From Thermoanaerobaculia bacterium (GTDB lineage Bacteria > Acidobacteriota > Thermoanaerobaculia > UBA5066 > Gp7-AA6), in contig DATBFU010000062.1 in NCBI GenBank assembly GCA_036558325.1, forward strand, positions 55,048 to 119,047: 64,000 nucleotides of DNA. The letters are read 5' to 3'. The position numbers and the translations under genes were made by a program. The notes beneath the pieces are model-generated. The model worked only from the letters and a program-made list of their open reading frames with translations, was not told where the DNA came from and did no database searches. This document shows positions 1-64,000 of the stretch, in pieces. How positions within the stretch are numbered: the first letter of the stretch is position 1; every line of letters starts with the position of its first letter.

Positions 1-16
1 AGCTGTTAGCTCCCGG

Positions 17-1450
17 CTACCTCGCTCCGCGACCGGACAGCACCGCCGGCACGGTCTTCAGAAGGATCTTCAGGTCGAGCATCGGCGACCACGTGTCGAT
101 GTACTTGAGATCGAGCTCCATCCAGCGGTCGAAATCCAGATCGTTGCGCCCCGAGACCTGCCAGAGGCACGTGAGGCCGGGGCTCATCGACAGCCGGCGC
201 CGCTGCCACGGCTGGTAGCGCGCCACCTCCTCGGGCAGCGGGGGCCGCGGGCCCACGAGGCTCATGTCGCCGACGATGACGTTCGCGAGCTGCGGCAGCT
301 CGTCGATCGACAGCCGGCGCAGGACGCGCCCGACGAGGGTCAGCCGCGGGTCGTGCGAGGACTTGAAGACCGGCCCCGACATCTCGTTCAGGTGCGAGAT
401 CTCCGGCAGCCGCTCCTCCGCCCCGTCCTGCATCGTCCGGAACTTCAGGAGCGTGAAGTGCCGGCCGTTCAGACCGCAGCGCGTCTGGCGGAAGAAGATG
501 GGGCCCGACGAGGACAGCTTGATCGCGAGGGCCGCCAGGACCTGGATCGGCAGCGTCACGAGGAAGAGGAAGAGGGAGACGGCGAGATCCACGGCCCGCT
601 TGACGACGAGCTGAACGGGATTTGACGGCGTCGTCGTGAACGACAGGAGGGGCACGCCGTCGAGCTCCTCGAGCACCGGCCGCGCCAGAACGTGCGGAAA
701 GATGTCGAGCGATACGTGGGCCCGCACGCCGTGGCGTTCGGCGACGAGCAGCGCCTCCTCGTAGTCGCCGAGCTTGCCCTTTTCGATGACGAAGATCAGC
801 TCGTCGATCACGTTGCCGGCGAGCGCGGTCTCGAGGTCCGCGATCTTGCCCAGGCAGGGCCAGCGGTTGCCCTGCCGGATCTGCCCGCCGTTTTCGTCGT
901 CGAGATACCCGACCACGCGGAAGCCCCAGTGCGGGTGCGCCTCGAAGAAGTCCGCCATCGTGGCCGCTTTGCTGCCGGTCCCCACGACGAGCACGGTCCG
1001 GAAATTGAAACCGCGCGTGCGCACCCAGCGCGAGGCGAGCCGCAGCGCCACTTTCTCGCTGGCGAGGAAGGCGAAGTTGAGCGAGCCGAAGACGACGAGA
1101 AACCAGCGGCTCACGAATTCCAGGCGCAATCCGTACACGATCAGGGCGAGCAGCGCCGTCCCGCCGAAGGCGACGCGCGCCGCGGCCCAGATCTCCTCCC
1201 CGAGCGGCAGGGTCCGGTGGCTGCGGTAGAAGCCCGCCGCGTACAGCAGGAGCCCCCAGATCGGCAGGATCAGGGTCAGCAGGAAGAAGTACTGCTCGAA
1301 CGGATAGAGGGGCTGCGGGAAGAGCCGGGGAAGGAATCGCGCGAGGACGCCTTCGCGGAGCAGGTAGGCCAGGGGGAGAGAAACGGCGGTGAGGGCGAGG
1401 TCCCCCGCCAGGACCCCGAACGCCACCGCACGAGCTTTCTGCTTCAGCAT
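17..1450 (-). CDS. polyprenyl-phosphate hexose-1-phosphate transferase (WbaP/EpsB-type bacterial sugar transferase), glycan-initiating enzyme
   Basis: 477-aa ORF. It has N-terminal hydrophobic helices. C-terminal motifs DELPQLANVIVGDMSLVGPRPPLPEE and SPGLTCLWQVSGRNDL are typical of the bacterial sugar transferase family. Confidence 0.9.
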   Translation of the reverse strand: MLKQKARAVAFGVLAGDLALTAVSLPLAYLLREGVLARFLPRLFPQPLYPFEQYFFLLTLILPIWGLLLYAAGFYRSHRTLPLGEEIWAAARVAFGGTALLALIVYGLRLEFVSRWFLVVFGSLNFAFLASEKVALRLASRWVRTRGFNFRTVLVVGTGSKAATMADFFEAHPHWGFRVVGYLDDENGGQIRQGNRWPCLGKIADLETALAGNVIDELIFVIEKGKLGDYEEALLVAERHGVRAHVSLDIFPHVLARPVLEELDGVPLLSFTTTPSNPVQLVVKRAVDLAVSLFLFLVTLPIQVLAALAIKLSSSGPIFFRQTRCGLNGRHFTLLKFRTMQDGAEERLPEISHLNEMSGPVFKSSHDPRLTLVGRVLRRLSIDELPQLANVIVGDMSLVGPRPPLPEEVARYQPWQRRRLSMSPGLTCLWQVSGRNDLDFDRWMELDLKYIDTWSPMLDLKILLKTVPAVLSGRGAR

Positions 1451-1493
1451 GCCTTGCCGGGCGCGGCTTGCAGGCCGCTAAACCGTTCGCATG

Positions 1494-2597
1494 TTATGAG
1501 ATGACCGCCTTTCCATCAAGAACGGCCTCGTATCGCCGGGCCACATCCTCCCAGCGATAGCGCTCCTCGACGCGGCGGCGGGCCTTCTCCCCCCATTCGG
1601 AAGAGCTCGACGGATCGTCCAGGATCGCCTGGAGCAGGGACGTGAGCGACGCCGGTTTCGTTACGTCGAACGGCAGCGCCGCGCCCCCGGCCACCTCCTC
1701 ATTCTCCGCCGACCGGTTATAGCAAACCACGCGCCCGAACCCCATCGCCTCGACGAGGGCCGGGTGCGTTCCGCCGACCTCCGTGGCCTGAACGTAGACG
1801 GCCGCGTTCGACAGGAGCTCGCGATAGCCCTCTCCGTAGATCGCGCCCGGGAACCGCACCCGGGCGTCCGCTTCGCGGCGCACGCGCGCGATGTAGCTCG
1901 CGGCGTAGGGCGCATCCCCCACCACCACGAGGGGCGTGTCGCCGCGCACGTCCCGATAGGCGCGCACGACCGCGTCCGCGTTGTTCTCGGGCTCGAGGCG
2001 CGAGACGTAGAGAACGTAGCGTCCGGGAGAGAGCCCCAGCCGGTCCAGCGCCGCGCGCCCGGCGGGCCGCGGAAGATCGCCCCCGTACGGAATGAAGACG
2101 CTGTCGAGCCCGTAGCGCTGCCGGTAGTAATCCTGGATGACGCGCGCGTCCGAGACGACGGCATCCGGAACGATCGTCGAGAGCCGTTCGGAGACCTTGT
2201 AGGCCCAGCGTCCCGCGACGCTCCACTTGCGGCGGTTCCGCTCGAGCCCGTCCACGTTCAGGACGACGCGCGTCCGGCCCGACAGTCGCGGGAGAAAGCA
2301 GGCCGCCGCGTTGATCGCGTTGCAGAAGAGGACCGCGTCGTAGCGCTCGAACATCGCGTCGAGCGCCGAGATCCCGCCGTGAACGAGCGTTTCGAGATAT
2401 TTCGTCGGCACCGTCGGCAGGACGCGAATGCGCGCCCCCCGCCATTCGGACACCCCGGGCTCGGCGTAGCGCGGCCGCCCGTATACCGTCACGTCGTGTC
2501 CCCATGCCGCGAGTCGGGCGGACAGCTCCTCGGCGAGCGTCTCGAAACCGCCGTACCGTCCGGGGATCCCGCGGGTGCCGAGGATCGCGATTCTCAC
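1494..2597 (-). CDS. glycosyltransferase family 1/4 (GT-B fold)
   Basis: Only the last 367 codons of the 976-aa run-on ORF look like protein. GTG at 2597 gives VRIAILGTRGIPGRYGGFETLAEEL. The C-terminal ATEVGGTHPALVEAMGFG is a nucleotide-sugar binding motif. The upstream part is an Arg/Pro-rich out-of-frame read of the next gene. Confidence 0.85.
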   Translation of the reverse strand: MRIAILGTRGIPGRYGGFETLAEELSARLAAWGHDVTVYGRPRYAEPGVSEWRGARIRVLPTVPTKYLETLVHGGISALDAMFERYDAVLFCNAINAAACFLPRLSGRTRVVLNVDGLERNRRKWSVAGRWAYKVSERLSTIVPDAVVSDARVIQDYYRQRYGLDSVFIPYGGDLPRPAGRAALDRLGLSPGRYVLYVSRLEPENNADAVVRAYRDVRGDTPLVVVGDAPYAASYIARVRREADARVRFPGAIYGEGYRELLSNAAVYVQATEVGGTHPALVEAMGFGRVVCYNRSAENEEVAGGAALPFDVTKPASLTSLLQAILDDPSSSSEWGEKARRRVEERYRWEDVARRYEAVLDGKAVIS

Positions 2598-2608
2598 CCG
2601 CTCGATCT

Positions 2609-4060
2609 CTAGGGCTTCGCCACCGCGTCGCGCGCCTTCTTGCGCGCTTCGGCGTCCTCGGTGATGAGCTTGTAAGCGATGTAGTACTTGTAGATGTTCG
2701 AAACGTAAGTCACCGTCTCGCGGCCGATCTTCTCGGACGCCACGATCTCGACATTGTTGAACCAGACGTTGGGATCGAGGCCCCGCTTCGCCGCCTCCTT
2801 CCGGAGGCTCGCGATCCGCGCGGGGCCCGCGTTGTAGGACGCGAAGGCGAAGAGGCCCTTGTTCAGCTTGTCCATGGGCTCGTTGGCGTAGTAGCGGTCG
2901 ATCATGAACCGCATGTACTTGACGCCGGCATGGATGTTGGGCTCGATCTGCGTGATATCTCCGACCTTGAGGTCCTTGCCCGTCGCCGGCATCACCTGCA
3001 TGACCCCGACCGCGCCGACCTGGCTCTTCGCGTTCTGATTGAGCTGGGACTCCTGATAGCCCTGAGCGGCCATCAGCAGGTAATCCATGTCGTACTGGTC
3101 CGAGTACTTGTGGAAGAAGTCGACGGTCTGCTGAAACTTCTTGCGCTCGGTGTCGGACGCGGCGTTCTTCACGAACCGGGTGTTCTTCAGATACTTCTGG
3201 AAGAGCATGTTGTACGTGGCCGAGCCCGCCGGATACTTGGCGATGAAGGCGTCGAGCTCCGCTTTCAACTTCGGGCTGTTCTTCCGGATCGCCCAGCCGA
3301 TGTCCGCGTCCTTGCGTAACACGGCCTCCGGGTGGAGGACGAGCTTCGGATAGACGCCGGCCCAGAATTTCGCGACGAAGTCCTCGACGACGACGTAATG
3401 GACGAGACCGGCGTTCGTCATCTCGAGAAGGTCCTCGTCCTCGAGGTCCGCCGGCGCGAAGCGCAGCTTGACGGGCGCCTTGCCGCGCTTCCCGAGTTCG
3501 GCGTTCAGCGCCTGGAGGCTCTCGTGGTAGATCGACTTCTCGCGGACGAAGACCTCCTTGCCGGAAAGGTCGTCCGCGCTCGCGATCGCCTCCGCGTCCG
3601 GGCCCGAGACGACGATCTCGGAAACGTTCTTCAACACCGGACTGGAGAAATCGACCACCTTCAGGCGTTCCGGCGTGATGGTCAGGTTCCCGGTGGCGAT
3701 GTCGCCGCGGCCGGAGAGCAGGGCGTCCGCCAGGTCCGCGCGCCGCGTCGGAATGAAGGCCACGTGGATCTTGAGGTTGCCGGTCTTGTACTTCTTGTTG
3801 ATCTCGTCCTCGAACATCTTGAAGGCTTCGTAGGTGATTCCCCGCGGGGCGCCCTTGTCGATGAAGTAGTTCGTCTTGTTGTAGACGACGAGGACGCGGA
3901 CGATTCGCCGCTTGCGCAGCGCGTCGAAATCCCCGCCGACGTCCTTCATCACCCGCACCGGCATCTCGTGGACGTCTTTTTTGTCGGTCTGCGCCGCCCC
4001 GGCGGCGGGCGCCGCGATGAAGGCGAGGGCCAGGCCGATCCGCGCCATGCGGCGCAACAT
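2609..4060 (-). CDS. MltF-like membrane-bound lytic murein transglycosylase (solute-binding-like domain + SLT domain)
   Basis: ATG at 4060 gives signal peptide MLRRMARIGLALAFIAAPAAGAAQ. An N-terminal SBP_bac_3-like domain is followed by a C-terminal SLT motif GYQESQL...VGAVGVMQVMPATG...SYNAGP. Confidence 0.85.
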   Translation of the reverse strand: MLRRMARIGLALAFIAAPAAGAAQTDKKDVHEMPVRVMKDVGGDFDALRKRRIVRVLVVYNKTNYFIDKGAPRGITYEAFKMFEDEINKKYKTGNLKIHVAFIPTRRADLADALLSGRGDIATGNLTITPERLKVVDFSSPVLKNVSEIVVSGPDAEAIASADDLSGKEVFVREKSIYHESLQALNAELGKRGKAPVKLRFAPADLEDEDLLEMTNAGLVHYVVVEDFVAKFWAGVYPKLVLHPEAVLRKDADIGWAIRKNSPKLKAELDAFIAKYPAGSATYNMLFQKYLKNTRFVKNAASDTERKKFQQTVDFFHKYSDQYDMDYLLMAAQGYQESQLNQNAKSQVGAVGVMQVMPATGKDLKVGDITQIEPNIHAGVKYMRFMIDRYYANEPMDKLNKGLFAFASYNAGPARIASLRKEAAKRGLDPNVWFNNVEIVASEKIGRETVTYVSNIYKYYIAYKLITEDAEARKKARDAVAKP

Positions 4061-4095
4061 GAGCTCTTTCAAGGATTGCTCTCCGGGAACGGATT

Positions 4096-5046
4096 CTAAC
4101 CGCGCCGGCGCGCGAGCCCCGCGATCTCGCGCCGCTTGGCCCACAGACGGCGGCGATTCCTCCAGAGCCATCCGAATGCCGGAAGCGAGGAGCGCTCGAC
4201 GGTGAGGCAGGCCCCGAGGACGACGACGTCGCGCGCGAGCGTCGGGACGAGCGTCGCGAAGAAGCCGCCCGCGGTCTGGTTGTTGATCCGCAGCAGAAAG
4301 CGGTTCTTGACCGAATGGTAATTGGCGAGCGGCGACATGTCGCGCCGGCGGGAAGGCAGGTTCGTGCGCCGATGCCAGGCGACGGCGTCGGGCACGTAGA
4401 GACACCTCCAACCGAGGCGGGCAAGCCGCAGGGCGAGGTCCGCGTCCTCGCGGTAGAGAAAGAAGTCCGCGTCGAAGTAGCCGGTCGAGATCTTCACGGA
4501 CTCGAGGGCCTCGCGCCGATAGAAGCCCGCCGCGCCCGTCGTGCCGGCGATCTCCTCCTCGATCAGGTATCGCCCCGCCCCCTCCCGCTCCGAGCCGCGG
4601 TCGAAGTGCCGGCCCGACGCCCGAAAGACGATTCCGGTCGAGTCGAGCCGCGTCGTCGCCGCGAGCGCGGCTCCCTCCGCCCGGTAGATCCTCCCGGACG
4701 CCGAGCCGACGTCCGGCCGCTCGTCGAGACGCGCCGCCAGCCGCGCCGCGAAGTCGGGAGCCAGTCGGCAGTCAGGGTTCAACGCGAGCACGTAACGGCC
4801 CTTCGAAGCCTCGATGCCGGCGTTCATCGCCGCGGAGAAGCCGACGTTTCCGGGCAGCGCGATCACGCGGACGTCCGGCGCCAGCCGCCGGGCGATTTCG
4901 ATGGAGCCATCGCGCGAGGCGCCGTCCACGACGATCGTCTCGGTCGAAACGCCGCGCTGCGCGGACGCGCTCGGGAGCGACGCCGGAAGATCCGCCGCCG
5001 AATCGTGCGTCACGAGGACGATCGAGACGTCGACGATCGCCGTCAT
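4096..5046 (-). CDS. glycosyltransferase family 2
   Basis: 316 aa. The N-terminus VSIVLVTHDSAADL, then VVDGASRDGS and a DxD-like EDADL, fit the GT-A fold signature. Its ATG overlaps the stop of the upstream gene (ATGA at 5043-5046). Confidence 0.85.
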   Translation of the reverse strand: MTAIVDVSIVLVTHDSAADLPASLPSASAQRGVSTETIVVDGASRDGSIEIARRLAPDVRVIALPGNVGFSAAMNAGIEASKGRYVLALNPDCRLAPDFAARLAARLDERPDVGSASGRIYRAEGAALAATTRLDSTGIVFRASGRHFDRGSEREGAGRYLIEEEIAGTTGAAGFYRREALESVKISTGYFDADFFLYREDADLALRLARLGWRCLYVPDAVAWHRRTNLPSRRRDMSPLANYHSVKNRFLLRINNQTAGGFFATLVPTLARDVVVLGACLTVERSSLPAFGWLWRNRRRLWAKRREIAGLARRRG

Positions 5047-6050
5047 CGCGAGGACGGGCCGAGGCCGAGCGAGAGCCGCAGCACGGAGAGATAGGCGCGC
5101 GCCGATTCACCCTTCGGTCGGGGATCGGAACGCCGCAGCGGCAGCGCCGCGAGGCGCAGGAGCATGCCTGCCGGAAGCAGCAGCCGGTACACCGCCCGCG
5201 CCGCGAAGCCGTAATGTCGCCGGCGGTAGCGCATCGCGTTGAGGTAGTAGAGCGGCAGGAACTTCGCGTAGCCGAGGCGCGCCGAGGCGGCGCCGCCGCG
5301 ATGCCGGAATCGCGCCGCCGGCCAGTAGAGGATCTGTCCGATCGGCGCCAGGCGCGCGCAGAGATCCACGTCCTCGAACCAGGCCGGCGTGAAGTCTTCC
5401 GCGAAGCCGCCGACCCGGCGGAACGCCTCCCCGCGCACGGCCAGAGCGGCGGCCGCCGCCTGCGCGACGGGAATCGGACGCTCGGGGTCGCGGTCGGCGT
5501 ACCGATCGCGGCGGCGCGCCCGATTGTTCGGAAACAGGTGGTCGATGAGGAGGAGCTCGCGCGCGTCGGACAGGATCGTCGGGAGCGCGCGCAGCTGGAA
5601 CGTAAACTGGTTCTCGTTTCCCGGAGGCGCGAGCCGCGTTTCCTCTCCGGCCGCGCGGTCCGGCGTCCCGGTGTGGGCGTCGAGAAGGCGCGGCGCGAGC
5701 GCGGCCGCCTCGGGACGCTCGCGGAAACCTCGCGCGATGGCCGTGAAGGGATCGCCTTCGGCGCGCGTGTCCGGGTTCAGGAACAGCAGGATGTTCGATG
5801 GCGTCCCGGCCGCGCCCTGATTCGCGGCGGCGGCGTAGCCGCGGTTCTCGGCGTTCACGACCACCTCGGCATCCGGCCAGCGGGCCGCGATCTGGCGCGG
5901 TGAGGCGTCGCCGCCGTTGACGACGACGGTCAGCCGCGCGCGCGGACCGTCCGCCGGCACGCGGGCGCGCGCCGCGGCCAGCGACTCGACGGCCGCGTAC
6001 AGATCCGGCGCGTCGTGCCAGGAGACGACGATGATCCCGATCTCGTCCAC
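5043..6050 (-). CDS. glycosyltransferase family 2
   Basis: 335 aa. IGIIVVSWHDAPDL ... VVVNGGD ... FEDVDLCARL match the typical GT2 layout. Confidence 0.8.
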   Translation of the reverse strand: MDEIGIIVVSWHDAPDLYAAVESLAAARARVPADGPRARLTVVVNGGDASPRQIAARWPDAEVVVNAENRGYAAAANQGAAGTPSNILLFLNPDTRAEGDPFTAIARGFRERPEAAALAPRLLDAHTGTPDRAAGEETRLAPPGNENQFTFQLRALPTILSDARELLLIDHLFPNNRARRRDRYADRDPERPIPVAQAAAAALAVRGEAFRRVGGFAEDFTPAWFEDVDLCARLAPIGQILYWPAARFRHRGGAASARLGYAKFLPLYYLNAMRYRRRHYGFAARAVYRLLLPAGMLLRLAALPLRRSDPRPKGESARAYLSVLRLSLGLGPSSR

Positions 6051-6059
6051 CCGCGGATT

Positions 6060-6983
6060 CTACGGATGGCGCCCGTCGGCCGCCGCCGCCTCCGGCCAGT
6101 CGGGCAGGCGCCGCGGCTCCCGGCGGAAACGCAGCGCTTCGAGCGGAAGCTGCGGCCAAACGAGCAGCGGCAGCGCGGCGCCCTTCCATCCGAGCGCCCG
6201 GGCGTGGGCCAGGTCCGCCCGCAGGAGTCTTCCGAAGCTCGCACGGATGCGCCGCGGCTCGAAGTTCCGAAAGAGCGTCCGCCAGCGGTTGCGCGCCGTC
6301 CAGATCGCCCGCCGGAACGGCGTTCGGCTCCCGGTGCGGCCTCCCTCGTGGCGCGCCACCGCGGACGGATCGCACGCGAACCGCCAGCCCGCCCGCGCGA
6401 GGCGAAGCGACAGGTCCGCGTCCTCGTAGTACGCGAAGAACGTGTCGTCGAAGACCTGTCCCTGCGGCGCCACGGCGGAGAGCGCCTCCCGGCGATAGAG
6501 GGCCGCGGTGGCCGAGACGCCGGCCACCTCGAACGCCTCGGACGGAGCCGCGGCGGCCGAGGCGCCGGAGAGAACGGGCACGGCTTCGCCGCGGTCGGTC
6601 CACGCGATTCCGGCCGTGTCGACACGCGACCCGTCCGCCGTCCGCACGAGCCCCTGCGCCGCCGCCAGACGCTCGTCGAGCGCCAGGCGCGCCGCCAGCC
6701 GCGCGGCGTAGTCCGGCGCGAGCGTCGCGTCGTTGTTGACGAGAAGCACGAATGGAGCGCGCGTGCGCGCGATGCCCTCGTTGGCGGCGCCGGCGAACCC
6801 GAGGTTGCGCGAGAACCCGACGACGCGCACGCCCTTCTCCGCCGACAGCCGCTCCCGCTCGGAGGCGCTCGAATCGTTGTCCACGACGACGAGTGAGAGG
6901 TTCACTTCCTCCTGTTGCTGGAGCGACCGGATCGCCGCGAAGACGGACTCGCCGCCGTCGCGGTTGACGATCACCGCGTCCAC
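6060..6983 (-). CDS. glycosyltransferase family 2
   Basis: The track ORF runs to 7070 but would then overlap the divergent serS start. GTG at 6983 gives [32 protein letters not shown] (GT2 pattern). The start codon is uncertain. Confidence 0.78.
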
Positions 6984-7060
6984 GTCGGGAAGATGGGAGG
7001 GGCGGTTCAAGGGATGGCGATGCGCGAAGCCTGTCGGCGCGATATAACTCGCGCGCGACG

Positions 7061-8329
7061 ATGCTACCACGCGATTTTCTCCGCGAGAACGCGGAACGCC
7101 TGCTCGCCGACTATCCGGAGCGCTACGCCGGATCGGGTCTCGAGCGCTTCGCCGAGGTCGACCGCCGGCGACGCGACGCGGTCACGCGACTCGAGGAGAA
7201 GCGCCGCCGGCGCAACGAGCTGACCACCGTGAAGGGCAAGCCGTCGCCCGAGGCGCTCGCGGAAATGAAGGGATTGAAGGAGGAGATCCGCGCGCTCGAG
7301 GAGCAGGCCGAGAAGGACGACGCCGAGCTCGCGGACGTCGAAACGCGGATCCCGAATGCGCCGCACCCGAGCGTGCCCCGCGGCAAGGACGAGAGCGCCA
7401 ATCGCGTCGAGCGCTCCGTCGGAGAGCCGCCGCGCTTCGACTTCGAGCCCAAGGCGCACTGGGACCTCGGCCCGGCCCTTGGCATCCTCGACTTCGAGCG
7501 CGGCGCGAAGCTCGCCGGCGCGCGGTTCACGGTGCTCCGAGGCGCCGGGGCGAGGCTCTCCCGGGCGCTTACCGCGTTCATGCTGGATCTCCAGACGCGC
7601 GAGCACGGCTACGAAGAGATCTTCCCGCCGGCTCTGACCAACGCGGCGTGCCTCTTCGGGACGACGCAGCTCCCCAAGTTCGAGGACGACCTGTTTAAGA
7701 CGCGCGAGGGCTACTACCTCATCTCGACGGCGGAGGTACCGCTGACGAATCTCCACCGCGAGGAGACGCTGACGGCGGGCGCGCTTCCCCTCCGCTACAC
7801 CGCCGGGACGTCGTGCTTCCGCGCCGAAGCGGGCGCCGCCGGGCGCGACACGCGCGGCATGATCCGCCAGCACCAGTTCGAGAAGGTCGAGATCGTGCAG
7901 ATCGTGCGGCCGGAGGGCTCCGACGCCGCGCTCGAGAAGCTGACGGGCCACGCCGAGGAGGTGCTGCGGCGGCTCGAGCTCCCTTACCGCGTCGTCTCTC
8001 TCTGCACGGGCGATCTCGGTTTTGGCGCGGCGAAGACGTACGACCTCGAGGTGTGGCTCCCCGGCCAGAACGCCTACCGCGAGATCTCCTCCTGCTCGAC
8101 GTTAGGCGATTTCCAGGCGCGCCGGGCCCAGATCCGATTCCGCCGCGCGGAGGGCGAGAAGCCCGAGTTCGTCCACACGCTCAACGGATCGGCCCTCGCG
8201 ATCGGGCGGACCATGGTCGCGATCCTCGAGAACTTCCAGCGCGCCGACGGCTCCGTCGCGATCCCGAAGGCGCTGCAGCCGTACTTCGGAGGCAACGAGA
8301 TCGGAGCCCGCAGCGACGAAGCCGGCTAG
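7061..8329 (+). CDS. serS: seryl-tRNA synthetase
   Basis: 422 aa. The N-terminal [14 protein letters not shown] leads into a coiled-coil arm. The class II core includes [28 protein letters not shown] and [18 protein letters not shown]. Confidence 0.95.
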
Positions 8330-10482
8330 GGCGACTGCGGCTCGGCCGCGGGCACGACGACCCGCCACTGCTCCGAGGACCCGTCGTTCGTGAAGGACCC
8401 GAGTCTCGCCCCGTTCGGACCGAGCATCAAGATCGCTCCGGACGGAAAGAAATCCGCGTCGTATCCGGACGAGGAGCCTGCTCCGATGCATTCGCCGATG
8501 TATCGGCCGACCGCCATGTTGGGGACGCGGACTCCTCCGATGACGTAGCTGACGCCTCCGAGCGCCACGGGCTGCCCGCCCTGATCGACGAAGTTCACGT
8601 GAATCCGCGAAGTCGCCGGCGGCAGGGTGATGACCTGGACTTCGTCCGACCGGCCGACATCGACGACCGCGGTGCCGACCGCGTACCCGCAGACATGCGC
8701 GTAAATGGCATGTGACCCGGCCGAGAGCCCCTCAAAAGCGAACGTTCCATCCTCCGCGGTCATCCGAGAGTCGTTCGGCTGCCGGCCCGTCAAGTCGAGA
8801 TCCAGGCCGACCCATGCCCTCTGGATGGGGCGGCCTTCCGGATCCTCGACCCGTCCCTTCAGCCCGGTCCCCTTTGTCATCGCGATCACGATCCCCGTGC
8901 CGCTCTCTCCGGGAGCGACTCCGCGGAGCGCCTTCTCGGCATACCCTTCCGCCTGCGCATCCAGGTCGAATGGCCCGTCCCGAAGACCGTCGAAGCGAAA
9001 CCCGCCGTCGGCGCCCGAACTGGTCGACTCGCTCTGTGCGGACCGACCGACCATCGTTCCGTCCTTCATCGGGCTCGACTGGATACCGACAGTCGCACCG
9101 CTGATCGGCGCACCGGAATCGGCATCAACCACGGTCCCGGAGAGCGACGCCGAGGGCAGCGAGACGTCGTGCGGAAACTCGGCGATTGACGGGGAAATCT
9201 CGATGCGCTCATCGAAGCGCGCCGCATCGGGTGGAAAGACTCGGAGACCATATGTTCCGGGAGACCAGACAAAAAGCTCGTATTCGCCGGCGGCGTTGCT
9301 GGTCGTGCCCGCGGATTCGCCGGCTTTCTGAAAGATGTTGACCTTTGCGCCCTCGACGGGCTCGTCGTTCTTCCAGATCTCTCCGTATACCTTCACCGGC
9401 GAGAATTCCTCACGGATCTCCGCCACCTGATCCGCGAGCACCGCGACGTCGACATGGCCCCAGAATCCGCTCGGGGGAGCGGTCGCCAGGGACAGGGCGA
9501 CCTGCCCCGGGGAAATGTTGGGGAATTCCAGGTCGATCTCGGACCGAGGATCGACCTGGCGCGTCGCCAGAGGCGGGGCGCCCCGACGGCGTGAACCGCT
9601 GGGCCAGAGGGATGCGACGAGCTTGCCGCCGGGAAGCCGCTTTGGAAACGTGAGGTGCGCTTCGATCGCGCCGGTGCCGCCTACGAAAAGATCTCCGACT
9701 TCCACCGTCTGTCCCGCGCGCACGGAGAGGCCCGCTCGATCGGCTCCCCGGTGGCCCGGAACCTGGATGTGGAGATCCCATGCTCCCGGCGGGACGCTGG
9801 CGAAGTCCAGATCCTCGCTGTCGGCGGCGACCGGCCAGTCTGCAAACAGAGCGGCCGCCGGAGAGTCGTTGCGAGCTCGCGCCGACGATCGCAAATAGCC
9901 TCGCCATTCTGGCGGGGCCTTCCCGGATCGTGCATTGCGCACTCGCCCATGAACTCGGCCGGCTGGAAGCGCGGAAAGGCGCGGGAGGTCCATGGCGGAG
10001 CCTCGGACCGAGACTCCGACGTGAAAGATTGGACCGAATCCCGGTTCGAGCAGCGCAACGTCCCAGATGCCCTCAGCGAGGACAAACCGTACGAATGTGC
10101 CGCTCTCCGACCGCTCGATTCGAGCGGAAAAAGTGCCGGCCCCAGACCACGTCTCGTCCTTGCGTTTCAGGATCACCGTCGCATCGCCGAACCCCTTGTG
10201 CGGGTCGGTAGCCCAACGAAGAAGCGTGAGATGGGCAGGAAAGTAGCGAATCTCCCCGGCGGCGGGATGAAGACCGACTCCGGAAAGCGTGTAGTAGCGA
10301 AACTCTTTGGAGTCGAGGACCTTCGGACTCGACACACAGCCTCGGCCGCCCGAAAGAAGGAGTTGGCCCGCGGCGGTCGCCATGGAAGAAGGCGACTTGA
10401 AAGCGGTGCCCGGCGCGGGTTCCAGGCTCCAGAGAGAGCATGGGCTCGCGACGACCGCCGCCGCGAGGGCGAGCGCGAGCAT
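8326..10482 (-). CDS. secreted multi-domain protein with carboxypeptidase-regulatory-like (CarboxypepD_reg) beta-sandwich repeats
   Basis: ATG at 10482 gives the hydrophobic leader [16 protein letters not shown]. Repeats such as [21 protein letters not shown] and [18 protein letters not shown] are typical of CarboxypepD_reg domains. The 5' part of the track ORF (to 10755) looks non-coding. The start is uncertain. Confidence 0.7.
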
Positions 10483-10487
10483 GGATC

Positions 10488-10826
10488 CTAGAGCGACTGC
10501 GGCGTGAGGGTTCCGGACTTCCGGCCGGGCCGTTTGGACAAACTCCTTCGCGACCAGAGCGTGCGGTCGGTCGAGTTGTCGGCGACGAGAGGGCGATATG
10601 TCACGGATTTCGCGAAATTCATGCAGTTGATGTCCATTGGAAGCGAACACGGGTCTTCGCAGTCCGTTATACCGTCTTCTCCAATACCTGCGTTTTCGCA
10701 ATGGCCTTGCGATTGACCGATCGATTCCACACAGACACAACAGGCGGGGTTGCAATCATTCGCACGTAGAATCGCCGGCACGATCAGCAGAATCGCGATC
10801 AAGAGAGCCCTTCGAATGGCGTTCAT
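10488..10826 (-). CDS. small secreted cysteine-rich protein (hypothetical)
   Basis: 112 aa. A GAGGGG Shine-Dalgarno lies 5 nt before the ATG. The signal peptide is MNAIRRALLIAILLIVPAILRA. The mature part, NDCNPACCVCVESIGQSQGHCENAGIGEDGITDCEDPCSLPMDINC, has 8 Cys and is followed by a basic tail. The gene lies in a visibly lower-GC islet. Its stop is 5 nt before the ATG of the next gene. Confidence 0.55.
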   Translation of the reverse strand: MNAIRRALLIAILLIVPAILRANDCNPACCVCVESIGQSQGHCENAGIGEDGITDCEDPCSLPMDINCMNFAKSVTYRPLVADNSTDRTLWSRRSLSKRPGRKSGTLTPQSL

Positions 10827-10920
10827 AAAGTCCCCTCTTCCGCTCCCCCACCAAAAAGATTATCAGGAGTCAAGACCCGAGATTGGATTTAGGGAACCCG
10901 GAAGGAATCTGCGCACTGAG

Positions 10921-11532
10921 TCATGAAGGCCGTGTCGGCTCCGGCACCAGCGCCCCCGCCGACACGATCATCTTCATCGCCTGCTCGGGCGTCATGTCGA
11001 GGTACGTCACGCGCTCCTCGGGCACGACGAGGAGGAACCCGGTCGTCGGATTGACCGCGCTCGGAATGAAGATGCTGCAGAGCTTCCGGCCCGTCTTCTC
11101 CCCCGCCTCGCCGGGAACGTTCGACGTCACGAATCCGAGCCCCCACGAACCCGGCGACGGGAACTCGACGATCGCGACGCGCCCGAAGCTTCCGGCGCGC
11201 CCCGGACCGAGGAGCAGCTCCGCGATCTGCCGCAGTGTCGCGTAGATCTTGTTGATGAGCGGAACGCGCTGCATGAGGCGGTCCCACAGAGCGAAGGCCC
11301 GCCGTCCGAGGAGTCCGGCCGCGATCCACCCGAGGAGGAGCAGCAGGACGTTCAGGAGCACGAACCCGAGCCCGAACACCGAGATCCCGCGCGCGCGGAG
11401 CTGATTGCCGAGGATGTTGTCGAAGAAGTTGAAGAGCTTCCAGACGACCCAGAGCGTCAGCGCCGTCGGCGCGAGGACGACGATTCCGGCGAGGTAGTAG
11501 CGCCGAAGGCGAGCGCCGAGGCCGGTCGCCAC
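10921..11532 (-). CDS. DUF502 family membrane protein
   Basis: LRRYYLAGIVVLAPTALTLWVVWKLFNFFD ... PLINKIYATLRQI ... VAIVEFPSPGSWGLGFVT is the typical DUF502 pattern. I chose the GTG start at 11532 because the track start at 11625 would overlap the divergent kinase start. Confidence 0.8.
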   Translation of the reverse strand: MATGLGARLRRYYLAGIVVLAPTALTLWVVWKLFNFFDNILGNQLRARGISVFGLGFVLLNVLLLLLGWIAAGLLGRRAFALWDRLMQRVPLINKIYATLRQIAELLLGPGRAGSFGRVAIVEFPSPGSWGLGFVTSNVPGEAGEKTGRKLCSIFIPSAVNPTTGFLLVVPEERVTYLDMTPEQAMKMIVSAGALVPEPTRPS

Positions 11533-11602
11533 GCGCTGATGGTAACCGGTAACGGCGAACACGCGTCTGGCGTATAGTCCCGCCGGCGGCGATACCACAC
11601 CC

Positions 11603-14600
11603 TTGACACAGACGACGCTGTCCAACCGATACGAGCTCCTGGTCGAGCTCGGGCGCGGCGGAATGGGCGTCGTCTATCGCGCGAAGGATCCTCTCCTCTC
11701 CCGCGAGGTCGCCGTCAAGCTCATCTCTTCGGCGGACTTGTCGAAAGAGCTCGAGGATCGCTTCCAGCGCGAGGCGCAGATCGTCGCGCAGATGGATCAC
11801 CCGGCGATCGTCCCGATCTACGACCTCGGGCGCGACGAGAATTCCCTGTTCTTCGTCATGCCGCTCGTCGGCGGCACGACGCTCCTGCGCCTCATCCGCG
11901 ATCAGTCGCTGCGGCTCGGCGACGTCGTGGACATCGGCATCCAGGTGGCCGAGGCGCTCGACTACAGCCACTCGCGCGGCGTCGTCCACCGCGACATCAA
12001 GCCGGCCAACATCATGGTGACGCGCGAAGAGGGCGCCGGCCCGCGCGTCCGCGTCATGGACTTCGGCCTCGCCCACGCGACGACCGAGTCGCGCCTCACC
12101 AAGACCGGGACGCTCGTCGGCACGGTCGCCTATCTCTCGCCCGAGCAGGTCGCCTCGCGCTCCTTCGACGGCCGGTCGGACATCTACTCGCTCGGCGTCG
12201 TCCTTTACGAGTGTCTCCTCGGCGAGCCGCCGTTCACCGGCGAGGTCCAGTCGATCCTGTATCGCATCGTCCACGAGATCCCGCAGCCGCCGCGCGCGCT
12301 CGGCGCCGAGATCCGCGAGGAGCTGCAGGACCTCGTGCTGCGCTGCCTCGAGAAGGACCCCGGCAAGCGCCCGCAGAAGGCCGGCCACGTCGCCGACGCG
12401 CTCCGCCGGCACAAGTCGAGCCTCGCGAGCGACGAGTTCCGCATGTCGATGGTGGTCAGCCCGAGCCGCATGATTCATCGCCCCGTTCTCTCAGTCTTCA
12501 TCGGGCGAGAGAAGGAGTTCGCCGAGCTCCAGCGCCGCCTGAACGCCGCGATCTCGGGCGAGTCGCAGTTCGCCGTCGTCGCGGGAGAGCCGGGCATCGG
12601 CAAGACGCGGCTCCTCGAGGAGCTGAAGAACCTCGCGATCGCGCGGAAGATCCGCGTCCTCTACGGCCGCTTCGTCGAGCAGGACCGCTCCTTTGCCTAT
12701 TCGGGCTTCTGTGAGCTCATCGAGGACTACTTTCGGTCCCGCGACGCGTCGGGCGCGTCCGGCGAGCGCCCGGACTTCTCGGACCTCGCGGCGGACCTGG
12801 TCGCGCTCTTTCCCCAGCTCTCCGAGATCTCCGAGCTTCGTTCCGCCGTCGGCGGCGACTCGCGGATCGCGGTCCCGGCGGCCGAAAAGAAGGCCGAGGA
12901 CCGCATCCAGGTCTTCGAGCTCATCGCGAAGACCCTCACGCGCATCGCCGGCGGGAAGCCGCTGGTTCTCATCCTCGACAATCTCCACGGCGCGGAGATC
13001 TCGATCGAGGCGCTCCAGTACATCGTGCGGAGGCTGCGCCCGACGCCGACCCTCATCGTCGGCAGCTACCGCCAGACCGAGACCGACCGGCGGCACCCGC
13101 TCATCAAGATGCTCGAGTCGTTCGGGGACGACCCGCGTTTCGTCTCGCTGACGCTGCCCCCGTTTTCCGCCTCCGAGCATCGCGCGCTCGTCGAGTCCCT
13201 GGTCGGCTCGGGCGGCGCCACCGACAGCCTCGTCCGCCGCCTCCACGAGGCCACGGAGGGGAATCCCTTCTTCGCGAAGGAGCTCGTCCGCTCGCTCGTC
13301 GAATCGGGCGGCATCGCGAAGGACGACACGGGCTCCTGGGGATTCTCCAAGGAGACGGAGATTTCCGCCGACGCGCTGCCCGCCACGATCCAGCAGGCCG
13401 TCGAGAAACGCATCGAGCGGCTGCCGGAAGAGCTGCGCGACGTGATGGCCGCGGCGTCCGTGCTCGGGAAGACCTTCGAGTCGAAGGATCTCGGCAGCCT
13501 GCTCGAGGACGCGAAGGACCTCGACGACGACCTCGACCGTCTCGTGAGCGAGGGCATGCTCGAAGAGGACCGGGAATCGCGCGGAGACCGCCTCACGTTT
13601 TCGAGCGGCATCGTCCGGGACGCGCTCTACGCCGGGCTCTCGCGGCGGCGGCGGCGCTCGCTTCACCGCAAGTACGCCGATCTTCTCGAGAAACGCTACG
13701 CCGGACGTCTCGAACGGATCTATCCCGAGCTCGTCCATCACTACTCGCAGGCCGACGTCGCAGAGAAGACCGTCGAGTACGGCCTGAAGCTCGCGCAGAA
13801 GTCGCTCGACGCCTTCAGCCCGGACGAGGCCGTGCGCGTCGCGAAGATCGCGCTCGACTATCTCGAGGACGCCGAAGAGGCCGGAGACCGGCTGCTCGAG
13901 GCGGACGCGCGGCTCCTCCTCGCGCGGGCTCATCGCATGGCGGGCGCCATCGACGCGGCGATGCGCGAAGGCGAGGCGGCGATGCGCGTCTTCGAGGAGG
14001 AGAAGGAGACGGCGCGGGCCGCCGCCGCGACGCTTCTCGTGGCCGAGACCGCGTGGCAGGCCCGCCGCATCGACGAATCGCGCCGTTTCGTCGAGCGCGG
14101 GCTGGAAGCGGCGCGCGCGAGCGGCCAGAAGGAGCACCTCGGCAAGCTGCTGTCGCTCGCGGCGAGCCTCGCGAACCTCCGGGGCGAATACGGAAAATCC
14201 GCCGCCTATCAGGCCGAGATCGAGAGGCTCGCGCCGGCCGAATCGGCGCCCGAGGAGAAGGTTCCGCAAGGCGGCACGCTCGTCGTGGCGATGGCCAACC
14301 CGATCGCCGCGACGGAGCCCGGGACGCTGCAGACCAACGAAGAGTCGGAGGCTCTCGCCAACGTGTTCGACACCCTCGTCACGACGGACCCGAAGGGCAA
14401 TCTCGCGCCGGCTCTTTGCGATCAATGGACGCTCGAGGACGGCGCGCGAACCGTGAAGCTGCGCCTGCGGCCCGACGTCGCCTTCTCAGACGGCGCGCCC
14501 GTCACCGCCGCGGCGGTGAAGACGTCCCTCGAACGATCGATCCGGCTCTCGAAAGACCAGCTTCCGGCGGCGTTCGTCGCGATCCACGGCGTCGGCGACT

Positions 14601-17269
14601 ATCTCGAGGGCCGGAGCTCCGACGTCTCCGGAATCGCGGCCCGTTCCGACCGGGAGATCGAGATCCGGCTCGCCGATTCGCTGCCGATCTTTCCCTCCCT
14701 CCTGACGGACTCCCGCACGGCCGTCGTGGCCGCCGGCGCCGGCCCGGAGGCGAGGCCCGTCGGCACCGGCCCGTATCGCGTCGCCTCCCGGACTTCCGAG
14801 CGCATCGTCCTCGAGCGCAATCCGCGCTCCTGGAGGCAGCCCCCAGCGCGGCTCGACGGCCTGGAGTTCCGCGCTTCGCTGCCGGCGCCCGCGATTGCGG
14901 CCGGACTGCGCGACGGTTCGATCGACCTGGCCCGAGACCTCCTCCCGAAAGACCTCGAGGCGATCCTCCGCGAGCCCCGGTTCCGAGCGGGATTCGTCGA
15001 GACGCCGAAAAAGAACACGTACTTCGCCGTGTTCCAGACGGGAACGCCCGCCGGAGGCAACGCCGTTCTTCGCCGCGCGCTCGCGGGCGCCGTGCGGACC
15101 CAGGATCTCGTCTGGGGAGCGCTCGGACGACTCGCCCTGCCCGCCACCGGCCTGATCCCGCCGGGGATCCTCGGCCACGACGCCGGCCGGCGGCAGACCC
15201 ACCTTTCGCGCGAGCAGGCGATCGACGCGATCCGATCCTCGGGGCTGCCGCTTCCCGTGAGGCTCCGCGTGTCGCTCCACCCGATCCTGCAGAACCAGTA
15301 CGCCGCGCTCACCGAGGCGCTCTTCGCGGCCTGGAAAGATCTCGGCGTCGAGGTCGACGTGGTCGCGAAGACGATGCCCGAGTTTCTCGAATCCTGGCTC
15401 GAGAACCGCGAAGTGGATCTCATGATCGGCCGCTGGATCGCCGACTACGACGATCCCGACAACTTCACGTTCACGCTGTTTCACTCCGGCAACGGCGCCG
15501 CGCGCGCGTACTTCTGCTCGCCGGAGACCGACCGGCTCCTCGAGGAGGCGCGCGCCGAGACGCGGCCTGCGTCGCGCGAGGCCTTTTACCGGAGGTTCGA
15601 GCACGCGCTCCTCGATCCCGGGATCGTCGTGCCCCTCTTCCACGACGTCGACTACCGCATCGCCAGTCCGAAGGTCCGCGGGCTGCAGCTTCGGAGCACC
15701 GCGCCCTACGTCAACTACGCCGAGCTCGGCAAGACCGAGTCGGCCGAGCTCCGCGCCGCGGCCGACCGCGCGCTCGGCGGCGGCACGCTCCACGTTCCGA
15801 TCGCCGGAGTGGTCCGCGACCTCGACCCCGTTCTCTGCGAGACGCAGGAGCAGAGCGACGTCGGCCCGTCGATGTTCGAGGCGCTGACGCGCGCCATCGG
15901 CGGCACGCGCATCGTGCCGTGGCTCGCCTCCGAGATTCAGCCCGAGGCCGACGGCCGGCGCTACCGCTTCCGGCTGCGCCCGGGTCTCCGATTCCACGAC
16001 GGGCGCCGGCTGACGGCGCGCGACGTGCGCTTCTCGTGGGAGCGGCTGCTCACGAGCTCGAGCGTGAACCGATGGCTGCTGTCGCCGGTTCAGGGCGCCA
16101 AGAAGATCTTCGACGGACAGGCCACGGATCTCGAGGGCTTTCACATCGTGTCGCCGACGGAATTCTTCGTCGACCTCGAGAAGCCGGTCGCGTTCTTCCC
16201 GGCCGTGATTTCGTACACGCCGACCGCCGTCCTCCCCGAGGGGACGGGCGCCGTCGGCTCGGGACCGAACGAGAGCGCCGTCGGAACCGGCCCATTCCGG
16301 CTCGTCCGATTCGAGCCCGGACGCCGCCTGGAGCTCGAGCGCAACCCGTACTACTGGCGCGACGGCTTTCCGCGGAGCGAAGGCATCGAGTTCCGCTTCG
16401 GCGTGTCTCCCGAGGAGATCCGGAGCGAGTTCCTGGCCGGAAGGTTCTCGCTCTCGTCCGACCTGCTGCCGGCCGACGCCGAAGCGCTGCGGCACGATCC
16501 GCGGTTTGCGGGCAACTATCGGGAGAGCCCGCGCCTCTCGACGTACTTCCTGACCTTCAACTCGCGGAAGGGCCCGTTCCAGGACGTGGAACGGCGGCGC
16601 GAGCTCGTACGAAACATCGACGTTCCCGCCATGGTCCGCCGGACTCTGGGACGCGTCGCGATTCCGGCGCACGGCATCATCCCGCCCGGCCTCCTCGGTT
16701 ACTCGGCCTCCGGCCCGGCCTCCGGCCCGATCCCGGGAGGCGAGGCGTCGGACAGCTCCGTCGAAGCGACGGTTTCGCGGGAGGCGACCGAGGTGTCGGT
16801 CGCGATTCACCCGGTCTTCCTCGGGGAATTCGCGGCCTTCTACCGGGAGCTGACGGCTTCTCTACGCGAGATCGGATTTCGCCTGCGACCGATCAACAAG
16901 ACGATGGCCGAGTACATGGCGATGCAGCCGAAGGCCGAGGGAGACCTGAACATCGGCCGGTGGAACGCGGATTATGCCGACGCCGACAACTTCGTCCACA
17001 CGCTGCTGCACTCGGACGCGGGCTTCTGGGGCAAGTACATCGGATCGCCCGAGCTCGACGAGCTCGCCGAGCGCGGTCGCGCCGAGACGGACCCGCGCAC
17101 CCGCCACGCGATCTACCGGCAGGTCGAGGAGATCCTCGCGCGCGAGGCCCTCATCCTTCCGCTCTTTCACGACCAGGTCTACTGCTTCGCGCGGCCGGAG
17201 GTCGAGGGACTGGGGACGCTCGGCTCCAATCCGATCGTGTCGTACGAGGAGCTGGCGATCCGGCGGTAG
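11603..17269 (+). CDS. giant multidomain Ser/Thr protein kinase - AAA/STAND NTPase - TPR-like region - two tandem family-5 solute-binding (SBP_bac_5, DppA/OppA-like) domains
   Basis: 1888 aa, TTG start.
- Kinase motifs: GRGGMGVVY, AVK, HRDIKPANIM, DFGLA, GTVAYLSPE (about aa 9-275).
- P-loop: GEPGIGKT (aa 328-335, nt 12584-12607).
- Helical TPR-like region to about aa 870.
- SBP5 domain 1: about aa 889-1375 (nt 14267-15727), GGTLVVAMANP..FDTLVTTDPKGNLAPALC.
- SBP5 domain 2: about aa 1392-1888 (nt 15776-17266), GGTLHVPIAG..RFRLRPGLRFHDGRRLTARDVRFSWERLL.
- I saw no hydrophobic transmembrane stretch. Confidence 0.9.
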   Translation: MTQTTLSNRYELLVELGRGGMGVVYRAKDPLLSREVAVKLISSADLSKELEDRFQREAQIVAQMDHPAIVPIYDLGRDENSLFFVMPLVGGTTLLRLIRDQSLRLGDVVDIGIQVAEALDYSHSRGVVHRDIKPANIMVTREEGAGPRVRVMDFGLAHATTESRLTKTGTLVGTVAYLSPEQVASRSFDGRSDIYSLGVVLYECLLGEPPFTGEVQSILYRIVHEIPQPPRALGAEIREELQDLVLRCLEKDPGKRPQKAGHVADALRRHKSSLASDEFRMSMVVSPSRMIHRPVLSVFIGREKEFAELQRRLNAAISGESQFAVVAGEPGIGKTRLLEELKNLAIARKIRVLYGRFVEQDRSFAYSGFCELIEDYFRSRDASGASGERPDFSDLAADLVALFPQLSEISELRSAVGGDSRIAVPAAEKKAEDRIQVFELIAKTLTRIAGGKPLVLILDNLHGAEISIEALQYIVRRLRPTPTLIVGSYRQTETDRRHPLIKMLESFGDDPRFVSLTLPPFSASEHRALVESLVGSGGATDSLVRRLHEATEGNPFFAKELVRSLVESGGIAKDDTGSWGFSKETEISADALPATIQQAVEKRIERLPEELRDVMAAASVLGKTFESKDLGSLLEDAKDLDDDLDRLVSEGMLEEDRESRGDRLTFSSGIVRDALYAGLSRRRRRSLHRKYADLLEKRYAGRLERIYPELVHHYSQADVAEKTVEYGLKLAQKSLDAFSPDEAVRVAKIALDYLEDAEEAGDRLLEADARLLLARAHRMAGAIDAAMREGEAAMRVFEEEKETARAAAATLLVAETAWQARRIDESRRFVERGLEAARASGQKEHLGKLLSLAASLANLRGEYGKSAAYQAEIERLAPAESAPEEKVPQGGTLVVAMANPIAATEPGTLQTNEESEALANVFDTLVTTDPKGNLAPALCDQWTLEDGARTVKLRLRPDVAFSDGAPVTAAAVKTSLERSIRLSKDQLPAAFVAIHGVGDYLEGRSSDVSGIAARSDREIEIRLADSLPIFPSLLTDSRTAVVAAGAGPEARPVGTGPYRVASRTSERIVLERNPRSWRQPPARLDGLEFRASLPAPAIAAGLRDGSIDLARDLLPKDLEAILREPRFRAGFVETPKKNTYFAVFQTGTPAGGNAVLRRALAGAVRTQDLVWGALGRLALPATGLIPPGILGHDAGRRQTHLSREQAIDAIRSSGLPLPVRLRVSLHPILQNQYAALTEALFAAWKDLGVEVDVVAKTMPEFLESWLENREVDLMIGRWIADYDDPDNFTFTLFHSGNGAARAYFCSPETDRLLEEARAETRPASREAFYRRFEHALLDPGIVVPLFHDVDYRIASPKVRGLQLRSTAPYVNYAELGKTESAELRAAADRALGGGTLHVPIAGVVRDLDPVLCETQEQSDVGPSMFEALTRAIGGTRIVPWLASEIQPEADGRRYRFRLRPGLRFHDGRRLTARDVRFSWERLLTSSSVNRWLLSPVQGAKKIFDGQATDLEGFHIVSPTEFFVDLEKPVAFFPAVISYTPTAVLPEGTGAVGSGPNESAVGTGPFRLVRFEPGRRLELERNPYYWRDGFPRSEGIEFRFGVSPEEIRSEFLAGRFSLSSDLLPADAEALRHDPRFAGNYRESPRLSTYFLTFNSRKGPFQDVERRRELVRNIDVPAMVRRTLGRVAIPAHGIIPPGLLGYSASGPASGPIPGGEASDSSVEATVSREATEVSVAIHPVFLGEFAAFYRELTASLREIGFRLRPINKTMAEYMAMQPKAEGDLNIGRWNADYADADNFVHTLLHSDAGFWGKYIGSPELDELAERGRAETDPRTRHAIYRQVEEILAREALILPLFHDQVYCFARPEVEGLGTLGSNPIVSYEELAIRR

Positions 17270-17293
17270 GCCGATCTCGGCCCAGGGTCTGCC

Positions 17294-17330
17294 GAGCTCG
17301 GGATCCCTCGCGATCGCTCGGGATGACAGC
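17294..17330. repeat. REP-like intergenic element, copy A (AGCTCGGGATCCCTCG ... CTCGGGATGACAGC)
   Basis: It shares a 16-nt block and a 14-nt block with the element at 22363-22402. It lies between the kinase stop and tRNA-Ser(GCU). Confidence 0.55.
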
Positions 17331-17364
17331 TCAAGTGAGGGAGGCGTAGCCGTAACAGAGTTGT

Positions 17365-17458
17365 TGGCGGAGAGGACGGGATTCGAACCCGTGATAGAGG
17401 TTTAGGCCCCTATGGCGGTTTAGCAAACCGCTGGTTTCAGCCACTCACCCACCTCTCC
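17365..17458 (-). tRNA. tRNA-Ser (anticodon GCU)
   Basis: The reverse complement is GGAGAGGTGGGTGAGTGGCTGAAACCAGCGGTTTGCTAAACCGCCATAGGGGCCTAAACCTCTATCACGGGTTCGAATCCCGTCCTCTCCGCCA. It has a 7-bp acceptor stem (GGAGAGG/CCTCTCC), an anticodon arm GCGGT-TTGCTAA-ACCGC, a long variable arm, a T arm ACGGG-TTCGAAT-CCCGT and an encoded CCA. Confidence 0.92.
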
Positions 17459-17679
17459 GCGAGTGGTCAGGTCGCCGATGTTAGTGGATCTCTTCCGAGT
17501 TGGAAACCAGCAGGAGCGCGTGCGCCACCAGATCTGACTTCACGGGTTCGCGCCAAAGCGTCGTCGGCCGCGAATACGGCCGAGGGCGCGAGACAACGCC
17601 GGCCTCCGGGCCGGCGGTTATCCCGTCCTCTCCGCCAAATCCCTCGACCGCGCGCGGCCACGCGGTACCATCCCCGCGC

Positions 17680-19875
17680 GTGAAACGACGCGTCCTCCTC
17701 GTCCTGGCCGCGGCGATCGCGGCGGCCCTCGGCGTCTGGGCGTACCACAACACCTCGATCCACCGGCTGCGCCGCGAGTTCGAGCCCTGGATGGAGCGCC
17801 TCGTCCGCTGGCGCGACGCCTGCGAGGCCACGCGGCGCGCCCTCCGGAGCCGCGACGCGACGCCCGCCGGTCCCGACGGCATCGCGCCGCTCCGCGCGTG
17901 GGCCTGGGCCGGCATCGACCGCATGGGCTATGTGGACTTCCGCGTCGAGAAGCCGGAACACGAGAGCGCCGCCGGCCTGGAGCGGACCTCCGGCCGCGTC
18001 CGTTTCACCGTCGGCGGTTTCGCGGCAGGAGGAACGCGGATCGAGCGGAGCGCCGACGTCCGCGTGACCGAGGAGACACGGGATGGATCTCGTCCGCACT
18101 TCTCGGTCGAACTGCTCGCCGCGGTCTCCGATCGGTCCGAGCCGTCGCCGCGCTTCCACGACGCGACCTCCGAGGCCGGCCTGGGCGCGCCGCGCCACGA
18201 CCCTCCCTACAAGGTCACGAACCATCTGATCTCGGACATCTGGCCGGGCTCGGGCGTCGCGGTTCTCGACTACGACCAGGACGGCGCGGAGGACCTCTTC
18301 GTGGCCGACGGCCTCCGCTCGATCCTCTATCGCGGCGACGGCCGCGGGCACTTCACCGACGTCACCGAAAAGGCCGGCCTCGCCAAGGACGCGACGCACG
18401 GAATCGCGGCGACCGGCATCGCCGCGGGGGACATCGACGGCGACGGCTATCCGGATCTCTTCGTCACCGACGCGTTCGGCCCGGCGCGCCTTTTCCACAA
18501 CAAGGGCGACGGAACGTTCGAAGAGTGGACGGACCCTTCCGGCATCGCGATCGCGAAGGATGCGCGCACCGCGGCCTTCGCCGACGTGGACGGCGACGGC
18601 GACCTCGATCTCTTCGTTTGCGTGACGGGCGACTACTACAACAAGATGCCGAATCCGCCCTTCGACGCGAACGACGGCCTTCCCAACCACCTCTACATCA
18701 ACGATGGCCACGGCCGATTCACCGACGCGAGCGCCGACTGGGGCGTCGCGAAGCCGCCGCGATGGACGCTGTCGTCGCTCTTCGCCGACTACGACGGCGA
18801 CGGGCGCGCGGATCTCTTCCTCACGAATGACTTCGGCCTCGCGCAGCTATACCGCAACGACGGCGGCCGCCGGTTCGTGGATGTGACGAAGAAGGCCGGC
18901 GCGGAGATCCGCGCGTACGGCATGTCCGCGATCTGGGGCGACTTCGACGGGGACGGCCGCCTCGATCTCTACACGACCGGCGCGGACACGCAGTGGTTCT
19001 TCCTTCACGAGTATCCGTCGCTGCCGATCGGCATCCCCGGGCGGATCTTTCTTCCGGTCGCGATCGCGTGGATGGAGAAGATGGCGACGGGCAACTCGCT
19101 CCTCCTCCAGCGCGCGGACCACACCTTCGAGAACGCGACGGCGCGCTCGGGCGCGGCGCACGCCGGCTGGAACTGGAGCACGATCGCCGCCGATCTCGAC
19201 AACGACTCGTGGCTCGACCTGTACTCCACCAACGGAATGTGGGGCGACGGCCGCGATCACGACACGGAGCTCGAGTTCTGGTGGGACTCGCTCGCCTACT
19301 GGGACGACTACGTGGCGGGGACGCGAACCTTCGACCGAGAGGGCGCGGGAATGGCCGGGATCGAGCGCGATCGTTACTTCCACAATCGCGGCAAGGGCCG
19401 CGGCGGCGATCCCGTCTTCGAGGATCGCGGCTTTCTCGACGGGCTCGATCTCGAGACCAACGGACGCGCGGCCGTCGCGTTCGACGCCAACGGCGACGGC
19501 GCGCTCGACGTCTACGTCCGGTCCGTGCAGGCCCCGGAGGCGCTCTTCCTCGGGAGCCGGAAGCCCGGCGAGCACTTCCTGCGCATCCGCCTGCGCGGCG
19601 CGCCGGGCCTGGACAACCGCGACGGCGTCGGCGCGCGGATCACGGCGACGCTGCCCGGCGGGCGCACGCTCCTCGTCGAAACGGACAACGCGAGCGGCTA
19701 TCTCTCGACGGGCAGCCCGATCGCGCACCTCGGGCTCGGCGCAGCGAGCCGGCTGGTCGCTCTTGCCGTGAGATGGCCGTCCGGAAGAGTTCAGGAGCTC
19801 GGGCCCGTCGAGCGCGTGGACCGCCTGATCGTCGTGGACGAGAAAAGCGGGGTCCTGCCCGAGACGGTAGACTAG
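17680..19875 (+). CDS. CRTAC1-family protein (FG-GAP/VCBS repeats + ASPIC/UnbV C-terminal domain), membrane-anchored or secreted
   Basis: GTG at 17680 gives VKRRVLLVLAAAIAAALGVWAY. FG-GAP-like repeats recur (DYDQDGAEDLFVADG, GDIDGDGYPDLFVTD, ADVDGDGDLDLFV, DYDGDGRADLFLTND, DFDGDGRLDLY). The C-terminal GVGARITATLPGG...YLSTGSPIAHLGLG matches ASPIC/UnbV. Confidence 0.85.
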   Translation: MKRRVLLVLAAAIAAALGVWAYHNTSIHRLRREFEPWMERLVRWRDACEATRRALRSRDATPAGPDGIAPLRAWAWAGIDRMGYVDFRVEKPEHESAAGLERTSGRVRFTVGGFAAGGTRIERSADVRVTEETRDGSRPHFSVELLAAVSDRSEPSPRFHDATSEAGLGAPRHDPPYKVTNHLISDIWPGSGVAVLDYDQDGAEDLFVADGLRSILYRGDGRGHFTDVTEKAGLAKDATHGIAATGIAAGDIDGDGYPDLFVTDAFGPARLFHNKGDGTFEEWTDPSGIAIAKDARTAAFADVDGDGDLDLFVCVTGDYYNKMPNPPFDANDGLPNHLYINDGHGRFTDASADWGVAKPPRWTLSSLFADYDGDGRADLFLTNDFGLAQLYRNDGGRRFVDVTKKAGAEIRAYGMSAIWGDFDGDGRLDLYTTGADTQWFFLHEYPSLPIGIPGRIFLPVAIAWMEKMATGNSLLLQRADHTFENATARSGAAHAGWNWSTIAADLDNDSWLDLYSTNGMWGDGRDHDTELEFWWDSLAYWDDYVAGTRTFDREGAGMAGIERDRYFHNRGKGRGGDPVFEDRGFLDGLDLETNGRAAVAFDANGDGALDVYVRSVQAPEALFLGSRKPGEHFLRIRLRGAPGLDNRDGVGARITATLPGGRTLLVETDNASGYLSTGSPIAHLGLGAASRLVALAVRWPSGRVQELGPVERVDRLIVVDEKSGVLPETVD

Positions 19876-19883
19876 GATTTCCC

Positions 19884-21500
19884 ATGGCCACGGCCGAGCC
19901 CCTTCCGACTGCCGACGCGGCTTTCGAATACGACGTGGTCGTGGCGGGCGGCGCGGTCGCGGGCGCGTCGACCGCGATTCTCCTGAAGCGCGGCCGGCCG
20001 GACCTGAAAGTCCTCGTCGTCGAGAAGACCGAGAAATTCGACTGGAAGGTCGGCGAGTCGACGGTCGAAGTCTCCGCATACTTCCTGACGCGCGTCCTCA
20101 AGCAGTGGGACCATCTTTCTCGCGAGCAGCTCCCCAAGCAGGCGTTCCGGTACTGGTTCGTCAACGACCGCGTCACGCGGCTTCGCGACGCATCGGAGAC
20201 GGGGCCGACGCAGCTCGCACGCACGCCGTCGTTCCAGCTCGATCGCTCGAAGCTCGACGAGCACCTGCTGAAGGTCGCCCGCGATGAGGGCTGCGAAGTC
20301 TGGCGTCCGGCGAAGCTCGCAGCCTGGGAGCTCGGCGGGACGGACGGCAACTCGCTGACGGTCGAGAAGAGCGACGGCTCGCGCCACAACGTGCGGTGCC
20401 GGTGGCTCGTCGACGCCACGGGGCGGCAGGCGATGCTCGCGCGCAAGCGCGGCGGCGTGACGCCGATCGAGTCGCACCCGACGGCCGCGATCTGGATGCG
20501 CTACCGCAACGTCCGCGACATGGACGGCGTCGCGGTCGCCGGAACCGATCCGGGCGATCCCTGGGCGCGCGCGGTGATCGCCCCGCGGCGCCTCGCCACG
20601 AACCACTTCAACGGCTGGGGCTACTGGATCTGGTTCATCCCGCTGAACGAAGGCGAGACGAGCGTCGGTCTCGTCTGGGACAGGCGCCTCCTCGATCCCC
20701 CGGGAAAGATGCCCTTCGAGCGGCTGACGCGGTTCCTCGACTCGAACCCGCTGACGCGCGAGCTGCTCGTGGGCGCCGAGCCGATCGAGAGCGATTGCCG
20801 CTACTACGCGCACCTGCCCTACTTCGTCGACCGGTTCATCGGAGCGGGCTGGGCGTGCGTCGGAGACGCCGGCGGCTTTCTCGACCCCTTCTATTCACCG
20901 GGGCTCGACCAGATGTCGTTCTCCGTGTGGACACGCACGCGCCTGATTCTCCAGGCGCTCGGAGGTGCAACGCCCGAGAAGATGGAGAAGGAGTACGCCG
21001 AGCACAACCGGCGCTACGACCGGTACTTCAAGTTCTTCTACGAGTCGATCTATCGTGACAAGTACTACGTCATGGGCGATTACGACACCATGACGATCGC
21101 GTTCCTGCTCGACACGGCGCTCTATTATTTCGCCGCGATCACCCCAATCTATCGCTGGTCGCACGAGCGCCTCGGTGTTCCGCCGTTCTTCGAGGACGGC
21201 GCCGAGATTGGCTACTACCCGATCCGTTTCTACAACCGGCGCCTGGTCAAGATCGCGCAACGAAAGATGAAGCTCGGCATCTACGGAAACCACAACGCCG
21301 GACGCCGGCCGAAGTTCGTCGGGTTCTCCGTGCGGTCGGCGCGCTGGGTCATGCTCTTCCATGGGCTGCTGCGGTGGGCGAAGGCCGAGCTCGCACACGC
21401 CTGGACGTACGTCGTGCGCCCGCGCCCGATCGCGAAGCCCGCCGCCGGACCGGACGCCGCCGCGCCCCCGCATCCCCGCCTCTCGACGCAGGACTCTTGA
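19884..21500 (+). CDS. FAD-dependent oxidoreductase, flavin-dependent halogenase-like
   Basis: The ATG at 19884 follows the CRTAC1 stop with an 8-nt intergenic gap. Motifs are GxGxxG (VVVAGGAVAGAS), WKVGES (candidate Lys55), WxWxIP (WIWFIP, nt 20625-20642) and FxxPxxSxG (FLDPFYSPG). 538 aa. Confidence 0.8.
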   Translation: MATAEPLPTADAAFEYDVVVAGGAVAGASTAILLKRGRPDLKVLVVEKTEKFDWKVGESTVEVSAYFLTRVLKQWDHLSREQLPKQAFRYWFVNDRVTRLRDASETGPTQLARTPSFQLDRSKLDEHLLKVARDEGCEVWRPAKLAAWELGGTDGNSLTVEKSDGSRHNVRCRWLVDATGRQAMLARKRGGVTPIESHPTAAIWMRYRNVRDMDGVAVAGTDPGDPWARAVIAPRRLATNHFNGWGYWIWFIPLNEGETSVGLVWDRRLLDPPGKMPFERLTRFLDSNPLTRELLVGAEPIESDCRYYAHLPYFVDRFIGAGWACVGDAGGFLDPFYSPGLDQMSFSVWTRTRLILQALGGATPEKMEKEYAEHNRRYDRYFKFFYESIYRDKYYVMGDYDTMTIAFLLDTALYYFAAITPIYRWSHERLGVPPFFEDGAEIGYYPIRFYNRRLVKIAQRKMKLGIYGNHNAGRRPKFVGFSVRSARWVMLFHGLLRWAKAELAHAWTYVVRPRPIAKPAAGPDAAAPPHPRLSTQDS

Positions 21501-22288
21501 CGCGGCCCGTCGCGGTCGTCACCGGAGCATCGAGCGGACTCGGTCTCGAGCTCGCGACGATCGCGGCACGGGATGGGCACGACCTCGTCCTCGTCGCGCG
21601 CCGGCGCGACCGGCTCGAGAACATCGGGAAGGGTCTGCGCGAGGAGTTCGGCGCCGGCGTCACGGTCATCGCGCGGGATCTGTCGGAGACCGAGGCGCCG
21701 CGCGTCGTCGCGCAGGAAGTCGAGGCGCGCGGCTTGCCGGTGGATCTGCTCGTCAACAACGCGGGGTTCGGCGTTCACGGACCGTTCGCGGAGACGCCGT
21801 TCGACCGGGAGCTCGGGATGATCCGCGTCAACATCGTGGCGCTGACCGAGCTCACGAAACGCCTGCTGCCCGGAATGCTCGCGCGCGGCCGGGGCCGAAT
21901 CCTGAACCTCGCATCGACCGCCGCGTTTCAGCCGGGACCCCTCATGGCCGTCTACTACGCGTCGAAGGCATACGTCCTCTCGTTCTCGGAAGCGCTCGCG
22001 AGCGAGGTCGCGGGATCGGGCGTGACCGTCACGGCCCTCTGCCCCGGACCCACGCGCACGGAGTTCGGAAAGGCCGCCGGGATGCTCGAGACGCGGCTCT
22101 TCCGCAGCCCGCTCGTCAAGGACGCGCGGTGGGTGGCCGAAGCCGGATATCGGGGCATGAAGCGCGGCCGGCGCGTCGTGATTCCGGGCATCGGGAACCG
22201 GATCCTCGCGGAGGCCGTCCGCTTCGCGCCGCGGCGGCTCGTGACGGCGATCTCGCGCGCCGTCCAGGAGACGCGGGGGAAGAGGTAG
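21497..22288 (+). CDS. short-chain dehydrogenase/reductase (SDR) family oxidoreductase
   Basis: TTG at 21497 overlaps the halogenase-like stop (TTGA). Motifs are TGASSGLG, NNAG and YYASKAYV (canonical YxxxK). 263 aa. Confidence 0.85.
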   Translation: MTRPVAVVTGASSGLGLELATIAARDGHDLVLVARRRDRLENIGKGLREEFGAGVTVIARDLSETEAPRVVAQEVEARGLPVDLLVNNAGFGVHGPFAETPFDRELGMIRVNIVALTELTKRLLPGMLARGRGRILNLASTAAFQPGPLMAVYYASKAYVLSFSEALASEVAGSGVTVTALCPGPTRTEFGKAAGMLETRLFRSPLVKDARWVAEAGYRGMKRGRRVVIPGIGNRILAEAVRFAPRRLVTAISRAVQETRGKR

Positions 22289-22362
22289 GAGTCCGTCCGG
22301 CTCTCAGGCTGTAATCTCGAAATCGGAAGGCTTTGAGGCAGCGGCGGCGCCGCCGGCGAGGA

Positions 22363-22402
22363 AGCTCGGGATCCCTCGTCGAAGACTCCTCGGGATGACA
22401 GC
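22363..22402. repeat. REP-like intergenic element, copy B
   Basis: AGCTCGGGATCCCTCG-N10-CTCGGGATGACAGC has the same two blocks as copy A. It is followed by a CCCTCT...AGAGGG hairpin (about 22425-22450) and lies upstream of the tRNA-Ser(UGA) array. Confidence 0.55.
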
Positions 22403-22467
22403 CGATAGGAAGCCCCTCAACCCGACCCTCTCCCCTCACGGGAAGAGGGGGCTCTCACCGAGTCGTG

Positions 22468-22776
22468 TCGTCCAAACTGAAACGCCGGAGGAGTGGCCGA
22501 GCGGTTTGCATCGAGGCCCGGCGACAGCCGGGCCGACAAGCGGCGGGTCCGCCCGCCACTTACGCGGCAGTCCGAAGGCTGCCGCCTCGCCGGAACGGTC
22601 TCACGGAGCCTCTCGTCTAAACTGAGACAACGGAGGAGTGGCCGAGCGGTTTGTACCGAGGCCCGGCGACAGCCGGGCCGACAAGCGGCGGGTCCGCCCG
22701 CCGCTTACGCGGCAGTCCGAAGGCTGCCGCCTCGCCGGAACGGTCTCACGGAGCCTCTCGTCTAAACTGAGACAAC
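22468..22776 (+). repeat. two 145-bp tandem units (22468-22612, 22613-22757) plus a third leader; each is leader + first 21 nt of tRNA-Ser(UGA) + about 105 nt forming three GC-rich hairpins (tRNA-derived structured element / candidate ncRNA)
   Basis: GGAGGAGTGGCCGAGCGGTTT starts at 22487, 22632 and 22777 (exact 145-nt period). The units differ at only a few positions. In unit 2 the hairpins are 22660-22679 (8 bp, GACA loop), 22683-22706 (10 bp, TCCG loop) and 22709-22730 (9 bp, CGAA loop). The units have no T arm and no acceptor 3' strand. Confidence 0.85.
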
Positions 22777-22866
22777 GGAGGAGTGGCCGAGCGGTTTAAG
22801 GCGGCAGTCTTGAAAACTGCTGTGCTGGTGACAGCACCGAAGGTTCGAATCCTTCCTCCTCCGCCA
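22777..22866 (+). tRNA. tRNA-Ser (anticodon UGA)
   Basis: The sequence is GGAGGAGTGGCCGAGCGGTTTAAGGCGGCAGTCTTGAAAACTGCTGTGCTGGTGACAGCACCGAAGGTTCGAATCCTTCCTCCTCCGCCA. It has an acceptor stem GGAGGAG/CTCCTCC, an anticodon arm GCAGT-CTTGAAA-ACTGC, a long variable arm, a T arm GAAGG-TTCGAAT-CCTTC and an encoded CCA. Confidence 0.93.
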
Positions 22867-22888
22867 CTCGGACCGAGGGTTCCTCCGC

Positions 22889-23320
22889 TCAGACTCGTCG
22901 AGGCCGACGTTTCTTCCGCCGCGCGCGGACGACGGCCCCGGAGGCGGGTGCCCCGCATCCAGCCGCCGAGAGCACGCGGCGAAGGCTCGTGAGGAGTCTT
23001 CGCGGGTCGATCGGCTTCGCCACCATCGCCCGGGCCTGAGCCAGCTCCGTGTCCGTCCAACCGGTCATGAGAACGAGAGGAACCTTCGAGAGGCTCGGGT
23101 TATCGCGATGACGCTCGAGAAACTCCCATCCGGTGACGCCGGGCATCATCAGATCGAGGAGGATGACACAGGGCTTTCGCCGGCCGCGCAGCCGTCGAAG
23201 CGCGCTCGTTCCGTTCGATTCCCGCCAGGTCTTGAACCCATTCTCCCGAAGCATGCCCGCCACGGCGGTTCGGGTGAACGGGTCGTCCTCCACCACCAGA
23301 ATCGCGTGCTCGTGGGACAT
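22889..23320 (-). CDS. single-domain response regulator (CheY-like receiver) with basic C-terminal tail
   Basis: 143 aa. ILVVEDDP, the phospho-acceptor context VILLDLMMPG, LVLMTGW and VAKPID are present. The tail is RARRKKRRPRRV. No adjacent histidine kinase is present. Confidence 0.85.
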   Translation of the reverse strand: MSHEHAILVVEDDPFTRTAVAGMLRENGFKTWRESNGTSALRRLRGRRKPCVILLDLMMPGVTGWEFLERHRDNPSLSKVPLVLMTGWTDTELAQARAMVAKPIDPRRLLTSLRRVLSAAGCGAPASGAVVRARRKKRRPRRV

Positions 23321-23395
23321 CGACGAGCCTCCGGCGCGAAGTGAAGCAACCGGCGTGCCGTCGCCCGAAAGCGGCCCATCCGGGGCCGAAGTGTC

Positions 23396-26300
23396 CTACG
23401 GACCGTACAGAACGAGCTTGAAAGCGTTCGTCAGGAACTTCGACATCTCGTCCCGGGCCACGTCGGTCGTCGGGCAGTACTGATTCCCCGGACAGCCCTG
23501 AATGATGCCCTTCGCCCAGAGGAAGTGCACGTGCTTGCAGAACGGATCCGAGACCGAGACGTCGGCGAAAAAGAGGTTCGGATTCGCGGGATCGCAGGAG
23601 TACGAGAGTCCCGTCACCGGATCGGGTCCGTAGGTCAGCGGGACGGCCGCGCCGCCGGCCGGCGCCACGATCGCCTTCGCGATGAAGATTCCCATCTCGG
23701 CGCGCGTGATGTTGTCGGCCCCGCAGTAGCGGCCGGGCGAGCATCCCGCCGTCACGTTCTGCACGGCGATGTAGTGCACGCTCTTGCAGAAGATGTCCGT
23801 CGGCTTCACGTCGCTGAAGAGTGAGACGCCGCCCGCCGTGCAGTTGTAGGGCTGGCCGTTCCAGACGCCGGACGTCGGCACGTTGCCGCCGCCTTTGGCG
23901 ATGCCGCGCGCGATGAAGATCGCCATCTGAGAGCGCGGCACCTTCTGCGTCGGGCAGTAGTCGACCGGATTGCATCCGACGGTGATGAGGTTGTGGTAGA
24001 TCGTCTCGATCTTCTTGTAGAACGGATACGACCGCGGCACGTCCTCGAAGCTGTCGCCCAGGTGCAGTGTCCAGACCTTCGGGGCTGTCGTCGGGTGGTT
24101 TAGCGTTTCGGTGATCGTCATGTCCCAGTGCGCCGCCGGCCGCGGTCCGGACGCCGCTGCGAAGACGGCGTAGGGATCCGGCGCGCACGTTACGGACGCT
24201 CCCGCCCCGACGACTCCGTACGCCGCGACTGCGTCCGCGATCGTGTAGACGCCGCCCGCGGGGCCCGCCGGTGCGGAGGCGTCGCCGTTGAGGTCGTAGG
24301 AAGAGCCTCCGGTGTCCTTCCAGTAGGGATCGACGAGCACGGTCTCGTTCGGCTCGAAAACGCCATTTCCGTCGCTGCCCGCGCCGGCCGACGGATCCAC
24401 GTCGAGCGCCGTCGGGATGAAAGCCGCCGGAGGCGTCGGCGTTGCGGTGGGCGTCACCGTCGGCGTCGCGGTCGGAGTTGCCGCCGGCACTGTCGGCGTC
24501 GCGGTCGGCGTCGCGGTCGGCGTCGGCGTGAATGTCGGCGTCGTGGTCGCCGAGGGCGTCGCGGTTGGCGTCCGCGTGGACGTGGCCGTCGCTGTCGCGG
24601 TGGGCGTGGCCGTCGGCGTCGGAGTCGATGTCGGAGTCGACGTCGCCGTGGGCGGTACGGGCGTCGCGGTCGCGGACGGGGTCGTCGTGGCCGTCGGCGT
24701 CGCCGTGGCCGTCGGCGGATCCGGCGTCGGCGTGAACGTCGGAGTGGCGGTTGCCGTCGCGGTGAACGTCGGCGTCTGGGTCGGCGAAGCCGAGGGCGTG
24801 AACGTCGGCGTCGAAGTCGGCGTGGCGGTAAGAGTCGGCGTTGCCGTCGCCGTTGGAGTCGCCGTCGCGGTGAACGTCGGCGTCTGAGTCGGCGACGGTG
24901 TGATCGTCGGCGTCGACGTGAAGGTCGGCGTGTTCGTCGGAGTCGCCGTCGCGGTCGCCGTGGCCGTCGGAGTCGCCGTCGCGGTGAACGTCGGCGTCGC
25001 GGTGGCGGTCGGAGTGAACGTCGGCGTCTGAGTCGGCGACGGTGTGATCGTCGGCGTCGACGTGAAGGTCGGCGTGCTCGTCGGAGTCGCCGTCGCGGTC
25101 GCCGTGGGCGTCGGAGTCGCCGTCGCGGTGAACGTCGGCGTGCTCGTCGGAGTCGCCGTGGCGGTGAACGTCGGCGTCGCGGTGGCCGTCGGAGTGAACG
25201 TCGGCGTCTGAGTCGGCGAAGGCGTGATCGTCGGCGTCGACGTGAAGGTCGGGGTGCTCGTCGGAGTCGCCGTCGCGGTCGCCGTGGCCGTCGGAGTCGC
25301 CGTCGCGGTGAACGTCGGCGTCCTGGTCGGCGTGGAAGTCGCCGTCGCCGTCCACGTGGGCGTCAGAGTCGGTGTCGAAGTCGGCGGAATTGGAGTCGGC
25401 GTCGCGGTAAAGGTCGCTGTCGCCGTCGGCGTCGATGTGAACGTCGGCGTTCGGGTCGGCGTCGCGGTAAAGGTCGCTGTCGCCGTTGGCGTCGCCGTAA
25501 ACGTCGGCGTTCGGGTCGGCGTCGCGGTAAAGGTCGCTGTCGCCGTCGGGGTCGGGGTAGATGTCGGCGTCCGCGTGGATGTCGGAGTGGAAGTCGCCGT
25601 GGGGGTCGAGGTCGGAGTCGGCGTCGGAGGCGCGCAGGCCGCACCCGAGCCCGCGCCAGGAATCTGTCCCGACGTCACGGCCGAGCTCGAAGTTCCGTCG
25701 GCGCCGGCCGTGGCTCCGTACGCCACCTGATCCGTCGTCGTCGTCCCGCTGGCGCCGCCCGAAACGTCCGCCGAGGCCGTAAGGCTCGACAGGAGGATGA
25801 CGCCGCCCCCGCCGCCGCCGCCGGGGCCGTGGTAGTTGCAGGACCCTCCGCCGGGACAGCCCGTCCCGGGCGCCTGCAAGGGCCAGCCGTCTCCCCCGCG
25901 GCCGCCATGCGCGGCGACGGAGAGACCCGAGAGCGTGCCGGAGACCGTCGTGACGACGACGGTCCCGCCGGCGCCGCCGCCGCCCGCCGCGTCGCTCGCG
26001 GCGCTCTGTCCGTTCGCGCCGTTGGCGGTGATCGTGCCCGTTCCCGACACGGTTCCCGCCCGCACCAGGACGAGACCTCCTCCGGCGCCGCCGCTTGCCG
26101 CGATGCCGGAATCGTTGTTGCGCGTCCCGGCGCCGCCGCCGCCACCGAGGATCACGACGGCCGCCGTCGCCGAGAACGACGCGCCTCCGAATCCGCCGCG
26201 GGCCAGGTCCGTGTCCCAGGTGTTTCCGCCCTGCCCGCCGATGCCGCCGTTGCCTCCGCCGCCTCCGCCGGAGTTCCGGTCGTTCTGGCTGGTTCGGCCA

Positions 26301-27151
26301 TCCGTTCCGCCGCCGCCCGCGTTTCCGGGAGCGCCGCGGGCCATGCTGCCGTTCGGATATCCCTCGGCGCCCGTCGAGATGACCGTCGAAGTGGAGGGAT
26401 CGAGGACGAATGCGGGCGTCCCGGCGATTCCCTCGCCTTTTCCGCCGTGGTAGTCGGAAGTCGACTGGGAGCGGTAATCCGAGGTGCTGCCGCCGCTGTC
26501 GCCGTTCAGGGTCCGGCCGCCGGCGCCGCGGAACCCGGTGCCGTCCACGCTGACGGTCGCTCCGCCGAGCGTGAGGACGCCGGAGACGTCGATCGCGAGA
26601 ATGCCGCCCGTCGTGCCGTTCCACCATCCCGCGGTCAGCCCCGACCCGAGCGTCGCGCTCGAATATTGCGGAACACGCACGACCTGGAACCGCCGCTGCC
26701 CCCTCGTCGTCGTCGCGGCCGCGTTCGAATAGGCGTTCAGGAGCCCGCCGGCGGTTCCCGCGCCGACGACCGCCACCGTCCCGCCAGCCAGCGTCAGGCC
26801 GCTCGTCGCCTCGACGTACTCGTAGAGTCCCGAGCCGTTCCAATTGGTCGATCCGCGGCCGGGGTCTCCCGCCACGCCGTCTCCATAGGACGAGGTGTTG
26901 TTCGAGTTGATCTCCGCGTCCTGCATCTGGATCACCAGGAGCAGGTCGCCCGAGGCGATTGCCTTCGAAGCGCCGGTCGCGGCCCCCACCGTGATCGAGG
27001 ACGCGCCTGCCGCCACCGAAGCCGTGCCCGGGTAGTAAGTGTTCACGACACCAGTCAGGGTCCCCGCGGCGCCGTCCTTTCCCGGCGTCGCGCACACCTG
27101 TCCGCTCGCCGCTCGTGCTGAGACAAGAGAGACAGCCACCGCACACAGCAC
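23396..27151 (-). CDS. large cell-surface protein: Gly-rich beta-helix-like N-terminal region, about 400-aa Pro/Thr linker, three C-terminal SLH-like domains
   Basis: 1251 aa with a GTG start and hydrophobic leader [17 protein letters not shown]. Poly-Gly tracts occur ([26 protein letters not shown]). A PT-rich region spans aa about 508-908. Three SLH-like repeats occur, e.g. [50 protein letters not shown]. The exact start is uncertain because an in-frame RRLRP n-region lies upstream without a canonical start codon. Confidence 0.85.
24428..25630 (-). repeat. low-complexity coding repeat (Pro/Thr linker) with higher-order 144-180 bp units
   Basis: The plus strand is dominated by GTCGGCGTC/GTGAACGTCGGCGT motifs. 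The string GTGAACGTCGGCGTCTGAGTCGGCGA recurs at 24870, 25014 and 25194 with near-identical flanks. Confidence 0.85.
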
Positions 27152-27214
27152 AGCGTGCGCACAGGACGGCCGGAGCCGCCGGCGGATCGGAGCTAGACTA
27201 GGAATTTGTTGTAC

Positions 27215-27243
27215 ATTATAAGTACAAACTTCTCCCAGGACAA
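27215..27243 (-). promoter_or_regulatory. candidate sigma70-type promoter of the SLH surface-protein gene
   Basis: On the minus strand, TTGTCC (27243-27238), a 17-nt spacer and TATAAT (27220-27215) lie 64 nt upstream of the GTG at 27151, in a low-GC stretch. The -10 box sits in the spacer of the inverted repeat TTGTAC-N7-GTACAA (27209-27227). Confidence 0.4.
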
Positions 27244-27312
27244 GCTCCAGGAATTTCCGACTGTCTCAGGCGCGGAATCGCCGAGACACAAGGAATCGGG
27301 AGAGACCGGTCG

Positions 27313-27705
27313 TCAGCCCGACTTGCGTTCGGTCTTCGGCGCGGCTTCGGGCGCCGTGGCCGCGCCGAGGCGCGCGTGCCGGCGTTCCTCGTAGCGCCGC
27401 ATGGCCTGGATGGCCACGAGGCAGGCTCGGGCCATCGCAACGGTCATGGTCGGGGACCGATGCTGACCGAGGGTCACCAGCGGCGTCGCGGACGGCCGGC
27501 CCGGGCATTGCCAGGTGGCCGTGTAGCCCCACTGATCCTCCGTCAGCACGAACTTCCAGTCCGGATAGAGCTGCCGGACCTTCCGCACCACCTGCTCCGC
27601 CGCGGCCCGATCCGCGGAATACCTCGGAACCACGGTGCCCGAATGACGCCCGAAGATCTCCTCGTCGATCTGAAAGTCGAGCCTCCGGAAGCCTGCGGTT
27701 TGCAT
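27313..27705 (-). CDS. hypothetical protein
   Basis: 130-aa ORF with protein-like composition and GC-rich third positions. I recognised no family with confidence, only a faint resemblance to small phage-type sandwich-domain proteins. Confidence 0.5.
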   Translation of the reverse strand: MQTAGFRRLDFQIDEEIFGRHSGTVVPRYSADRAAAEQVVRKVRQLYPDWKFVLTEDQWGYTATWQCPGRPSATPLVTLGQHRSPTMTVAMARACLVAIQAMRRYEERRHARLGAATAPEAAPKTERKSG

Positions 27706-27774
27706 GACGCGTCCCGGGTCGGGATCTTAGCAGCTTCGTCCGGTCACGAAGGTGGTCGGCATCTGGGACAGGTT

Positions 27775-29082
27775 TCAACCCTTCGACGCCGCGAGACTTC
27801 GCGGCTCGACCGGTTCCTCCGCCCACGCTCCGGCCGCCTCCGGGGTCGGATAGGCCCGCCGCAGGATCGGCGTCGTGATGACCGTCGTGAAGAGCGCCAT
27901 CGCGACGAGCCAGAAGAACGCGGCCGGCGAAACGACTCCCATGTCGGCTCCGATGTTGATGACGACGAGGGCCATGAGGGCCCGCGTATTCATGAGGAGC
28001 CCGATCGAGAGCGACTCTTTCCAGGGCAGTCCCGCGCCGCGGGCGGCGAGAGCCGTCGCGCCGAACTTCGAGACGCACGACACGACGATCACCGCCGCCA
28101 GGGCGAGCCACAGGCGCCCGTCGGATCCGAGGCTGCCCGCGTCGGTGCGCAGTCCCGAGAACACGAAGAAGATCGGCAGGAAGAGCACCGCCACGAGATC
28201 GCCGATGGACGCCTTGATGGCCTCCTGCAGCTCGCGGTTGAACGAGCCCGCGATGCCGCAGAGGAAACCGCCGAAGATCGAGAAGACTCCGAGCGCGTTG
28301 GTGATCATGGCGCACGCGAACACCGCCGCCAGAACTGCGGCCAGCGCCCCCGCGGTCAGGCCGCCGCTCGCCGTGCGCGACACCCTCAGTCGGGCGAGGC
28401 CGTAGCGGCCGATCGCCCAGAAGCCCGCGCCGAGGGCGAGCACGCCCGCGAGCGAGAGGGCGAGCGCGGGCAGATTCATGCGGCCGTGAGTGACGGTCGC
28501 GACGACGCCGCCCAGAAGCAGCCAGCCGAAAACGTCGTCGAGAGCGGCCGCGGTGATGGACGTCAGCCCCATGCGCGTGCGCGTCAGGCGCGTGTGGATG
28601 AGGATGCGTCCCATGATCGGGATCGCCGTGATCGAGACGGCGGTCGCAAAGAAGAGGCGGAAGGCCCCGAGCGACGAGCCGCCGGGCGCGAGCTGGTAGA
28701 GCCATCCGGCGAGGGCATAGCTTGCCGCGAACGGAAAGACGATTCCCGCAACCGCGACCGAGGTCGACGCCTTCGCCGCGTGCCGCATCCGGTCGAACGG
28801 AAACTCGAGGCCGATCAGCAGCATGAGCAGCACGAGACCGACCTGCGCGAATGCCGACAGAACCGATACGGTCTTCGGCGGAAGCAGCGCCGGAATCACG
28901 CCCGGGTAAAGCCGTCCGAGGACCGAGGGTCCCAGGATGACGCCGGCCAGGATCTCTCCGACGACGGGCGGCTGCCCCACCTTTCCGAAGAGCCACCCGA
29001 AGACGCGCGCCGCAACGACGATGATCGCGAGGTCCGCGCAGAGAAGCAGAAGCGTCCTTTCGAGCGCGAGATAGGAGTCCAT
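27775..29082 (-). CDS. cation:proton antiporter (CPA2 / Kef-NapA type)
   Basis: 435 aa, polytopic. The N-terminus LLLLCADLAIIVVAARVFGWLFGKVGQPPVVGEILAGVILGPSVLG is typical of the Na_H_Exchanger family. Confidence 0.9.
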   Translation of the reverse strand: MDSYLALERTLLLLCADLAIIVVAARVFGWLFGKVGQPPVVGEILAGVILGPSVLGRLYPGVIPALLPPKTVSVLSAFAQVGLVLLMLLIGLEFPFDRMRHAAKASTSVAVAGIVFPFAASYALAGWLYQLAPGGSSLGAFRLFFATAVSITAIPIMGRILIHTRLTRTRMGLTSITAAALDDVFGWLLLGGVVATVTHGRMNLPALALSLAGVLALGAGFWAIGRYGLARLRVSRTASGGLTAGALAAVLAAVFACAMITNALGVFSIFGGFLCGIAGSFNRELQEAIKASIGDLVAVLFLPIFFVFSGLRTDAGSLGSDGRLWLALAAVIVVSCVSKFGATALAARGAGLPWKESLSIGLLMNTRALMALVVINIGADMGVVSPAAFFWLVAMALFTTVITTPILRRAYPTPEAAGAWAEEPVEPRSLAASKG

Positions 29083-29098
29083 GCTGCTCCCCGAGCCT

Positions 29099-30289
29099 CT
29101 ATCTCGGGGGCGGAGCTGCGGCCGCCGCGGCGATCCGGTCGGCGACGGGCTTCGAGAACGGGGGAAGCTCCTTGAGCCGGTGTCCGGCCGCCTCGTAGGC
29201 CTGGAAGAACGCGACGGGTCCGCGCGAGAGCGTCTGCCGGAGGCCGTCGATCCCCGACGTCTGAACGATGCCGTCCGCCATGTAGGCGCCGGCCGGGCCC
29301 GCCACGCGACGGACGAAGTCGGGACGCTTGACCTCGCTCGAGAGCGAAAGGCGCGTATCGAGGTCCGCCTCCGATTCGATGAGGCGCTCTCCCATTCGGT
29401 TCAGGTCGTTGACGCTGCGCTGCATCGGCTCCTTCAGCCAGGTGGACAGCGGAAAGAAGCTCTCCTCGATGCCGAAGATCGCCACCGGACCCGACTCGGC
29501 CGTGACCCGGACGAGCGGCTCGAGCGCACCGAGCGCCGCGGGCAGGCGTAACCAGGCCGGATTGCCCTCACGGTACGCCGCCCAGGCCACGCGAAAGGCC
29601 TCGCCGGACATCAGGCGCACGAGCCGCGTGACCTGGCTCGCCGCGACGCCGGGCTCGACGTCGCCGAGCACCCGCGCCAGATCGACGACCATCGCCGGCG
29701 TCCCGTCGGGAAGCGTCACGACGAGATGGTCCGCGAGGCCGGCCAGACCGAAGCTGACGTACACCGTCAGCCGCGCGGAGATGACGCGGTCCCCCGGCAG
29801 GAGGGACGCCGCACGCCGCGAGGACTCGCGCTCGAGCTCGGCGCGGCCGGCATTGACGGCCTCGAGCATCACCTGCCAGCGGTCGAGCTCGTGGCGGATC
29901 GTGGCGAAGTCGAAGACGGCGGTCTTGTTCTCCGGATTCCAGGCCGCGCCGAAGTCGCGCCGGAACGTCTCGTCGTCGCGGCTCGCGTCCTGGATCGCGA
30001 GCTTGATCGGCGTCAGGTCCTCGAGCAGGTTCACGTCGGTCGGGTCCCATTTGGGCCGTGCGAGCGACAGAAGGATCTCCTTCGCGGCGCGCGTGTCCAC
30101 CGTCACGCGGATGTCGTGCGCGGCGGCGGGCGCCGCGGTGAACGGGGCCTTGCCAGGCGCGGCCTCGGCCGGCCGAGACGGCACGGCAGCGGCGGGCGCC
30201 GAAGCGGGCGAAGAGGGGCCGGCGCCGCCGCCCGCGCAGCCGCACGCCGCGAAGAGGGCGCCGATCGCGAAGACCGCGGCGGATTTCAT
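29099..30289 (-). CDS. hypothetical lipoprotein
   Basis: ATG at 30289 overlaps the HAD gene stop (ATGA). The leader MKSAAVFAIGALFAACGCAGG is lipobox-like and is followed by an Ala/Pro-rich linker and a globular domain of unknown family. Confidence 0.7.
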   Translation of the reverse strand: MKSAAVFAIGALFAACGCAGGGAGPSSPASAPAAAVPSRPAEAAPGKAPFTAAPAAAHDIRVTVDTRAAKEILLSLARPKWDPTDVNLLEDLTPIKLAIQDASRDDETFRRDFGAAWNPENKTAVFDFATIRHELDRWQVMLEAVNAGRAELERESSRRAASLLPGDRVISARLTVYVSFGLAGLADHLVVTLPDGTPAMVVDLARVLGDVEPGVAASQVTRLVRLMSGEAFRVAWAAYREGNPAWLRLPAALGALEPLVRVTAESGPVAIFGIEESFFPLSTWLKEPMQRSVNDLNRMGERLIESEADLDTRLSLSSEVKRPDFVRRVAGPAGAYMADGIVQTSGIDGLRQTLSRGPVAFFQAYEAAGHRLKELPPFSKPVADRIAAAAAAPPPR

Positions 30290-31008
30290 CCGAGAATTGC
30301 CTCCACACCGGCGTCCACGTCCGAGAAGTCGGCGAACAAGGCGTCCGGGCGCTCCGCGGCGAGCCGCTCGGCCGGAGTCGGGCCGGTCGCGACCGCGACG
30401 GACCGCACGCCGAGCGAGCGGCCGCACGCGACGTCGTGCACCGAATCGCCCACGATCACGACGGACTTGCCGGTGAACTCGCGGCCGCAGTGCGCCCGCG
30501 CGCGGGCGACTGCGACGGGAGGCAGCGCGTAACGGTCGGCCGAATCGCTCCCGAAGGCGCCGAACGGAAAGTAGGCGTTGAACCCGGGCGGCTCGAGCTT
30601 CAAGCGCGCGCCCGCCTCGAGGTTTCCGGTCAGCAATGCGAGCGTGACCCGGGGTTGAGCGGCCAGACGGCGCAACAGCTCGGCGATCCCGGGCTTGGGC
30701 ACCACGGCCTCGGGAGTCAGACGGCGGCGCAGCTCCTCGAGATAGCGCGTGAGCGCGCGCGGCAGGTCCGCCTCGCGTCGCTCCGCCCCCACGTGCTCTC
30801 CCACGAGCTCCCGCACGATTTGCGGATCCGTCTTACCCGAGAAGTCGTACCTGCCCTCGCGCGGCGCATCGGGGTCCGCCCTCCAGCCGTAGACGGCCTC
30901 CATCGCCGCGAGCACCGACTCGCGGGCGGCGCGTCCGGCGGAGAGCAGGGTTCCATCGATGTCGAAGAGAACGAGCCGATGGCCGTTGGGTTCTCCGGAC
31001 GTCATCAC
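30286..31008 (-). CDS. HAD-superfamily hydrolase (phosphoglycolate phosphatase-like)
   Basis: 240 aa with HAD motif I LVLFDIDGTLL, motif II LLTGN and motif IV VIVGDSVHD. Confidence 0.85.
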   Translation of the reverse strand: MMTSGEPNGHRLVLFDIDGTLLSAGRAARESVLAAMEAVYGWRADPDAPREGRYDFSGKTDPQIVRELVGEHVGAERREADLPRALTRYLEELRRRLTPEAVVPKPGIAELLRRLAAQPRVTLALLTGNLEAGARLKLEPPGFNAYFPFGAFGSDSADRYALPPVAVARARAHCGREFTGKSVVIVGDSVHDVACGRSLGVRSVAVATGPTPAERLAAERPDALFADFSDVDAGVEAILG

Positions 31009-31904
31009 TTCGAATCATACGAGAACTGACGCGCGTGCCAGCGCACCATCGGGATCAAGGCGCGGCGCCAGTAGGTCCAGTCGTGGACGCCCGGCTCGAG
31101 CACCGCGGTCGCCGCGATGCCGTGGTCCGCCGCGAACGCCGCGAATTGCGTCGCGACGCGCCCGAGCCCGTAAATGTCCTCGGTCCCGCCGCGCAGATAC
31201 AGCGGAAACGGCGAAGCGTCGAAGTGGGACGCCGAGAGAAGCTCCCACACGTCGTTCTCCGCGAGCGTGTTGTCCGTTCGGGATCGTCCGAAAACGTGCT
31301 TGATCGTCCAGCGCGCGAGAAAGCTGTATCGCTTGAGATCCTCCCAGCCGAACGGAATGAGCGCGCCCGAGAGCGCCGAGACGGACCCGTACAAGTCCGG
31401 ATACTTGAGGGCGATCTTGACCGCGCCGTAGCCGCCCATCGAGATGCCCGTGACGGCGCGACTCGCGCGCGCGGGAATCGCGCGTTCGCGCTCCTCCATC
31501 CAGCGCGGCAGCTCCTCGCGCACGAACTTCTCCCAGAGGTCCCGGCCGTCGTGAGAATCCGAGAACCAGGCGCCGCGCGCTCCCGGAGCCGCCACCAGGA
31601 ACTCGGGGAGATCTCCGGCATTCATGAGCCGGAAGAGCTCCTGCGCGACGCCATACTCCACGAGCGCCGTTTCGTCGCTCCAGGCGTCGTGAAGGAAGTA
31701 GAGGACGGGATAGAGCCGCTCGGGATGCGAGGCAAAGGAGGGCGGCCGCAGGATGAGGACGCGCGCCGGCAGCGACAGGCTCGGGGTCCGGATCGTCTCG
31801 TAAGTGCCGGGAGTCGCCGCGGGCGCCGCCGCGGCAGCGGCCATGGCGACGAAGAGAAGCGGCGCCAGCGGGGGGACGCTCGGCGACCTTCGGATCCGAT
31901 TCAA
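31005..31904 (-). CDS. secreted esterase (alpha/beta hydrolase, putative esterase/enterochelin-esterase-like family)
   Basis: TTG at 31904 overlaps the upstream stop (TTGA) and gives signal peptide (M)NRIRRSPSVPPLAPLLFVAMAAAAAAPA. YPVLYFLHD and the nucleophile elbow GISMGGYGA are present. Confidence 0.8.
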   Translation of the reverse strand: MNRIRRSPSVPPLAPLLFVAMAAAAAAPAATPGTYETIRTPSLSLPARVLILRPPSFASHPERLYPVLYFLHDAWSDETALVEYGVAQELFRLMNAGDLPEFLVAAPGARGAWFSDSHDGRDLWEKFVREELPRWMEERERAIPARASRAVTGISMGGYGAVKIALKYPDLYGSVSALSGALIPFGWEDLKRYSFLARWTIKHVFGRSRTDNTLAENDVWELLSASHFDASPFPLYLRGGTEDIYGLGRVATQFAAFAADHGIAATAVLEPGVHDWTYWRRALIPMVRWHARQFSYDSK

Positions 31905-32653
31905 GGAGACGGGGGCGGACGGAAGAGGGCGTCGTCGCGCGCCGGAGACACCGACGTGTTCTCGAAGCGGATCGAAACGGGCCGGCCGCTCATCGGCTTG
32001 TCGAGAGAGAGCCAGATGCCGCCGAGCTTCCGCCAGTCGTTCCAGGCGACGGTCGTCGGCGGCTCGTCGGCGCCGTTCAGGACATACTGCCATTGCACCA
32101 TGCGGTGTCCGTCGCGCGCGATCCAGAGCCAATAGGTGTCGCGCGGCGTCAGGCCCACGTTCTCGCCGAACGTGAGCTTCAGCACGTCGCAGATTCCCCC
32201 GCCGGGGCAGGGCTTCTCGCCGTCATAGGAGCGGTTCACACCCGGATCGAAGACCTTCCAGGGCGCGAGGAGCCAGTACGTGTCGTTGATGAATCGCTCG
32301 TAGGCGTTCTCGAGATGCATCGCCGCCCCTTCGCCTTCGACCGACCTCCCGTTCACGAAGACCTCGCCTTTCCGCGTGTTCACGTTGAAGTAAACGGCAA
32401 ACGGCGCGCCGGCCTTGTCCGTTCCGGTCAGGCGATAGTCTCCGGTGTAGCGGTCCCAGGCGTGCGAGAAGCGCGCGATCGCCTGCCCGTCCTTCTCGAC
32501 CACGAAGTCGAACTGGAACTGCCGCGCCGCGTCCCAGGCGGCCTGCCCGCCGAGCGCCGCGATGAGGTCGTGAGCGACCGCATCGGCCCTTTCGTCGCCG
32601 GCCGCTCGGCCGGCCAGGAAGAAAGCGGCGAGCAAAGCGGCGAACCGCTTCAT
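31901..32653 (-). CDS. hypothetical secreted protein
   Basis: ATG at 32653 gives signal peptide MKRFAALLAAFFLAGRAAG. The 250-aa protein is Trp/Tyr-rich. The upstream part of the 427-aa track ORF is Arg-rich and looks like an artefact. Confidence 0.65.
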   Translation of the reverse strand: MKRFAALLAAFFLAGRAAGDERADAVAHDLIAALGGQAAWDAARQFQFDFVVEKDGQAIARFSHAWDRYTGDYRLTGTDKAGAPFAVYFNVNTRKGEVFVNGRSVEGEGAAMHLENAYERFINDTYWLLAPWKVFDPGVNRSYDGEKPCPGGGICDVLKLTFGENVGLTPRDTYWLWIARDGHRMVQWQYVLNGADEPPTTVAWNDWRKLGGIWLSLDKPMSGRPVSIRFENTSVSPARDDALFRPPPSP

Positions 32654-32713
32654 GTCGCGATCATATGCCGTTCCTCTCCGCCGGGCCGCGCCGACGGTAC
32701 ACTTCCTTCGGCG

Positions 32714-33190
32714 ATGAAGGAGCTCGACCGCCTCCCGCCGGAGCTGCTCCGGGCGCTGTCCGGCGGGGCCTTCCGCCGACGGCGACGCCTCGTCCTCCCC
32801 CTCCTGACGGCCGACGCGGGAGGCTTCCCGCGCGCCGCCCTCCTGACGCCGGGAGAGGTGCGCGCGAACTCCGCGACCGAGCTCGCCGTGGCGGTGCTCG
32901 CGACGAGCCGCACCGCGGTCAATCTCATCCGCCGACGCCGTGCGACGCTGCTCTATCTCCACCCGCAGATGACGGCCATGGTCCAGGCCCGCGCGGGCCG
33001 CGGATGCGTCTGCCCGCGCGATCCCGAACGTCACCTCTTCCCGCTGCTGGTGCACCGCGTCCGCATCGACCACCCGCCGGAGCGAGAGGGAGACGTGCGT
33101 CTGCTGGCAGGTCCGACGTTCACCGGCGGCTATCCAGGCTCCCTGTTCCGCTCGGATCTCTTCGAGGATCTTGGGCGGGTGCACGCGTGA
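32714..33190 (+). CDS. pyridoxamine 5'-phosphate oxidase-like (FMN-binding split-barrel) family protein, tentative
   Basis: ATG at 32714 gives MKELDRLPPELLRALSG...PLLTADAGGFPRAALLTPGEV, 158 aa. The stop overlaps the GTG of the next gene (GTGA at 33187-33190). The family call rests on general pattern only. Confidence 0.55.
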   Translation: MKELDRLPPELLRALSGGAFRRRRRLVLPLLTADAGGFPRAALLTPGEVRANSATELAVAVLATSRTAVNLIRRRRATLLYLHPQMTAMVQARAGRGCVCPRDPERHLFPLLVHRVRIDHPPEREGDVRLLAGPTFTGGYPGSLFRSDLFEDLGRVHA

Positions 33191-33921
33191 AGTTCCAGGG
33201 CCGGACGATCATCGTCACCGGCGCCGGCCGAGGCATCGGCCGATCGGTCGCGCTGCGGTTTGCCGAAGAGGGCGGGAGCGTCGCGCTCGTGGCGCGGAGC
33301 GCGAACGAGCTCGCCGAGACCGAGCGGCTGGTGCGGCAGGCCGGCGGGCGGGCGCTGGCGCTGCCCGCCGACGTCACGCTCCGCGGCGCGGCCGACGAAT
33401 GCGTCCGGCGCGCCGAGGCGGAGCTCGGACCGGTGGACGTGCTCGTCAACAATGCGGGAGTCTTCATCTGGCGTCCGTTCCTCGAGCTCACCCCCGACGA
33501 GTGGGACCGCGTGATCGCGACGAACCTGACCGGCGCGGCCGACTTCTGCCGCGCGGTCCTCCCGGGCATGGTGAAGCGGCGGCGCGGCCGTATCGTCAAC
33601 GTCGCTTCGGTCCATGGGATGCGCGGGGACGCCAACGTCTCGGCGCAGAGCGCGGCCAAGTTCGGGCTGATCGGTCTGACGCAGAGCCTCGCGCGCGAGT
33701 TTCGCGGGCACAACATCGCCGTCAACGCCGTTTGTCCCGGCGCCGTCGAGAACCGCCTCGACGAAACGGGAGCGGCGGAGCGCGCCTCGCCGCTGGCCGA
33801 GAAGCTCTGGCCGCGCGACGTGGCGCGCACGGTGATCTTCCTCGCCTCCGACGAGGCCGCGGCCATCACCGGCGCGGCGCTCGAGGTGTATGGCGGCACG
33901 CACGTCGTCATCGCGACGTAG
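33187..33921 (+). CDS. SDR family oxidoreductase (FabG-like) with non-canonical active site
   Basis: GTG start. TGAGRGIG, NNAG and a conserved Ser (VASVHG) are present. At the YxxxK position the sequence is Q-S-A-A-K, which aligns to FabG NYAAAK. Confidence 0.85.
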   Translation: MKFQGRTIIVTGAGRGIGRSVALRFAEEGGSVALVARSANELAETERLVRQAGGRALALPADVTLRGAADECVRRAEAELGPVDVLVNNAGVFIWRPFLELTPDEWDRVIATNLTGAADFCRAVLPGMVKRRRGRIVNVASVHGMRGDANVSAQSAAKFGLIGLTQSLAREFRGHNIAVNAVCPGAVENRLDETGAAERASPLAEKLWPRDVARTVIFLASDEAAAITGAALEVYGGTHVVIAT

Positions 33922-33958
33922 GGGATTCGCCGCGCCCCGCGGCCGATTTCGCACTTAT

Positions 33959-34759
33959 TCAGTTGACCGGGCCGGCGGTCGCCTCGGGGCGGAGCGCGAC
34001 GTGGCGCTCCTCGCGGGCATCTCCGTCCCGGAGCTTGATGGCGGCGTCGGGCGCATTCGTGGTGATCGATGCCACGCCGGCCGCCGCGAGGCGTGCGACC
34101 TCCTCCATCTCGTCGACCGTCCAAACGTGCACGGAAAGATTGGCTGCGGCGGCTTGGGCCAGCAGCGGAGCGGCGACGAGGTCCTTCCGCGGTCCGATGG
34201 CGTCCGCCGGCGGGAAGAGCGGCGTCGCGCGGCCCGGCTCGGGAAGGGCGACGGGCCGGTCGAACAGGAAGCTCGTCGCGATCGCGGGCTCGGCGTCGCG
34301 CATCTTGCGCAAGAAGTCGGCGTCGAAGGAGGCGACGAGACAGCGGTCGGACACGCGATAGGCCGCGGCGAGGCGCGCGACGCGGCGCGCCATCGTGGCG
34401 AGATTGACGCCGGGCGACGTCTTCACCTCGACGACGTAACGGAGCGCGCGTCCGTAGCGGTGGAACACCTCTTCGAGTTTGGGGATCTTGTGCTCGCCGA
34501 ACTCGGACGAGAACGTCAGCTTCTCGATCTCGCGCGCGGTGAAGTGCCGTACCGCGATGCGCTGCGAGCCGAGCGCGATGTCCTCGTCGTGGAAAACCAC
34601 GGCCTCGCCTTCCCGCGTCTGTCGGACGTCGAGCTCAATCGCGTCCACGCCGAAGCTCTCGGCCCAGTCGAAGCTGGCGATCGTATTCTCGCGCGCCCGC
34701 CGCGGCGCGCCGCGGTGCCCGACGATCCAGAGGGGGTGCCGAGACTTCCAGTCGCTCAT
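33959..34759 (-). CDS. glycerophosphodiester phosphodiesterase (GDPD family)
   Basis: ATG at 34759 overlaps the pyrF stop (ATGA). The sequence WIVGHRGAPRRARENTIASFDWAESFGVDAIELDVRQT..VVFHD is the GDPD signature. Confidence 0.85.
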   Translation of the reverse strand: MSDWKSRHPLWIVGHRGAPRRARENTIASFDWAESFGVDAIELDVRQTREGEAVVFHDEDIALGSQRIAVRHFTAREIEKLTFSSEFGEHKIPKLEEVFHRYGRALRYVVEVKTSPGVNLATMARRVARLAAAYRVSDRCLVASFDADFLRKMRDAEPAIATSFLFDRPVALPEPGRATPLFPPADAIGPRKDLVAAPLLAQAAAANLSVHVWTVDEMEEVARLAAAGVASITTNAPDAAIKLRDGDAREERHVALRPEATAGPVN

Positions 34760-35457
34760 CCGAGCGATTCTATTTCCGCGAGCAGGGCGTCGAGCGCCGC
34801 GTCGGGATCGGGGGCCCCGGTGACGGGACGCCCGACGACCAGGATGTCCGCGCCCGCCGCGAGCGCCTCGCGCGGCGTCGCGATCCGTCTCTGATCGCCG
34901 GCCGCGGCGCCCGCGGGACGGATGCCGGGAACGACGGTCAGGAAATCCGCGCCGCAGGCGCCCCGGATCACCGGCAGGTCCGTCGGCGAGCAGACGACGC
35001 CGTCGAGGCCGCAATCTTTCGCCAGAAGGGCAAGCCGCCGCGCGATGCCCTCCGGATGGCCCGCCATCGGAAGATCCGCGAGCGCCTTCGCGTCGATCGA
35101 CGTCAGGAGCGTCACGGCGACGAGCTTCGGCCGCCCGGGGCCATCGGGCAGCGCGCGCCGCGCCGCCTCGAGCATGGCGCGTCCGCCGGAGGCGTGCACG
35201 TTGAGAAGCGACGCACCCGATCGCGCCGCGGCGGCGACGGCGCCGGCAACGGTGTTGGGAATGTCGTGGAACTTGAGGTCCAGGAAGACGCGCGACGATT
35301 TCGCGACGTCGGCCACGAGCGACCGCCCCTCGGACACGAACGCTTCGAGACCGATCTTGAGCCAGCCGACCTTCGGTCCGAACCGCCGCGCGGCGGCGAG
35401 GATCTCGTCCCGAGTGGAGAAGTCGAGGGCGACGCAGACGCGCTCCGCCGGTCTCAT
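34756..35457 (-). CDS. pyrF: orotidine 5'-phosphate decarboxylase
   Basis: 233 aa. VALDF, LKIGLEAF, the DLKFHDIPNTV signature and VVGRPV are present. Confidence 0.9.
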   Translation of the reverse strand: MRPAERVCVALDFSTRDEILAAARRFGPKVGWLKIGLEAFVSEGRSLVADVAKSSRVFLDLKFHDIPNTVAGAVAAAARSGASLLNVHASGGRAMLEAARRALPDGPGRPKLVAVTLLTSIDAKALADLPMAGHPEGIARRLALLAKDCGLDGVVCSPTDLPVIRGACGADFLTVVPGIRPAGAAAGDQRRIATPREALAAGADILVVGRPVTGAPDPDAALDALLAEIESLG

Positions 35458-36404
35458 CCTTCCGCCCCCGCTTCGCGCGCCGCGGCGCTTCCGGCCTGCG
35501 CGCGACCCACGAGCGCCGCTGCGGCGACGCTCTTCGCCGCGCAGTACGCGTCGAGCTCCGCGACGAGACGGCCGGCGATGCCGGGCTCCTTGAAGTTCGC
35601 CGTCCCGACCTGCACGGCCGTCGCTCCCGCCGCGAGGAACTCGAGCGCGTCCCCGAGACCCGCGATTCCGCCGATGCCCATCAGAGGCATGCCGGGGAGC
35701 GCCCGCGCCACCTGATAGACCATGCGCACGGCGATCGGCTTGATCGCCGGCCCCGAGAGGCCGCCCGTGCCGAACGAGATGCGCGGCCGCGCGGTCTCGG
35801 GATCGATCGCCATGCCGACGAGCGTGTTGATGAGCGACAGGATGTCGGCTCCGGCGTCGCGCGCCGCCTTCGCGCAGGCGACGAGATCGGGCGCGTTCGG
35901 CGAGAGCTTGACGATGAGGGGGCGCCCCGTGGCCGCCCGCACTCTCGCCACGAGCCCCGCGGTCAGCTCCGGAGAGTTGCCGAAGAGCATGCCGCCGCGG
36001 GAGACGTTCGGGCAGGAGATGTTGAGCTCGATCGCCGCGAGTCCTTCGGCGTCCTCGAGCGCCTCGACGACCGCGACGTAGTCGTCCTCGGCGTCGCCCC
36101 AGACGTTGGCGATCACGGTCGCGCCGGCGGCGCGCAGCTTCGGCAGCTTCTCCTTTCGAAAGGCCTCGACGCCGACGTTCTGCAGCCCGATCGCGTTCAA
36201 CATCCCCGCGGGCGTCTCGCAGATCCGCGGCGGCGCGTTGCCCGCGTGCGGCTTCAACGAGAGCCCCTTCGTGCAGAGGCCGCCGATCTTCGCGAGACCC
36301 ACGAAGTCCGCGAACTCGAGGCCGTATCCGAACGTGCCGCTGGCGGTCAGGATCGGATTCCGCAGCACGAGCGGTCCGAGACCGACGGCGAGCCGCTCGC
36401 TCAC
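35454..36404 (-). CDS. pyrD: dihydroorotate dehydrogenase, class 1B catalytic subunit
   Basis: GTG at 36404 overlaps the pyrK stop (GTGA). Motifs are LRNPILTASGTFGYG, IELNISCPN, SLINT and GGI..G.DA.EF. The rest of the 659-aa track ORF is an out-of-frame artefact. Confidence 0.9.
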   Translation of the reverse strand: MSERLAVGLGPLVLRNPILTASGTFGYGLEFADFVGLAKIGGLCTKGLSLKPHAGNAPPRICETPAGMLNAIGLQNVGVEAFRKEKLPKLRAAGATVIANVWGDAEDDYVAVVEALEDAEGLAAIELNISCPNVSRGGMLFGNSPELTAGLVARVRAATGRPLIVKLSPNAPDLVACAKAARDAGADILSLINTLVGMAIDPETARPRISFGTGGLSGPAIKPIAVRMVYQVARALPGMPLMGIGGIAGLGDALEFLAAGATAVQVGTANFKEPGIAGRLVAELDAYCAAKSVAAAALVGRAQAGSAAAREAGAEG

Positions 36405-37195
36405 AGCCGCTCCCACGCGATCTTCTCGGGCGGCAGGATCGGCCCTTCGGTGCAGGAGACGAGAAACGGCTTGTCGGCCGCGGGGATCACGCAGCCGAGG
36501 CACACGCCGAACCCGCAACCCATTTCCGCCTCGGTCGAGAATTCCGCCGCGAGGCCGAGCTCCGCAATCACTTTCGCCAGCGCGCGAAACATCGGCATCG
36601 GTCCGCACGCGAAGACGCGCGCGTAGGCCGTCCGCCGCGCGCGCGCCCGGAACAACTCCGTGACGAAGCCGCGCTCCCCGAGCGAGCCGTCGTCGGTCGC
36701 GAGGTGGGTCTGCCCGTTCACGATCGCCTCGAAGCGCCGGCGAAACGACAGATCCTTCTCGCCGCGCCCGCCGAGGAAGAGGTCGCCGGACACGCCGGCG
36801 GCGGCGAGGGCGCGGTAGAGGAGCGGAAACGGCGCGGCGCCGATTCCTCCCGCCACGACGGCGACGCGGGCCCCCCGCGGCAGATCGCCGATCGCGAACG
36901 CGTTCCCGAGCGGACCGAGGAGCCGGAGCGCCGAACCGCCCGCCAGCTCTTCGAGCGCCGCCGTTCCGGCGCCGATCGTCTTCACGAGGAACTCGACCTC
37001 GCCGGACTCGGGCGAGGCATCCGCGACGGAGTACGCGCGGCGCAGATACGGGCGAACGCGGTCCGGGACCTCGAGCATCGCGAACTGCCCGGGCCTCACG
37101 GCACGCGCGAGCGCCGGCGCTTCCAAGATCGAGGAGAAGAGGCCGGGCCCGTAGCGCTCGGTGCGCAGGTGCCGCGCTCGGTGGTCCGCCCTCAC
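36401..37195 (-). CDS. pyrK: dihydroorotate dehydrogenase electron-transfer subunit (FAD / 2Fe-2S)
   Basis: 264 aa. RRAYSV (FAD-binding RxYS), GGIGAAP and the C-terminal Cys cluster CGFGVCLGC..C are present. It lies immediately upstream of pyrD. Confidence 0.85.
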   Translation of the reverse strand: MRADHRARHLRTERYGPGLFSSILEAPALARAVRPGQFAMLEVPDRVRPYLRRAYSVADASPESGEVEFLVKTIGAGTAALEELAGGSALRLLGPLGNAFAIGDLPRGARVAVVAGGIGAAPFPLLYRALAAAGVSGDLFLGGRGEKDLSFRRRFEAIVNGQTHLATDDGSLGERGFVTELFRARARRTAYARVFACGPMPMFRALAKVIAELGLAAEFSTEAEMGCGFGVCLGCVIPAADKPFLVSCTEGPILPPEKIAWERL

Positions 37196-37234
37196 CGGGC
37201 GGGGATTTTACGTCAGCGCGGCCTTCGACGCGCG

Positions 37235-37438
37235 TCAGACGCGGAAGTCGACCAACGTCGGATCGAGCTCGCCTTCCCGTGCGCGATCGCGGCGCGCCTT
37301 CTCGACGCACCGCTCGCAACGCGGAAAGCCGTCCACCACTCCGACCAGACGCGTGTAGGCGCCGCAGCCGTGGCATCGGCGGAGCGCCCGGTGGTGCGCC
37401 TCCCGATCGTCTTCGAGCTCCAGCGGCAGCCATTTCAT
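37235..37438 (-). CDS. small zinc-ribbon-like protein (hypothetical)
   Basis: 67 aa with two CxxC pairs (CHGCG ... CERC). It heads the pyrK-pyrD-pyrF gene string. Support is weak, resting on short length and composition only. Confidence 0.4.
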   Translation of the reverse strand: MKWLPLELEDDREAHHRALRRCHGCGAYTRLVGVVDGFPRCERCVEKARRDRAREGELDPTLVDFRV

Positions 37439-37616
37439 CGCGGCCTCCTCACCATCCGATACGCCATTGGACGTTGCAGGGTTCGTACCCGTTTCGTCGG
37501 CGTTGAGGCGGCTGAGGTTACGGGCGCGAGCGGAACAGCCGGCGCAAAATCCCGGTCGCGCGGGATGACAATCCTGTCCCTCGCGGAGGGCAGGCGCGGC
37601 GACGCTTAAGGAATGC

Positions 37617-38447
37617 CTAAGTGCGCGACCAGGCGCCGACTTCGTAGCGGCCGACGAGAAGCGCGTTCGCGGCGACCGCCTCCGCGATCATCCGCTCCGC
37701 GAGCGACTCGATCTCCACTTCGGCGGCCGTCGCCACGCCGAGGCGCTCCATCTCCGGAAGGAGCGACCGCACGATGTCCGCATTCAGGTGCAGGAGGTCG
37801 GCGGCGTTCGGTCCTCCGCCGATGAGCGCGTCGAGCCGCATGGTCGGCGCCGGAAGCCCCGCGCCGACGAAGGCCCGATGGAGACCGAGCCCCGTGTCCG
37901 AAGACGCGCCGGACCGGCGCAGCGTTTCGACGATCCAGTCGGAGCAGCGCTCGTAGAGCGGCGCCTTCGGATTCGAGTGGACTCCGTACCAGTCCGGCTC
38001 GTGGAACACGAGAACGCCTCCGGCCCGAACGCTCGCCGCGAGCTTCCGGAGCATCGCCGCCGGATCCGGCTGATAGAGCAGAACGTAGCGGCCCACGACG
38101 GCGTCGAACGGCCGATCGAACTCCATCGCGGCCGGATCACCTTCGCGAAACGAAACGTGCCGGAGCGATCGGGCCGCCGCGCGCGCCCGCGCTTTCGCCA
38201 CCGCGTCCGCGGACCGGTCGGCACCGACCACTTCTCCGCGCTCGCCGACGAGCTCGGCCGCCAGGAACGCCACGTCGCCCGCGCCGCTACCGACGTCGAG
38301 CACGCGCATTCCCGGCGCGAGCCCGGCGCCCTCGAAGAACCGGCGCGTGATCGGACCGACGAGACGCCCCTGCTTGCCGAGGCGTTCGAGCTCCTGGTCG
38401 GAGTGTCCGAGGGCGTACTTCGCCGGCGGCTCTCCTGCGACGGGCAT
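37617..38447 (-). CDS. class I SAM-dependent methyltransferase
   Basis: 276 aa with motif I MRVLDVGSGAGDV and post-I/II motifs. It starts 7 nt after the E1 gene stop. Confidence 0.85.
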   Translation of the reverse strand: MPVAGEPPAKYALGHSDQELERLGKQGRLVGPITRRFFEGAGLAPGMRVLDVGSGAGDVAFLAAELVGERGEVVGADRSADAVAKARARAAARSLRHVSFREGDPAAMEFDRPFDAVVGRYVLLYQPDPAAMLRKLAASVRAGGVLVFHEPDWYGVHSNPKAPLYERCSDWIVETLRRSGASSDTGLGLHRAFVGAGLPAPTMRLDALIGGGPNAADLLHLNADIVRSLLPEMERLGVATAAEVEIESLAERMIAEAVAANALLVGRYEVGAWSRT

Positions 38448-38454
38448 CGATCGT

Positions 38455-40587
38455 CTAGACGGAGGCGATCCGGTCCAGCGCCTTTCGGATGTGGGACGGC
38501 TGCGGAAGGATGAAGTCCTCGACGCGCGGCTGGTACGCGACGAACGTGTCCGTGGCCGCCACGCGCTCGACCGGCGCGTCGAGATGGAAGAAGAGCTCCG
38601 ACGCGATCCGCGCGGCGATCTCGGCGCCGTAGCCCCAGGAGATCGGGTCCTCGTAGACGACGATCACGCGGCTCGTTTTGCGCACCGAAGCGGCGATGGC
38701 CTCCCAGTCGTACGGCGAGAGGCTTCGCAGATCCAGGATCTCGACGGTCTTGCCCGTCGCCTCGGTGAAGGCCTGCGCCGCCTGCCACGAGCGATAGACC
38801 GTGGCGCCGTAAGTCACGATCGTGACGTCGCTCCCCTCCTGCACCCGCGCGGCTTTCCCGAACGGGACCATGTAGTCGGGCCCGGGATAGACGCCCTTGT
38901 TGTGCGTCTGCCGGTAGAGATGCTTGTGCTCGAGGAAGAGCACGGGATCCTCGCAGCGGATCGCCGTGCGCAGGAGGCCGTTGGCGTCGAGCGCGTTCGA
39001 CGGCATGACGACGCGCAGGCCTGGGATGTGGGTCATCAGGACCGCGCCCGACTGCGAATGGTAGATCGCGCCGCCGCCGATGTAGCCGCCGGCCGCGACG
39101 CGCACCACGACCGGGCTCGCGAACGCGTTGCCCGAACGCCAGCGCATGTTCGAGAGCTCGTTGTGGATCTGCATGTACGCCGGCCAGATGTAGTCGTAGA
39201 ACTGGATCTCGACGACCGGCTTCAATCCCCGAACCGCCATGCCGACGGCGCGCCCCACGATGTTCGCCTCGGCGAGCGGCGAGTTGAAGACGCGCTCCTT
39301 GCCGTAGAGGCGCTGGAGGTTGTGCGTGACCTTGAAGACGCCGCCCTTGCCCTTGCACTCGGCGAGCACCTCCTCGCGCGACGCGTCGGCCACGTCCTCG
39401 CCGAAGACGACGACCCGCGGATCGCGCTTCATCTCGTCGCGCAGGCAGGCGTTCAAGAGATCCACCATGGTCGTCGGCGCCGCTTCGGCGGCTGGCGCCG
39501 GCTCCGTCGCGAACGCGGACGAGGTCGGATCGACGTCGGGCGAATAGACGAAGTCGTAGGCCGACTCGGGCGCGGGGACCTCCGCGGCGAGCGCGCGGTC
39601 GGCCGCCGCCGCGACTTCGCGGTCCACGTCCTGCTTCAGCTCCTCGAGCTTGGCCTCGGACAGGACGTTTTCCGCCACGAGCAGCTTCGCGAAGGTGACC
39701 ACGGGATCGCGCTCGAGCTCCCGCGCGCGCTCGTCTTTCGGCCGGTAGAGCGCCTCGTCGTCGGAGAGCGAGTGGCTGTACGGGCGGATCACGTGCGCGT
39801 GCACGAGCGCCGGTCCTTTCCGCGTGCGGCAGTACTCCGCGGCGTAGCGCATCGCGTCGTAAGACTCGAGGAAGTCGCAACCGTCGACCTCGGCGAGGAA
39901 GAGACCGGGGAACGAGCGCACGAGCTTCGAGATGGATCCGCCCGGCGTGTTGACCTCGACGGGAACCGAGATCGCGTACCCGTTGTCTTCGATGAGGAAG
40001 ATCAACGGGAGCTTGAGGTTGCAGGCCGACGACAGCGCCTCCCAGAACTCCCCTTCCGAGGTCTGCCCCTCGCCGCTCGAAACCAGGACGAGCTCGTCGC
40101 CGTGCACGTCCTTCCGGCCGGCCAGCTCCGCGATGCGTGACATGCGCCACCCGGCCTCCGCGGCGCCGACTCCCTGAAGAAACTGGGTGCCGGTGCACGA
40201 GGATTTGGAGATCAGATTCAGCCGTTTGGATCCCCAGTGCGACGGCATCTGCCGCCCGGCGGACGCCGGATCGTCCTTGGCGCCGACCGCCTGAAGGAAC
40301 ATTTCGTAGGGGGTGACGCCGAGCTGGAGACACATCGCCCGGTCGCGGTAGTAGAGCTCGAACCAGTCGTAGCCGGGGCGGCATACCATGCCGGCGGCCG
40401 TCGAGATCGCCTCGTGGCCGGCGCTGTTGATCTGGAAATAGATGCGGTTCTGCCGCTTGAGCTGAATCTCCCTATCGTCCACCCGGCGAGAGAGATAGAT
40501 GTTGCGGTAGGCGGCGATGAGAGCGGCGGGATCGAGGCCGTGAAAGCGCCCGGCGGCGATCTCCGTTGCCATCGGGCAAATATACAT
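38455..40587 (-). CDS. thiamine-diphosphate-dependent 2-oxoacid dehydrogenase E1 component, fused alpha and beta subunits
   Basis: 710 aa. The N-terminal half is E1-alpha-like ([30 protein letters not shown]). The C-terminal half is E1-beta-like ([26 protein letters not shown], transketolase C-terminal-like end). The start may be at Met6 (40572). Confidence 0.9.
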
Positions 40588-40832
40588 CCCGCGCCGGCGC
40601 GTCGGGCGGCCGGGCGGACTCCTAGCGCAGGAAACCGAGCGAGGCGCGGATGCCCCAGGCTTCCACGGCGAGCGCGGCGAGGAGGAGCGCGGCGAGCAGA
40701 ATGGCCGTCCGGCTGGCGCGGAGTGGGCTCCCCATCGGGCTCATGCCTCGAGTACGGAGCAGGGCGCGTGCCAGTTACCCAAACGCGGCGGAGAATCGGA
40801 CCGCCCGGCGCCGTTGTTATCCTTCCCGTCCG

Positions 40833-41840
40833 ATGAGCGCGCCACGGCCCACCATCTCCGAGACTTACCGCTCTCCGGCCGCCCGGCCGGCTCCGCCGGA
40901 CCTTGCCTCGATCGACCCGAGCCTGGACCTGGCCGAGGAGATCCGCCGCCTCAAGCGACAAAAAAATGCAGTTTTGCTCGCTCACTACTACCAGGAAGAG
41001 GAAATCCAGGATCTGGCGGACTTCGTCGGAGACTCGCTCGATCTTTCCCGCAGCGCCCAGAAGAGTCGGGCCGACATCATCGCGTTCGCGGGCGTGCGTT
41101 TCATGGCCGAGACCGCGAAGATCCTGAACCCGACGCGCAAGGTCGTGCTGCCGGACTACGAGGCGGGTTGCTCGCTCGAGGACTCGTGTCCGCCCGAAGC
41201 GTTTCGCGCTTGGCGCGAGGCCCATCCCGGAGCGGTGTCGCTGACTTACATCAACTGCTCGGCGGCGGTGAAGGCGCTCTCCGACATCATCGTGACCTCG
41301 TCGAACGCCGAGAAGATCGTGCGTTCGATCCCGAAGGAGCAGGAGATCCTCTTCGCGCCGGACCGTCACCTCGGAGCGTTTCTCGCGAAGAAGACCGGCC
41401 GGCCGATGACGCTCTGGCCGGGCACCTGCATCGTCCACGAGCAGTTCTCCGAACGCGAGATCATCCGGCTGAAGGCGAAATATCCGGACGCGCTCCTCGC
41501 GGCGCATCCCGAGTGCCCGGAGGCGATCCTGAAGTACGCCGACCACGTCGGGTCGACACGATCGATCCTCAACTATGTGACGATCGCGCCGGGAAAGCGA
41601 TTCCTCATCGCTACCGAGGAAGGGATCATCCACCAGATGAAGAAGCTCGCTCCCGAACGCGAATACATCCCGGTGCCTCCGGACAACGGCTGCCGCTGCA
41701 ACGAGTGCCCCTTCATGAAGCTCAACACGCTCGAGAAGCTTTATCTGTGTCTGCGCGACGAGCGGCCCGAGATCGTGTTCCCCGAGCCGCTGCGCGCCGC
41801 CGCGGAGAAGCCTCTTCTGCGGATGCTCGAGCTGTCGTAG
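40833..41840 (+). CDS. nadA: quinolinate synthase
   Basis: ATG at 40833. Motifs are AVLLAHYYQEEEIQDLADFVGDSL, FAGVRFMAETAKIL, TYINCSA and the Cys ligand context CNECPFMK. Confidence 0.92.
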   Translation: MSAPRPTISETYRSPAARPAPPDLASIDPSLDLAEEIRRLKRQKNAVLLAHYYQEEEIQDLADFVGDSLDLSRSAQKSRADIIAFAGVRFMAETAKILNPTRKVVLPDYEAGCSLEDSCPPEAFRAWREAHPGAVSLTYINCSAAVKALSDIIVTSSNAEKIVRSIPKEQEILFAPDRHLGAFLAKKTGRPMTLWPGTCIVHEQFSEREIIRLKAKYPDALLAAHPECPEAILKYADHVGSTRSILNYVTIAPGKRFLIATEEGIIHQMKKLAPEREYIPVPPDNGCRCNECPFMKLNTLEKLYLCLRDERPEIVFPEPLRAAAEKPLLRMLELS

Positions 41841-42597
41841 CGCTTCGCGCGAGGACGATCCGCCGCTCGGAGTCCGCGCGGAACGGACCGCCGGAGAAGT
41901 CCCCCCAGATCGTCTCGATCGCGAGGCCCGCCGCCGCGAAGAGCGGCTCGAGGGTCGCGGCGTCCCACGGCCGGGCGAGAAAGGAAGCCTGGGCCGTGCG
42001 ATCTCCCGCGCGGTCGCGCAGACGGTAGCGGAACGTCGCGCGCCAGAGCGCGGGAGCCACGGGACTCCAGGTCTCGTCGACGACGAGCACCGCGTCGCCG
42101 TCTCGCACGCGCCGCGTCCGCCGCCGCGGAGCGTCCGGCGCGAGCCGCAGCGTCTCGAGGACGAACCGGCCGCCGGGCGCGAGGCAGCCGGCGATCTCGC
42201 GGAGCGCCGTCCGGCGCTCGTCGAGCGACGTCACGTGACAGAGGGGATCGTCCGGCGCGACGACGAGATCGAAGCACGAGGCGAACGGGAGACTTCGCGC
42301 GTCGCCGGCCAGAAGGTCGATCTTTCCGCGGGCGGGCCGCCGCCGCGCACGGGCCAGCATCGCCATCGACGGCTCGAGCCCCACCGCCCGGCCGGCGAGC
42401 GGCGCGAGCTCGACGGTCACGCGGCCGAGACCCGCGCCGATCTCGAGCACCGAACGCGGGCGGAATCGCCGGCAGAGACCCCTCCAGAAGGCCAGGTCTC
42501 TGCGGCCGAGGACCTCGAGCTCGTAGAACGGAAGGATGCGCTCGTAGTAGGAGCCGACCTCTCCGAGATCCTCCGCGGCGGCCGCGTCAGGGTTCAT
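41722..42597 (-). CDS. class I SAM-dependent methyltransferase
   Basis: 291 aa with motif I SVLEIGAGLGRVT. The last 37 or so codons (ATTARAS...) are an antisense read of the nadA 3' end, giving a 119-nt convergent overlap, so the functional C-terminus is uncertain. Confidence 0.75.
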   Translation of the reverse strand: MNPDAAAAEDLGEVGSYYERILPFYELEVLGRRDLAFWRGLCRRFRPRSVLEIGAGLGRVTVELAPLAGRAVGLEPSMAMLARARRRPARGKIDLLAGDARSLPFASCFDLVVAPDDPLCHVTSLDERRTALREIAGCLAPGGRFVLETLRLAPDAPRRRTRRVRDGDAVLVVDETWSPVAPALWRATFRYRLRDRAGDRTAQASFLARPWDAATLEPLFAAAGLAIETIWGDFSGGPFRADSERRIVLARSATTARASAEEASPRRRAAARGTRSRAARRADTDKASRAC

Positions 42598-42650
42598 GCC
42601 CTGGGGGGCCTACAAGAGGCGTGCCCGCGGTCTTGCCGCTGCGCGAGCGA

Positions 42651-44207
42651 TCAGTGCGCCATGACCGGCTGCTGCGCGCCGGAGCCGCGCCGGCGCCGCT
42701 TGAAGAGAAGCAGCAGGGGAATGCAGCACAGGAAGAAGACGCCGACGATCCGAAAGGCGTCCATGTAGGTCAGCAGGAACGTCTGCCGCAGGACGATGCC
42801 CTCGATGGCGCCGTAGGCCTGCTGCGTCGCTTCGGCCAGCGTCGATCCCTTCGCCATCAGCCCGGCCACGATCGCGTGGAACCGCTCGCGCAGCGCCGGG
42901 TCGTAAATCGAGACGTGCTCCAGGAGCGCCTGGCGATGCGCCCAGGAACGCTTCTCGACGTAGGTGGCGATGAGCGCGACGCCGAAGGAGCCGCCGAGCT
43001 GCCGCATCATGTTCGTCATCCCGGCGCCCTGCGCGATGTCCTTGCCGCGGAGATTCGAGAGCGCGAGCGTCGTCAGCGGCACGAAGAGAAGCCCCAGCCC
43101 CACGCCGCGCAGGATCAGCGGCCAGAAGAAGTCGGCGCGCCCGGAAGCCAGCGTCGAGTGCGACAGCATGTAGGTGAAGAAGAAGAAGGACACGAAGCCG
43201 AGCGCGTTCATCAACTGCGCCGGCACGCCTTTCTGCATCGCCTTGCCGACGATCGGCATCATGACGGCCGTCGCGAGCCCGCCGGGCAGCAGAATCAACC
43301 CCGTCTGCATGGCCGTGAAGCCGAGCAGGTTCTGGGCGAACACCGGAAAGATGAAGACGGACGAATACAGACCGAAGCCGAGAATGAACGTGAAGAGCGT
43401 GCCGACGGCGAGCGACCGATCCTTGAAGACGCGCAGGTCCACGACGGGATGTTCCGCGGCGAGCTCCCTCCAGATGAACCCGATGATCCCGACGACGGAA
43501 ACCAGCGCCAGGACGACGATGTAAGTCGCGGCGAACCAGTCGTCCCGCTCGCCGCGCTCCAGCACGACCTGAAGCGAGCCGATCCCGACGACGAGGAGGG
43601 CGATCCCGGCCCAATCGATCGCGCCGACGTCGCGCTTTTCCGGCGCCTCGCGGATGAAGGCGACGGTCAGCAGCGCCGCGACAACGCCGATCGGCAGGTT
43701 CACGTAGAAGATCCAGGGCCATGAGTAGTTGTCCGTGATCCAGCCGCCGAGCGTCGGGCCGATCGTCGGGCCCACGACGACGCCGAGCCCGAAGAGGCCG
43801 TTGGCGAGCCCGAGCTCCTCGGGCGGAAACGTCTCGACGAGGATCGCCTGCGAAGTCGAGAGGAGCGCTCCGCCGCCGACGCCCTGGATGAACCGGAACG
43901 CGACGAGCTCCCAGATGTTCGTGGCGTGGCCGCAGAAGAACGAGGCCACGGTGAAGAGCAGGATCGATCCCGCGAAGTAATTGCGGCGCCCGAAGGACGC
44001 CGACAGGAAGCCGGTCATCGGGACGACGATGACGTTGGCGACGACATAGGCCGTCACGACCCACGCGACCTCGTCGAGCGTCGCGCCGAGGTTTCCCATC
44101 ATCTGAGGAAGAGCCACGTTGACGATGGACGTATCGATCAGCTCGATCACCGAGGCGAGAATCACGGTGAACGTGATGATCCATTTCCGGGCGCCGGTCT
44201 CCGACAT
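42651..44207 (-). CDS. MFS transporter, DHA2 (EmrB/QacA) drug-efflux family
   Basis: 518 aa, about 14 hydrophobic segments. Motifs are LDTSIVNVALPQM, GFLSASFGRRN and the typical DHA2 length. Confidence 0.9.
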   Translation of the reverse strand: MSETGARKWIITFTVILASVIELIDTSIVNVALPQMMGNLGATLDEVAWVVTAYVVANVIVVPMTGFLSASFGRRNYFAGSILLFTVASFFCGHATNIWELVAFRFIQGVGGGALLSTSQAILVETFPPEELGLANGLFGLGVVVGPTIGPTLGGWITDNYSWPWIFYVNLPIGVVAALLTVAFIREAPEKRDVGAIDWAGIALLVVGIGSLQVVLERGERDDWFAATYIVVLALVSVVGIIGFIWRELAAEHPVVDLRVFKDRSLAVGTLFTFILGFGLYSSVFIFPVFAQNLLGFTAMQTGLILLPGGLATAVMMPIVGKAMQKGVPAQLMNALGFVSFFFFTYMLSHSTLASGRADFFWPLILRGVGLGLLFVPLTTLALSNLRGKDIAQGAGMTNMMRQLGGSFGVALIATYVEKRSWAHRQALLEHVSIYDPALRERFHAIVAGLMAKGSTLAEATQQAYGAIEGIVLRQTFLLTYMDAFRIVGVFFLCCIPLLLLFKRRRRGSGAQQPVMAH

Positions 44208-44234
44208 GGGGAAGAACCTCGATTCCGGGAGCGC

Positions 44235-45311
44235 TCAGTCCACGGAGACGATCGCGGTCACGCTCATTCCCGGCCGCAGCGGATGCGCGGCGTCCGGCGG
44301 CTCGGTGAGAACGATCTTGACCGGGACGCGCTGCACCACCTTCGTGAAGTTGCCGGTGGCGTTGTCGGGCGGCAGGAGCGCGAACTTCGCGCCGGTCGCC
44401 GCGGCGAACGACTCGACCCGGCCGCGAAAGACGACCTTCGGGTACGCGTCCACCTGGATCTCCACCGGCTGCCCCACGCGCATCTTCTTGAGCTGCGTTT
44501 CCTTGAAGTTCGCCACCACCCAGGGTTCCGTGTCGGTGACGATCGCGAGGAGCGGCTGCCCGGCCTGGACGTACTGCCCGACCTCGACGTTCTTGCGCGA
44601 GACGGTGCCGGCGGCCGGCGCGGTGACGGTCGCGTAGGAAAGCTGGAGCTCCGCGTACTCGAGATCCGCCTTCTTCTGGGCGACCTGCGCCCGGGCCGCC
44701 TCGATCCGTTTGCGCGCGGCCTCGGCCTGCGCGCCCTCCGCTTCGGCCGCGGCCTTCGCGGCGTCGTACTGCTGCTGCGAGACCTCTTCCTTCTGGCGCA
44801 GCCTCGCGTATCGCGTGAGGTCCGCCGCCGCCCGCTCGCTCTGCGTGCGCCGCGCCGCCGCGTCGGCCTGCGCGACCCCCACCGCCGCCTTCGCGTTCTC
44901 GAGCGTCGCGCGCGCCGTGTCGACTCTCGAGCGGAGATCCCGATCGTCGATCCGGACGAGAACGCTGCCCGATTGGACCTTCTCGTTGTCGTGAACGGCG
45001 ACTTCCGTCACGTAGCCCGACACCTTCGGGAGCACCGGCGCGATGTGCGACTCGAACTGGGCATCGTCGGTCTCGGCGTGGTGCTTGTAGAACGTGACCG
45101 TGCGGATGCCGAAGACGAGCCCGGCGATGACCGCGGCCGCGAGGATCGAGAAGACGATCCAGCGGCGCCTGCTCGGGCGCTTCTCGGCCGCCGGCGCCGG
45201 CGGGGCCTCCGGCTTCTTCGGCGCCTCCTCGGCCGGCCGCAGCGGTCTCTCGCGCGACTCTCTCGCCACGTTCTCCATTTCGCCCTCCCGGCGTCCTTCC
45301 ATTTCGTTCAC
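44235..45311 (-). CDS. HlyD/EmrA-family membrane fusion protein
   Basis: 358 aa with a GTG start overlapping the TolC-like stop (GTGA). It has a single N-terminal TM, a long Ala/Gln coiled-coil, and LDYAELQLSYATVTAPAAGTV (barrel-sandwich hybrid). Confidence 0.9.
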   Translation of the reverse strand: MNEMEGRREGEMENVARESRERPLRPAEEAPKKPEAPPAPAAEKRPSRRRWIVFSILAAAVIAGLVFGIRTVTFYKHHAETDDAQFESHIAPVLPKVSGYVTEVAVHDNEKVQSGSVLVRIDDRDLRSRVDTARATLENAKAAVGVAQADAAARRTQSERAAADLTRYARLRQKEEVSQQQYDAAKAAAEAEGAQAEAARKRIEAARAQVAQKKADLEYAELQLSYATVTAPAAGTVSRKNVEVGQYVQAGQPLLAIVTDTEPWVVANFKETQLKKMRVGQPVEIQVDAYPKVVFRGRVESFAAATGAKFALLPPDNATGNFTKVVQRVPVKIVLTEPPDAAHPLRPGMSVTAIVSVD

Positions 45312-46699
45312 GACCCCGAGACCAGCTCGCGGATGCGTCCCGTGGCGCGCGCCAGGTCGAAGCGCGACTGCGCCTCGTCCGCGAGCGCCGCAATACGGTC
45401 CTCCTGCGCCTGCACGAGCGACGTCTGCGCGTTGTCCACCTCGATCGACGAGGAGAGCCCGTCGGCGAAACGGTCGCGCGCGAACTCGAGCTCCTCGCCG
45501 GCCAGACGCTCGCTCTCGCGCGCCACGTGGACGCGCTCCCGCGCGCTCTGCCAGGCGAGCAGCGCCCGCCGCACGTCCTCTTCGATCTTCCGATCGGTCT
45601 CGATCTGCTCGAGCCGGAGCTCGCGCGAGACCGAGCTCGCTTCCGCGATCCGCGCCGCCGTGCGGCCGCCGGTGAAGATCGGCACGGCGAGGAAGGCGGA
45701 GACCGAGCGCGTCCAGAACATCTCGTTGAAGTGGAAGCCGCTGTACCCGCCCTGGAACTGGAAGCCCAGCCGCGGCAGCCGCTCCGCCCGCTCGGCCTCC
45801 GTGGCGAGCCCGGCCTCCCGAAGCCGCTCGGACAGCGCGCGCAGCTCCGGCCGCTCCTCGCGCGCCGTGCGGAGCGCCTCCTCGACCGACGGGGCCGCGT
45901 CCGCGCCTTCCTGGAGCGGGTCCGTCAGCTCGACCTCGAGCGCCTGGTCGGCTCCGGCCGCGTGCAGAAGCGCGAGCCGCGCGTCCTCACGCTGGTTCCG
46001 GGACACCAGCAGCGCCTGGCGTTGGCGCGAGAGCGTGACCTCGGCGCGCGTGCTGTCGAGCTTGGTCGCCACGCCGGCCTGCCGCTGGTCGTCGGCCAGA
46101 TCGCGCAGCTTCGAGAAGAGATCGACGTTCGCCGCGGCGGCCGCGACGCTCGCCTCGGCCCTCTGGAGCGCGACATAGAGCGTCGCCACCGCCGCCATGA
46201 CGTCGTTCTCCGTGCGCTCCCGCTCCGCCAGACTCACCGAGACGCCCGTGACGGCCGCCTCGTAGCGCCGCCGCGCGGCCACGTCCACGACGTCGAGCGC
46301 GATGCGCGCGTGCGCGTCGAGAAACGAGAACGGAGGGATCACCGTCGGAAACCCGGGGATCACGAGACCGAACGACTGGAGGTTGATCGACTGATTCGTT
46401 CCCACGGTCTCGACGCCGACCTGCGGCAAGAGGGCCGCGCGCGCCTGGTGAGCCTGGTATCGCGAGACGTCGATCCGCTCCGACGCGATGCGCGCGGCCG
46501 TGCCGTCCGAAAGGGCGCGCGCGACCGCCTCCTTGAGCGAGAGGCGGATCGTTTCCGCCCCGGCCGCGGGCGCCAGTCCGAGAGCGGCCACGAGCGCCGC
46601 CACCGCCTGCCGATGAGCCATGGTGAGAGCCTCCCTGAGAGCCCCGAGCAACTCCCGAGCCAGCGCTCCGCGCCCCCGGAAGGCCGGTGAGTATAACAT
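45308..46699 (-). CDS. TolC-family outer-membrane efflux protein
   Basis: 463 aa with a duplicated OEP repeat pattern (LSLKEAVARAL..., coiled alpha-barrel segments). It is the first gene of the three-gene efflux operon. Confidence 0.85.
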   Translation of the reverse strand: MLYSPAFRGRGALARELLGALREALTMAHRQAVAALVAALGLAPAAGAETIRLSLKEAVARALSDGTAARIASERIDVSRYQAHQARAALLPQVGVETVGTNQSINLQSFGLVIPGFPTVIPPFSFLDAHARIALDVVDVAARRRYEAAVTGVSVSLAERERTENDVMAAVATLYVALQRAEASVAAAAANVDLFSKLRDLADDQRQAGVATKLDSTRAEVTLSRQRQALLVSRNQREDARLALLHAAGADQALEVELTDPLQEGADAAPSVEEALRTAREERPELRALSERLREAGLATEAERAERLPRLGFQFQGGYSGFHFNEMFWTRSVSAFLAVPIFTGGRTAARIAEASSVSRELRLEQIETDRKIEEDVRRALLAWQSARERVHVARESERLAGEELEFARDRFADGLSSSIEVDNAQTSLVQAQEDRIAALADEAQSRFDLARATGRIRELVSGS

Positions 46700-46703
46700 T
46701 TTA

Positions 46704-46714
46704 AGTTGTCAACT
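46704..46714. promoter_or_regulatory. palindrome AGTTG-T-CAACT in the AT-rich divergent control region (candidate MarR operator)
   Basis: A 57-bp strongly AT-rich spacer (46700-46756) separates the efflux operon from the divergent marR-like gene. It contains a perfect 5-1-5 palindrome and the direct repeat TTTTAAGT at 46698 and 46728. Confidence 0.35.
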
Positions 46715-46756
46715 ATGATTATTATGATTTTTAAGTATTTGTGCTAATCTGGCCGC

Positions 46757-47206
46757 ATGCGGAGGACGGGACCCCGGGATCCGGCGCGCGAGGCCGCCGA
46801 GCTGCTCTTCGAGCTGCTCATGGCGCAGAAGCGCGTCATGCAGGGCATCGCGAAGGAGTACGGGCTGACGCTCCAGCAACTCGGCGCGCTGCGCAACGTG
46901 GACACGGACAAAGGGATGTCCATGAGCGCCATGGCCGACGCCCTCTCCTGTGACGCGGCCAACGTCACGGCCGTCGTCGACAAGCTCGAAGCCCGCGGCC
47001 TCGTCCGCCGGTCCGCCTCCCCCGATCGCCGTGTGCGCCTGGTCGAGACGACGGCGCGGGGCGCCGACCTGCGGCAGAAGATGCTCGCGCGCCTGAGGGA
47101 GCCGACGCCCTGGATCCTGGCGCTCGACCCCGACGACCAGAAACTCCTGCGCGATCTGCTCCGCAAGGGGTTGACGCGGGCGCAGGCAGCGGAAGTCGTC
47201 GCCTAG
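46757..47206 (+). CDS. MarR-family transcriptional regulator
   Basis: 149 aa. The winged-helix pattern is LTLQQLGALRNV...MSMSAMADALSCDAANVTAVVDKLEARGLVRR..DRR. It is divergent from the efflux operon. Confidence 0.9.
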   Translation: MRRTGPRDPAREAAELLFELLMAQKRVMQGIAKEYGLTLQQLGALRNVDTDKGMSMSAMADALSCDAANVTAVVDKLEARGLVRRSASPDRRVRLVETTARGADLRQKMLARLREPTPWILALDPDDQKLLRDLLRKGLTRAQAAEVVA

Positions 47207-47269
47207 CGCTCGGCGGCGGCGGTCGAAGCCCGCTCGCCTCTTTCGCGACTCGGATATCCTCCGCGCCGC

Positions 47270-48127
47270 ATGACCTCCCCGGAAGGGGCTCTGGACCGGC
47301 GACTCGCGGAGCTGCTGGCGGAAGACGTCGGCGCGGGGGACGTCACGACCGACTGGACCGTTCCCGAGACCGCCCGCGCCCGCGGAACGCTCGTCGCAAA
47401 ATCCCCCTGCGTGGTCTCGGGCCTCCCCGTCGCGCACCGCGCCTTCGCGCTCCTCGACCCGGATGTCGCCTGGAAGGACGAGGCCCCTGCCGGCTCCCGC
47501 GCCGAACGCGGGTCCGCGCTCGCGCGGGTCGAAGGCCGGGCGCACGCCCTGCTCACGGCCGAGCGGCTGGCATTGAACCTCCTCCAGCGCATGAGCGGCA
47601 TCGCGACGGCGACGCGTCGGTACGTGGACGCGGTCGCCGGGACCGGATGCCGGATCCTCGACACGCGCAAGACCGCGCCCGGCCTGCGGGCGTTCGACCG
47701 GCTGGCCGTCGCCGACGGCGGCGGTTCGAACCACCGCGCGGGACTCTTCGACATGGTGCTCATCAAGGACAACCATCGCCGCCTCGCCGGCGGGGTCGGC
47801 GCGGCCATCCGCGAGGCGCGGCGGCGCGCGCCGGCGGGCATGAAGATCGAGGCCGAGGTGGAGTCGGAGGCCGAGCTGCGCGACGCCGTCGCGGCGGGCG
47901 CCGACGTCGTGCTGATCGACAACCAGACGCCCGAGACGGTCGCGCGCTGGAGCGCGATCGCACGCCGCGCGGCGCGGCCTCCCGTCATCGAGGCCTCGGG
48001 AGGCATCACGTTCGAGCGCGTGCGCGCCTATGCCGAGGCCGGCGCCGATTACATCTCCGTCGGCGCGCTGACGCACTCCGTCGAGGCCGCCGACATCTCG
48101 CTCGAGCTGGAGACGTCCGCCGCATGA
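47270..48127 (+). CDS. nadC: nicotinate-nucleotide pyrophosphorylase (carboxylating)
   Basis: 285 aa. Motifs are EDVGAGDVTT, ERLALNLLQRMSGIAT, ILDTRKT.PGLR, DMVLIKDNH, LDN and ASGGIT. Confidence 0.9.
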   Translation: MTSPEGALDRRLAELLAEDVGAGDVTTDWTVPETARARGTLVAKSPCVVSGLPVAHRAFALLDPDVAWKDEAPAGSRAERGSALARVEGRAHALLTAERLALNLLQRMSGIATATRRYVDAVAGTGCRILDTRKTAPGLRAFDRLAVADGGGSNHRAGLFDMVLIKDNHRRLAGGVGAAIREARRRAPAGMKIEAEVESEAELRDAVAAGADVVLIDNQTPETVARWSAIARRAARPPVIEASGGITFERVRAYAEAGADYISVGALTHSVEAADISLELETSAA

Positions 48128-49671
48128 GCGCCGACGTGACCGACGTCCTCGTGCTCGGCACGGGCGTGGCCGGAACGACCGCCGCTCTCGCGGCCGCGCG
48201 CGCCGGCGCTCGCGTGACGCTCGTCACGCGCTCGGAGAACCCGGAGGCGTCGAACACCTACTGGGCGCAGGGCGGCATCGTGGGCCGTCCGCCGGGCGAT
48301 GCGCCGGAAAAGCTCGCGGAGGACATCCGGAAGGCGGGCAACGGGCTCTGCTCTCCGGAGGCGGTGGCTCTCATCGCCCGCGAGGGACCGGACCTCGTGG
48401 AGCGTCTCCTGATCGACGAGCTCCGGGTCCCGTTCGACCGCGACGGTAAAGATTTTCACTGGACCCTCGAGGGCGGCCACTCCATCCCGCGCGTCCTCCA
48501 CGTCAAGGACGAAACCGGCATCCCGATCGAGCAGGCCCTCGTGGCGGCCTGCAAGCGGGAGAAGAACATCCGCTGGAGGACGGGCACGACGGCCGTCGAC
48601 CTGCTGACGCTCTCGCACGACTCGGTCGTGGACAGCGACCGCTATCGCCCGCCCACCGTGATCGGCGCGTACCTTCTCTCTCGCGGGAGCGAGGAAGTCG
48701 TTCCGCAGCTCGCGCGCGAGACGATCCTCGCCACGGGCGGGCTCGGGCGCGTGTACCTCCACACCACGAATCCCCTGGGCGCGCGCGGAGACGGTATCGC
48801 GATGGCGCGGCGTGCCGGCGCGCGGCTCTTGAACCTCGAGTACATCCAGTTCCATCCCACGGCGCTCTTCGCGGCGCAGGGACGGCTGCTCCTCTCGGAG
48901 GCGCTGCGCGGCGAAGGCGCGCGCATCGTCGACGCCAACGGGAAGGAGTTCCTCCGGGAGGCGCATCCCGCGGGCGAGCTCGCCCCCCGCGACGTGGTCG
49001 CGCGGGCCATCCACAAGCGGATGCTCGAGCAGGACCAGACGCACGTCCTCCTGGACATCTCGCACAAGCCGGCCGACTGGATCCGCGCGCGCTTTCCGGG
49101 CGTCGTGCGCCGCTGCCGCGAGCAGGGCTTCGATCTGACGGCGGGGCCCGTGCCCGTCGTCCCGGCCGCCCACTACTCCTGCGGAGGCGTCGCCTGCGAT
49201 CTCGACGGGCGCACGACGCTCGCGCATCTCAAGGCGGCCGGCGAGGTCTCGTGCACGGGCGTTCACGGCGCCAATCGACTCGCATCGACATCCCTGCTGG
49301 AAGGGCTCGTCTGGGGCTGGCGCTCGGGTCAGGCCGCCGCGCGCGAGGCGCCGACGGCCAGCGCGCCGCCGGATGTTCCGGCGTGGAAGCCCGAGCACGA
49401 GCCGGTCGATCCCGCGCTCATCGCCCAGGACTGGATGGTCATTCGTCACACGATGTGGAACTACGTCGGGCTGCTCCGGTCCGAAAAGCGTCTCGGCCGG
49501 GCGGGGCGCATCCTGTCGGAGCTTCGGGTCGAGATCGAGGATTTCTACCGGCGCGGCACGATGTCCGACGCCCTCCTCGGTCTGCGCAACGGCGTCCAGA
49601 CCGCGCTCGCCATCCACCGCGCGGCGTCGGAAAACGACGTCTCGAGAGGCTGCCACTACCGGGAGGATTAG
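48124..49671 (+). CDS. nadB: L-aspartate oxidase
   Basis: ATG at 48124 overlaps the nadC stop (ATGA). Motifs are DVLVLGTGVAGTTAAL, NTYWAQGGI, HPT, YSCGGV and GANRLASTSLLEGLV. 515 aa. Confidence 0.92.
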   Translation: MSADVTDVLVLGTGVAGTTAALAAARAGARVTLVTRSENPEASNTYWAQGGIVGRPPGDAPEKLAEDIRKAGNGLCSPEAVALIAREGPDLVERLLIDELRVPFDRDGKDFHWTLEGGHSIPRVLHVKDETGIPIEQALVAACKREKNIRWRTGTTAVDLLTLSHDSVVDSDRYRPPTVIGAYLLSRGSEEVVPQLARETILATGGLGRVYLHTTNPLGARGDGIAMARRAGARLLNLEYIQFHPTALFAAQGRLLLSEALRGEGARIVDANGKEFLREAHPAGELAPRDVVARAIHKRMLEQDQTHVLLDISHKPADWIRARFPGVVRRCREQGFDLTAGPVPVVPAAHYSCGGVACDLDGRTTLAHLKAAGEVSCTGVHGANRLASTSLLEGLVWGWRSGQAAAREAPTASAPPDVPAWKPEHEPVDPALIAQDWMVIRHTMWNYVGLLRSEKRLGRAGRILSELRVEIEDFYRRGTMSDALLGLRNGVQTALAIHRAASENDVSRGCHYRED

Positions 49672-49711
49672 CCGTCGGCTGACAGCCCCAAGTGGAATGC
49701 AGCTCTGGCGG

Positions 49712-49740
49712 TGAGCTGTTGGCTGTGAGCCGTTAGCTGA
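49712..49740. repeat. degenerate heptamer tandem repeat (TGAGCTG TTGGCTG TGAGCCG TTAGCTG)
   Basis: Four 7-nt units follow the nadB stop. The stop-proximal sequence TAGCCGTCGGCTGACAGCC resembles TAGCCGTCAGCTGTCAGCT at 54144. Confidence 0.5.
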
Positions 49741-49757
49741 TAAAGTCCCGCACTCGC

Positions 49758-50339
49758 ATGAGCCTTCTCTACTTGCATTTCGACAGCCCGGAGCGCGCCG
49801 GCCGGGTCCAGAAGCTCTCCAAGAGCGGCGCGCGCGTCGTCGTCGCCGAGCCCCGCTGGCCCGGCTTCCACGAGGTCGCCAAGAAGGAGAAGCCTTTCGC
49901 CATCGCGATCGACTTCTCCTTCGCCCCGTCGCACATCCTCGAGACGGCCGACTATCTGGCCAAGGCCAAGGAGACGCGCGAGACCCCCCTCTACCTGCTG
50001 CACGTCCCGACGGACCGCCTGGATCTCGTCCACAAGCGACTGCCGCAGGCGATCCAGGTGACGGAGGCGGAGCTCGCGGACCGCCTTCAGGAGATCGAGC
50101 GCGAGGCTCTGGAGAAGGCGCGCCAGAAGAAGGAGGCCGCGGCCCAGGCGCGGCGGCTCGCGCGCGCGAAGAACGCCAAGGCCGCCGCTCCCGCGGCGGG
50201 AAAGCCGGCGCCGCCGCCGCCGAAGCCGAAGAAGCCGGCCGCCGTCAAGGCCGCGCCGAAGAAGAAACCCGCGAGCCCGGCCAAAGCGAAGAAGCCCGCC
50301 GTGAAGAAACGTCCGGCGCGCGTCCCGAAAAAGAAGTAG
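49758..50339 (+). CDS. hypothetical protein: receiver/flavodoxin-like N-domain, coiled-coil, Lys/Ala/Pro-rich histone-H1-like tail
   Basis: 193 aa. An alternating beta/alpha pattern runs LLYLHF..ARVVVA..FAIAIDFS..PLYLLHV. The C-terminal tail AKNAKAAAPAAGKPAPPPPKPKKPAAVKAAPKKKPASPAKAKKPAVKKRPARVPKKK spans nt about 50130-50336. Confidence 0.6.
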   Translation: MSLLYLHFDSPERAGRVQKLSKSGARVVVAEPRWPGFHEVAKKEKPFAIAIDFSFAPSHILETADYLAKAKETRETPLYLLHVPTDRLDLVHKRLPQAIQVTEAELADRLQEIEREALEKARQKKEAAAQARRLARAKNAKAAAPAAGKPAPPPPKPKKPAAVKAAPKKKPASPAKAKKPAVKKRPARVPKKK

Positions 50340-50354
50340 CAGGAGGCCCGACTC

Positions 50355-51725
50355 ATGGACGAGGTCTTTTCGCGCGAGGCGCTCGACCGCTACGCGGAGA
50401 CGCGGCGCGCCGATTTCGAGAGAACGCTCGAGCAGATCGTCGAGATCCCGACCGTCTCCGTCGAGCCCGGACGCAAGCCCGACGTGCGCCGCGGGGCGGA
50501 GTGGGCGGTGGCCGCGCTCGAAGCGGCCGGCGCGAAGGCGACGCTCCACGACACGGCCGGCCACCCGATCGTGTCCGGCCGCTTCGACCGGGGCGCCGGT
50601 CTTCCGACGATCACCGTCTACAACCACCTCGACGTTCAACCCGCGGAAGGAGACGATTGGAAGACGCCGCCCTTCGATTTCGTGAAGCAGGGCGACCGCT
50701 ACTTCGCCCGCGGCACGACGGACGACAAAGGCCCGGCCATCTCGGCGCTCTACGGCGCGCGATACGCGTGGGAGAACGGCGTGCCGGCGAACATCCGGTT
50801 CCTCTGGGAGTTCGAGGAGGAGATCGGGAGCCCGCACTTCGAATCCACCATCCGCCGCGAGGCAAAGAGCTTCGCGACCGATTCCGTGGTCGTCTCCGAC
50901 ACCGTGTGGGTCTCTCGCACGCGTCCCGCGCAGCCGGCAGGCCTGCGCGGCCTTCAGGGATTCCGTTTCGAGCTCCAGACCGGACAGACGGACCAGCACT
51001 CCGGCACGGCCGGCGGCGCCGCGCGCAATCCGGTCGCCGAAATGTGTCAGCTCATCTCCGAGTGTCTCGACGCGAAGACCGGGCGCGTGAAGATCCCGGG
51101 CTTCTCCAAGGACGTCGTGCCGCCGACGCGCCGGGAGCTCGAAGATCTCAAGAAGTGCGGGTTCACCGTCGCCGGGTTCAAACGCGACCATCTCTACAAG
51201 ACGCTCCGCGTCGACGACGCGCTCGAGGTCATGAAGCGCATCTGGATGATGCCGACGTTCGAAGTGCACGGCATCGCCGGCGGTTATCAGGGGCCGGGCG
51301 TCAAGACGATCATTCCGCCCAAGGCGACCGCGATCGTCTCCTGCCGCCTCGTGCCGAACATGAACCCGAAGAAGATCGTGAAGCTCGTCACCGACTTCGT
51401 GCGGAAGAAGAACCCGGACGTGAAGGTCGTGGCCGAGCACGAGCTGCCGGCCTATCAGGGCAAGACGACCGGCCCCTACGCCGACGCGATCCGGGCCTCG
51501 ATGAGATTCGCGTTCGGAAGGGAGCCCGTCTTCGTGCGGGAAGGCGGCTCGATCGGGGCCGTCCTTTCGATGGAGAAGGTCCTCCGCTCGCCGGTGTTCT
51601 TCCTGGGCCTTTCGCTGCCCGAGCACGGCTACCACGCCCCCAACGAGAATTTCGACTGGGCTCAGGCCCGGGGCGGCATGGCAGCCTTCGCGGACTACTT
51701 CCGCCGCGTCGCCGCGATGGCGTAG
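50355..51725 (+). CDS. M20-family metallopeptidase (dipeptidase / ArgE-DapE-CPG2 type)
   Basis: 456 aa. Motifs are YNHLDVQP, RGTTDDKGP and EFEEEIGSP (metal-ligand motifs), followed by a dimerisation domain and GGSIG. Confidence 0.9.
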   Translation: MDEVFSREALDRYAETRRADFERTLEQIVEIPTVSVEPGRKPDVRRGAEWAVAALEAAGAKATLHDTAGHPIVSGRFDRGAGLPTITVYNHLDVQPAEGDDWKTPPFDFVKQGDRYFARGTTDDKGPAISALYGARYAWENGVPANIRFLWEFEEEIGSPHFESTIRREAKSFATDSVVVSDTVWVSRTRPAQPAGLRGLQGFRFELQTGQTDQHSGTAGGAARNPVAEMCQLISECLDAKTGRVKIPGFSKDVVPPTRRELEDLKKCGFTVAGFKRDHLYKTLRVDDALEVMKRIWMMPTFEVHGIAGGYQGPGVKTIIPPKATAIVSCRLVPNMNPKKIVKLVTDFVRKKNPDVKVVAEHELPAYQGKTTGPYADAIRASMRFAFGREPVFVREGGSIGAVLSMEKVLRSPVFFLGLSLPEHGYHAPNENFDWAQARGGMAAFADYFRRVAAMA

Positions 51726-51771
51726 CGCTGGATTTGCCCGGTCGCATAGGGACTAGAATCTCGGCGAACCC

Positions 51772-52179
51772 ATGAGCAAGACGATCGTGGCCTGTGTGGA
51801 GGACCTGTTCTTCCGCTCGAAGATCGAGGCGACCGCGCGCCACCTGAACGTCCCCGTCCGCTTCACCGACGTCCGCGGCCTCTCGAAGACTCTGGGCGAG
51901 GCGCCCCCGGCGGCCCTCTTGATCGAGCTCACCGCCAACGGCGAGACGGTCCCGGCCATTCGGAAGCTTCGCGAAGCGGGCGCGACGCGGGAGCTTCCGA
52001 TCGTCGGTTTCCTCTCGCACGTGGACCGGCAGCTCGCGCACGACGCCGAGTCGGCGGGCGTAACCCGCGTGATGGCGCGCAGCCAGTTCTCGGAGACGCT
52101 GCCCGACCTGGTCATGGACCTGCTCGCGCCCGGAACCAAGCGCGAGATTCCGGAGGAGCCCGAGCTGCCGGACGAATGA
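51772..52179 (+). CDS. receiver-like (pseudo-receiver) single-domain protein
   Basis: 135 aa. TIVACVEDLFF, ALLIELT (Glu where the phospho-Asp is expected), PIVGFLSH and VMARS give a CheY-like topology. Confidence 0.6.
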   Translation: MSKTIVACVEDLFFRSKIEATARHLNVPVRFTDVRGLSKTLGEAPPAALLIELTANGETVPAIRKLREAGATRELPIVGFLSHVDRQLAHDAESAGVTRVMARSQFSETLPDLVMDLLAPGTKREIPEEPELPDE

Positions 52180-52189
52180 GGAAGAGCGC

Positions 52190-53281
52190 ATGAGCGGACC
52201 GACCCGGCGTGACCTGATCAAGAGCGCGGCGATCCTCCCGGCGGCCGCGGCCGTCAAGGTTCCGGCGCCGGCGAAACCCGCGGCCGGCTCGCGCCCCCTC
52301 GTGATCTCCTCCGCGAACGGCCTCAAGGCGGTCGAGAAGGCCTACGCCGTTCTCGCGGCCGGCGGCGACCCGGTCGAGGCCGTCGTCTCCGGCGTGAACA
52401 TCGTGGAGGACGATCCCGACGACGTGACCGTCGGCCACGGCGGAATCCCGAACGAAGAAGGCGTCGTCGAGCTCGACGCTTCCGTCATGGACGGCCGCTC
52501 CATGAAGTCGGGAGCGGTGGCCGCGATCCACAACATCAAGAATCCCTCGCGCGTCGCCGAGCTCGTCATGAAGCAGACCAACCGCGTCATGATCGTCGGC
52601 GAGGGCGCGCTCCGCTTCGCGAAAGCGCACGGCTTCGAGGAGACGAACCTCCTGACCGAGCGCTCGCGCAAGATCTGGCTGTACTGGAAGGAGAACTCCG
52701 CGCCGGCCGACGACTGGATTCCGTCGCCGGAAGAGGCGAAGGACCCGGACATTCTCTGGTACATCGACAAGTACGGCGACGAGGACTTCCGTCCGCAGGG
52801 GACGATCAACTGCGATTGCGTCACCGCGAACGGCGATCTCGCGGGCGTCACGACGACGTCGGGCCTCTTCTTCAAGATCCCCGGGCGCGTGGGCGACTCG
52901 CCGATCATCGGCGCCGGTCTCTACGTGGACAACGAGGTCGGCGCGGCGGGCTCGACGGGCTGGGGCGAAGGCAACATCCGCGTCGTCGGCGCCCACACGA
53001 TCCTGGAGCTCATGCGCCAGGGCAAATCGCCGCAGGAGGCGTGCCTTGCGACCCTCGAGCGCGTCGTGCGTCTGGCACACGAGCAGAAGCGCGACGCGAA
53101 GAACCGGCCGATGTTCCAGCTCCACTACTACGCCGTCGCCAAGGACGGCCGCTACGGGAGCGCCGCCATCTGGAGCGGCGAGAAGAACGGCAAGGGAGAG
53201 ATCGTTCCCAGCCGCTTCGCGTTGTGCGACGCGAAGGGGCCGCGGCTCGAAAAGAGCGCCTTCCTCTACGAGCGCGACTGA
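52190..53281 (+). CDS. Ntn-hydrolase of the asparaginase-2 family (glycosylasparaginase / isoaspartyl peptidase) with Tat-type signal
   Basis: 363 aa. The twin-arginine leader is MSGPTRRDLIKSAAILPAAAAV. The autoprocessing context is GTINCDCV, followed by GRVGDSPIIGAGLYVDN and GAAGSTGWGE. Confidence 0.88.
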   Translation: MSGPTRRDLIKSAAILPAAAAVKVPAPAKPAAGSRPLVISSANGLKAVEKAYAVLAAGGDPVEAVVSGVNIVEDDPDDVTVGHGGIPNEEGVVELDASVMDGRSMKSGAVAAIHNIKNPSRVAELVMKQTNRVMIVGEGALRFAKAHGFEETNLLTERSRKIWLYWKENSAPADDWIPSPEEAKDPDILWYIDKYGDEDFRPQGTINCDCVTANGDLAGVTTTSGLFFKIPGRVGDSPIIGAGLYVDNEVGAAGSTGWGEGNIRVVGAHTILELMRQGKSPQEACLATLERVVRLAHEQKRDAKNRPMFQLHYYAVAKDGRYGSAAIWSGEKNGKGEIVPSRFALCDAKGPRLEKSAFLYERD

Positions 53282-53309
53282 GCCGCGGGCGGCGGGCTAG
53301 ACTGCCCGG

Positions 53310-54146
53310 ATGCGCTCGCCGCGCCGGCTGCTGGCCGACTGGTTCCTCGGTCAGATCACGCGGCCCCGGCGCAACTACCGCCGCTTCGGCTACAACGATC
53401 CGCAGAAGCTCAAGGCCCGCATCGAGCCGGGGGACGTTCTCCTCGTGGACGGCGACCAGCGCGTCTCGGAGGCCGTCAAGTACCTGACGCAGTCCACCTG
53501 GTCGCACAGCGCGCTCTTCGTCGGCGACGCGCTGCTCCGCCGCGACGAGGCGACGCGCCGCGAGACCCTGCGGCGGTTCGGCCGGGAGTCGCGCCACCTG
53601 ATCGTCGAGGCGCTCGTCGAGAAGGGCGTCATCGTTTCACCGCTCGTCAAGTACGTCGACTTCAACGTCCGCATCTGCCGGCCGATCGCCCTGACGGCCG
53701 CCGACCGGCAAAAGGTGATCGACTACGTTCTGGCGCGGCTCGGGCACACATACGACCGGCGCAACTTCCTCGACCTGACGCGATATCTGCTGCCGTTCCA
53801 CATGATCCCGCCGCGTCTGCGCGAGGACGCTCTCCACTTCGGAAGCGGCGTCGCGACGGAGACGATCTGCTCGACCCTGCTCGCCGAAGCGTTCGGCTCG
53901 GTCCGGTTCCCGATCCTCCCGATGCCGGCGCGGCGCCTTCCCGAATCGCTCGGCGAGCGCTTTCGTCAACGCGTGCTCGGGCGGCCGACCCGACGGGCCT
54001 GGAGCGGCCTCTGGCGCGTGCGGCACCCGACCCTCTGCGTGCCGAGAGATTTCGACCTGTCGCCCTATTTCGAGATCGTGAAGTTCGGCGCGCGCGAGCT
54101 CGACGAGTTCGACTACCGGAAGCTGCGCTGGGAGGAAGTGAAGTAG
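53310..54146 (+). CDS. YiiX/YaeF-like permuted papain-fold (C92 family) protein, tentative
   Basis: 278 aa. PGDVLLVDGDQRVSEAVKYLTQSTWSHSALFVG and HTYDRRNF...TICSTLLAEAF fit the permuted NlpC/P60-like pattern. Confidence 0.65.
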   Translation: MRSPRRLLADWFLGQITRPRRNYRRFGYNDPQKLKARIEPGDVLLVDGDQRVSEAVKYLTQSTWSHSALFVGDALLRRDEATRRETLRRFGRESRHLIVEALVEKGVIVSPLVKYVDFNVRICRPIALTAADRQKVIDYVLARLGHTYDRRNFLDLTRYLLPFHMIPPRLREDALHFGSGVATETICSTLLAEAFGSVRFPILPMPARRLPESLGERFRQRVLGRPTRRAWSGLWRVRHPTLCVPRDFDLSPYFEIVKFGARELDEFDYRKLRWEEVK

Positions 54147-54148
54147 CC

Positions 54149-54191
54149 GTCAGCTGTCAGCTGTCAGCTGTCAGCTGTGAAGCTGTCGGCT
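54149..54191. repeat. heptanucleotide tandem repeat (GTCAGCT x4 perfect, then 2 degenerate units)
   Basis: GTCAGCT GTCAGCT GTCAGCT GTCAGCT GTGAAGCT GTCGGCT begins 3 nt after the stop at 54146, between convergent genes. Confidence 0.9.
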
Positions 54192-54199
54192 GCCGGCGA

Positions 54200-54472
54200 T
54201 TAGCTGCTCGACGGCCCGCGGCCGCCGGAGAGGATCGTGTTCACGGATTCGATGCGGCGCTCGAGGACGCGGCGGATCTTGCCGACCTCGCCCTCCTGCG
54301 CCGCGAACCGCACGCTGTCGCCCTGGAATTCGAAGCGGAGCACGGCGTCGCGGTCCTCGGGCGGCAATCCCAGGAGACCGGCGCGGTAGGCGCGCATCCA
54401 CTCGGGCGCCGGCTCGGATTCCAGGCGCGCGCGGAAGTACGTTCGGCCGTCGGGCGCCGGACCTTCGCGCAT
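54200..54472 (-). CDS. hypothetical small protein (possibly longer, see finding)
   Basis: 90-aa ORF from the ATG at 54472. The same frame stays open to 54565, where a strong AAGGAGG (54577-54571) precedes an in-frame ATT by 5 nt. Confidence 0.4.
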   Translation of the reverse strand: MREGPAPDGRTYFRARLESEPAPEWMRAYRAGLLGLPPEDRDAVLRFEFQGDSVRFAAQEGEVGKIRRVLERRIESVNTILSGGRGPSSS

Positions 54473-54615
54473 CGGCGCGTCGTTGTAAAGCGTGACGCGG
54501 TGCGTCGGCGGCGCCTCGCCGGGGCGCCGGCGAATCGGCTTGCGGTACTGCGGGTGTCTGGGAATCAGGGCCTCCTTGCGCTGAGGTTCGACGCGGGCAT
54601 TCTTTCACAACTCCC

Positions 54616-55917
54616 TCAGGCGAAGGAACCGGCCGAGACGGAAGTGAAGCGCTCCGGGTGCACGCGCCGGGCGAAGGCCGCGTTGGCTTCTTCGCGGCCG
54701 ACGGCGGCGACGAGCCCGGGGAAACGGTCCAGGTAATCGGCGCCGAGCTCGTAGTAATCGGCCGAGTCGAGGGCGCTCGCGATCCCCGCATTGGAAGCCA
54801 GGTCGACTTTGAAGCGCCCGATGCGGGAGCTCTTCTCGTCGGAGAGCTCCTTGTCGGTCATTCCTTCGCGGCAGAAACGCCAGATCTCATCGAGCGTCGA
54901 AGCGACGGCCGCGTCGCGGCTTTCCGGGCGCACGGTCAGCGACACCTGGAACGGGCCGGCCAGGTGCGTGGCGGAGAAGCTCGAGTGGATGCCGTAGGTG
55001 AGCCCCTCGGTGTCGCGGACGCGCACCCCGAGGCGCGACGTGAGCGCCGACTGCCCGAGCGCCGAGTTCGCCAGCACGCTGGCGATGTATTCCGGATCGA
55101 GGCGCGTCAGCGTCGCGGGTTCGGCGAGCACCACGTCGGCGCTCGCCTTGTCGGGCATGCGCACCGTCTCCTGGCCGAGAGCGGCCGAGGGCACCGCCAC
55201 CGCGGGGATCGCGCGCCGCGGGCCGGAAGCCCAGCTCTCGAAGCGGGCCTCGAGGCCGTCGAGCGTTTGCTCGGCGTCCAGGTCGCCGACGACGGTGAGG
55301 CGGAGCGTCGCGGCGCCGAAACGGCCGCGGTAATGCCGCTCGAGGTCCTCGCGCGTCAGCGACTCGACGGTGGCGATCCGTTCGTCGCCCGTGCGGCGAT
55401 GGAACGGATGCCCCGGCGGATAGATGCGGCGCAGCGCCGCCTCCTGCGCCCGGGCCGAGGTCTGGTCCTGCTGCTGACGGATCGCTCCGACCAGCCGCTT
55501 CTTCTCCTTGTCGAGCTCGTCGGCCGGAAACGACGGCTCGCGAAGGATCTCGGCCAGGAGGTCGAAGAGGATCTCGGCGTCGCGGGAGAGCGCGGCGCCC
55601 CCGATGTCCAGCCCGACCGGATCGGAGGCGTCGCTCGAAAACGAGAGGGACGCGGCACGGCTCTCGAGCGCCTCGGCGATCTCGAGCTTCGAGCGGCGCG
55701 CGGTGCCCTTCGAGAGCTCCCCCGCCGTCACGGCCGCCACGATGCGCCGATCCGCCGGCGCGTAGATCGGGCCCGCGTCGAGCGATCCCGAGAGCGCGAG
55801 CGTCGGGTTGAAGCGATTCTCGAGCACGGCCAGCTCGCAGCCATTGGCGAGACGGCGGCGGCGCACCGCCTCGGCGAACGGAACGCGCCGCGCCGGCGGC
55901 GCGGACACGGACGTCAA
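54616..55917 (-). CDS. M16-family peptidase, non-catalytic (no HxxEH) partner subunit
   Basis: 433 aa with a TTG start overlapping the upstream stop (TTGA). It has the M16 N- and C-domain pattern but lacks the zinc motif. Confidence 0.85.
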   Translation of the reverse strand: MTSVSAPPARRVPFAEAVRRRRLANGCELAVLENRFNPTLALSGSLDAGPIYAPADRRIVAAVTAGELSKGTARRSKLEIAEALESRAASLSFSSDASDPVGLDIGGAALSRDAEILFDLLAEILREPSFPADELDKEKKRLVGAIRQQQDQTSARAQEAALRRIYPPGHPFHRRTGDERIATVESLTREDLERHYRGRFGAATLRLTVVGDLDAEQTLDGLEARFESWASGPRRAIPAVAVPSAALGQETVRMPDKASADVVLAEPATLTRLDPEYIASVLANSALGQSALTSRLGVRVRDTEGLTYGIHSSFSATHLAGPFQVSLTVRPESRDAAVASTLDEIWRFCREGMTDKELSDEKSSRIGRFKVDLASNAGIASALDSADYYELGADYLDRFPGLVAAVGREEANAAFARRVHPERFTSVSAGSFA

Positions 55918-57320
55918 GACGACGCTCCCTCGGCGGGTTCGCCGGCGCCTTCCGGGGCGGCTTGCGGATCACGGGGCTCGAAGACGCCGACCGTCAACGC
56001 GTCCTTCTGAAACGTCGCGGCGGCGACGCGGCGAACGTCCTCCGGCGTCACGCGCGCGACGCCGGCCGGATAGTCCACGTACCACTGCCAGTCCGCGACC
56101 GCGATCGCTTCCGAGAGCGACGCCGCGATCTGGTCCGTCGAGTCCCGGTCGAAGATGATCTCCGCCTCGATCTGGGTCTGCGCTTTGCGCACTTCGGCGT
56201 CGGTGACGCCCGACGCGGCGACGCGCGCGGTCTCCTCGCGGATGACGGTCTCGACCGTCGCCGCCGCGATGCCCGGCCGCACCGGCGCGAAGACCGAGAA
56301 GAGCGAAGGATCGCGCAGCTGCCAGGGCACGACGGTGACGGAGAGCGCGAGGTTCTTCTCGACGAGCGCCTGATAGAGGCGGGACGTCAACCCGCCGCCG
56401 AGCAGGTTGCCGAGGACGGCGAGCGCCGGCGTGTCGGGATGTGCCGCCTCGACGGAGCGCCACGACAGGGCGACCCAGGCGACCTGACCGGTGCGGCGTA
56501 CCTGGAACCGCCGCTCGCCTTCCTGAGGCGGCTCGACGGTGTAGATCCGCGGGATCGGACGGGGCGACGGCGGGATCGGCCCGAAATGGCCCTCGACGAG
56601 CGCGAGCACCTCGTGCTCCTCGAAGTCGCCGATCACCATCGCGGTCGCGTTGTTCGGGTGGTAGAAGACGTCGTAGAACTCGCGCAGGCGCTCCGTCGTC
56701 ACGCCCTCGATGTCGCTCTTCCAGCCGATCGTCGGATGGTGATACGGGTGCTCGCGAAAGGCCGTCGCGAAGGACTGCTTGTAGAGGACCTGAAAGGGCG
56801 AGTTCTCGCCGCGCTCGAACTCGTTCCGGACGACGGTCATCTCCGGCGCCCGGTCCTCGTCGCGCAAGAGCGACCGCCGCATGCGGGAGGCCTCGAGCCG
56901 CAGCACGGTCTCCAGTCCGTCCGACGGAATCGTCTCGTAGTAATTCGTCCGGTCGAACCAGGTGGTCGCGTTGAAGCGCGCGCCGAGCGCCTCCAAGACC
57001 GCCGCGATCGCCGTGCCCGCCTCGCGCCGGTAATCCGGCGTGCCCTTGAACATCAGGTGCTCGAGCAGGTGCGTCGCGCCCGTGTACCCGACGGCCTCGT
57101 TGCGGCTGCCGACTCGATAGACGACGGCAAACGTCGCGACGGGCGCGACACGGTTGGAGAGAAGCAGGAGCTCCAGTCCGTTTCGGCGATGTCGCCACTC
57201 CCGAATGCCGGCCTTCTCGCGGACGAGCTCGAAGGCGTCCGCCGGGCTCGCGGTCTTGGGTTCCGGACTCGAGGCGGGGACTCCTGGCGCGGTCTGGTCG
57301 GACGCCGACCGGGGGTTCAC
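55914..57320 (-). CDS. M16-family zinc peptidase (pitrilysin/insulinase-like), catalytic subunit
   Basis: GTG at 57320 overlaps the reductase stop (GTGA). 468 aa with the inverted zinc motif HLLEHLMFKG and a downstream glutamate region NEFERGENS. Confidence 0.88.
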   Translation of the reverse strand: MNPRSASDQTAPGVPASSPEPKTASPADAFELVREKAGIREWRHRRNGLELLLLSNRVAPVATFAVVYRVGSRNEAVGYTGATHLLEHLMFKGTPDYRREAGTAIAAVLEALGARFNATTWFDRTNYYETIPSDGLETVLRLEASRMRRSLLRDEDRAPEMTVVRNEFERGENSPFQVLYKQSFATAFREHPYHHPTIGWKSDIEGVTTERLREFYDVFYHPNNATAMVIGDFEEHEVLALVEGHFGPIPPSPRPIPRIYTVEPPQEGERRFQVRRTGQVAWVALSWRSVEAAHPDTPALAVLGNLLGGGLTSRLYQALVEKNLALSVTVVPWQLRDPSLFSVFAPVRPGIAAATVETVIREETARVAASGVTDAEVRKAQTQIEAEIIFDRDSTDQIAASLSEAIAVADWQWYVDYPAGVARVTPEDVRRVAAATFQKDALTVGVFEPRDPQAAPEGAGEPAEGASS

Positions 57321-58129
57321 CGGCCCCCCGCCACGTCCTCGCCTCCGTCCACGCCGATGACGTTCCCGCTGACCCAGGCGCCGCCGGGCTGCGACAGCGC
57401 CACGAGCGCGGCGGCGACGTCGGACGGAGTCGTCAGCCGCCCCGCGGGATGCATCTTCTGCACGCGGTCGATCATCTCCTGGTTGCCGGGAATCTTGCGA
57501 AGCGCCGGCGTGTCCGTGACGCCCGCGCGCAGCGCGTTGACGGAGATCTTGCGGGGCGCGAGCTCCACCGCGAGCTGCCGGACCCACGCCTCGAGCGCCG
57601 CCTTGGCTGCCGACACGGCGCCGTACGCCGGCCACACGATGTGATCGCCGGCGGAGGTCATGGCGAAGATGCGGCCGCCGGGCGCGAAGAGGTCTCCGAA
57701 GACGAGGTCCTGCGTCCAGTAGGCGAGTGAGTTCGCCATGACGTCGAGCGTCATCTCGATCTGCGCCTTCGAAAGCGAAGCCTCGCGATTCTCGCCGAAG
57801 ACCGGCTTCAACGTCCCGAAGGCGAGGGAATGCAGCAGGACCGACACGCGCGACTCCGGCGGGTCGCCGCTGCACGTTTTGGCGATCGCGGCGACGACCT
57901 CCGCGCGCTTGGCCTCGTCGGCGGCGTTGATATTGAAGAACTCGGCGCGTCGGCCGGTCGCGGCGATCTCCGCGACGATGCGGTCCACGTTGGCCTGCGT
58001 CGCCTTGCGGTCGAGGTGGACGCCGAAGACGTTCCATCCTGCGCGCGCGAGCGCGATCGAACAGGCCTCGCCGAAGCCGGAGGAGGCCCCGAGCACGAGG
58101 GCCCAGCGGGTGCGGTTTTCCGCCGACAA
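57317..58129 (-). CDS. enoyl-ACP-reductase-like SDR (FabI/FabL-type Y-x6-K)
   Basis: 270 aa. LVLGASSGFGEA and YGAVSAAKAAL (Tyr-x6-Lys spacing typical of enoyl reductases, not classical YxxxK) are present. Confidence 0.8.
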   Translation of the reverse strand: MSAENRTRWALVLGASSGFGEACSIALARAGWNVFGVHLDRKATQANVDRIVAEIAATGRRAEFFNINAADEAKRAEVVAAIAKTCSGDPPESRVSVLLHSLAFGTLKPVFGENREASLSKAQIEMTLDVMANSLAYWTQDLVFGDLFAPGGRIFAMTSAGDHIVWPAYGAVSAAKAALEAWVRQLAVELAPRKISVNALRAGVTDTPALRKIPGNQEMIDRVQKMHPAGRLTTPSDVAAALVALSQPGGAWVSGNVIGVDGGEDVAGGR

Positions 58130-58465
58130 AACGGCGCGAATGTTAGCACGTGCAATCCCGTACGACGGGACGAGCCGACGACGGAACGATCAACCGCGCG
58201 ATGAATTCTCGCGATCACTGAAGTCGTTCGCTCGCGGCGTGACCAAGTTTCGCGACCTTCGGAGCGAAACGACTCACGCCGCGGGAGCCAGAGCGCAGCG
58301 AGGGAATTCCGGCGAGCGGTCGAGGCCCCTTCGCCGAGCCGCGAGCCGGTGTTCGGGCGGCGCCACGCCGTTCGAGAGAAGTCGCCGAACCGGATGCGCC
58401 GCCCGAGCAGATTCCCGAGCAAGCGAAGGCGACGGACGATAAACTCCGTGTTTCGAGGAGGTCCC

Positions 58466-59824
58466 ATGCGGATTCGAATCCTCGCGCTCGCCGCGGCGTT
58501 CTCGCTCGCGGCGACGCTTCCCGGGCGCGCCCAGACGGCCGAGACCGCGGCCGGCCCGCCGATGCGGCAGGAGATCGTCCTCACCAACCAGAACCTCGCC
58601 GTCGTCAACGAGACGCGGCGCGCGGACCTGCCGGCCGGCCCGGTCGTCCTCTCGTGGAGCATCCCGGCGGCCGCCCGCACGGAGACCTGGAGTCTCGTCA
58701 ACGCAGGCGCGGCCGCGGTGCGATTCCTCGGCCTCACCGCCGGCCTGCCCGAAGGCAATGCGCTCGCCGAGCTCGTCGGCCACCGCGTGCGCGTCGAGCG
58801 ACCGGGCGGCGCGTCGGCGGAAGCCGAGATCGTCGCGGTTTCCGGCGCCGGTCCCGACCAGGTCCTCTTCCGCGAAGGCAGCGACCTCGTCTATGGCGAG
58901 CCCGGCGCGCGTCTCGTCCTCGAAGGTCCGGCGCCCGGCCACGCCGTCCGCCTGAAGCTCGCCAGCGAGCGCGCCGGCGCGCGGGACCTCGCGGGGCGCT
59001 ACCTCGTCTCGGACGTCGGCTGGGAGGCGAATTACGCTCTGGCGCTCTCCGCCGACGAGAAGAGCGGGCGCCTCGAAGGCTGGTTCACGGTCGACAACCG
59101 GTCGGGCGCGGCCTTCGCGCCGACGCGGCTGCGCCTCCTCGCGGGGAACCTGCGCACGGCGCCGGCGCCGCGGCCGCAGGCGGCCTATCGGGCCGAGGCC
59201 GCCGTCATCGGCGGAGTGGCCGCGTCCGAGGCCGTCTCCGAGTCGCGCATGTACGAGGTCGCCTCGCCCGGCGCGCTGCCGTCCGGCCGCACGACCTTTC
59301 CGCTCGCGGCGGACATGGACGTCCCGATCGAGAAGCGTTACGTCGCGCGCACGACGTATTGGTTCGGCGAGAACGCCGACAGCCAGACGGTTCCCGTCGC
59401 GGTGATCTACAAGGTCGGCGCGAAAAAGCTCGCCGCGGCGCTGCCGGCCGGCGTCGTTCGCGTGTACTCGGACGGGGGATCCGTGTTCGGGGGCGAGGAC
59501 CGCATCGCGCACCTGCCCGAGCGCACGGACTTCGAGATCGAGGTCTCCGAGGCGTTCGACCTCTCGGCGCGCCGGAGGCAGACGAGCTTCACACAGGTCG
59601 GTCCGCGGGAATCGGAGTCCGCCTGGGAGGTGACGATCTCGAGCCGAAAGAAGGACGACGCGACCGTCGCCGTGCGCGAGACCTTTCCCGGCGACTGGAA
59701 GGTCCTCGAGTCGTCGCTCCCGGCCGTCTCGAAGAGCGCGCGCGTGGCCGAGTTCGCGGTGCCGGTTCCGGCCGGCGGCGAGGCGCGCCTGACGTACCGC
59801 GTCCGCGTACGCACGGGCCGCTGA
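58466..59824 (+). CDS. DUF4139-like secreted protein (hypothetical)
   Basis: ATG at 58466 is preceded by GAGGAG. The signal peptide is MRIRILALAAAFSLAATLPGRAQT. 452 aa. The family name is tentative, based on general pattern memory. Confidence 0.65.
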   Translation: MRIRILALAAAFSLAATLPGRAQTAETAAGPPMRQEIVLTNQNLAVVNETRRADLPAGPVVLSWSIPAAARTETWSLVNAGAAAVRFLGLTAGLPEGNALAELVGHRVRVERPGGASAEAEIVAVSGAGPDQVLFREGSDLVYGEPGARLVLEGPAPGHAVRLKLASERAGARDLAGRYLVSDVGWEANYALALSADEKSGRLEGWFTVDNRSGAAFAPTRLRLLAGNLRTAPAPRPQAAYRAEAAVIGGVAASEAVSESRMYEVASPGALPSGRTTFPLAADMDVPIEKRYVARTTYWFGENADSQTVPVAVIYKVGAKKLAAALPAGVVRVYSDGGSVFGGEDRIAHLPERTDFEIEVSEAFDLSARRRQTSFTQVGPRESESAWEVTISSRKKDDATVAVRETFPGDWKVLESSLPAVSKSARVAEFAVPVPAGGEARLTYRVRVRTGR

Positions 59825-59828
59825 GAAT

Positions 59829-61445
59829 TTGACCGACGTCCGCTCCGAGAAGGGGTCCGCCCGGCTCCTCGTCCTCGCCCTCGGGGCGCTCCTCGCCGCC
59901 GTCTGGCTCGAAGCGCCCGGCTCACGCCTGGCCGAGCCCGACGAGGCGCGTTACGCCGAGATTCCGCGGGAGATGCTCGCCGCGCGTGATTTCGTCACGC
60001 CGACATTAAACGGCGTGCCCTACTTCGAGAAGCCGCCGCTCCTCTACTGGGCCAACGCCGCGAGCTTCGCCATTTTCGGCGAAAACCCGTTCGCCGCCCG
60101 CCTCCCGACGCGCCTCGCCGGGACCGCCACGGCGCTCCTCCTCGCCTGGGCGGTGGGACGGAAGCGCGGCCGCACGGAAGGGCTCCTCGCGGCGATCCTC
60201 GTCCTCGCGGCGCCGTTCGGGTTCACGGCGGCGCGGACGAATCTGACCGACGGCATTCTGACGTTCTGCTTCACGGCAACGCTCTTCGCGTCGTGGGAGG
60301 TCCTCGACCGCGCAAACGACGGCCGCCCGACCGCGGCGCCCGCCGCGCTCGCGGGCGCACTGGCCGCCGCGGGATTTCTCGCGAAGGGGCTCGTGGCGAT
60401 CGTCCTGCCCGGCGCGATCCTCGTTCTCGGCGCCTTCCTCGCGCGCCGGCCGCGAACGCTCCGGGCGCTTCTCGTATCGCCCGCGCCGTTCGTCTTCCTC
60501 GCGCTCGCCGCGCCGTGGTTCGTGCTCGCCGAGCGAGCGCACCCGGGCTTCCTGAACTTCTTCTTCGTGCACGAGCACTTCCAGCGCTTCGCGACGCCCG
60601 CGGCGAGCCGCCCCGGGCCGATCTACTACTTCGCCGCGCTCTTTCTTGCGGGCTTCCTGCCGGGACTGCCGTTTCTCTTCCGCGGCGCGCGCGAGGCCGG
60701 GCGGCGCGACCCCTTTGCGCTCTTTCTCGTCCTTTGGGCGGCCGTCGTGATCGTTTTCTTCTCGCTCTCGAAGAGCAAGCTGCCGCCGTACATCTTCCCG
60801 GCGTTTCCGCCGGCCGCCGCGCTCGCGGCACGGGGGCTGGCCGGCGCCCGACGGAAGGCGCCGTGGATCGCGCACGCCGCGCTCGCGGCGGCCCTCATCG
60901 TCGCAGTCGCGGCTGTCCCGGACGCCCGGGAAGAAATCGCGCGCGGAGGCATCGGGGCCCTCGCCGTCGCGGGCGCGCTCTCGCTCGCGGCCGGCGCGGT
61001 CTTCGGCCTCCTCACGAAGAATCCCCTGCGGGCCGCAGCGGCGCTCGGGCTCGGATGGGCGGGCTTCTACGCCGTTCTCGATCTGGCGTGGCCGCGCGTC
61101 GAGCTCTCGACGGGCCTGCCCGCGCTCGCCGCCGAGGCGCGGGACGCGGCGGCGCCTTCGGGAGCGCGCGTCGTCTCGTACCGCGGCTACGTCCAGCCCC
61201 TCCCGTGGGAGATGCGCGCGATCGTTCCGATCGTCGACTACAAGGGAGAGATCGAGGACTGGTGGCTGCCGCAGGGCCGTCTCCGCGAAATCTTCTGGAC
61301 GCGTGAGCGATTCTGGGACACGTGGCGCTCCGAGCGGATCGTGGCCCTCGCCCGGGACCGGGATCGCGAGGACTTCCGCGGCGCGAGCCCTCCCGCGCGC
61401 TTCCTCGCCTGCCGCGACAATTACTGCGTCGTCGTCAACTGGTAG
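59829..61445 (+). CDS. ArnT/PMT-like glycosyltransferase family 39 (lipid- or protein-modifying, polytopic)
   Basis: 538 aa with many TM segments. The N-terminal motif is EARYAEIPREML...TPTLNGVPYFEKPPLLYW. Confidence 0.85.
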   Translation: MTDVRSEKGSARLLVLALGALLAAVWLEAPGSRLAEPDEARYAEIPREMLAARDFVTPTLNGVPYFEKPPLLYWANAASFAIFGENPFAARLPTRLAGTATALLLAWAVGRKRGRTEGLLAAILVLAAPFGFTAARTNLTDGILTFCFTATLFASWEVLDRANDGRPTAAPAALAGALAAAGFLAKGLVAIVLPGAILVLGAFLARRPRTLRALLVSPAPFVFLALAAPWFVLAERAHPGFLNFFFVHEHFQRFATPAASRPGPIYYFAALFLAGFLPGLPFLFRGAREAGRRDPFALFLVLWAAVVIVFFSLSKSKLPPYIFPAFPPAAALAARGLAGARRKAPWIAHAALAAALIVAVAAVPDAREEIARGGIGALAVAGALSLAAGAVFGLLTKNPLRAAAALGLGWAGFYAVLDLAWPRVELSTGLPALAAEARDAAAPSGARVVSYRGYVQPLPWEMRAIVPIVDYKGEIEDWWLPQGRLREIFWTRERFWDTWRSERIVALARDRDREDFRGASPPARFLACRDNYCVVVNW

Positions 61446-62646
61446 CCGCCCGCGGGACGCGGGCCCGCGCCGCGAAACGGTCGGCCGCCGCGAAGGCCAG
61501 CGGGTTGAGCGTGATCGAAAGGAGCGCGCCCGCGAGGATCAGGCTCTGCCCTTCCGCCGGAAGGAGACCCAGTTCCACCGCCAGGCCGGCCAGGATGAAG
61601 GAGAACTCCCCGATCTGAGCGAGGGCCGCGGAGACGGCGAGCGCGGTCGAGAGCGGCCGGCGCAGCGCGAGCACGATGGCGAGTGCGGCGAGCGACTTTC
61701 CGACGACGACGATCGCGACGACGCCGAGCAGCCGCAACGGCTCGCGCACGACCACGGACGGATCGAAGAGCATTCCCACGGCCACGAAGAAGAGCGCGGC
61801 GAAGGCGTCCTGGAGCGGCTGCGTATCGGACGCGGCCCGGCGCGACAGCTCGGACTCGTTGATCACGACGCCCGCGAAGAACGCGCCGAGCGCGAAAGAG
61901 ACGCCGAAGAGTCGCGCCGCGCCGAACGCGACGCCGAGCGCGACGGCGATGGCGCCGAGCGTGAAGAGCTCGCGCGAGCCGGTCTTCTCGACCCATTTCA
62001 GGAGCCAGGGGAACAGCCGCACGCCGCCGACGAGCATGAGCGCGACGAAGAGGACGAGCTTGCCGATCGTGATCGCGAGGGCGAGCCCGAGGGATCCGGA
62101 CGCTCCCTCGTGCGCCGCGGCGCGGGCTCCCGCGAGCGCCGGCAGAAGCACGAGCGCGAGGACCATCGCGAGGTCCTCGACGACGAGCCACCCGACCGCG
62201 ATCCGCCCGTCCGGCGTCGTGAGCTGCCCGCGCGCTTCGAGCGCGCGCAGGAGAACCACCGTGCTCGCGACCGAGAGCGAGAGGCCGAATACGAGCCCGT
62301 TCGAGAGCGGCCAGCCCCACCAGGACGCCAGACCGGCACCCAGAGCCGTCGCCGCCGCGATCTGCGCCGCCGCCCCGGGGACGGCGACGCCCCGCACGGC
62401 CATCAGATCGCCGATCGAGAAGTGCATCCCGACGCCGAACATCAGGAGGATGACGCCGATCTCGGCGAGCTGCGGCGCGAGCTTCGCGTCCGCGACGAAC
62501 CCGGGCGTGAACGGGCCGACCGCGATTCCGGCCACGAGATAGCCGACGAGGGGCGGAAGCTTCAGCCGCACGGCGAGAAGGCCGCCGATGAACGCGAAGA
62601 CGAGGCTGACGGCGAGGGTCGAGAGGAGCGCCGTCTCGCCGTGCAC
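61435..62646 (-). CDS. cation:proton antiporter (CPA2, Kef/YbaL-like membrane domain)
   Basis: 403 aa. The sequence LKLPPLVGYLVAGIAVGPFTPGFV is present. It is polytopic and has no attached TrkA/KTN domain. It overlaps the GT39 gene by 11 nt (convergent). Confidence 0.88.
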   Translation of the reverse strand: MHGETALLSTLAVSLVFAFIGGLLAVRLKLPPLVGYLVAGIAVGPFTPGFVADAKLAPQLAEIGVILLMFGVGMHFSIGDLMAVRGVAVPGAAAQIAAATALGAGLASWWGWPLSNGLVFGLSLSVASTVVLLRALEARGQLTTPDGRIAVGWLVVEDLAMVLALVLLPALAGARAAAHEGASGSLGLALAITIGKLVLFVALMLVGGVRLFPWLLKWVEKTGSRELFTLGAIAVALGVAFGAARLFGVSFALGAFFAGVVINESELSRRAASDTQPLQDAFAALFFVAVGMLFDPSVVVREPLRLLGVVAIVVVGKSLAALAIVLALRRPLSTALAVSAALAQIGEFSFILAGLAVELGLLPAEGQSLILAGALLSITLNPLAFAAADRFAARARVPRAATS

Positions 62647-62690
62647 GGCGTACGTCTATCAGAAATCGCCCGCCCGGCGGCGGAGACGCC

Positions 62691-64000
62691 TCAGGGAATG
62701 TAGCCGCGAATGGTCCGCGCCGTCACGCCGGGTTTCCCGATGGCGACGGCGATGGAGCGGTACTCGCCCGGGGGCTTCGGGGAGTCGCTGCGGAAGGCGA
62801 GGATGTATTGCGACCGGAGCTCCTCTTCGATCTGGCGCGTGACCTCGCCGATCTTCTCGGCGTTGCTCATGTGGAAGACGAGGCCGCCGGACTCCTCCGC
62901 GATCTGTTTGGTGACCTTTCGCGACCGGAAGTCCGTCAGCGGAATCCCGACCGCGAGGAAGTAGACCGGAGCGCCGGCCGAGCGCGCGTAGCGCAGCAGC
63001 GTCTCGAAATCCACGTGCGACCGGTTGTCATCCCCGTCGGTGATGACGATCAGCGCCTTGCGACCCTGCAGCGCCCGGAACTGATAGAGGCCGAGGACGA
63101 CCGCGTCGTAGAGCGCCGTCGCCCCTTCGGCCCGCGTGTCGGTGGCGGCGCGCTGCAGCGAAGGCGAGTCGCTCGTCAGCTCCTGGAGGAACCTGGCCTT
63201 GTCGTGAAACTCGATCACGAAGCCCTGATCCTTCGCGCGGATCAGGTTCTTGAAGAGTGCCGAAGACGCCTCGTGCACGAAGGGCAGGCTTTTCTCCATC
63301 GATCCGGAGCCGTCGACGACGAGGCCGACGGTCAGCGGCAGGTTCTCGGCCAGCTCGAAGCCGCTCATCTCTTCGGGCTTGCCGTCCTCTTTGATGGTGA
63401 AGTCGTTCTGCGAAAGGCCCTTGACGAAGCGGCCCTCCTTGTCGAGCGCGGAGACGTGGAGCTGCACGACGTCGACGCGCACGGACTCGACCGTCGTCTG
63501 AGGCCCCCTGAGCATCCGGATGTCGTTGGCTTCCTGGCCGTCGCCCGTCACCGCGGTGGCGCGCAGGAGCGTGGCGTTGGCGTACTGCGCGGCGGGGATC
63601 GTCGCTTCGTACGGAGGCGACGTCCACGAAGCCATCTTCTTGTCGTCGAGGAAGAGTTCGATCTTCTTGGCGACGCCGCCATTGATGGACTGGACCGCCA
63701 CTTTGACGAGGACGGCGCCGGTCGCGGGATCCATGTGCGGGAGCAGGCGGACGACGACGCGGTCCTTGCCCTGATTGATCGCGTAGGCGTCCTCGTCGAT
63801 CACGGCGCCGGTCGCGTCGTATCCGACCGCGCGCAGGGTCTGCCGCCGCGGGACGTCGCCCAGGTCGATCTCGACGGAGTAGGGCGGCCTGGTCCGCGTC
63901 ACGATGCGCTTGTCCTCGAGGTAGAACTCGACGCGCTCGATCGGCGGCGCGGCGACGGCTTCGAGGCGCAGGATGCCGATCGGAGTCTCGCGGTTGGGCG
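62691..64000 (-). CDS. VWA-domain protein (VWFA-related acidobacterial type), 5'-partial at window edge
   Basis: The VWA MIDAS context is LVVDGSGSM. The C-terminus is YRSIAVAIGKPGVTARTIRGYIP. The frame stays open and protein-like upstream of the track start (63902) to the window end. Confidence 0.8.
   Translation of the reverse strand, partial: PNRETPIGILRLEAVAAPPIERVEFYLEDKRIVTRTRPPYSVEIDLGDVPRRQTLRAVGYDATGAVIDEDAYAINQGKDRVVVRLLPHMDPATGAVLVKVAVQSINGGVAKKIELFLDDKKMASWTSPPYEATIPAAQYANATLLRATAVTGDGQEANDIRMLRGPQTTVESVRVDVVQLHVSALDKEGRFVKGLSQNDFTIKEDGKPEEMSGFELAENLPLTVGLVVDGSGSMEKSLPFVHEASSALFKNLIRAKDQGFVIEFHDKARFLQELTSDSPSLQRAATDTRAEGATALYDAVVLGLYQFRALQGRKALIVITDGDDNRSHVDFETLLRYARSAGAPVYFLAVGIPLTDFRSRKVTKQIAEESGGLVFHMSNAEKIGEVTRQIEEELRSQYILAFRSDSPKPPGEYRSIAVAIGKPGVTARTIRGYIP

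Follow-up and report, generated by a model that had tools for sequence, protein, structure and literature searches.

A Hanks-type kinase joined to a STAND NTPase and two tandem, predicted cytoplasmic family-5 solute-binding modules in Acidobacteriota

The gene discussed here is found in a window of 64,000 nucleotides, the whole stretch of DNA that was analysed, from a bacterium of the class Thermoanaerobaculia in the phylum Acidobacteriota. It is one uninterrupted reading frame of 1888 codons which runs from a TTG to a TAG and codes for a Ser/Thr kinase, a STAND NTPase, a helical arm and two SBP5 modules, in that order (Table 1). The N-terminus is in register with the N-termini of orthologues, e.g., L027 which starts with LTPTTLSNRYE. 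A promoter and terminator scan gave nothing informative.

Table 1. Features of the gene and the tRNA gene next to it (nucleotide positions are those of the window)
Feature	Residues	Position	Strand	Basis and remarks
Whole gene	1-1888	11603..17269	+	1888 aa, from TTG to TAG; domains in the rows below
Hanks-type Ser/Thr kinase domain	10-270	11630..12412	+	Pfam Pkinase 10-258, E 9.6e-55
STAND nucleotide-binding domain (AAA_16)	299-486	12497..13060	+	Pfam AAA_16, E 1.6e-20
Helical and putative winged-helix region of STAND core	487-680	13061..13642	+	Conserved TEGNPFF motif 551-557
TPR-like helical-repeat arm	681-876	13643..14230	+	AlphaFold, ~10 helices in hairpins
SBP5 module 1 (SBP1)	889-1380	14267..15742	+	Pfam SBP_bac_5, NCBIfam; modelled as a complete OppA-like cluster-C fold
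SBP5 module 2 (SBP2)	1394-1888	15782..17266	+	Pfam SBP_bac_5, NCBIfam; modelled as a second complete OppA-like fold
tRNA-Ser(GCT)		17365..17458	-	ARAGORN; convergent, 96 nt past the stop of the gene; outside the protein system

The neighbouring genes code for SerRS, a CarboxypepD_reg protein, a DUF502 protein, tRNA-Ser, an FG-GAP/ASPIC protein and a FAD halogenase-like protein. There are no ABC permease or ATPase genes in the neighbourhood, as the preliminary description of the locus had already noted, and there are none at the loci of the relatives. Clustering of the flanking ORFs from 73 relatives' loci revealed no conserved partner gene (FHA protein, phosphatase, transporter or regulator); the recurrent items were a tandem paralogue, unannotated ORFs and unrelated BlaR/BlaI-like genes only. 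Within the genus and in the closest relative the gene is found at the same chromosomal locus beside the DUF502 gene and serS. An origin as a tRNA-associated mobile insert was rejected for this locus, because an att-like repeat of the 3' end of the tRNA-Ser gene is found nowhere in the window, because 18 of the 20 relatives' loci lack any tRNA, and because of the synteny in the genus.

An unusual fusion in a fragmented MAG-type genome (163 contigs, 89% complete) might be an artefact or a product of decay. It could come from a misjoin between a kinase-STAND gene and the SBP genes of a transporter, be a pseudogene, or encode SBP modules which are actually exported. At a few long-read MAG loci (L052, L066) a homologous gene is indeed broken into two or three ORFs. 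The same length and the same uninterrupted architecture however recur across more than 100 independent clusters, some of them from closed or near-closed chromosomes, the closest relative is colinear along the entire gene, dN/dS is well below 1 in every domain, GC is even across the junction between the kinase-STAND part and the SBP part (0.67-0.73), and the protein is without TM segment or signal peptide. The preliminary description had pointed to about 14.2 kb as the place where a frameshift or a chimeric join could be hidden, and this is excluded because the same-length architecture is kept in all these independent assemblies, closed chromosomes included. The probability that the gene is an artefact is thus negligible and this explanation is effectively refuted; the gene is intact and encodes a large soluble signalling protein.

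The kinase domain passes the Pfam gathering threshold with 186.2 bits (cut-off 31.7). The sequence has the G-loop GRGGMGVV (17-24), VAVK with K39, E57, HRDIKPAN (129-136) and DFG (153-155), followed by the activation loop TESRLTKTGTLVGTVAYLSPE at residues 161-181 and an APE-like motif which here is SPE. Among 58 family members all of these motifs (G-loop, K39, E57, HRD, N136, DFG and SPE) and the threonines of the activation loop are invariant or conserved in at least 90%. The best Foldseek matches of the N-terminal model are PknA, PknS, PknB and PknI. With its catalytic motifs intact the domain is an RD-type Hanks kinase and is predicted to be active.

The STAND domain which follows reaches 74.7 bits with Pfam AAA_16 (cut-off 32.6), and the combination of kinase and STAND NTPase in one ORF of 1888 aa, which had been proposed earlier, is thereby confirmed. 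The NTP-binding motifs are present, Walker A as GEPGIGKT (328-335), in which G328, E329, G331, G333 and K334 are invariant in the 58 family members, and Walker B as LVLILD (454-459), in which the acidic position 459 is D in the present protein and E in the family consensus. The TEGNPFF motif, which we take to be the GxP-type motif of MalT/LAL-type STAND proteins, is invariant at T551, E552, G553, N554, F556 and F557 in the same set. The AlphaFold model shows a winged-helix-like pattern of helices and strands at ~589-680 with a pLDDT of 60-90. It should be noted that the model of residues 1-900 is poor (pLDDT 64, with low confidence at residues 300-520); a Foldseek search with it gave kinase domains only and recovered no STAND fold, and residues 280-880 had no STAND match among the PDB sequences. 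Because the kinase-NOD model is this poor, any autoinhibitory contacts are purely conjectural.

The arm is modelled with more confidence. About five helical hairpins at 681-876 have a pLDDT of mostly 85-95, in line with the TPR repeats of the preliminary description. At the sequence level this claim did not stand, since no TPR profile reaches its Pfam threshold: the best one, TPR_12, has an E of 0.005 and 17.4 bits (cut-off 30.1), and TPR_19 is also sub-threshold. The term TPR-like is for this reason used as a structural description only. A paralogous variant (L100) has a weak match to TPR_MalT.

The C-terminal half contains two stretches of Pfam SBP_bac_5 (E 4.7e-108, 362 bits). NCBIfam models of the OppA/NikA/DppA type match residues 892-1363 and 1407-1885, in agreement with the two domains that had been placed at nt 14267-15727 and 15776-17266. 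The model of the tandem has two complete two-lobe cluster-C folds (pLDDT 81.6); how they are oriented to one another is uncertain (pTM 0.51). Foldseek aligns these modelled folds over ~520 columns with liganded OppA (1OLA, 1B52), 8UPI and MppA at a target-normalised TM-score of ~0.85 and ~21% identity. SBP1 and SBP2 share ~35% identity, and each has the other as a nearer relative than the SBP5s of the periplasm. SBP2 has a low-complexity loop at residues 1698-1726.

The preliminary description left the choice of ligand between a peptide, nickel and an opine-like compound. The nearest solved relatives are the peptide binders OppA, MppA, DppA and 8UPI, with NikA and the opine binders more distant. 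A phmmer search of the PDB with SBP1 gave E. coli OppA (3TCF/9RD1, E 4e-32, positions 13-482 of a query piece of 507 aa), and with SBP2 it gave 8UPI (E 5e-39) followed by OppA, MppA and DppA; the E-values against solved peptide-binding proteins are from 1e-25 to 1e-39. In OppA Arg413 contacts the C-terminal carboxylate of the peptide, and this residue is not kept in SBP1, where the phmmer alignment has an Ile. Asp419 of OppA, which binds the N-terminal amine of the peptide (PMC5736914), has an equivalent in both modules. In SBP1 it is D1281 (nt 15443-15445), aligned by HMMER to D419 and located in the conserved motif GRWIADYDDPDNF; in SBP2 it is D1790 (nt 16970-16972) in the motif GRWNADYADADNF, which has the same ADY and was aligned to 8UPI. 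Both residues are invariant in 58 family sequences. From this kept Asp ligand binding in the cleft between the lobes is predicted. The pattern W-x-A-D-Y-x-D-x-D-x-F is on the other hand a general family-5 signature, whose conservation may be structural and not a sign of peptide binding.

Topology was assigned by hydropathy only. The 19-residue Kyte-Doolittle maximum is 1.41, which is below the usual TM threshold of 1.6 and lies within the kinase fold. Since the protein begins directly with the kinase, a Sec or Tat signal has no place at its N-terminus. The SBP modules are internal (889-1888), behind the kinase, and have neither signal peptide nor lipobox. The two ordinary SBP5 proteins of the same genome do have hydrophobic leaders, and the gene for one of them adjoins a BPD_transp_1 permease gene. 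The absence of export and TM signals in the present protein agrees with the earlier reading, and hydropathy and the N-terminal kinase together suggest that the SBP5 modules are cytoplasmic.

An independent precedent for cytoplasmic SBP5 in signalling exists in the same phylum. MCP-SBP5 chemoreceptors occur in ~53 of 401 Acidobacteriota genomes (e.g., L023:4431-7625), although not in the window's own genome. Two TM helices lie at their N-terminus and the SBP5 at their C-terminus, and because no TM helix separates the SBP5 from the MCP signalling domain the SBP5 is on the cytoplasmic side. This SBP5 is ~29-31% identical to SBP2 and the motif YADFPDPDNF is kept. The chemoreceptors differ from the present protein in having an MCP output, an N-terminal TM hairpin as anchor, a single SBP5 and no STAND NTPase. 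SBP Pfam domains are also described as sensor domains in cytosolic receptors (PMC9602780).

The SBP5 modules need not be sensors. They could be docking sites for protein or peptide, or a scaffold, which recruits kinase substrates via exposed termini or mediates assembly, with the STAND switch controlled in some other way. OppA-type proteins contact the backbone of extended peptides and clamp their N-terminal amine, and both modules keep this clamp. Two papers report chaperone-like binding of unfolded proteins by OppA (PMC7442780, PMC9967938). Two modules in tandem could in addition supply avidity for a protein partner. We consider a docking function quite improbable, since STAND proteins of the canonical layout (MalT, Avs and NLRs) typically sense their signal with the C-terminal region and since there is no conserved adjoining gene that could encode a partner. 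Moreover, variants of the family with a single SBP5 exist (1366-1529 aa) and the same module is found on an MCP, which favours a portable input domain over a substrate dock specific to the kinase.

The family to which the protein belongs is large. More than 100 protein clusters of ~1870-1900 aa with 63-87% identity have the same architecture. Each of the 18 genomes sampled from the window's family carries it, many of them with tandem paralogues, as do ~26 of the 401 sampled Acidobacteriota genomes. An architecture that was common and already characterised would, according to the preliminary description, have spoken against its reading; it is common, with hundreds of clusters in Acidobacteriota, and no published description of a kinase-STAND-tandem SBP5 protein was found in the literature. 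Identity to the gene is ~75% within the genus, 61-64% within the order and 44-53% within the class, and this drop with taxonomic rank is what vertical inheritance produces. Purifying selection acts on each of the five domains. Against four close orthologues dN/dS of SBP1 and SBP2 is 0.08-0.24, which means that the modules are maintained and not decaying. Column conservation is 0.78 at the sensor end compared to 0.89-0.90 in kinase and NOD, as expected if the sensor end carries the specificity. Besides the single-SBP5 variants there are members with two kinase domains and members with an added SIR2 domain. In the tree the gene is placed within the "down" clade of the tandem paralogues with a support of 100/99. 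A recombinant origin of the single copy from the "up" and "down" paralogues was considered as well and rejected, sliding identity being indecisive.

Some of these features would also fit a function in conflict or immunity. An NLR-like sensor of this kind would use the tandem SBP5 to recognise a peptide or protein of an invader, be it a phage or a competitor, and its STAND domain would oligomerise. The kinase would then be the effector and shut down either the cell or the invader, a part which a SIR2 NADase would take in some relatives. SIR2_2 is a frequent effector in bacterial STAND and defence systems, and in the variant P0163 (2184 aa) an N-terminal SIR2_2 precedes the kinase. The tandem duplications, which are independent or homogenised in two families, the faster evolution of the sensor and the patchy occurrence at the level of order and phylum point in the same direction. 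The PADLOC models PD-T4-6, Mad6 and PglW match the protein, but in the 25 of 33 matches listed they cover the generic kinase domain only (residues ~2-287), and among these no Avs or STAND model falls on NOD, arm or SBP. The immunity reading is also hard to reconcile with a gene which none of the sampled genomes of the window's family lacks, and which keeps its locus within the genus and in the closest relative, loses identity with rank as in vertical inheritance, is under strong purifying selection throughout, and has no mobile-element genes, att repeats or defence-island neighbours. We find this reading unlikely.

The layout of the N-terminal half is known from PknK of Mycobacterium tuberculosis, which is a soluble kinase-AAA_16-TPR protein of the MalT/LAL branch of STAND kinases. 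Proteins of the PknK or TIGR03903 type also have an N-terminal Hanks kinase followed by an AAA_16 NOD and a helical-repeat arm; for PknK the comparison is one of domain architecture. The NCBIfam model TIGR03903 (kinase/cyclase, STAND region) aligns to residues 299-843 with 281 bits, and because the cut-off is 706 bits the protein is not a TIGR03903 equivalog. Whereas these proteins end in a TPR/MalT-like arm or a cyclase, the present protein continues for ~1000 residues with two SBP_bac_5 domains.

MalT, the activator of the E. coli maltose regulon, is the prototype of a ligand-gated bacterial STAND protein and binds maltotriose with its arm. It has a NOD, a winged helix, an arm and a sensor located C-terminally, and a small ligand licenses its ATP-dependent oligomerisation; the present protein would follow the same logic, with a putative winged helix and a presumed sensor. 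MalT acts through a LuxR-type DNA-binding domain and senses with its superhelical arm, whereas here the output is a kinase and the sensor presumably a Venus-flytrap pair of SBPs. With OppA, MppA, DppA and 8UPI the modules share the fold, which is modelled over its full length, and the clamp Asp; unlike these proteins they have no export signal and no ABC operon and are fused in tandem behind a STAND kinase.

SgrR of E. coli is a wHTH regulator of the cytoplasm whose sensor domain is an SBP_bac_5, and the NCBIfam SgrR model has a weak match at residues 1452-1571 (E 8e-9). It is thus similar in using a family-5 SBP fold as the intracellular input domain of a regulator, and it differs in that it is a one-component transcription factor, has only one SBP5 and lacks both an NTPase switch and a kinase. 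In GlnH-GlnX-PknG, known from mycobacteria and corynebacteria, a soluble Hanks kinase is under the control of a solute-binding protein. This is according to a review from 2021 the only characterised case of a Ser/Thr kinase stimulated by an SBP, and the link is indirect and extracytoplasmic (PMC8050422). GlnH belongs to SBP family 3, is a separate protein outside the cytoplasm and signals via the membrane protein GlnX, in contrast to the SBP5 modules described here, which are fused to the kinase and predicted to be cytoplasmic.

The model which we favour, and which is probably correct in its outline, hypothesizes that a Venus-flytrap sensor in the cytoplasm, whose ligand is probably peptide-like, controls a STAND switch of the MalT type which activates the kinase by oligomerisation. 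The kinase would be the output, NOD and winged helix the switch, and the tandem SBP5 the sensor, with the TPR-like arm as the fourth part. In the resting state the arm and the SBP modules would keep the NOD closed, ADP-bound and monomeric. A small ligand in the cytoplasm would then bind to one or both Venus-flytrap modules and close them; most likely it is peptide-like with a free alpha-amino group, e.g., an imported oligopeptide, a product of proteolysis or a muropeptide. The closure would free the NOD for exchange of ADP with ATP and for oligomerisation, and the oligomer would juxtapose the kinases so that they can phosphorylate each other on the conserved T166, T168 and T170 of the activation loop. 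The active kinase would finally phosphorylate downstream substrates. The ligand would in this scheme activate and not inhibit. Cytoplasmic SBP5 sensors which feed a STAND switch and a kinase had been suggested from the start; the modelled folds, the selection, the clamp Asp and the MCP-SBP5 proteins favour them, while binding and gating are what we infer.

The signals which activate bacterial Hanks kinases are mostly unknown. The present family offers a directly testable kinase input, with two binding domains which lend themselves to recombinant work and are fused to switch and kinase, and a ligand of the SBP modules could reveal the stimulus of a whole family of kinases in Acidobacteriota, which are among the most abundant and genetically least understood phyla of the soil. 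If the model is true it shows a Venus-flytrap domain gating a STAND ATPase. It is conceivable, and we suggest it tentatively, that this is the first STAND/NLR-like NTPase gated by closure of a Venus flytrap, and that the family-5 SBP is a portable cytoplasmic receptor, plugged into kinase, double kinase, SIR2 plus kinase and MCP outputs, by which Acidobacteriota read their intracellular peptide pool and set phosphorylation, chemotaxis or NAD-based responses. In the databases this large and unstudied family is mislabelled as parts of ABC transporters. The name "ABC transporter substrate-binding protein" is a functional misnomer since no ABC permease or ATPase genes are linked to the gene, and it inflates the peptide-transport capacity predicted in metabolic reconstructions based on MAGs.

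The gene consists of 1888 uninterrupted codons and is real, and the preliminary description of it was accurate. Its TTG start is credible because the only alternative in-frame start ahead of the kinase core, M21, lies within the glycine loop and because the N-termini of the orthologues start at the same position. SBP_bac_5 was detected twice in the C-terminal half, where Pfam and NCBIfam place the two modules (SBP1 and SBP2) to within a few codons of the coordinates first proposed. Of the kinase-STAND-TPR part, the kinase and the AAA_16 nucleotide-binding domain (NOD) were borne out by Pfam. The arm has about five helical hairpins (residues 681-876), confident within an AlphaFold model of residues 1-900 that is poor overall (pLDDT 64); all Pfam TPR models are below threshold here, so that "TPR-like" is a structural description only. 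The kinase is an RD-type Hanks kinase with a complete set of catalytic motifs and a Thr-rich activation loop TESRLTKTGTLVGT, and the motif residues are invariant or nearly so in 58 homologues. The NOD carries Walker A (GEPGIGKT), Walker B (LVLILD) and a conserved TEGNPFF. On the criteria tested the sequence would place the protein among both the Hanks kinases and the AAA_16 STAND proteins, and the analysis shows its parts to be intact.

Coordinates of the kinase gene, its domains and the loci discussed
Feature	Coordinates	Description	dN/dS
Kinase gene	window 11603-17269 (+)	start TTG, stop TAG	0.03-0.24
Pkinase	residues 10-258	Pfam E 9.6e-55	0.03-0.12
AAA_16 (NOD)	residues 299-486	Pfam E 1.6e-20	0.05-0.14
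STAND region of TOMM kinase/cyclase model	residues 299-843	NCBIfam TIGR03903	
Arm			0.14-0.19
SBP_bac_5	two stretches	Pfam E 4.7e-108	
SBP1	residues 892-1363	NCBIfam, OppA/NikA/DppA-type	0.08-0.24
SBP2	residues 1407-1885	NCBIfam, OppA/NikA/DppA-type	0.14-0.24
DUF502 gene	window 10921-11625 (-)	divergent from kinase gene	
CarboxypepD_reg or TonB-dependent-receptor-like genes	window 8326-10755; L017:1340-7020; L099:8723-10900	adjoin fusion gene	
tRNA-Ser segments	window 17364-17525, 22758-22870	L027 9405-9565, 14473-14585	
Two-kinase loci	L099:2081-8551; L100:2651-9160	Pkinase x2, AAA_16, SBP5 x2, weak TPR_MalT match	
MCP-SBP5 chemoreceptor	L023:4431-7625 (genome G047)	1064 aa	

A chimeric join at about 14.2 kb had been considered. 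The GC content (0.67-0.73) is even over the whole gene including this junction, and a search with the SBP half found over 100 clusters whose proteins are about 1870-1900 aa long, with the identical Pfam set and 63-87% identity, all from Thermoanaerobaculia or Acidobacteriota MAGs. Whole-genome searches recovered the full tandem SBP region from open frames of about 1890-2000 aa, both in 18/18 genomes sampled from the window's family and in most of a sister family's genomes; about 26 of 401 genomes sampled across the phylum, from many families, have a full-length match to the arm-SBP1 junction. A scan of 185,579 species genomes gave 331 relatives, the best 80 of which are all Acidobacteriota MAGs, closed chromosomes among them, and the 50%-identity representatives fall into dozens of separate clusters, about 1850-1950 aa in length. 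The closest relative's locus (L027) is colinear with the window over 8203-17304. With the same-length architecture in so many clusters, in every sampled genome of the family and in a colinear relative, the join is not a chimera. The dN/dS values (Nei-Gojobori, four close orthologues) depend on the orthologue and are low in all domains, which shows that every part of the protein is selectively maintained. In some long-read MAGs (L052, L066, L046, L056, L075) the homologous gene is truncated or lies in 2-3 ORFs; such loci are genuine pseudogenes or else products of homopolymer indel errors.

Topology was judged from hydropathy alone. The Kyte-Doolittle mean over 19 residues peaks at 1.41, in the kinase beta-sheet and under the usual level of a TM helix; the kinase occupies the N-terminus and the SBP modules are internal, which agrees with the original remark that there is no signal peptide or TM segment. 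SBP1 begins at the equivalent of mature OppA residue 14, behind an acidic, proline-rich linker. On this hydropathy basis the analysis shows the SBP modules to be cytoplasmic, and it is most improbable that an artefact or export explains the kinase-SBP5 architecture. The two free SBP5 proteins of the window's genome both have hydrophobic leaders, and one adjoins a BPD_transp_1 permease.

The phylum has a second signalling protein whose end-module is a family-5 SBP retained in the cytoplasm. It is a chemoreceptor of about 1065 aa, which about 53 of 401 Acidobacteriota genomes encode, and it is built of two TM helices in an N-terminal hairpin, an MCP signalling domain and, at the C-terminus, SBP_bac_5; this SBP5 is cytoplasmic because no TM helix was found between it and the MCP domain. 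It occurs as one copy per genome in many families and is absent from the window's genome.

In a structure model of the tandem SBP region (pLDDT 81.6, pTM only 0.51) the fold of each single module is well defined; how the two are oriented to each other is not. By Foldseek each is a complete cluster-C fold, with a target-normalised TM-score of about 0.85 to liganded OppA (1OLA, 1B52), 8UPI and MppA. The nearest solved proteins by sequence are OppA, MppA, DppA and the Mesorhizobium peptide-binding protein 8UPI; NikA and the agrocinopine binders lie further off. In OppA, Asp419 forms a hydrogen bond with the N-terminal amine of a bound peptide (PMC5736914). D1281 in SBP1 aligns to this residue, D1790 in SBP2 sits in the same ADY motif, and both are invariant within the kinase-STAND-SBP5 family. 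This is only a hint of a peptide-like ligand, since OppA Arg413 has no counterpart in SBP1 and the motif marks family 5 in general. That the modules dock proteins or peptides and are not small-molecule sensors seems rather improbable. SBP1 and SBP2 (about 35% identical) are nearer to each other than to periplasmic SBP5s, and kinase-STAND proteins with a single SBP occur (1366-1529 aa), which suggests that the pair arose by internal duplication. The fold is that of the OppA-type SBP_bac_5 proteins, but their functional hallmarks, signal peptide and ABC operon, are absent here, in agreement with the earlier observation that no ABC permease or ATPase genes lie nearby; the database label "ABC transporter substrate-binding protein" is therefore misleading.

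In the canonical STAND layout the C-terminal region is the sensor (MalT, NLRs, Avs), and the order output, NOD, arm, C-terminal module found here matches it. The best-supported reading, which we consider probable, is that the SBP5 pair acts as a Venus-flytrap sensor gating the NOD and thereby the kinase. Ligand would close the pair, closure would permit the NOD to exchange nucleotide and to oligomerise, and the RD kinase would then be activated through proximity-driven trans-autophosphorylation; we infer the ligand, the sign of regulation, the oligomerisation and the substrates. The protein would function in the manner of a MalT/PknK-type STAND protein, its input borrowed from OppA-type transport receptors. 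SBP folds as cytoplasmic sensors are a known principle, as in the LacI/LysR effector domains and SgrR. SBP Pfam domains double as sensor domains of cytosolic receptors (PMC9602780). A 2021 review of SBPs in signalling regards them as extracytosolic and gives for Ser/Thr kinases GlnH-GlnX-PknG only (PMC8050422). The architecture might have proved common and already characterised; it is widespread, but literature searches turned up no description of a kinase-STAND-SBP5 protein. It is a STAND kinase whose SBP5 pair is a probable Venus-flytrap sensor, of a family widespread yet uncharacterised, and it is of value chiefly because it opens the input of a large kinase family to direct test.

Two kinds of variant have additional effector domains at the N-terminus. 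The two-kinase proteins have 2156 and 2169 aa, and P0163, a homologue of 2184 aa, has an N-terminal SIR2_2 followed by Pkinase, AAA_16 and 2xSBP5; the SIR2 form is a hint that some members of the family serve in conflict systems. An NLR-like conflict sensor would also fit the tandem duplications and the fast evolution of the sensor end, but we consider it unlikely: the gene is universal in the window's family, synteny is stable, identity drops with taxonomic rank as under vertical inheritance, and among the 25 of 33 PADLOC defence-model matches listed none reaches the NOD or the sensor.

The window's genome has a single copy of the gene, and many relatives have two head-to-tail copies. G068, a genome of the same genus, has serS and DUF502 followed, divergently, by the "up" and then the "down" copy. 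The tree places the window's gene within the "down" clade (support 100/99), and the "up" copy is missing in the window and in L027. Two families have separate up/down pairs in the tree, which indicates either that the gene duplicated independently or that the copies evolved in concert. The window's genome (4.1 Mb) has about 57 Hanks-kinase loci, mostly within open frames of 700-1200 aa, a kinome unusually large for the genome size.

No conserved neighbour gene beyond the genus was found in the relatives' loci. The longest-ORF starts of the kinase and DUF502 genes overlap by 23 nt (window 11540-11630), and the same-genus genome has the same abutting arrangement; with these putative starts hardly any space is left for divergent promoters. 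In three genomes, from different families, the fusion gene has genes for CarboxypepD_reg or TonB-dependent-receptor-like outer-membrane proteins next to it, which may be coincidental, as Acidobacteriota have very many such genes. Spread of the kinase gene as an insert associated with a tRNA is not supported at this locus. Downstream, tRNA-Ser GCT (-) and TGA (+) bracket an FG-GAP/halogenase/SDR block. Both tRNA genes are inverted in place relative to L027, with the flanks 8203-17304 and 17540-22282 still colinear, and L027 has two additional partial copies of window 17437-17525, which suggests small invertible or re-inserted tRNA cassettes.

Follow-up and report, generated by a model that had tools for sequence, protein, structure and literature searches.

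A tandem repeat of a partial tRNA-Ser(UGA) gene in a Thermoanaerobaculia bacterium resembles the RtT repeats of Escherichia coli and was probably generated by recombination

Introduction

The tyrT/RtT repeats of E. coli have been known since the late 1970s. To our knowledge, their origin and role are unexplained, and RtT is regarded as a curiosity of E. coli. The repeat belongs to the tyrT-tyrV operon (Rfam RF00391; rttR or rtT RNA) and consists of 3.1 copies of a 178-bp unit, in which CTTCGAccAAGGTTCGA (the 5' half of the T arm), a hairpin insert of 66 nt and AATCCTTCCCCCACCACCA (the last 19 nt with CCA) follow one another. The number of copies varies from 0 to 9 per genome, and the repeat is absent from 760 of 5426 complete E. 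coli genomes (14%). In the literature, RtT is co-transcribed with the tRNA, and rtT RNA is a real transcript that is processed from the repeat (PMC3318445, which cites Bosl and Kersten 1991; bioRxiv 10.1101/2024.07.17.603846).

Islands with a tyrosine integrase leave displaced tRNA fragments, or att scars, behind (Islander concept, PMC4383910). The usual att scars contain only the 3' part of the tRNA gene, are located kilobases away across an island and are accompanied by an integrase. The anticodon loop and the T-loop are reportedly the classical sublocations of integrase crossover, as set out by Williams in 2002. Archaeal intron-containing and split tRNA genes contain non-canonical introns in the D-, anticodon- and T-loops.

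Here, we describe an array next to the tRNA-Ser(UGA) gene in a 64-kb stretch of DNA from a Thermoanaerobaculia bacterium, which is called the window as a whole. No prior description of arrays of 5' tRNA-Ser fragments was found in the literature.

Results

Organization of the array

TRF detects a single tandem array at 22453–22797 on the forward strand, with a period of 145 bp, 2.4 copies, 94% matches and no indels. An independent repeat search agrees with this assignment, as does a comparison of the upstream regions. The repeated 55 nt correspond to positions −34 to +21 of the functional tRNA-Ser(UGA) gene, which is located at 22777–22866 (+) and is called tRNA-Ser(tga) by ARAGORN and matched by Rfam RF00005 with 61.1 bits. 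The window contains exactly three copies of the 21-mer GGAGGAGTGGCCGAGCGGTTT, which start at 22487, 22632 and 22777 and are each preceded by the 19-nt leader TCGTCYAAACTGARAC. Shuffled sequences are expected to contain 0.01 matches of the 21-mer, and none of 100 shuffles contains three. An earlier note on this DNA, made by inspection, had described these three copies and their common leader, and had stated that only the third copy continues as a tRNA. This agrees with the calls of ARAGORN and RF00005, which do not extend to units 1 and 2.

Unit 1 (22468–22612, +) consists of the leader, a copy of tRNA nt 1–21 (the acceptor 5' strand and the 5' part of the D arm; 22487–22507, +), a hairpin module, a degenerate copy of tRNA nt 24–59 and a tail. 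Unit 2 (22613–22757, +) has the same layout, with its copy of tRNA nt 1–21 at 22632–22652, and differs from unit 1 at seven positions (22473, 22481, 22484, 22485, 22509, 22511 and 22558), in keeping with the earlier statement that the differences are few. Those at 22509 and 22511 change a short stem from CGGU/ACCG to CGGU/AUCG and create the G-U pair that had been noticed before, and that at 22558 creates a C·A mismatch within hairpin 2 of unit 1. Both units lack the T arm and the acceptor 3' strand, again as previously described. The 145-bp units contain no ORF of substance, and coding of a repeated peptide is excluded, because the periods (145 and 131–160 nt) are not multiples of 3.

The inserted module is approximately 53 nt long, contains two hairpins and is placed in the D-loop of the partial tRNA copy. 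Folding locates it at 22515–22561 (+) in unit 1, with hairpin 1 at 22515–22534, a GACAA linker and hairpin 2 at 22538–22561, and at 22660–22706 (+) in unit 2. The three hairpins proposed earlier for unit 2 (22660–22679, 22683–22706 and 22709–22730) all fold as claimed. The third of them, which tRNA alignment and folding place at 22564–22585 (+) in unit 1 and at 22709–22730 in unit 2, represents a degenerate 3' strand of the D stem plus the anticodon arm. It aligns to tRNA nt 24–44, with the loop shortened to CGAA and the stem lengthened to 9 bp, and has GCGGCAGTC in common with the tRNA (22802–22810), a shared segment already recognized in the earlier note. The small hairpin GCCGGAACGGT at 22589–22599 (+) in unit 1 and 22734–22744 in unit 2 is a degenerate variable arm, and with it the part of the unit behind the module aligns to tRNA nt 24–59. 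This hairpin matches the CCGGAGACGG allele of the tRNAs of relatives, not the variable arm of the adjacent tRNA itself; the alignment score is 29 against the allele of L082 and 22 against the tRNA of the window.

The minimum free energy of a 164-nt unit is −85.3 kcal/mol, with z = −4.2 against dinucleotide shuffles, and the folding z of the whole 431-nt region is −6.1. Such a strong fold favours an alternative explanation, according to which the units encode a structured RNA that has a function, as an sRNA similar to RtT or as a leader acting in cis, and that is released from pre-tRNA-Ser or acts on it. Possible actions of such an RNA are competition of its acceptor 5' strand for the tRNA 3' strand, or a part as a processed external-transcribed-spacer RNA. 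This explanation seems rather improbable to us, in view of the evidence from Rfam, from relatives and from the Proteobacteria given below. No Rfam family matches the units at the curated threshold, and at E≤10 only chance-level matches of 13–18 bits are obtained. A weak match to sX4 is explained by the tRNA-Ser contained in the sX4 model. Small ribozymes, riboswitches and group I introns are rejected as the source of the insert, because Rfam gives no match and because the inserts have neither the length nor the constancy of such RNAs.

Putative promoter elements and flanking regions

A −10-like hexamer of unit 1 is located at 22473–22478 (+); it reads CAAACT in the window and TAAACT in L001 and L003, which are contigs of the same species. 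The equivalent hexamers at 22618–22623 and 22763–22768 (+) read TAAACT. Most syntenic relatives keep CTAAACTG at 10–17 nt in front of tRNA +1, and L077–80 have the variant TACACT. Judged from their sequence, these hexamers may act as promoter elements. Co-transcription of the units with the tRNA, which the earlier note had suggested for a tRNA-derived structured small RNA, is plausible because each unit has a conserved −10-like TAAACT, and this box also counts in favour of a functional RNA.

The array could also be an adaptive duplication of the tRNA promoter, in which three −10 boxes raise the supply of tRNA-Ser(UGA) and the hairpins are incidental. The presence of a TAAACT box in each unit at the right distance from +1 and the start of the repeat at −34 are consistent with this explanation. 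However, each duplicated promoter is followed by two GC hairpins of high stability (8 and 10 bp), which should hinder read-through; unit 1 of this strain has a mutation in its −10 box; a simple sigma-70 scan finds no full sigma-70 promoter at the locus; and most relatives have no units. Promoter duplication is therefore very unlikely to account for the array.

The GC-rich hairpin after the SDR gene at 22426–22451 (+) is a probable terminator and forms the upstream limit of the tRNA locus; a similar hairpin is present in L090. Downstream of the tRNA, CCGAGGGTTCCTCCGC at 22873–22888 (+), from visual comparison with the 3' units of L082 and L085, is possibly, with low confidence, a decayed remnant of a 3' unit, in which the 5' half of the T arm is fused to the acceptor 3' strand. 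The neighbours of the locus are the SDR gene and a response regulator gene, both of which are syntenic in relatives without units. No exact-sequence record was found for the SDR protein. The locus shows no association with a recombinase, a cargo gene or a mobile-element protein.

The hairpin module beside tRNA-Ser(GCU) and in relatives

The module of the units is homologous, by nhmmer and alignment, to the insert of 3' units that are found in relatives and beside the tRNA-Ser(GCU) gene. In the window, the latter gene is located at 17365–17458 (−), and the 3' unit derived from it, at 17541–17637 (+), is inverted relative to the gene. This unit consists of the 5' half of the T arm (CACGGGTTCG), the module, with hairpins at 17564–17583 and 17597–17616, and ATCCCGTCCTCTCCGCCA. 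A 19-nt perfect inverted repeat links 17364–17382 and 17620–17638. This copy of the module was overlooked in the earlier note. In relatives, partial 3' copies that follow tRNA-Ser(UGA) are split in the T-loop by the module (L075, L081–89 and L094–95), the location of which is that expected of a bidirectional terminator shared by the tRNA and the convergent response regulator gene (e.g. L095).

Matches of an nhmmer profile of the module are confined to tRNA-Ser loci in the DNA searched, namely the 64 kb of the window and the loci of the relatives. The pattern of hairpin 2 occurs elsewhere in this DNA at chance level, and a 45-mer of the units occurs only twice in the window. A dispersed repeat of the REP/MITE type is rejected on these grounds. 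The module resembles REP/BIME elements and terminator hairpins, in that all are short, GC-rich, near-perfect intergenic palindromes that are symmetric on both strands. It differs from REP/BIME in that it is not dispersed, but is found only beside two tRNA-Ser genes in the window and at the relatives' loci, and from intrinsic terminators in that no U-tract follows the hairpins.

Presence, absence and decay of the units in relatives

Syntenic loci in Thermoanaerobaculia comprise the genes for a response regulator, tRNA-Ser, SDR, a halogenase-like protein and an FG-GAP protein. The intergenic region is approximately 200–230 nt long and contains no 5' unit in L075, L077–81, L085–87 and L090, as compared with 600 nt in the window. 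Among the contigs that encode the identical response regulator P0006, L082, L085, L086 and L087 contain no unit and L083 contains one homologous unit, and contigs of a single species thus differ in having none or one; L092 retains only a remnant. Conservation of the units, for which the earlier note had looked to relatives, is thus not observed in this lineage, and most syntenic relatives are without units. The window-type units provide too few sequences for an analysis of covariation, and those show decay. Unit 1 of the window has the C·A mismatch at 22558 and a T to C change in its −10-like box, and hairpin 1 of the L083 copy is broken. A metagenome scan for window-type units gave only WD40-like coding repeats and one further betaproteobacterial locus. 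The absence of the units from most syntenic relatives, their variability within a species and the stem-breaking substitutions in unit 1 of the window, L083 and L092 argue against a functional RNA.

L001 and L003 contain one unit each. These are chimeras of units 1 and 2 with different breakpoints and no private changes, and the short-read contigs L002 and L004 break off within the repeat. The difference between one copy in L001 and L003 and two in the window could be due to collapse in short-read assembly and not to real variation. The single units and the broken contigs also raise the question of whether the duplication itself is an assembly artefact. This is very unlikely, because the units are 5% diverged (7 positions) and lie between unique flanks; moreover, a homologous unit is present in another species (L083), and analogous arrays of 1–4 units are present in isolate genomes.

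In L077–81 and L092, the orientation of the tRNA gene with respect to the flanking DNA is reversed. The relatives have one or two 3' units per contig, and their displaced 3' fragments derive from a different T-arm allele. These comparisons indicate that the tRNA-Ser locus in this clade is a recombination hotspot.

Comparison with E. coli RtT and other known systems

The closest known analogue of the array is the tyrT/RtT repeat of E. coli, which the earlier note had missed. RtT and the window units are both tandem repeats adjoining a class II tRNA gene, both contain a partial tRNA copy that is split in a loop by a 50–70-nt GC-rich hairpin block, and both vary in copy number between strains, RtT being dispensable. 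RtT follows the tRNA on its 3' side, has its split in the T-loop and terminates with CCA, whereas the window units precede the tRNA on its 5' side, are interrupted in the D-loop, contain a leader and a −10 box and have no 3' end. In layout, the unit at 17541–17637 and the 3' units of relatives, with their split in the T-loop, are much nearer to RtT. The RF00391 model scores 133–137 bits on four E. coli units, and cmscan of 22300–22950 with this model gives no match even at E≤10; RtT and the array have no sequence similarity.

The units resemble tRNA pseudogenes in that they are derived from a neighbouring tRNA gene and have lost its function. Unlike ordinary tRNA pseudogenes and tandem tRNA gene arrays, however, they are identical to the live gene over the 5' 40 nt, beyond which the sequence has degenerated or been replaced; they contain a foreign hairpin module but no T arm, and neither ARAGORN nor Rfam calls them. 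Like archaeal tRNA introns, the inserts are located at loop-coding positions of a tRNA gene, but the bacterial units are incomplete genes from which no tRNA is possible. We know of no splicing endonuclease in these bacteria.

Analogous units in Proteobacteria

A scan of a genome collection gave 65 matches, of which L059, an unrelated 34-bp repeat, was left out. Analogous 5' units are present in at least 52 of the remaining 64 tRNA-Ser-type loci, which represent individual species and are nearly all proteobacterial. The proteobacterial loci contain 1–4 units, each consisting of tRNA nt 1–36, hairpins, nt 37–46 and a tail, so that the anticodon loop is split, and some have 3' units as well. UUGAC/GUCAA pairing of the anticodon loop with the insert can extend the anticodon stem. 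A gathering-threshold Rfam search of 14 of these loci detects nothing on the units. Sigma-70 and sigma-54 promoters inside the inserts were considered and dropped; the TTGACA at the anticodon loop has no −10 partner. In several Proteobacteria the units are behind the promoter, for example a TACAAT box in L068, L040 and L048, so that the primary transcript there certainly includes them.

The hairpins of the proteobacterial units are paired in 92.9% of cells, with compensatory changes, and their covariation score is 0.135, compared with 0.066 in shuffles, none of 500 of which scores as high. The GAA/GAA internal loop of the first hairpin is conserved across the Xanthomonadales-type units. This maintained complementarity could reflect an RNA function, and the compensatory changes and the conserved loop, together with rtT RNA, a processed transcript of an analogous repeat, are further points in favour of a functional RNA. 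One unit type spans Rhodanobacteraceae and another Pseudoxanthomonas; such persistence at the family level exceeds the expectation for neutral DNA. Against a functional RNA, the number and sequence of the hairpins are not conserved between unit subfamilies, and G·U and A·C pairs are equally frequent (8 vs 8) in stems predicted on both strands, with no excess on the sense strand. The lack of an Rfam family at threshold and the absence of RtT itself from a part of the E. coli genomes point in the same direction.

Possible relation to integrative elements

Like the units, att scars and CIME-type elements are direct repeats of a partial tRNA gene beside an intact gene, are found at tRNA loci that are recombination hotspots, and may differ in allele from the gene. 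The units differ from att scars in that they are 100–160 bp long, gene-free and mostly on the 5' side, with tRNA sequence flanking the insert. An att-type direct repeat is present in the window, since −34 to +21 occurs three times, yet tRNA nt 24–59 follows the insert. The earlier statement that the array is not the usual 3'-end att duplication therefore stands for the window; for the clade it requires correction, because the same module is present in classic-looking 3'-fragment repeats of relatives.

An integrative element might have given rise to the units as scars or as miniature, non-autonomous forms (CIME-like, attP-only). Its recombinase would cross over in the loops of tRNA-Ser and supply the replacement part of the gene, and repeated integration would lead to arrays. 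The location of inserts in the anticodon loop and the T-loop is consistent with this explanation, and so are the occurrence of tRNA fragments as direct repeats and the derivation of displaced fragments from an allele other than that of the resident tRNA. In L069, the old 5' half is shifted by approximately 105 nt of foreign DNA and accompanied by a different tRNA allele, and in L008 the 5' half is foreign. The internal leaders differ from the promoter-proximal leader in L068, L040 and L048, and the same insert type is found at tRNA-Ser(UGA) and tRNA-Ser(GGA) genes (L024 and L032), as it is at UGA and GCU genes in the clade of the window. An island that restores the 5' end of a gene has a precedent at dusA (PMC4482086). 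However, no integrase or cargo is present and the flanks are the conserved response regulator and SDR genes; tRNA segments on both sides of the module are not the product of a single crossover; the leader and tail in the window copy the native upstream 34 nt, which points to local duplication; and the D-loop is not a usual crossover site. When searched for as attP, the modules have no match in 2.9 million viral contigs, and in phage and plasmid collections only the tRNA itself is matched. An origin from an integrative element is accordingly judged unlikely.

An origin from cDNA by stops of reverse transcription is also rejected. The junctions at nt 20/21, 37, 46–48 and 58 suggested such stops at modified nucleotides, but mature tRNA would not provide the leader and spacer DNA that the units contain.

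Discussion

The array upstream of tRNA-Ser(UGA) is probably an RtT-like, recombination-generated tandem repeat of a broken copy of this gene, which varies in copy number. The anatomy of the units, their homologies, their presence and absence among relatives and the parallel with RtT are established by the sequences, and we infer their transcription, a recombination mechanism and neutrality. The earlier reading of the units as decaying pseudo-tRNAs with an insertion is borne out to this extent: the alignment to nt 24–59, the stem-breaking changes and the patchy presence all agree with it.

According to this proposal, recombination in the hairpin-forming arms of the tRNA gene would join a partial copy to a terminator-like hairpin module, the normal position of which in the clade is behind tRNA-Ser genes, inside partial 3' copies. 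The array would then grow and shrink through unequal crossing-over between units. The units, which cannot yield a tRNA, would be transcribed from their own −10 boxes or by read-through and would be removed in pre-tRNA maturation. They are probably co-transcribed and dispensable, and in this lineage they appear to be decaying, instead of being a conserved functional sRNA.

We tentatively suggest, as a possibility that we consider doubtful at present, that loop-split partial-tRNA cassettes form one general class across phyla, of which RtT is the sole described member and the window units are the first example of the D-loop type and on the 5' side. Each member would be an incomplete copy of a gene for a class II tRNA (Ser UGA, GGA or GCU; Tyr), with a multi-hairpin module of 45–90 nt inserted exactly in the D-, anticodon- or T-loop, and such copies would be found in tandem upstream or downstream of the live gene. 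The class would be made by a dedicated mechanism, for which a recombinase or hairpin-directed repair acting on tRNA-gene stem-loops is proposed, or kept by selection, for which a role in pre-tRNA processing or stress signalling is proposed.

Serine tRNA genes of Acidobacteriota and of Alpha-, Beta- and Gammaproteobacteria are found with this architecture, which occurs both upstream and downstream of the gene and has its insert in any of three loops. These loci provide a comparative set for questions of origin (recombination at tRNA-gene hairpins) and of function (processed spacer RNAs). They are also a warning for annotation, in that a 5' tRNA fragment accompanied by hairpins need not be the boundary of an island or a novel sRNA. 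Single-copy tRNA-Ser genes emerge as unusually plastic loci, which undergo inversions, allele swaps and changes in copy number.

Tandem array upstream of tRNA-Ser(UGA)

The 21-mer GGAGGAGTGGCCGAGCGGTTT starts at 22487, 22632 and 22777, with the spacing of 145 nt previously reported, and has no further copy in the window (0.01 expected by shuffles). TRF detects a single array at 22453-22797, with a period of 145, 2.4 copies, 94% identity and no indels. Only the third copy is a canonical tRNA, as the earlier note claimed, because ARAGORN assigns tRNA-Ser(tga) to 22777-22866 and Rfam scores it at 61.1 bits. The two units upstream of it reach the curated threshold of no Rfam family, and the matches obtained at E<=10 are at chance level only. 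Folding of unit 2 reproduces the three hairpins proposed for it, at 22660-22679, 22683-22706 and 22709-22730 (z = -4.2), and the two units differ at only seven positions, in agreement with the few differences noted before. In unit 1, hairpin 2 contains a C.A mismatch and the -10-like box contains a T to C change.

Each unit consists of a leader with tRNA nt 1-21, a module of ~53 nt in which two hairpins are linked by GACAA, and a post-module sequence that aligns to tRNA nt 24-59. Hairpin 3 represents the D-stem 3' strand and the anticodon arm; its loop has shrunk to CGAA, and its stem has become a perfect 9-bp helix. A degenerate variable arm forms the small hairpin GCCGGAACGGT, which fits the CCGGAGACGG allele of the relatives' tRNAs, and not the arm of the adjacent gene. 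As the earlier note stated, the units lack a T arm and an acceptor 3' strand. This set of parts identifies the unit, at the level of sequence, as a pseudo-tRNA-Ser that is split within the D-loop and stops short of the T arm. The repeated 55 nt correspond to gene positions -34 to +21 and contain CTAAACTG; most syntenic relatives have this motif too, 10-17 nt before the tRNA (as a TACACT variant in L077-80). This motif is a putative -10 box; no complete sigma-70 promoter is found by a simple sigma-70 scan.

Conservation of the units in relatives

Homologues of the adjacent response regulator are 77-88% identical to it, one of them being named Thermoanaerobaculia by NCBI, and the relatives' contigs are syntenic (response regulator, tRNA-Ser(UGA), SDR, halogenase-like and FG-GAP genes). 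The intergenic region is ~200-230 nt long and lacks a 5' unit at L075, L077-81, L085-87 and L090, as compared with 600 nt in the window. Among the contigs with an identical regulator (P0006), L083 contains a single homologous 5' unit, in which hairpin 1 is broken, and L082, L085, L086 and L087 contain none. L092 retains only a remnant, hairpin 3 and the tail. L001 and L003, which are from the same species as the window, contain one unit each, which is a chimera of units 1 and 2 with different breakpoints (patterns 2111112 and 2111222) and lacks private changes. These patterns match the expectation of unequal crossing-over, but would be explained equally well by assembly collapse. Conservation in relatives, on which the earlier note had made its interpretation depend, is largely absent in this lineage, because units are absent or variable, most syntenic loci having none, and because unit 1 and the L083 copy are damaged.

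Module in 3'-side units

One or two units of 101 nt are located behind the tRNA at L075, L081-L089 and L094-95. They are arranged in the order CGAAGGTTCGAA, module, TCCTTCCTCCTCCGCCA, and thus contain the T-arm 5' half, a T-loop insert, the 3' strands of the T stem and the acceptor stem, and CCA. The insert and the window module have ACCGAG...GACAAGCGGCGGGnnCGCCCGCCGCTYA in common. A module profile search gives matches only at these tRNA-Ser(UGA) loci and at 17541-17637 (+) of the window, where alignment places a second copy adjoining tRNA-Ser(GCU). The acceptor 3' strand and CCA come after this copy, which lies between CACGGGTTCG and ATCCCGTCCTCTCCGCCA, the T-arm halves of tRNA-Ser(GCU); its hairpin A is nearly identical to that of the window module, whereas hairpin B is swapped for a different palindrome. 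The unit is inverted relative to the tRNA-Ser(GCU) gene at 17365-17458 (-), and the segment enclosed by a perfect 19-nt inverted repeat (17364-17382 with 17620-17638) could be flipped by this repeat. The 64 kb contain exactly two copies of a REP-like palindromic element, AGCTCGGGATCCCTCG..CTCGGGATGACAGC, at 17295-17330 and 22363-22402 (+), one just left of each tRNA-Ser locus, so that the two loci may share a larger duplicated or mobile context.

At L077-81 and L092, the tRNA-Ser(UGA) cassette as a whole has the opposite orientation between unchanged flanks (response regulator and SDR), and the displaced 3' fragments bear another T-arm allele than the resident gene (CCCTC vs CCTTC). L095:732-956 contains the module and a degenerate tRNA 3' fragment behind the response-regulator gene, and no tRNA gene; in this lineage, the tRNA is no longer at the locus. 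The tRNA-Ser(UGA) locus is a recombination hotspot, and the module was probably, in origin, a terminator-like block of hairpins that separated the convergent genes for the tRNA and the regulator. The location of the inserts in loops, the exchange of alleles and the presence of foreign leaders make an origin of the units as miniature integrative elements attractive. However, an integrase, cargo and an attP counterpart were all looked for and none was found, and tRNA sequence flanks the module on both sides, which one crossover would not give.

Analogous loci in Proteobacteria

When 185,579 species-representative genomes are scanned for a D-loop 13-mer that recurs at a distance of 117-147 nt, 65 loci are obtained, nearly all from Beta- and Gammaproteobacteria (Pseudoxanthomonas, Rhodanobacter, Dyella, Dokdonella, Rudaea, Thiobacillus, Paucibacter, Roseateles, Usitatibacter and others). 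ARAGORN finds one tRNA-Ser at the downstream copy in almost every locus. Chance matches of the 13-mer pattern, unrelated to tRNA, also fall in tandem coding repeats of the metagenome contigs L070-L073, which probably encode beta-propellers (WD40-like), and in a 34-bp repeat of L059, an actinobacterial MAG. With L059 left out, 64 loci are counted as tRNA-Ser-type, and an upstream unit of shared build is present in at least 52 of them, including two tRNA-Ser(GGA) loci. This unit consists of tRNA nt 1-36 (identical to the live gene), two to four GC hairpins, nt 37-46, whose sequence tracks the local anticodon stem, a tail and a leader, and is present in 1-4 copies in the fetched loci. In L043 and L030 (Rudaea and Pseudoxanthomonas), the anticodon stem of the unit is GCAGU/ACUGG and that of the adjacent live tRNA is CCGGU/ACCGG, indicating that unit and gene are not always homogenised and that one of the two was replaced.

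The first unit directly follows a TACAAT box in L068, L040 and L048, which makes the array part of the primary transcript. Additional 3' units, split in the anticodon loop or T-loop, are present in L042, L049 and L068. In L069 (Thiobacillus MAG, oriented ~6990-7230), ~105 nt of foreign DNA with repeated TTTCCGCAAC motifs have displaced the 5' half (nt 1-38) of an old tRNA-Ser at the anticodon loop, and a tRNA-Ser(UGA) with another allele comes next. No extra fragments accompany the 12 non-Ser tRNAs of the fetched loci, a tiny sample. In one 5' unit of L005 (Pseudomonadota MAG114, ~3860-4230), the D-loop region contains a ~215-bp insertion with terminal inverted-repeat-like ends (TTGAGTTTTCC...GGAAGTTTCAATAA), which looks like a MITE. 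In Dokdonella and Dyella, C4 antisense RNA (RF01695) and sRNA-Xcc1 (RF02221) are detected at L012:3933-4015 and L026:4729-4811, at a distance of 2.7-3.4 kb downstream of tRNA-Ser(UGA), suggesting that prophage-like islands are integrated 3' of this gene.

Unit types track taxonomy, one being found in Rhodanobacteraceae and a shorter relative in Pseudoxanthomonas. The hairpins of the Rhodanobacteraceae type are maintained by compensatory changes (92.9% of cells paired, 21 double-change cells), with a covariation score of 0.135 as compared with 0.066 for shuffled alignments (0/500 shuffles as high). In stems predicted on both strands, G.U pairs and A.C mismatches are equal in number (8 each, small numbers), so that selection on a sense RNA leaves no signature.

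Comparison with RtT of E. coli

RtT is the closest known system to the window array. In E. coli K-12 (NC_000913.3:1285500-1288500), this family comprises a 178-bp repeat in 3.1 copies downstream of tyrV and a further unit in the tyrT-tyrV interval, and RF00391 scores these units at 133-137 bits. In the RtT unit, read directly, a hairpin insert of 66 nt separates CTTCGAccAAGGTTCGA (the 5' half of the tRNA-Tyr T arm) from AATCCTTCCCCCACCACCA (the final 19 nt). The 3' units of Thermoanaerobaculia have this layout as well, and their split falls at the same place in the T-loop (nt 57-59). A further element of the RtT unit, GGGGAAGGAT, is the complement of the tRNA-Tyr 3' fragment, with which it pairs in the Rfam consensus. 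Both tRNA-Tyr and tRNA-Ser of bacteria belong to class II. The RtT insert is detected in 4666 of 5426 complete E. coli genomes, in 1-9 copies (median 2), and not in the other 760, indicating that RtT is also dispensable and variable.

rtT RNA is a processed product of the tyrT operon, for which a role in the stringent or stress response has been proposed but is unclear (Bosl and Kersten 1991, as cited in PMC3318445; bioRxiv 10.1101/2024.07.17.603846). This precedent and the hairpin conservation in the proteobacterial units speak for a functional small RNA or leader. Of the two candidates in the earlier note, anatomy and decay favour a decaying pseudo-tRNA with an insertion, and a tRNA-derived small RNA is retained as an unlikely one.

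The preferred reading of the window array is that of an RtT-like tRNA-fragment repeat. It would be a recombination product, in which the promoter-proximal part of the gene was duplicated and the hairpin module imported into the duplicated part; its copy number would shift by unequal crossing-over, and the array would now be in decay. As compared with RtT, the 5' side, the D-loop split, the serine tRNA and the acidobacterial host are new in the window array.
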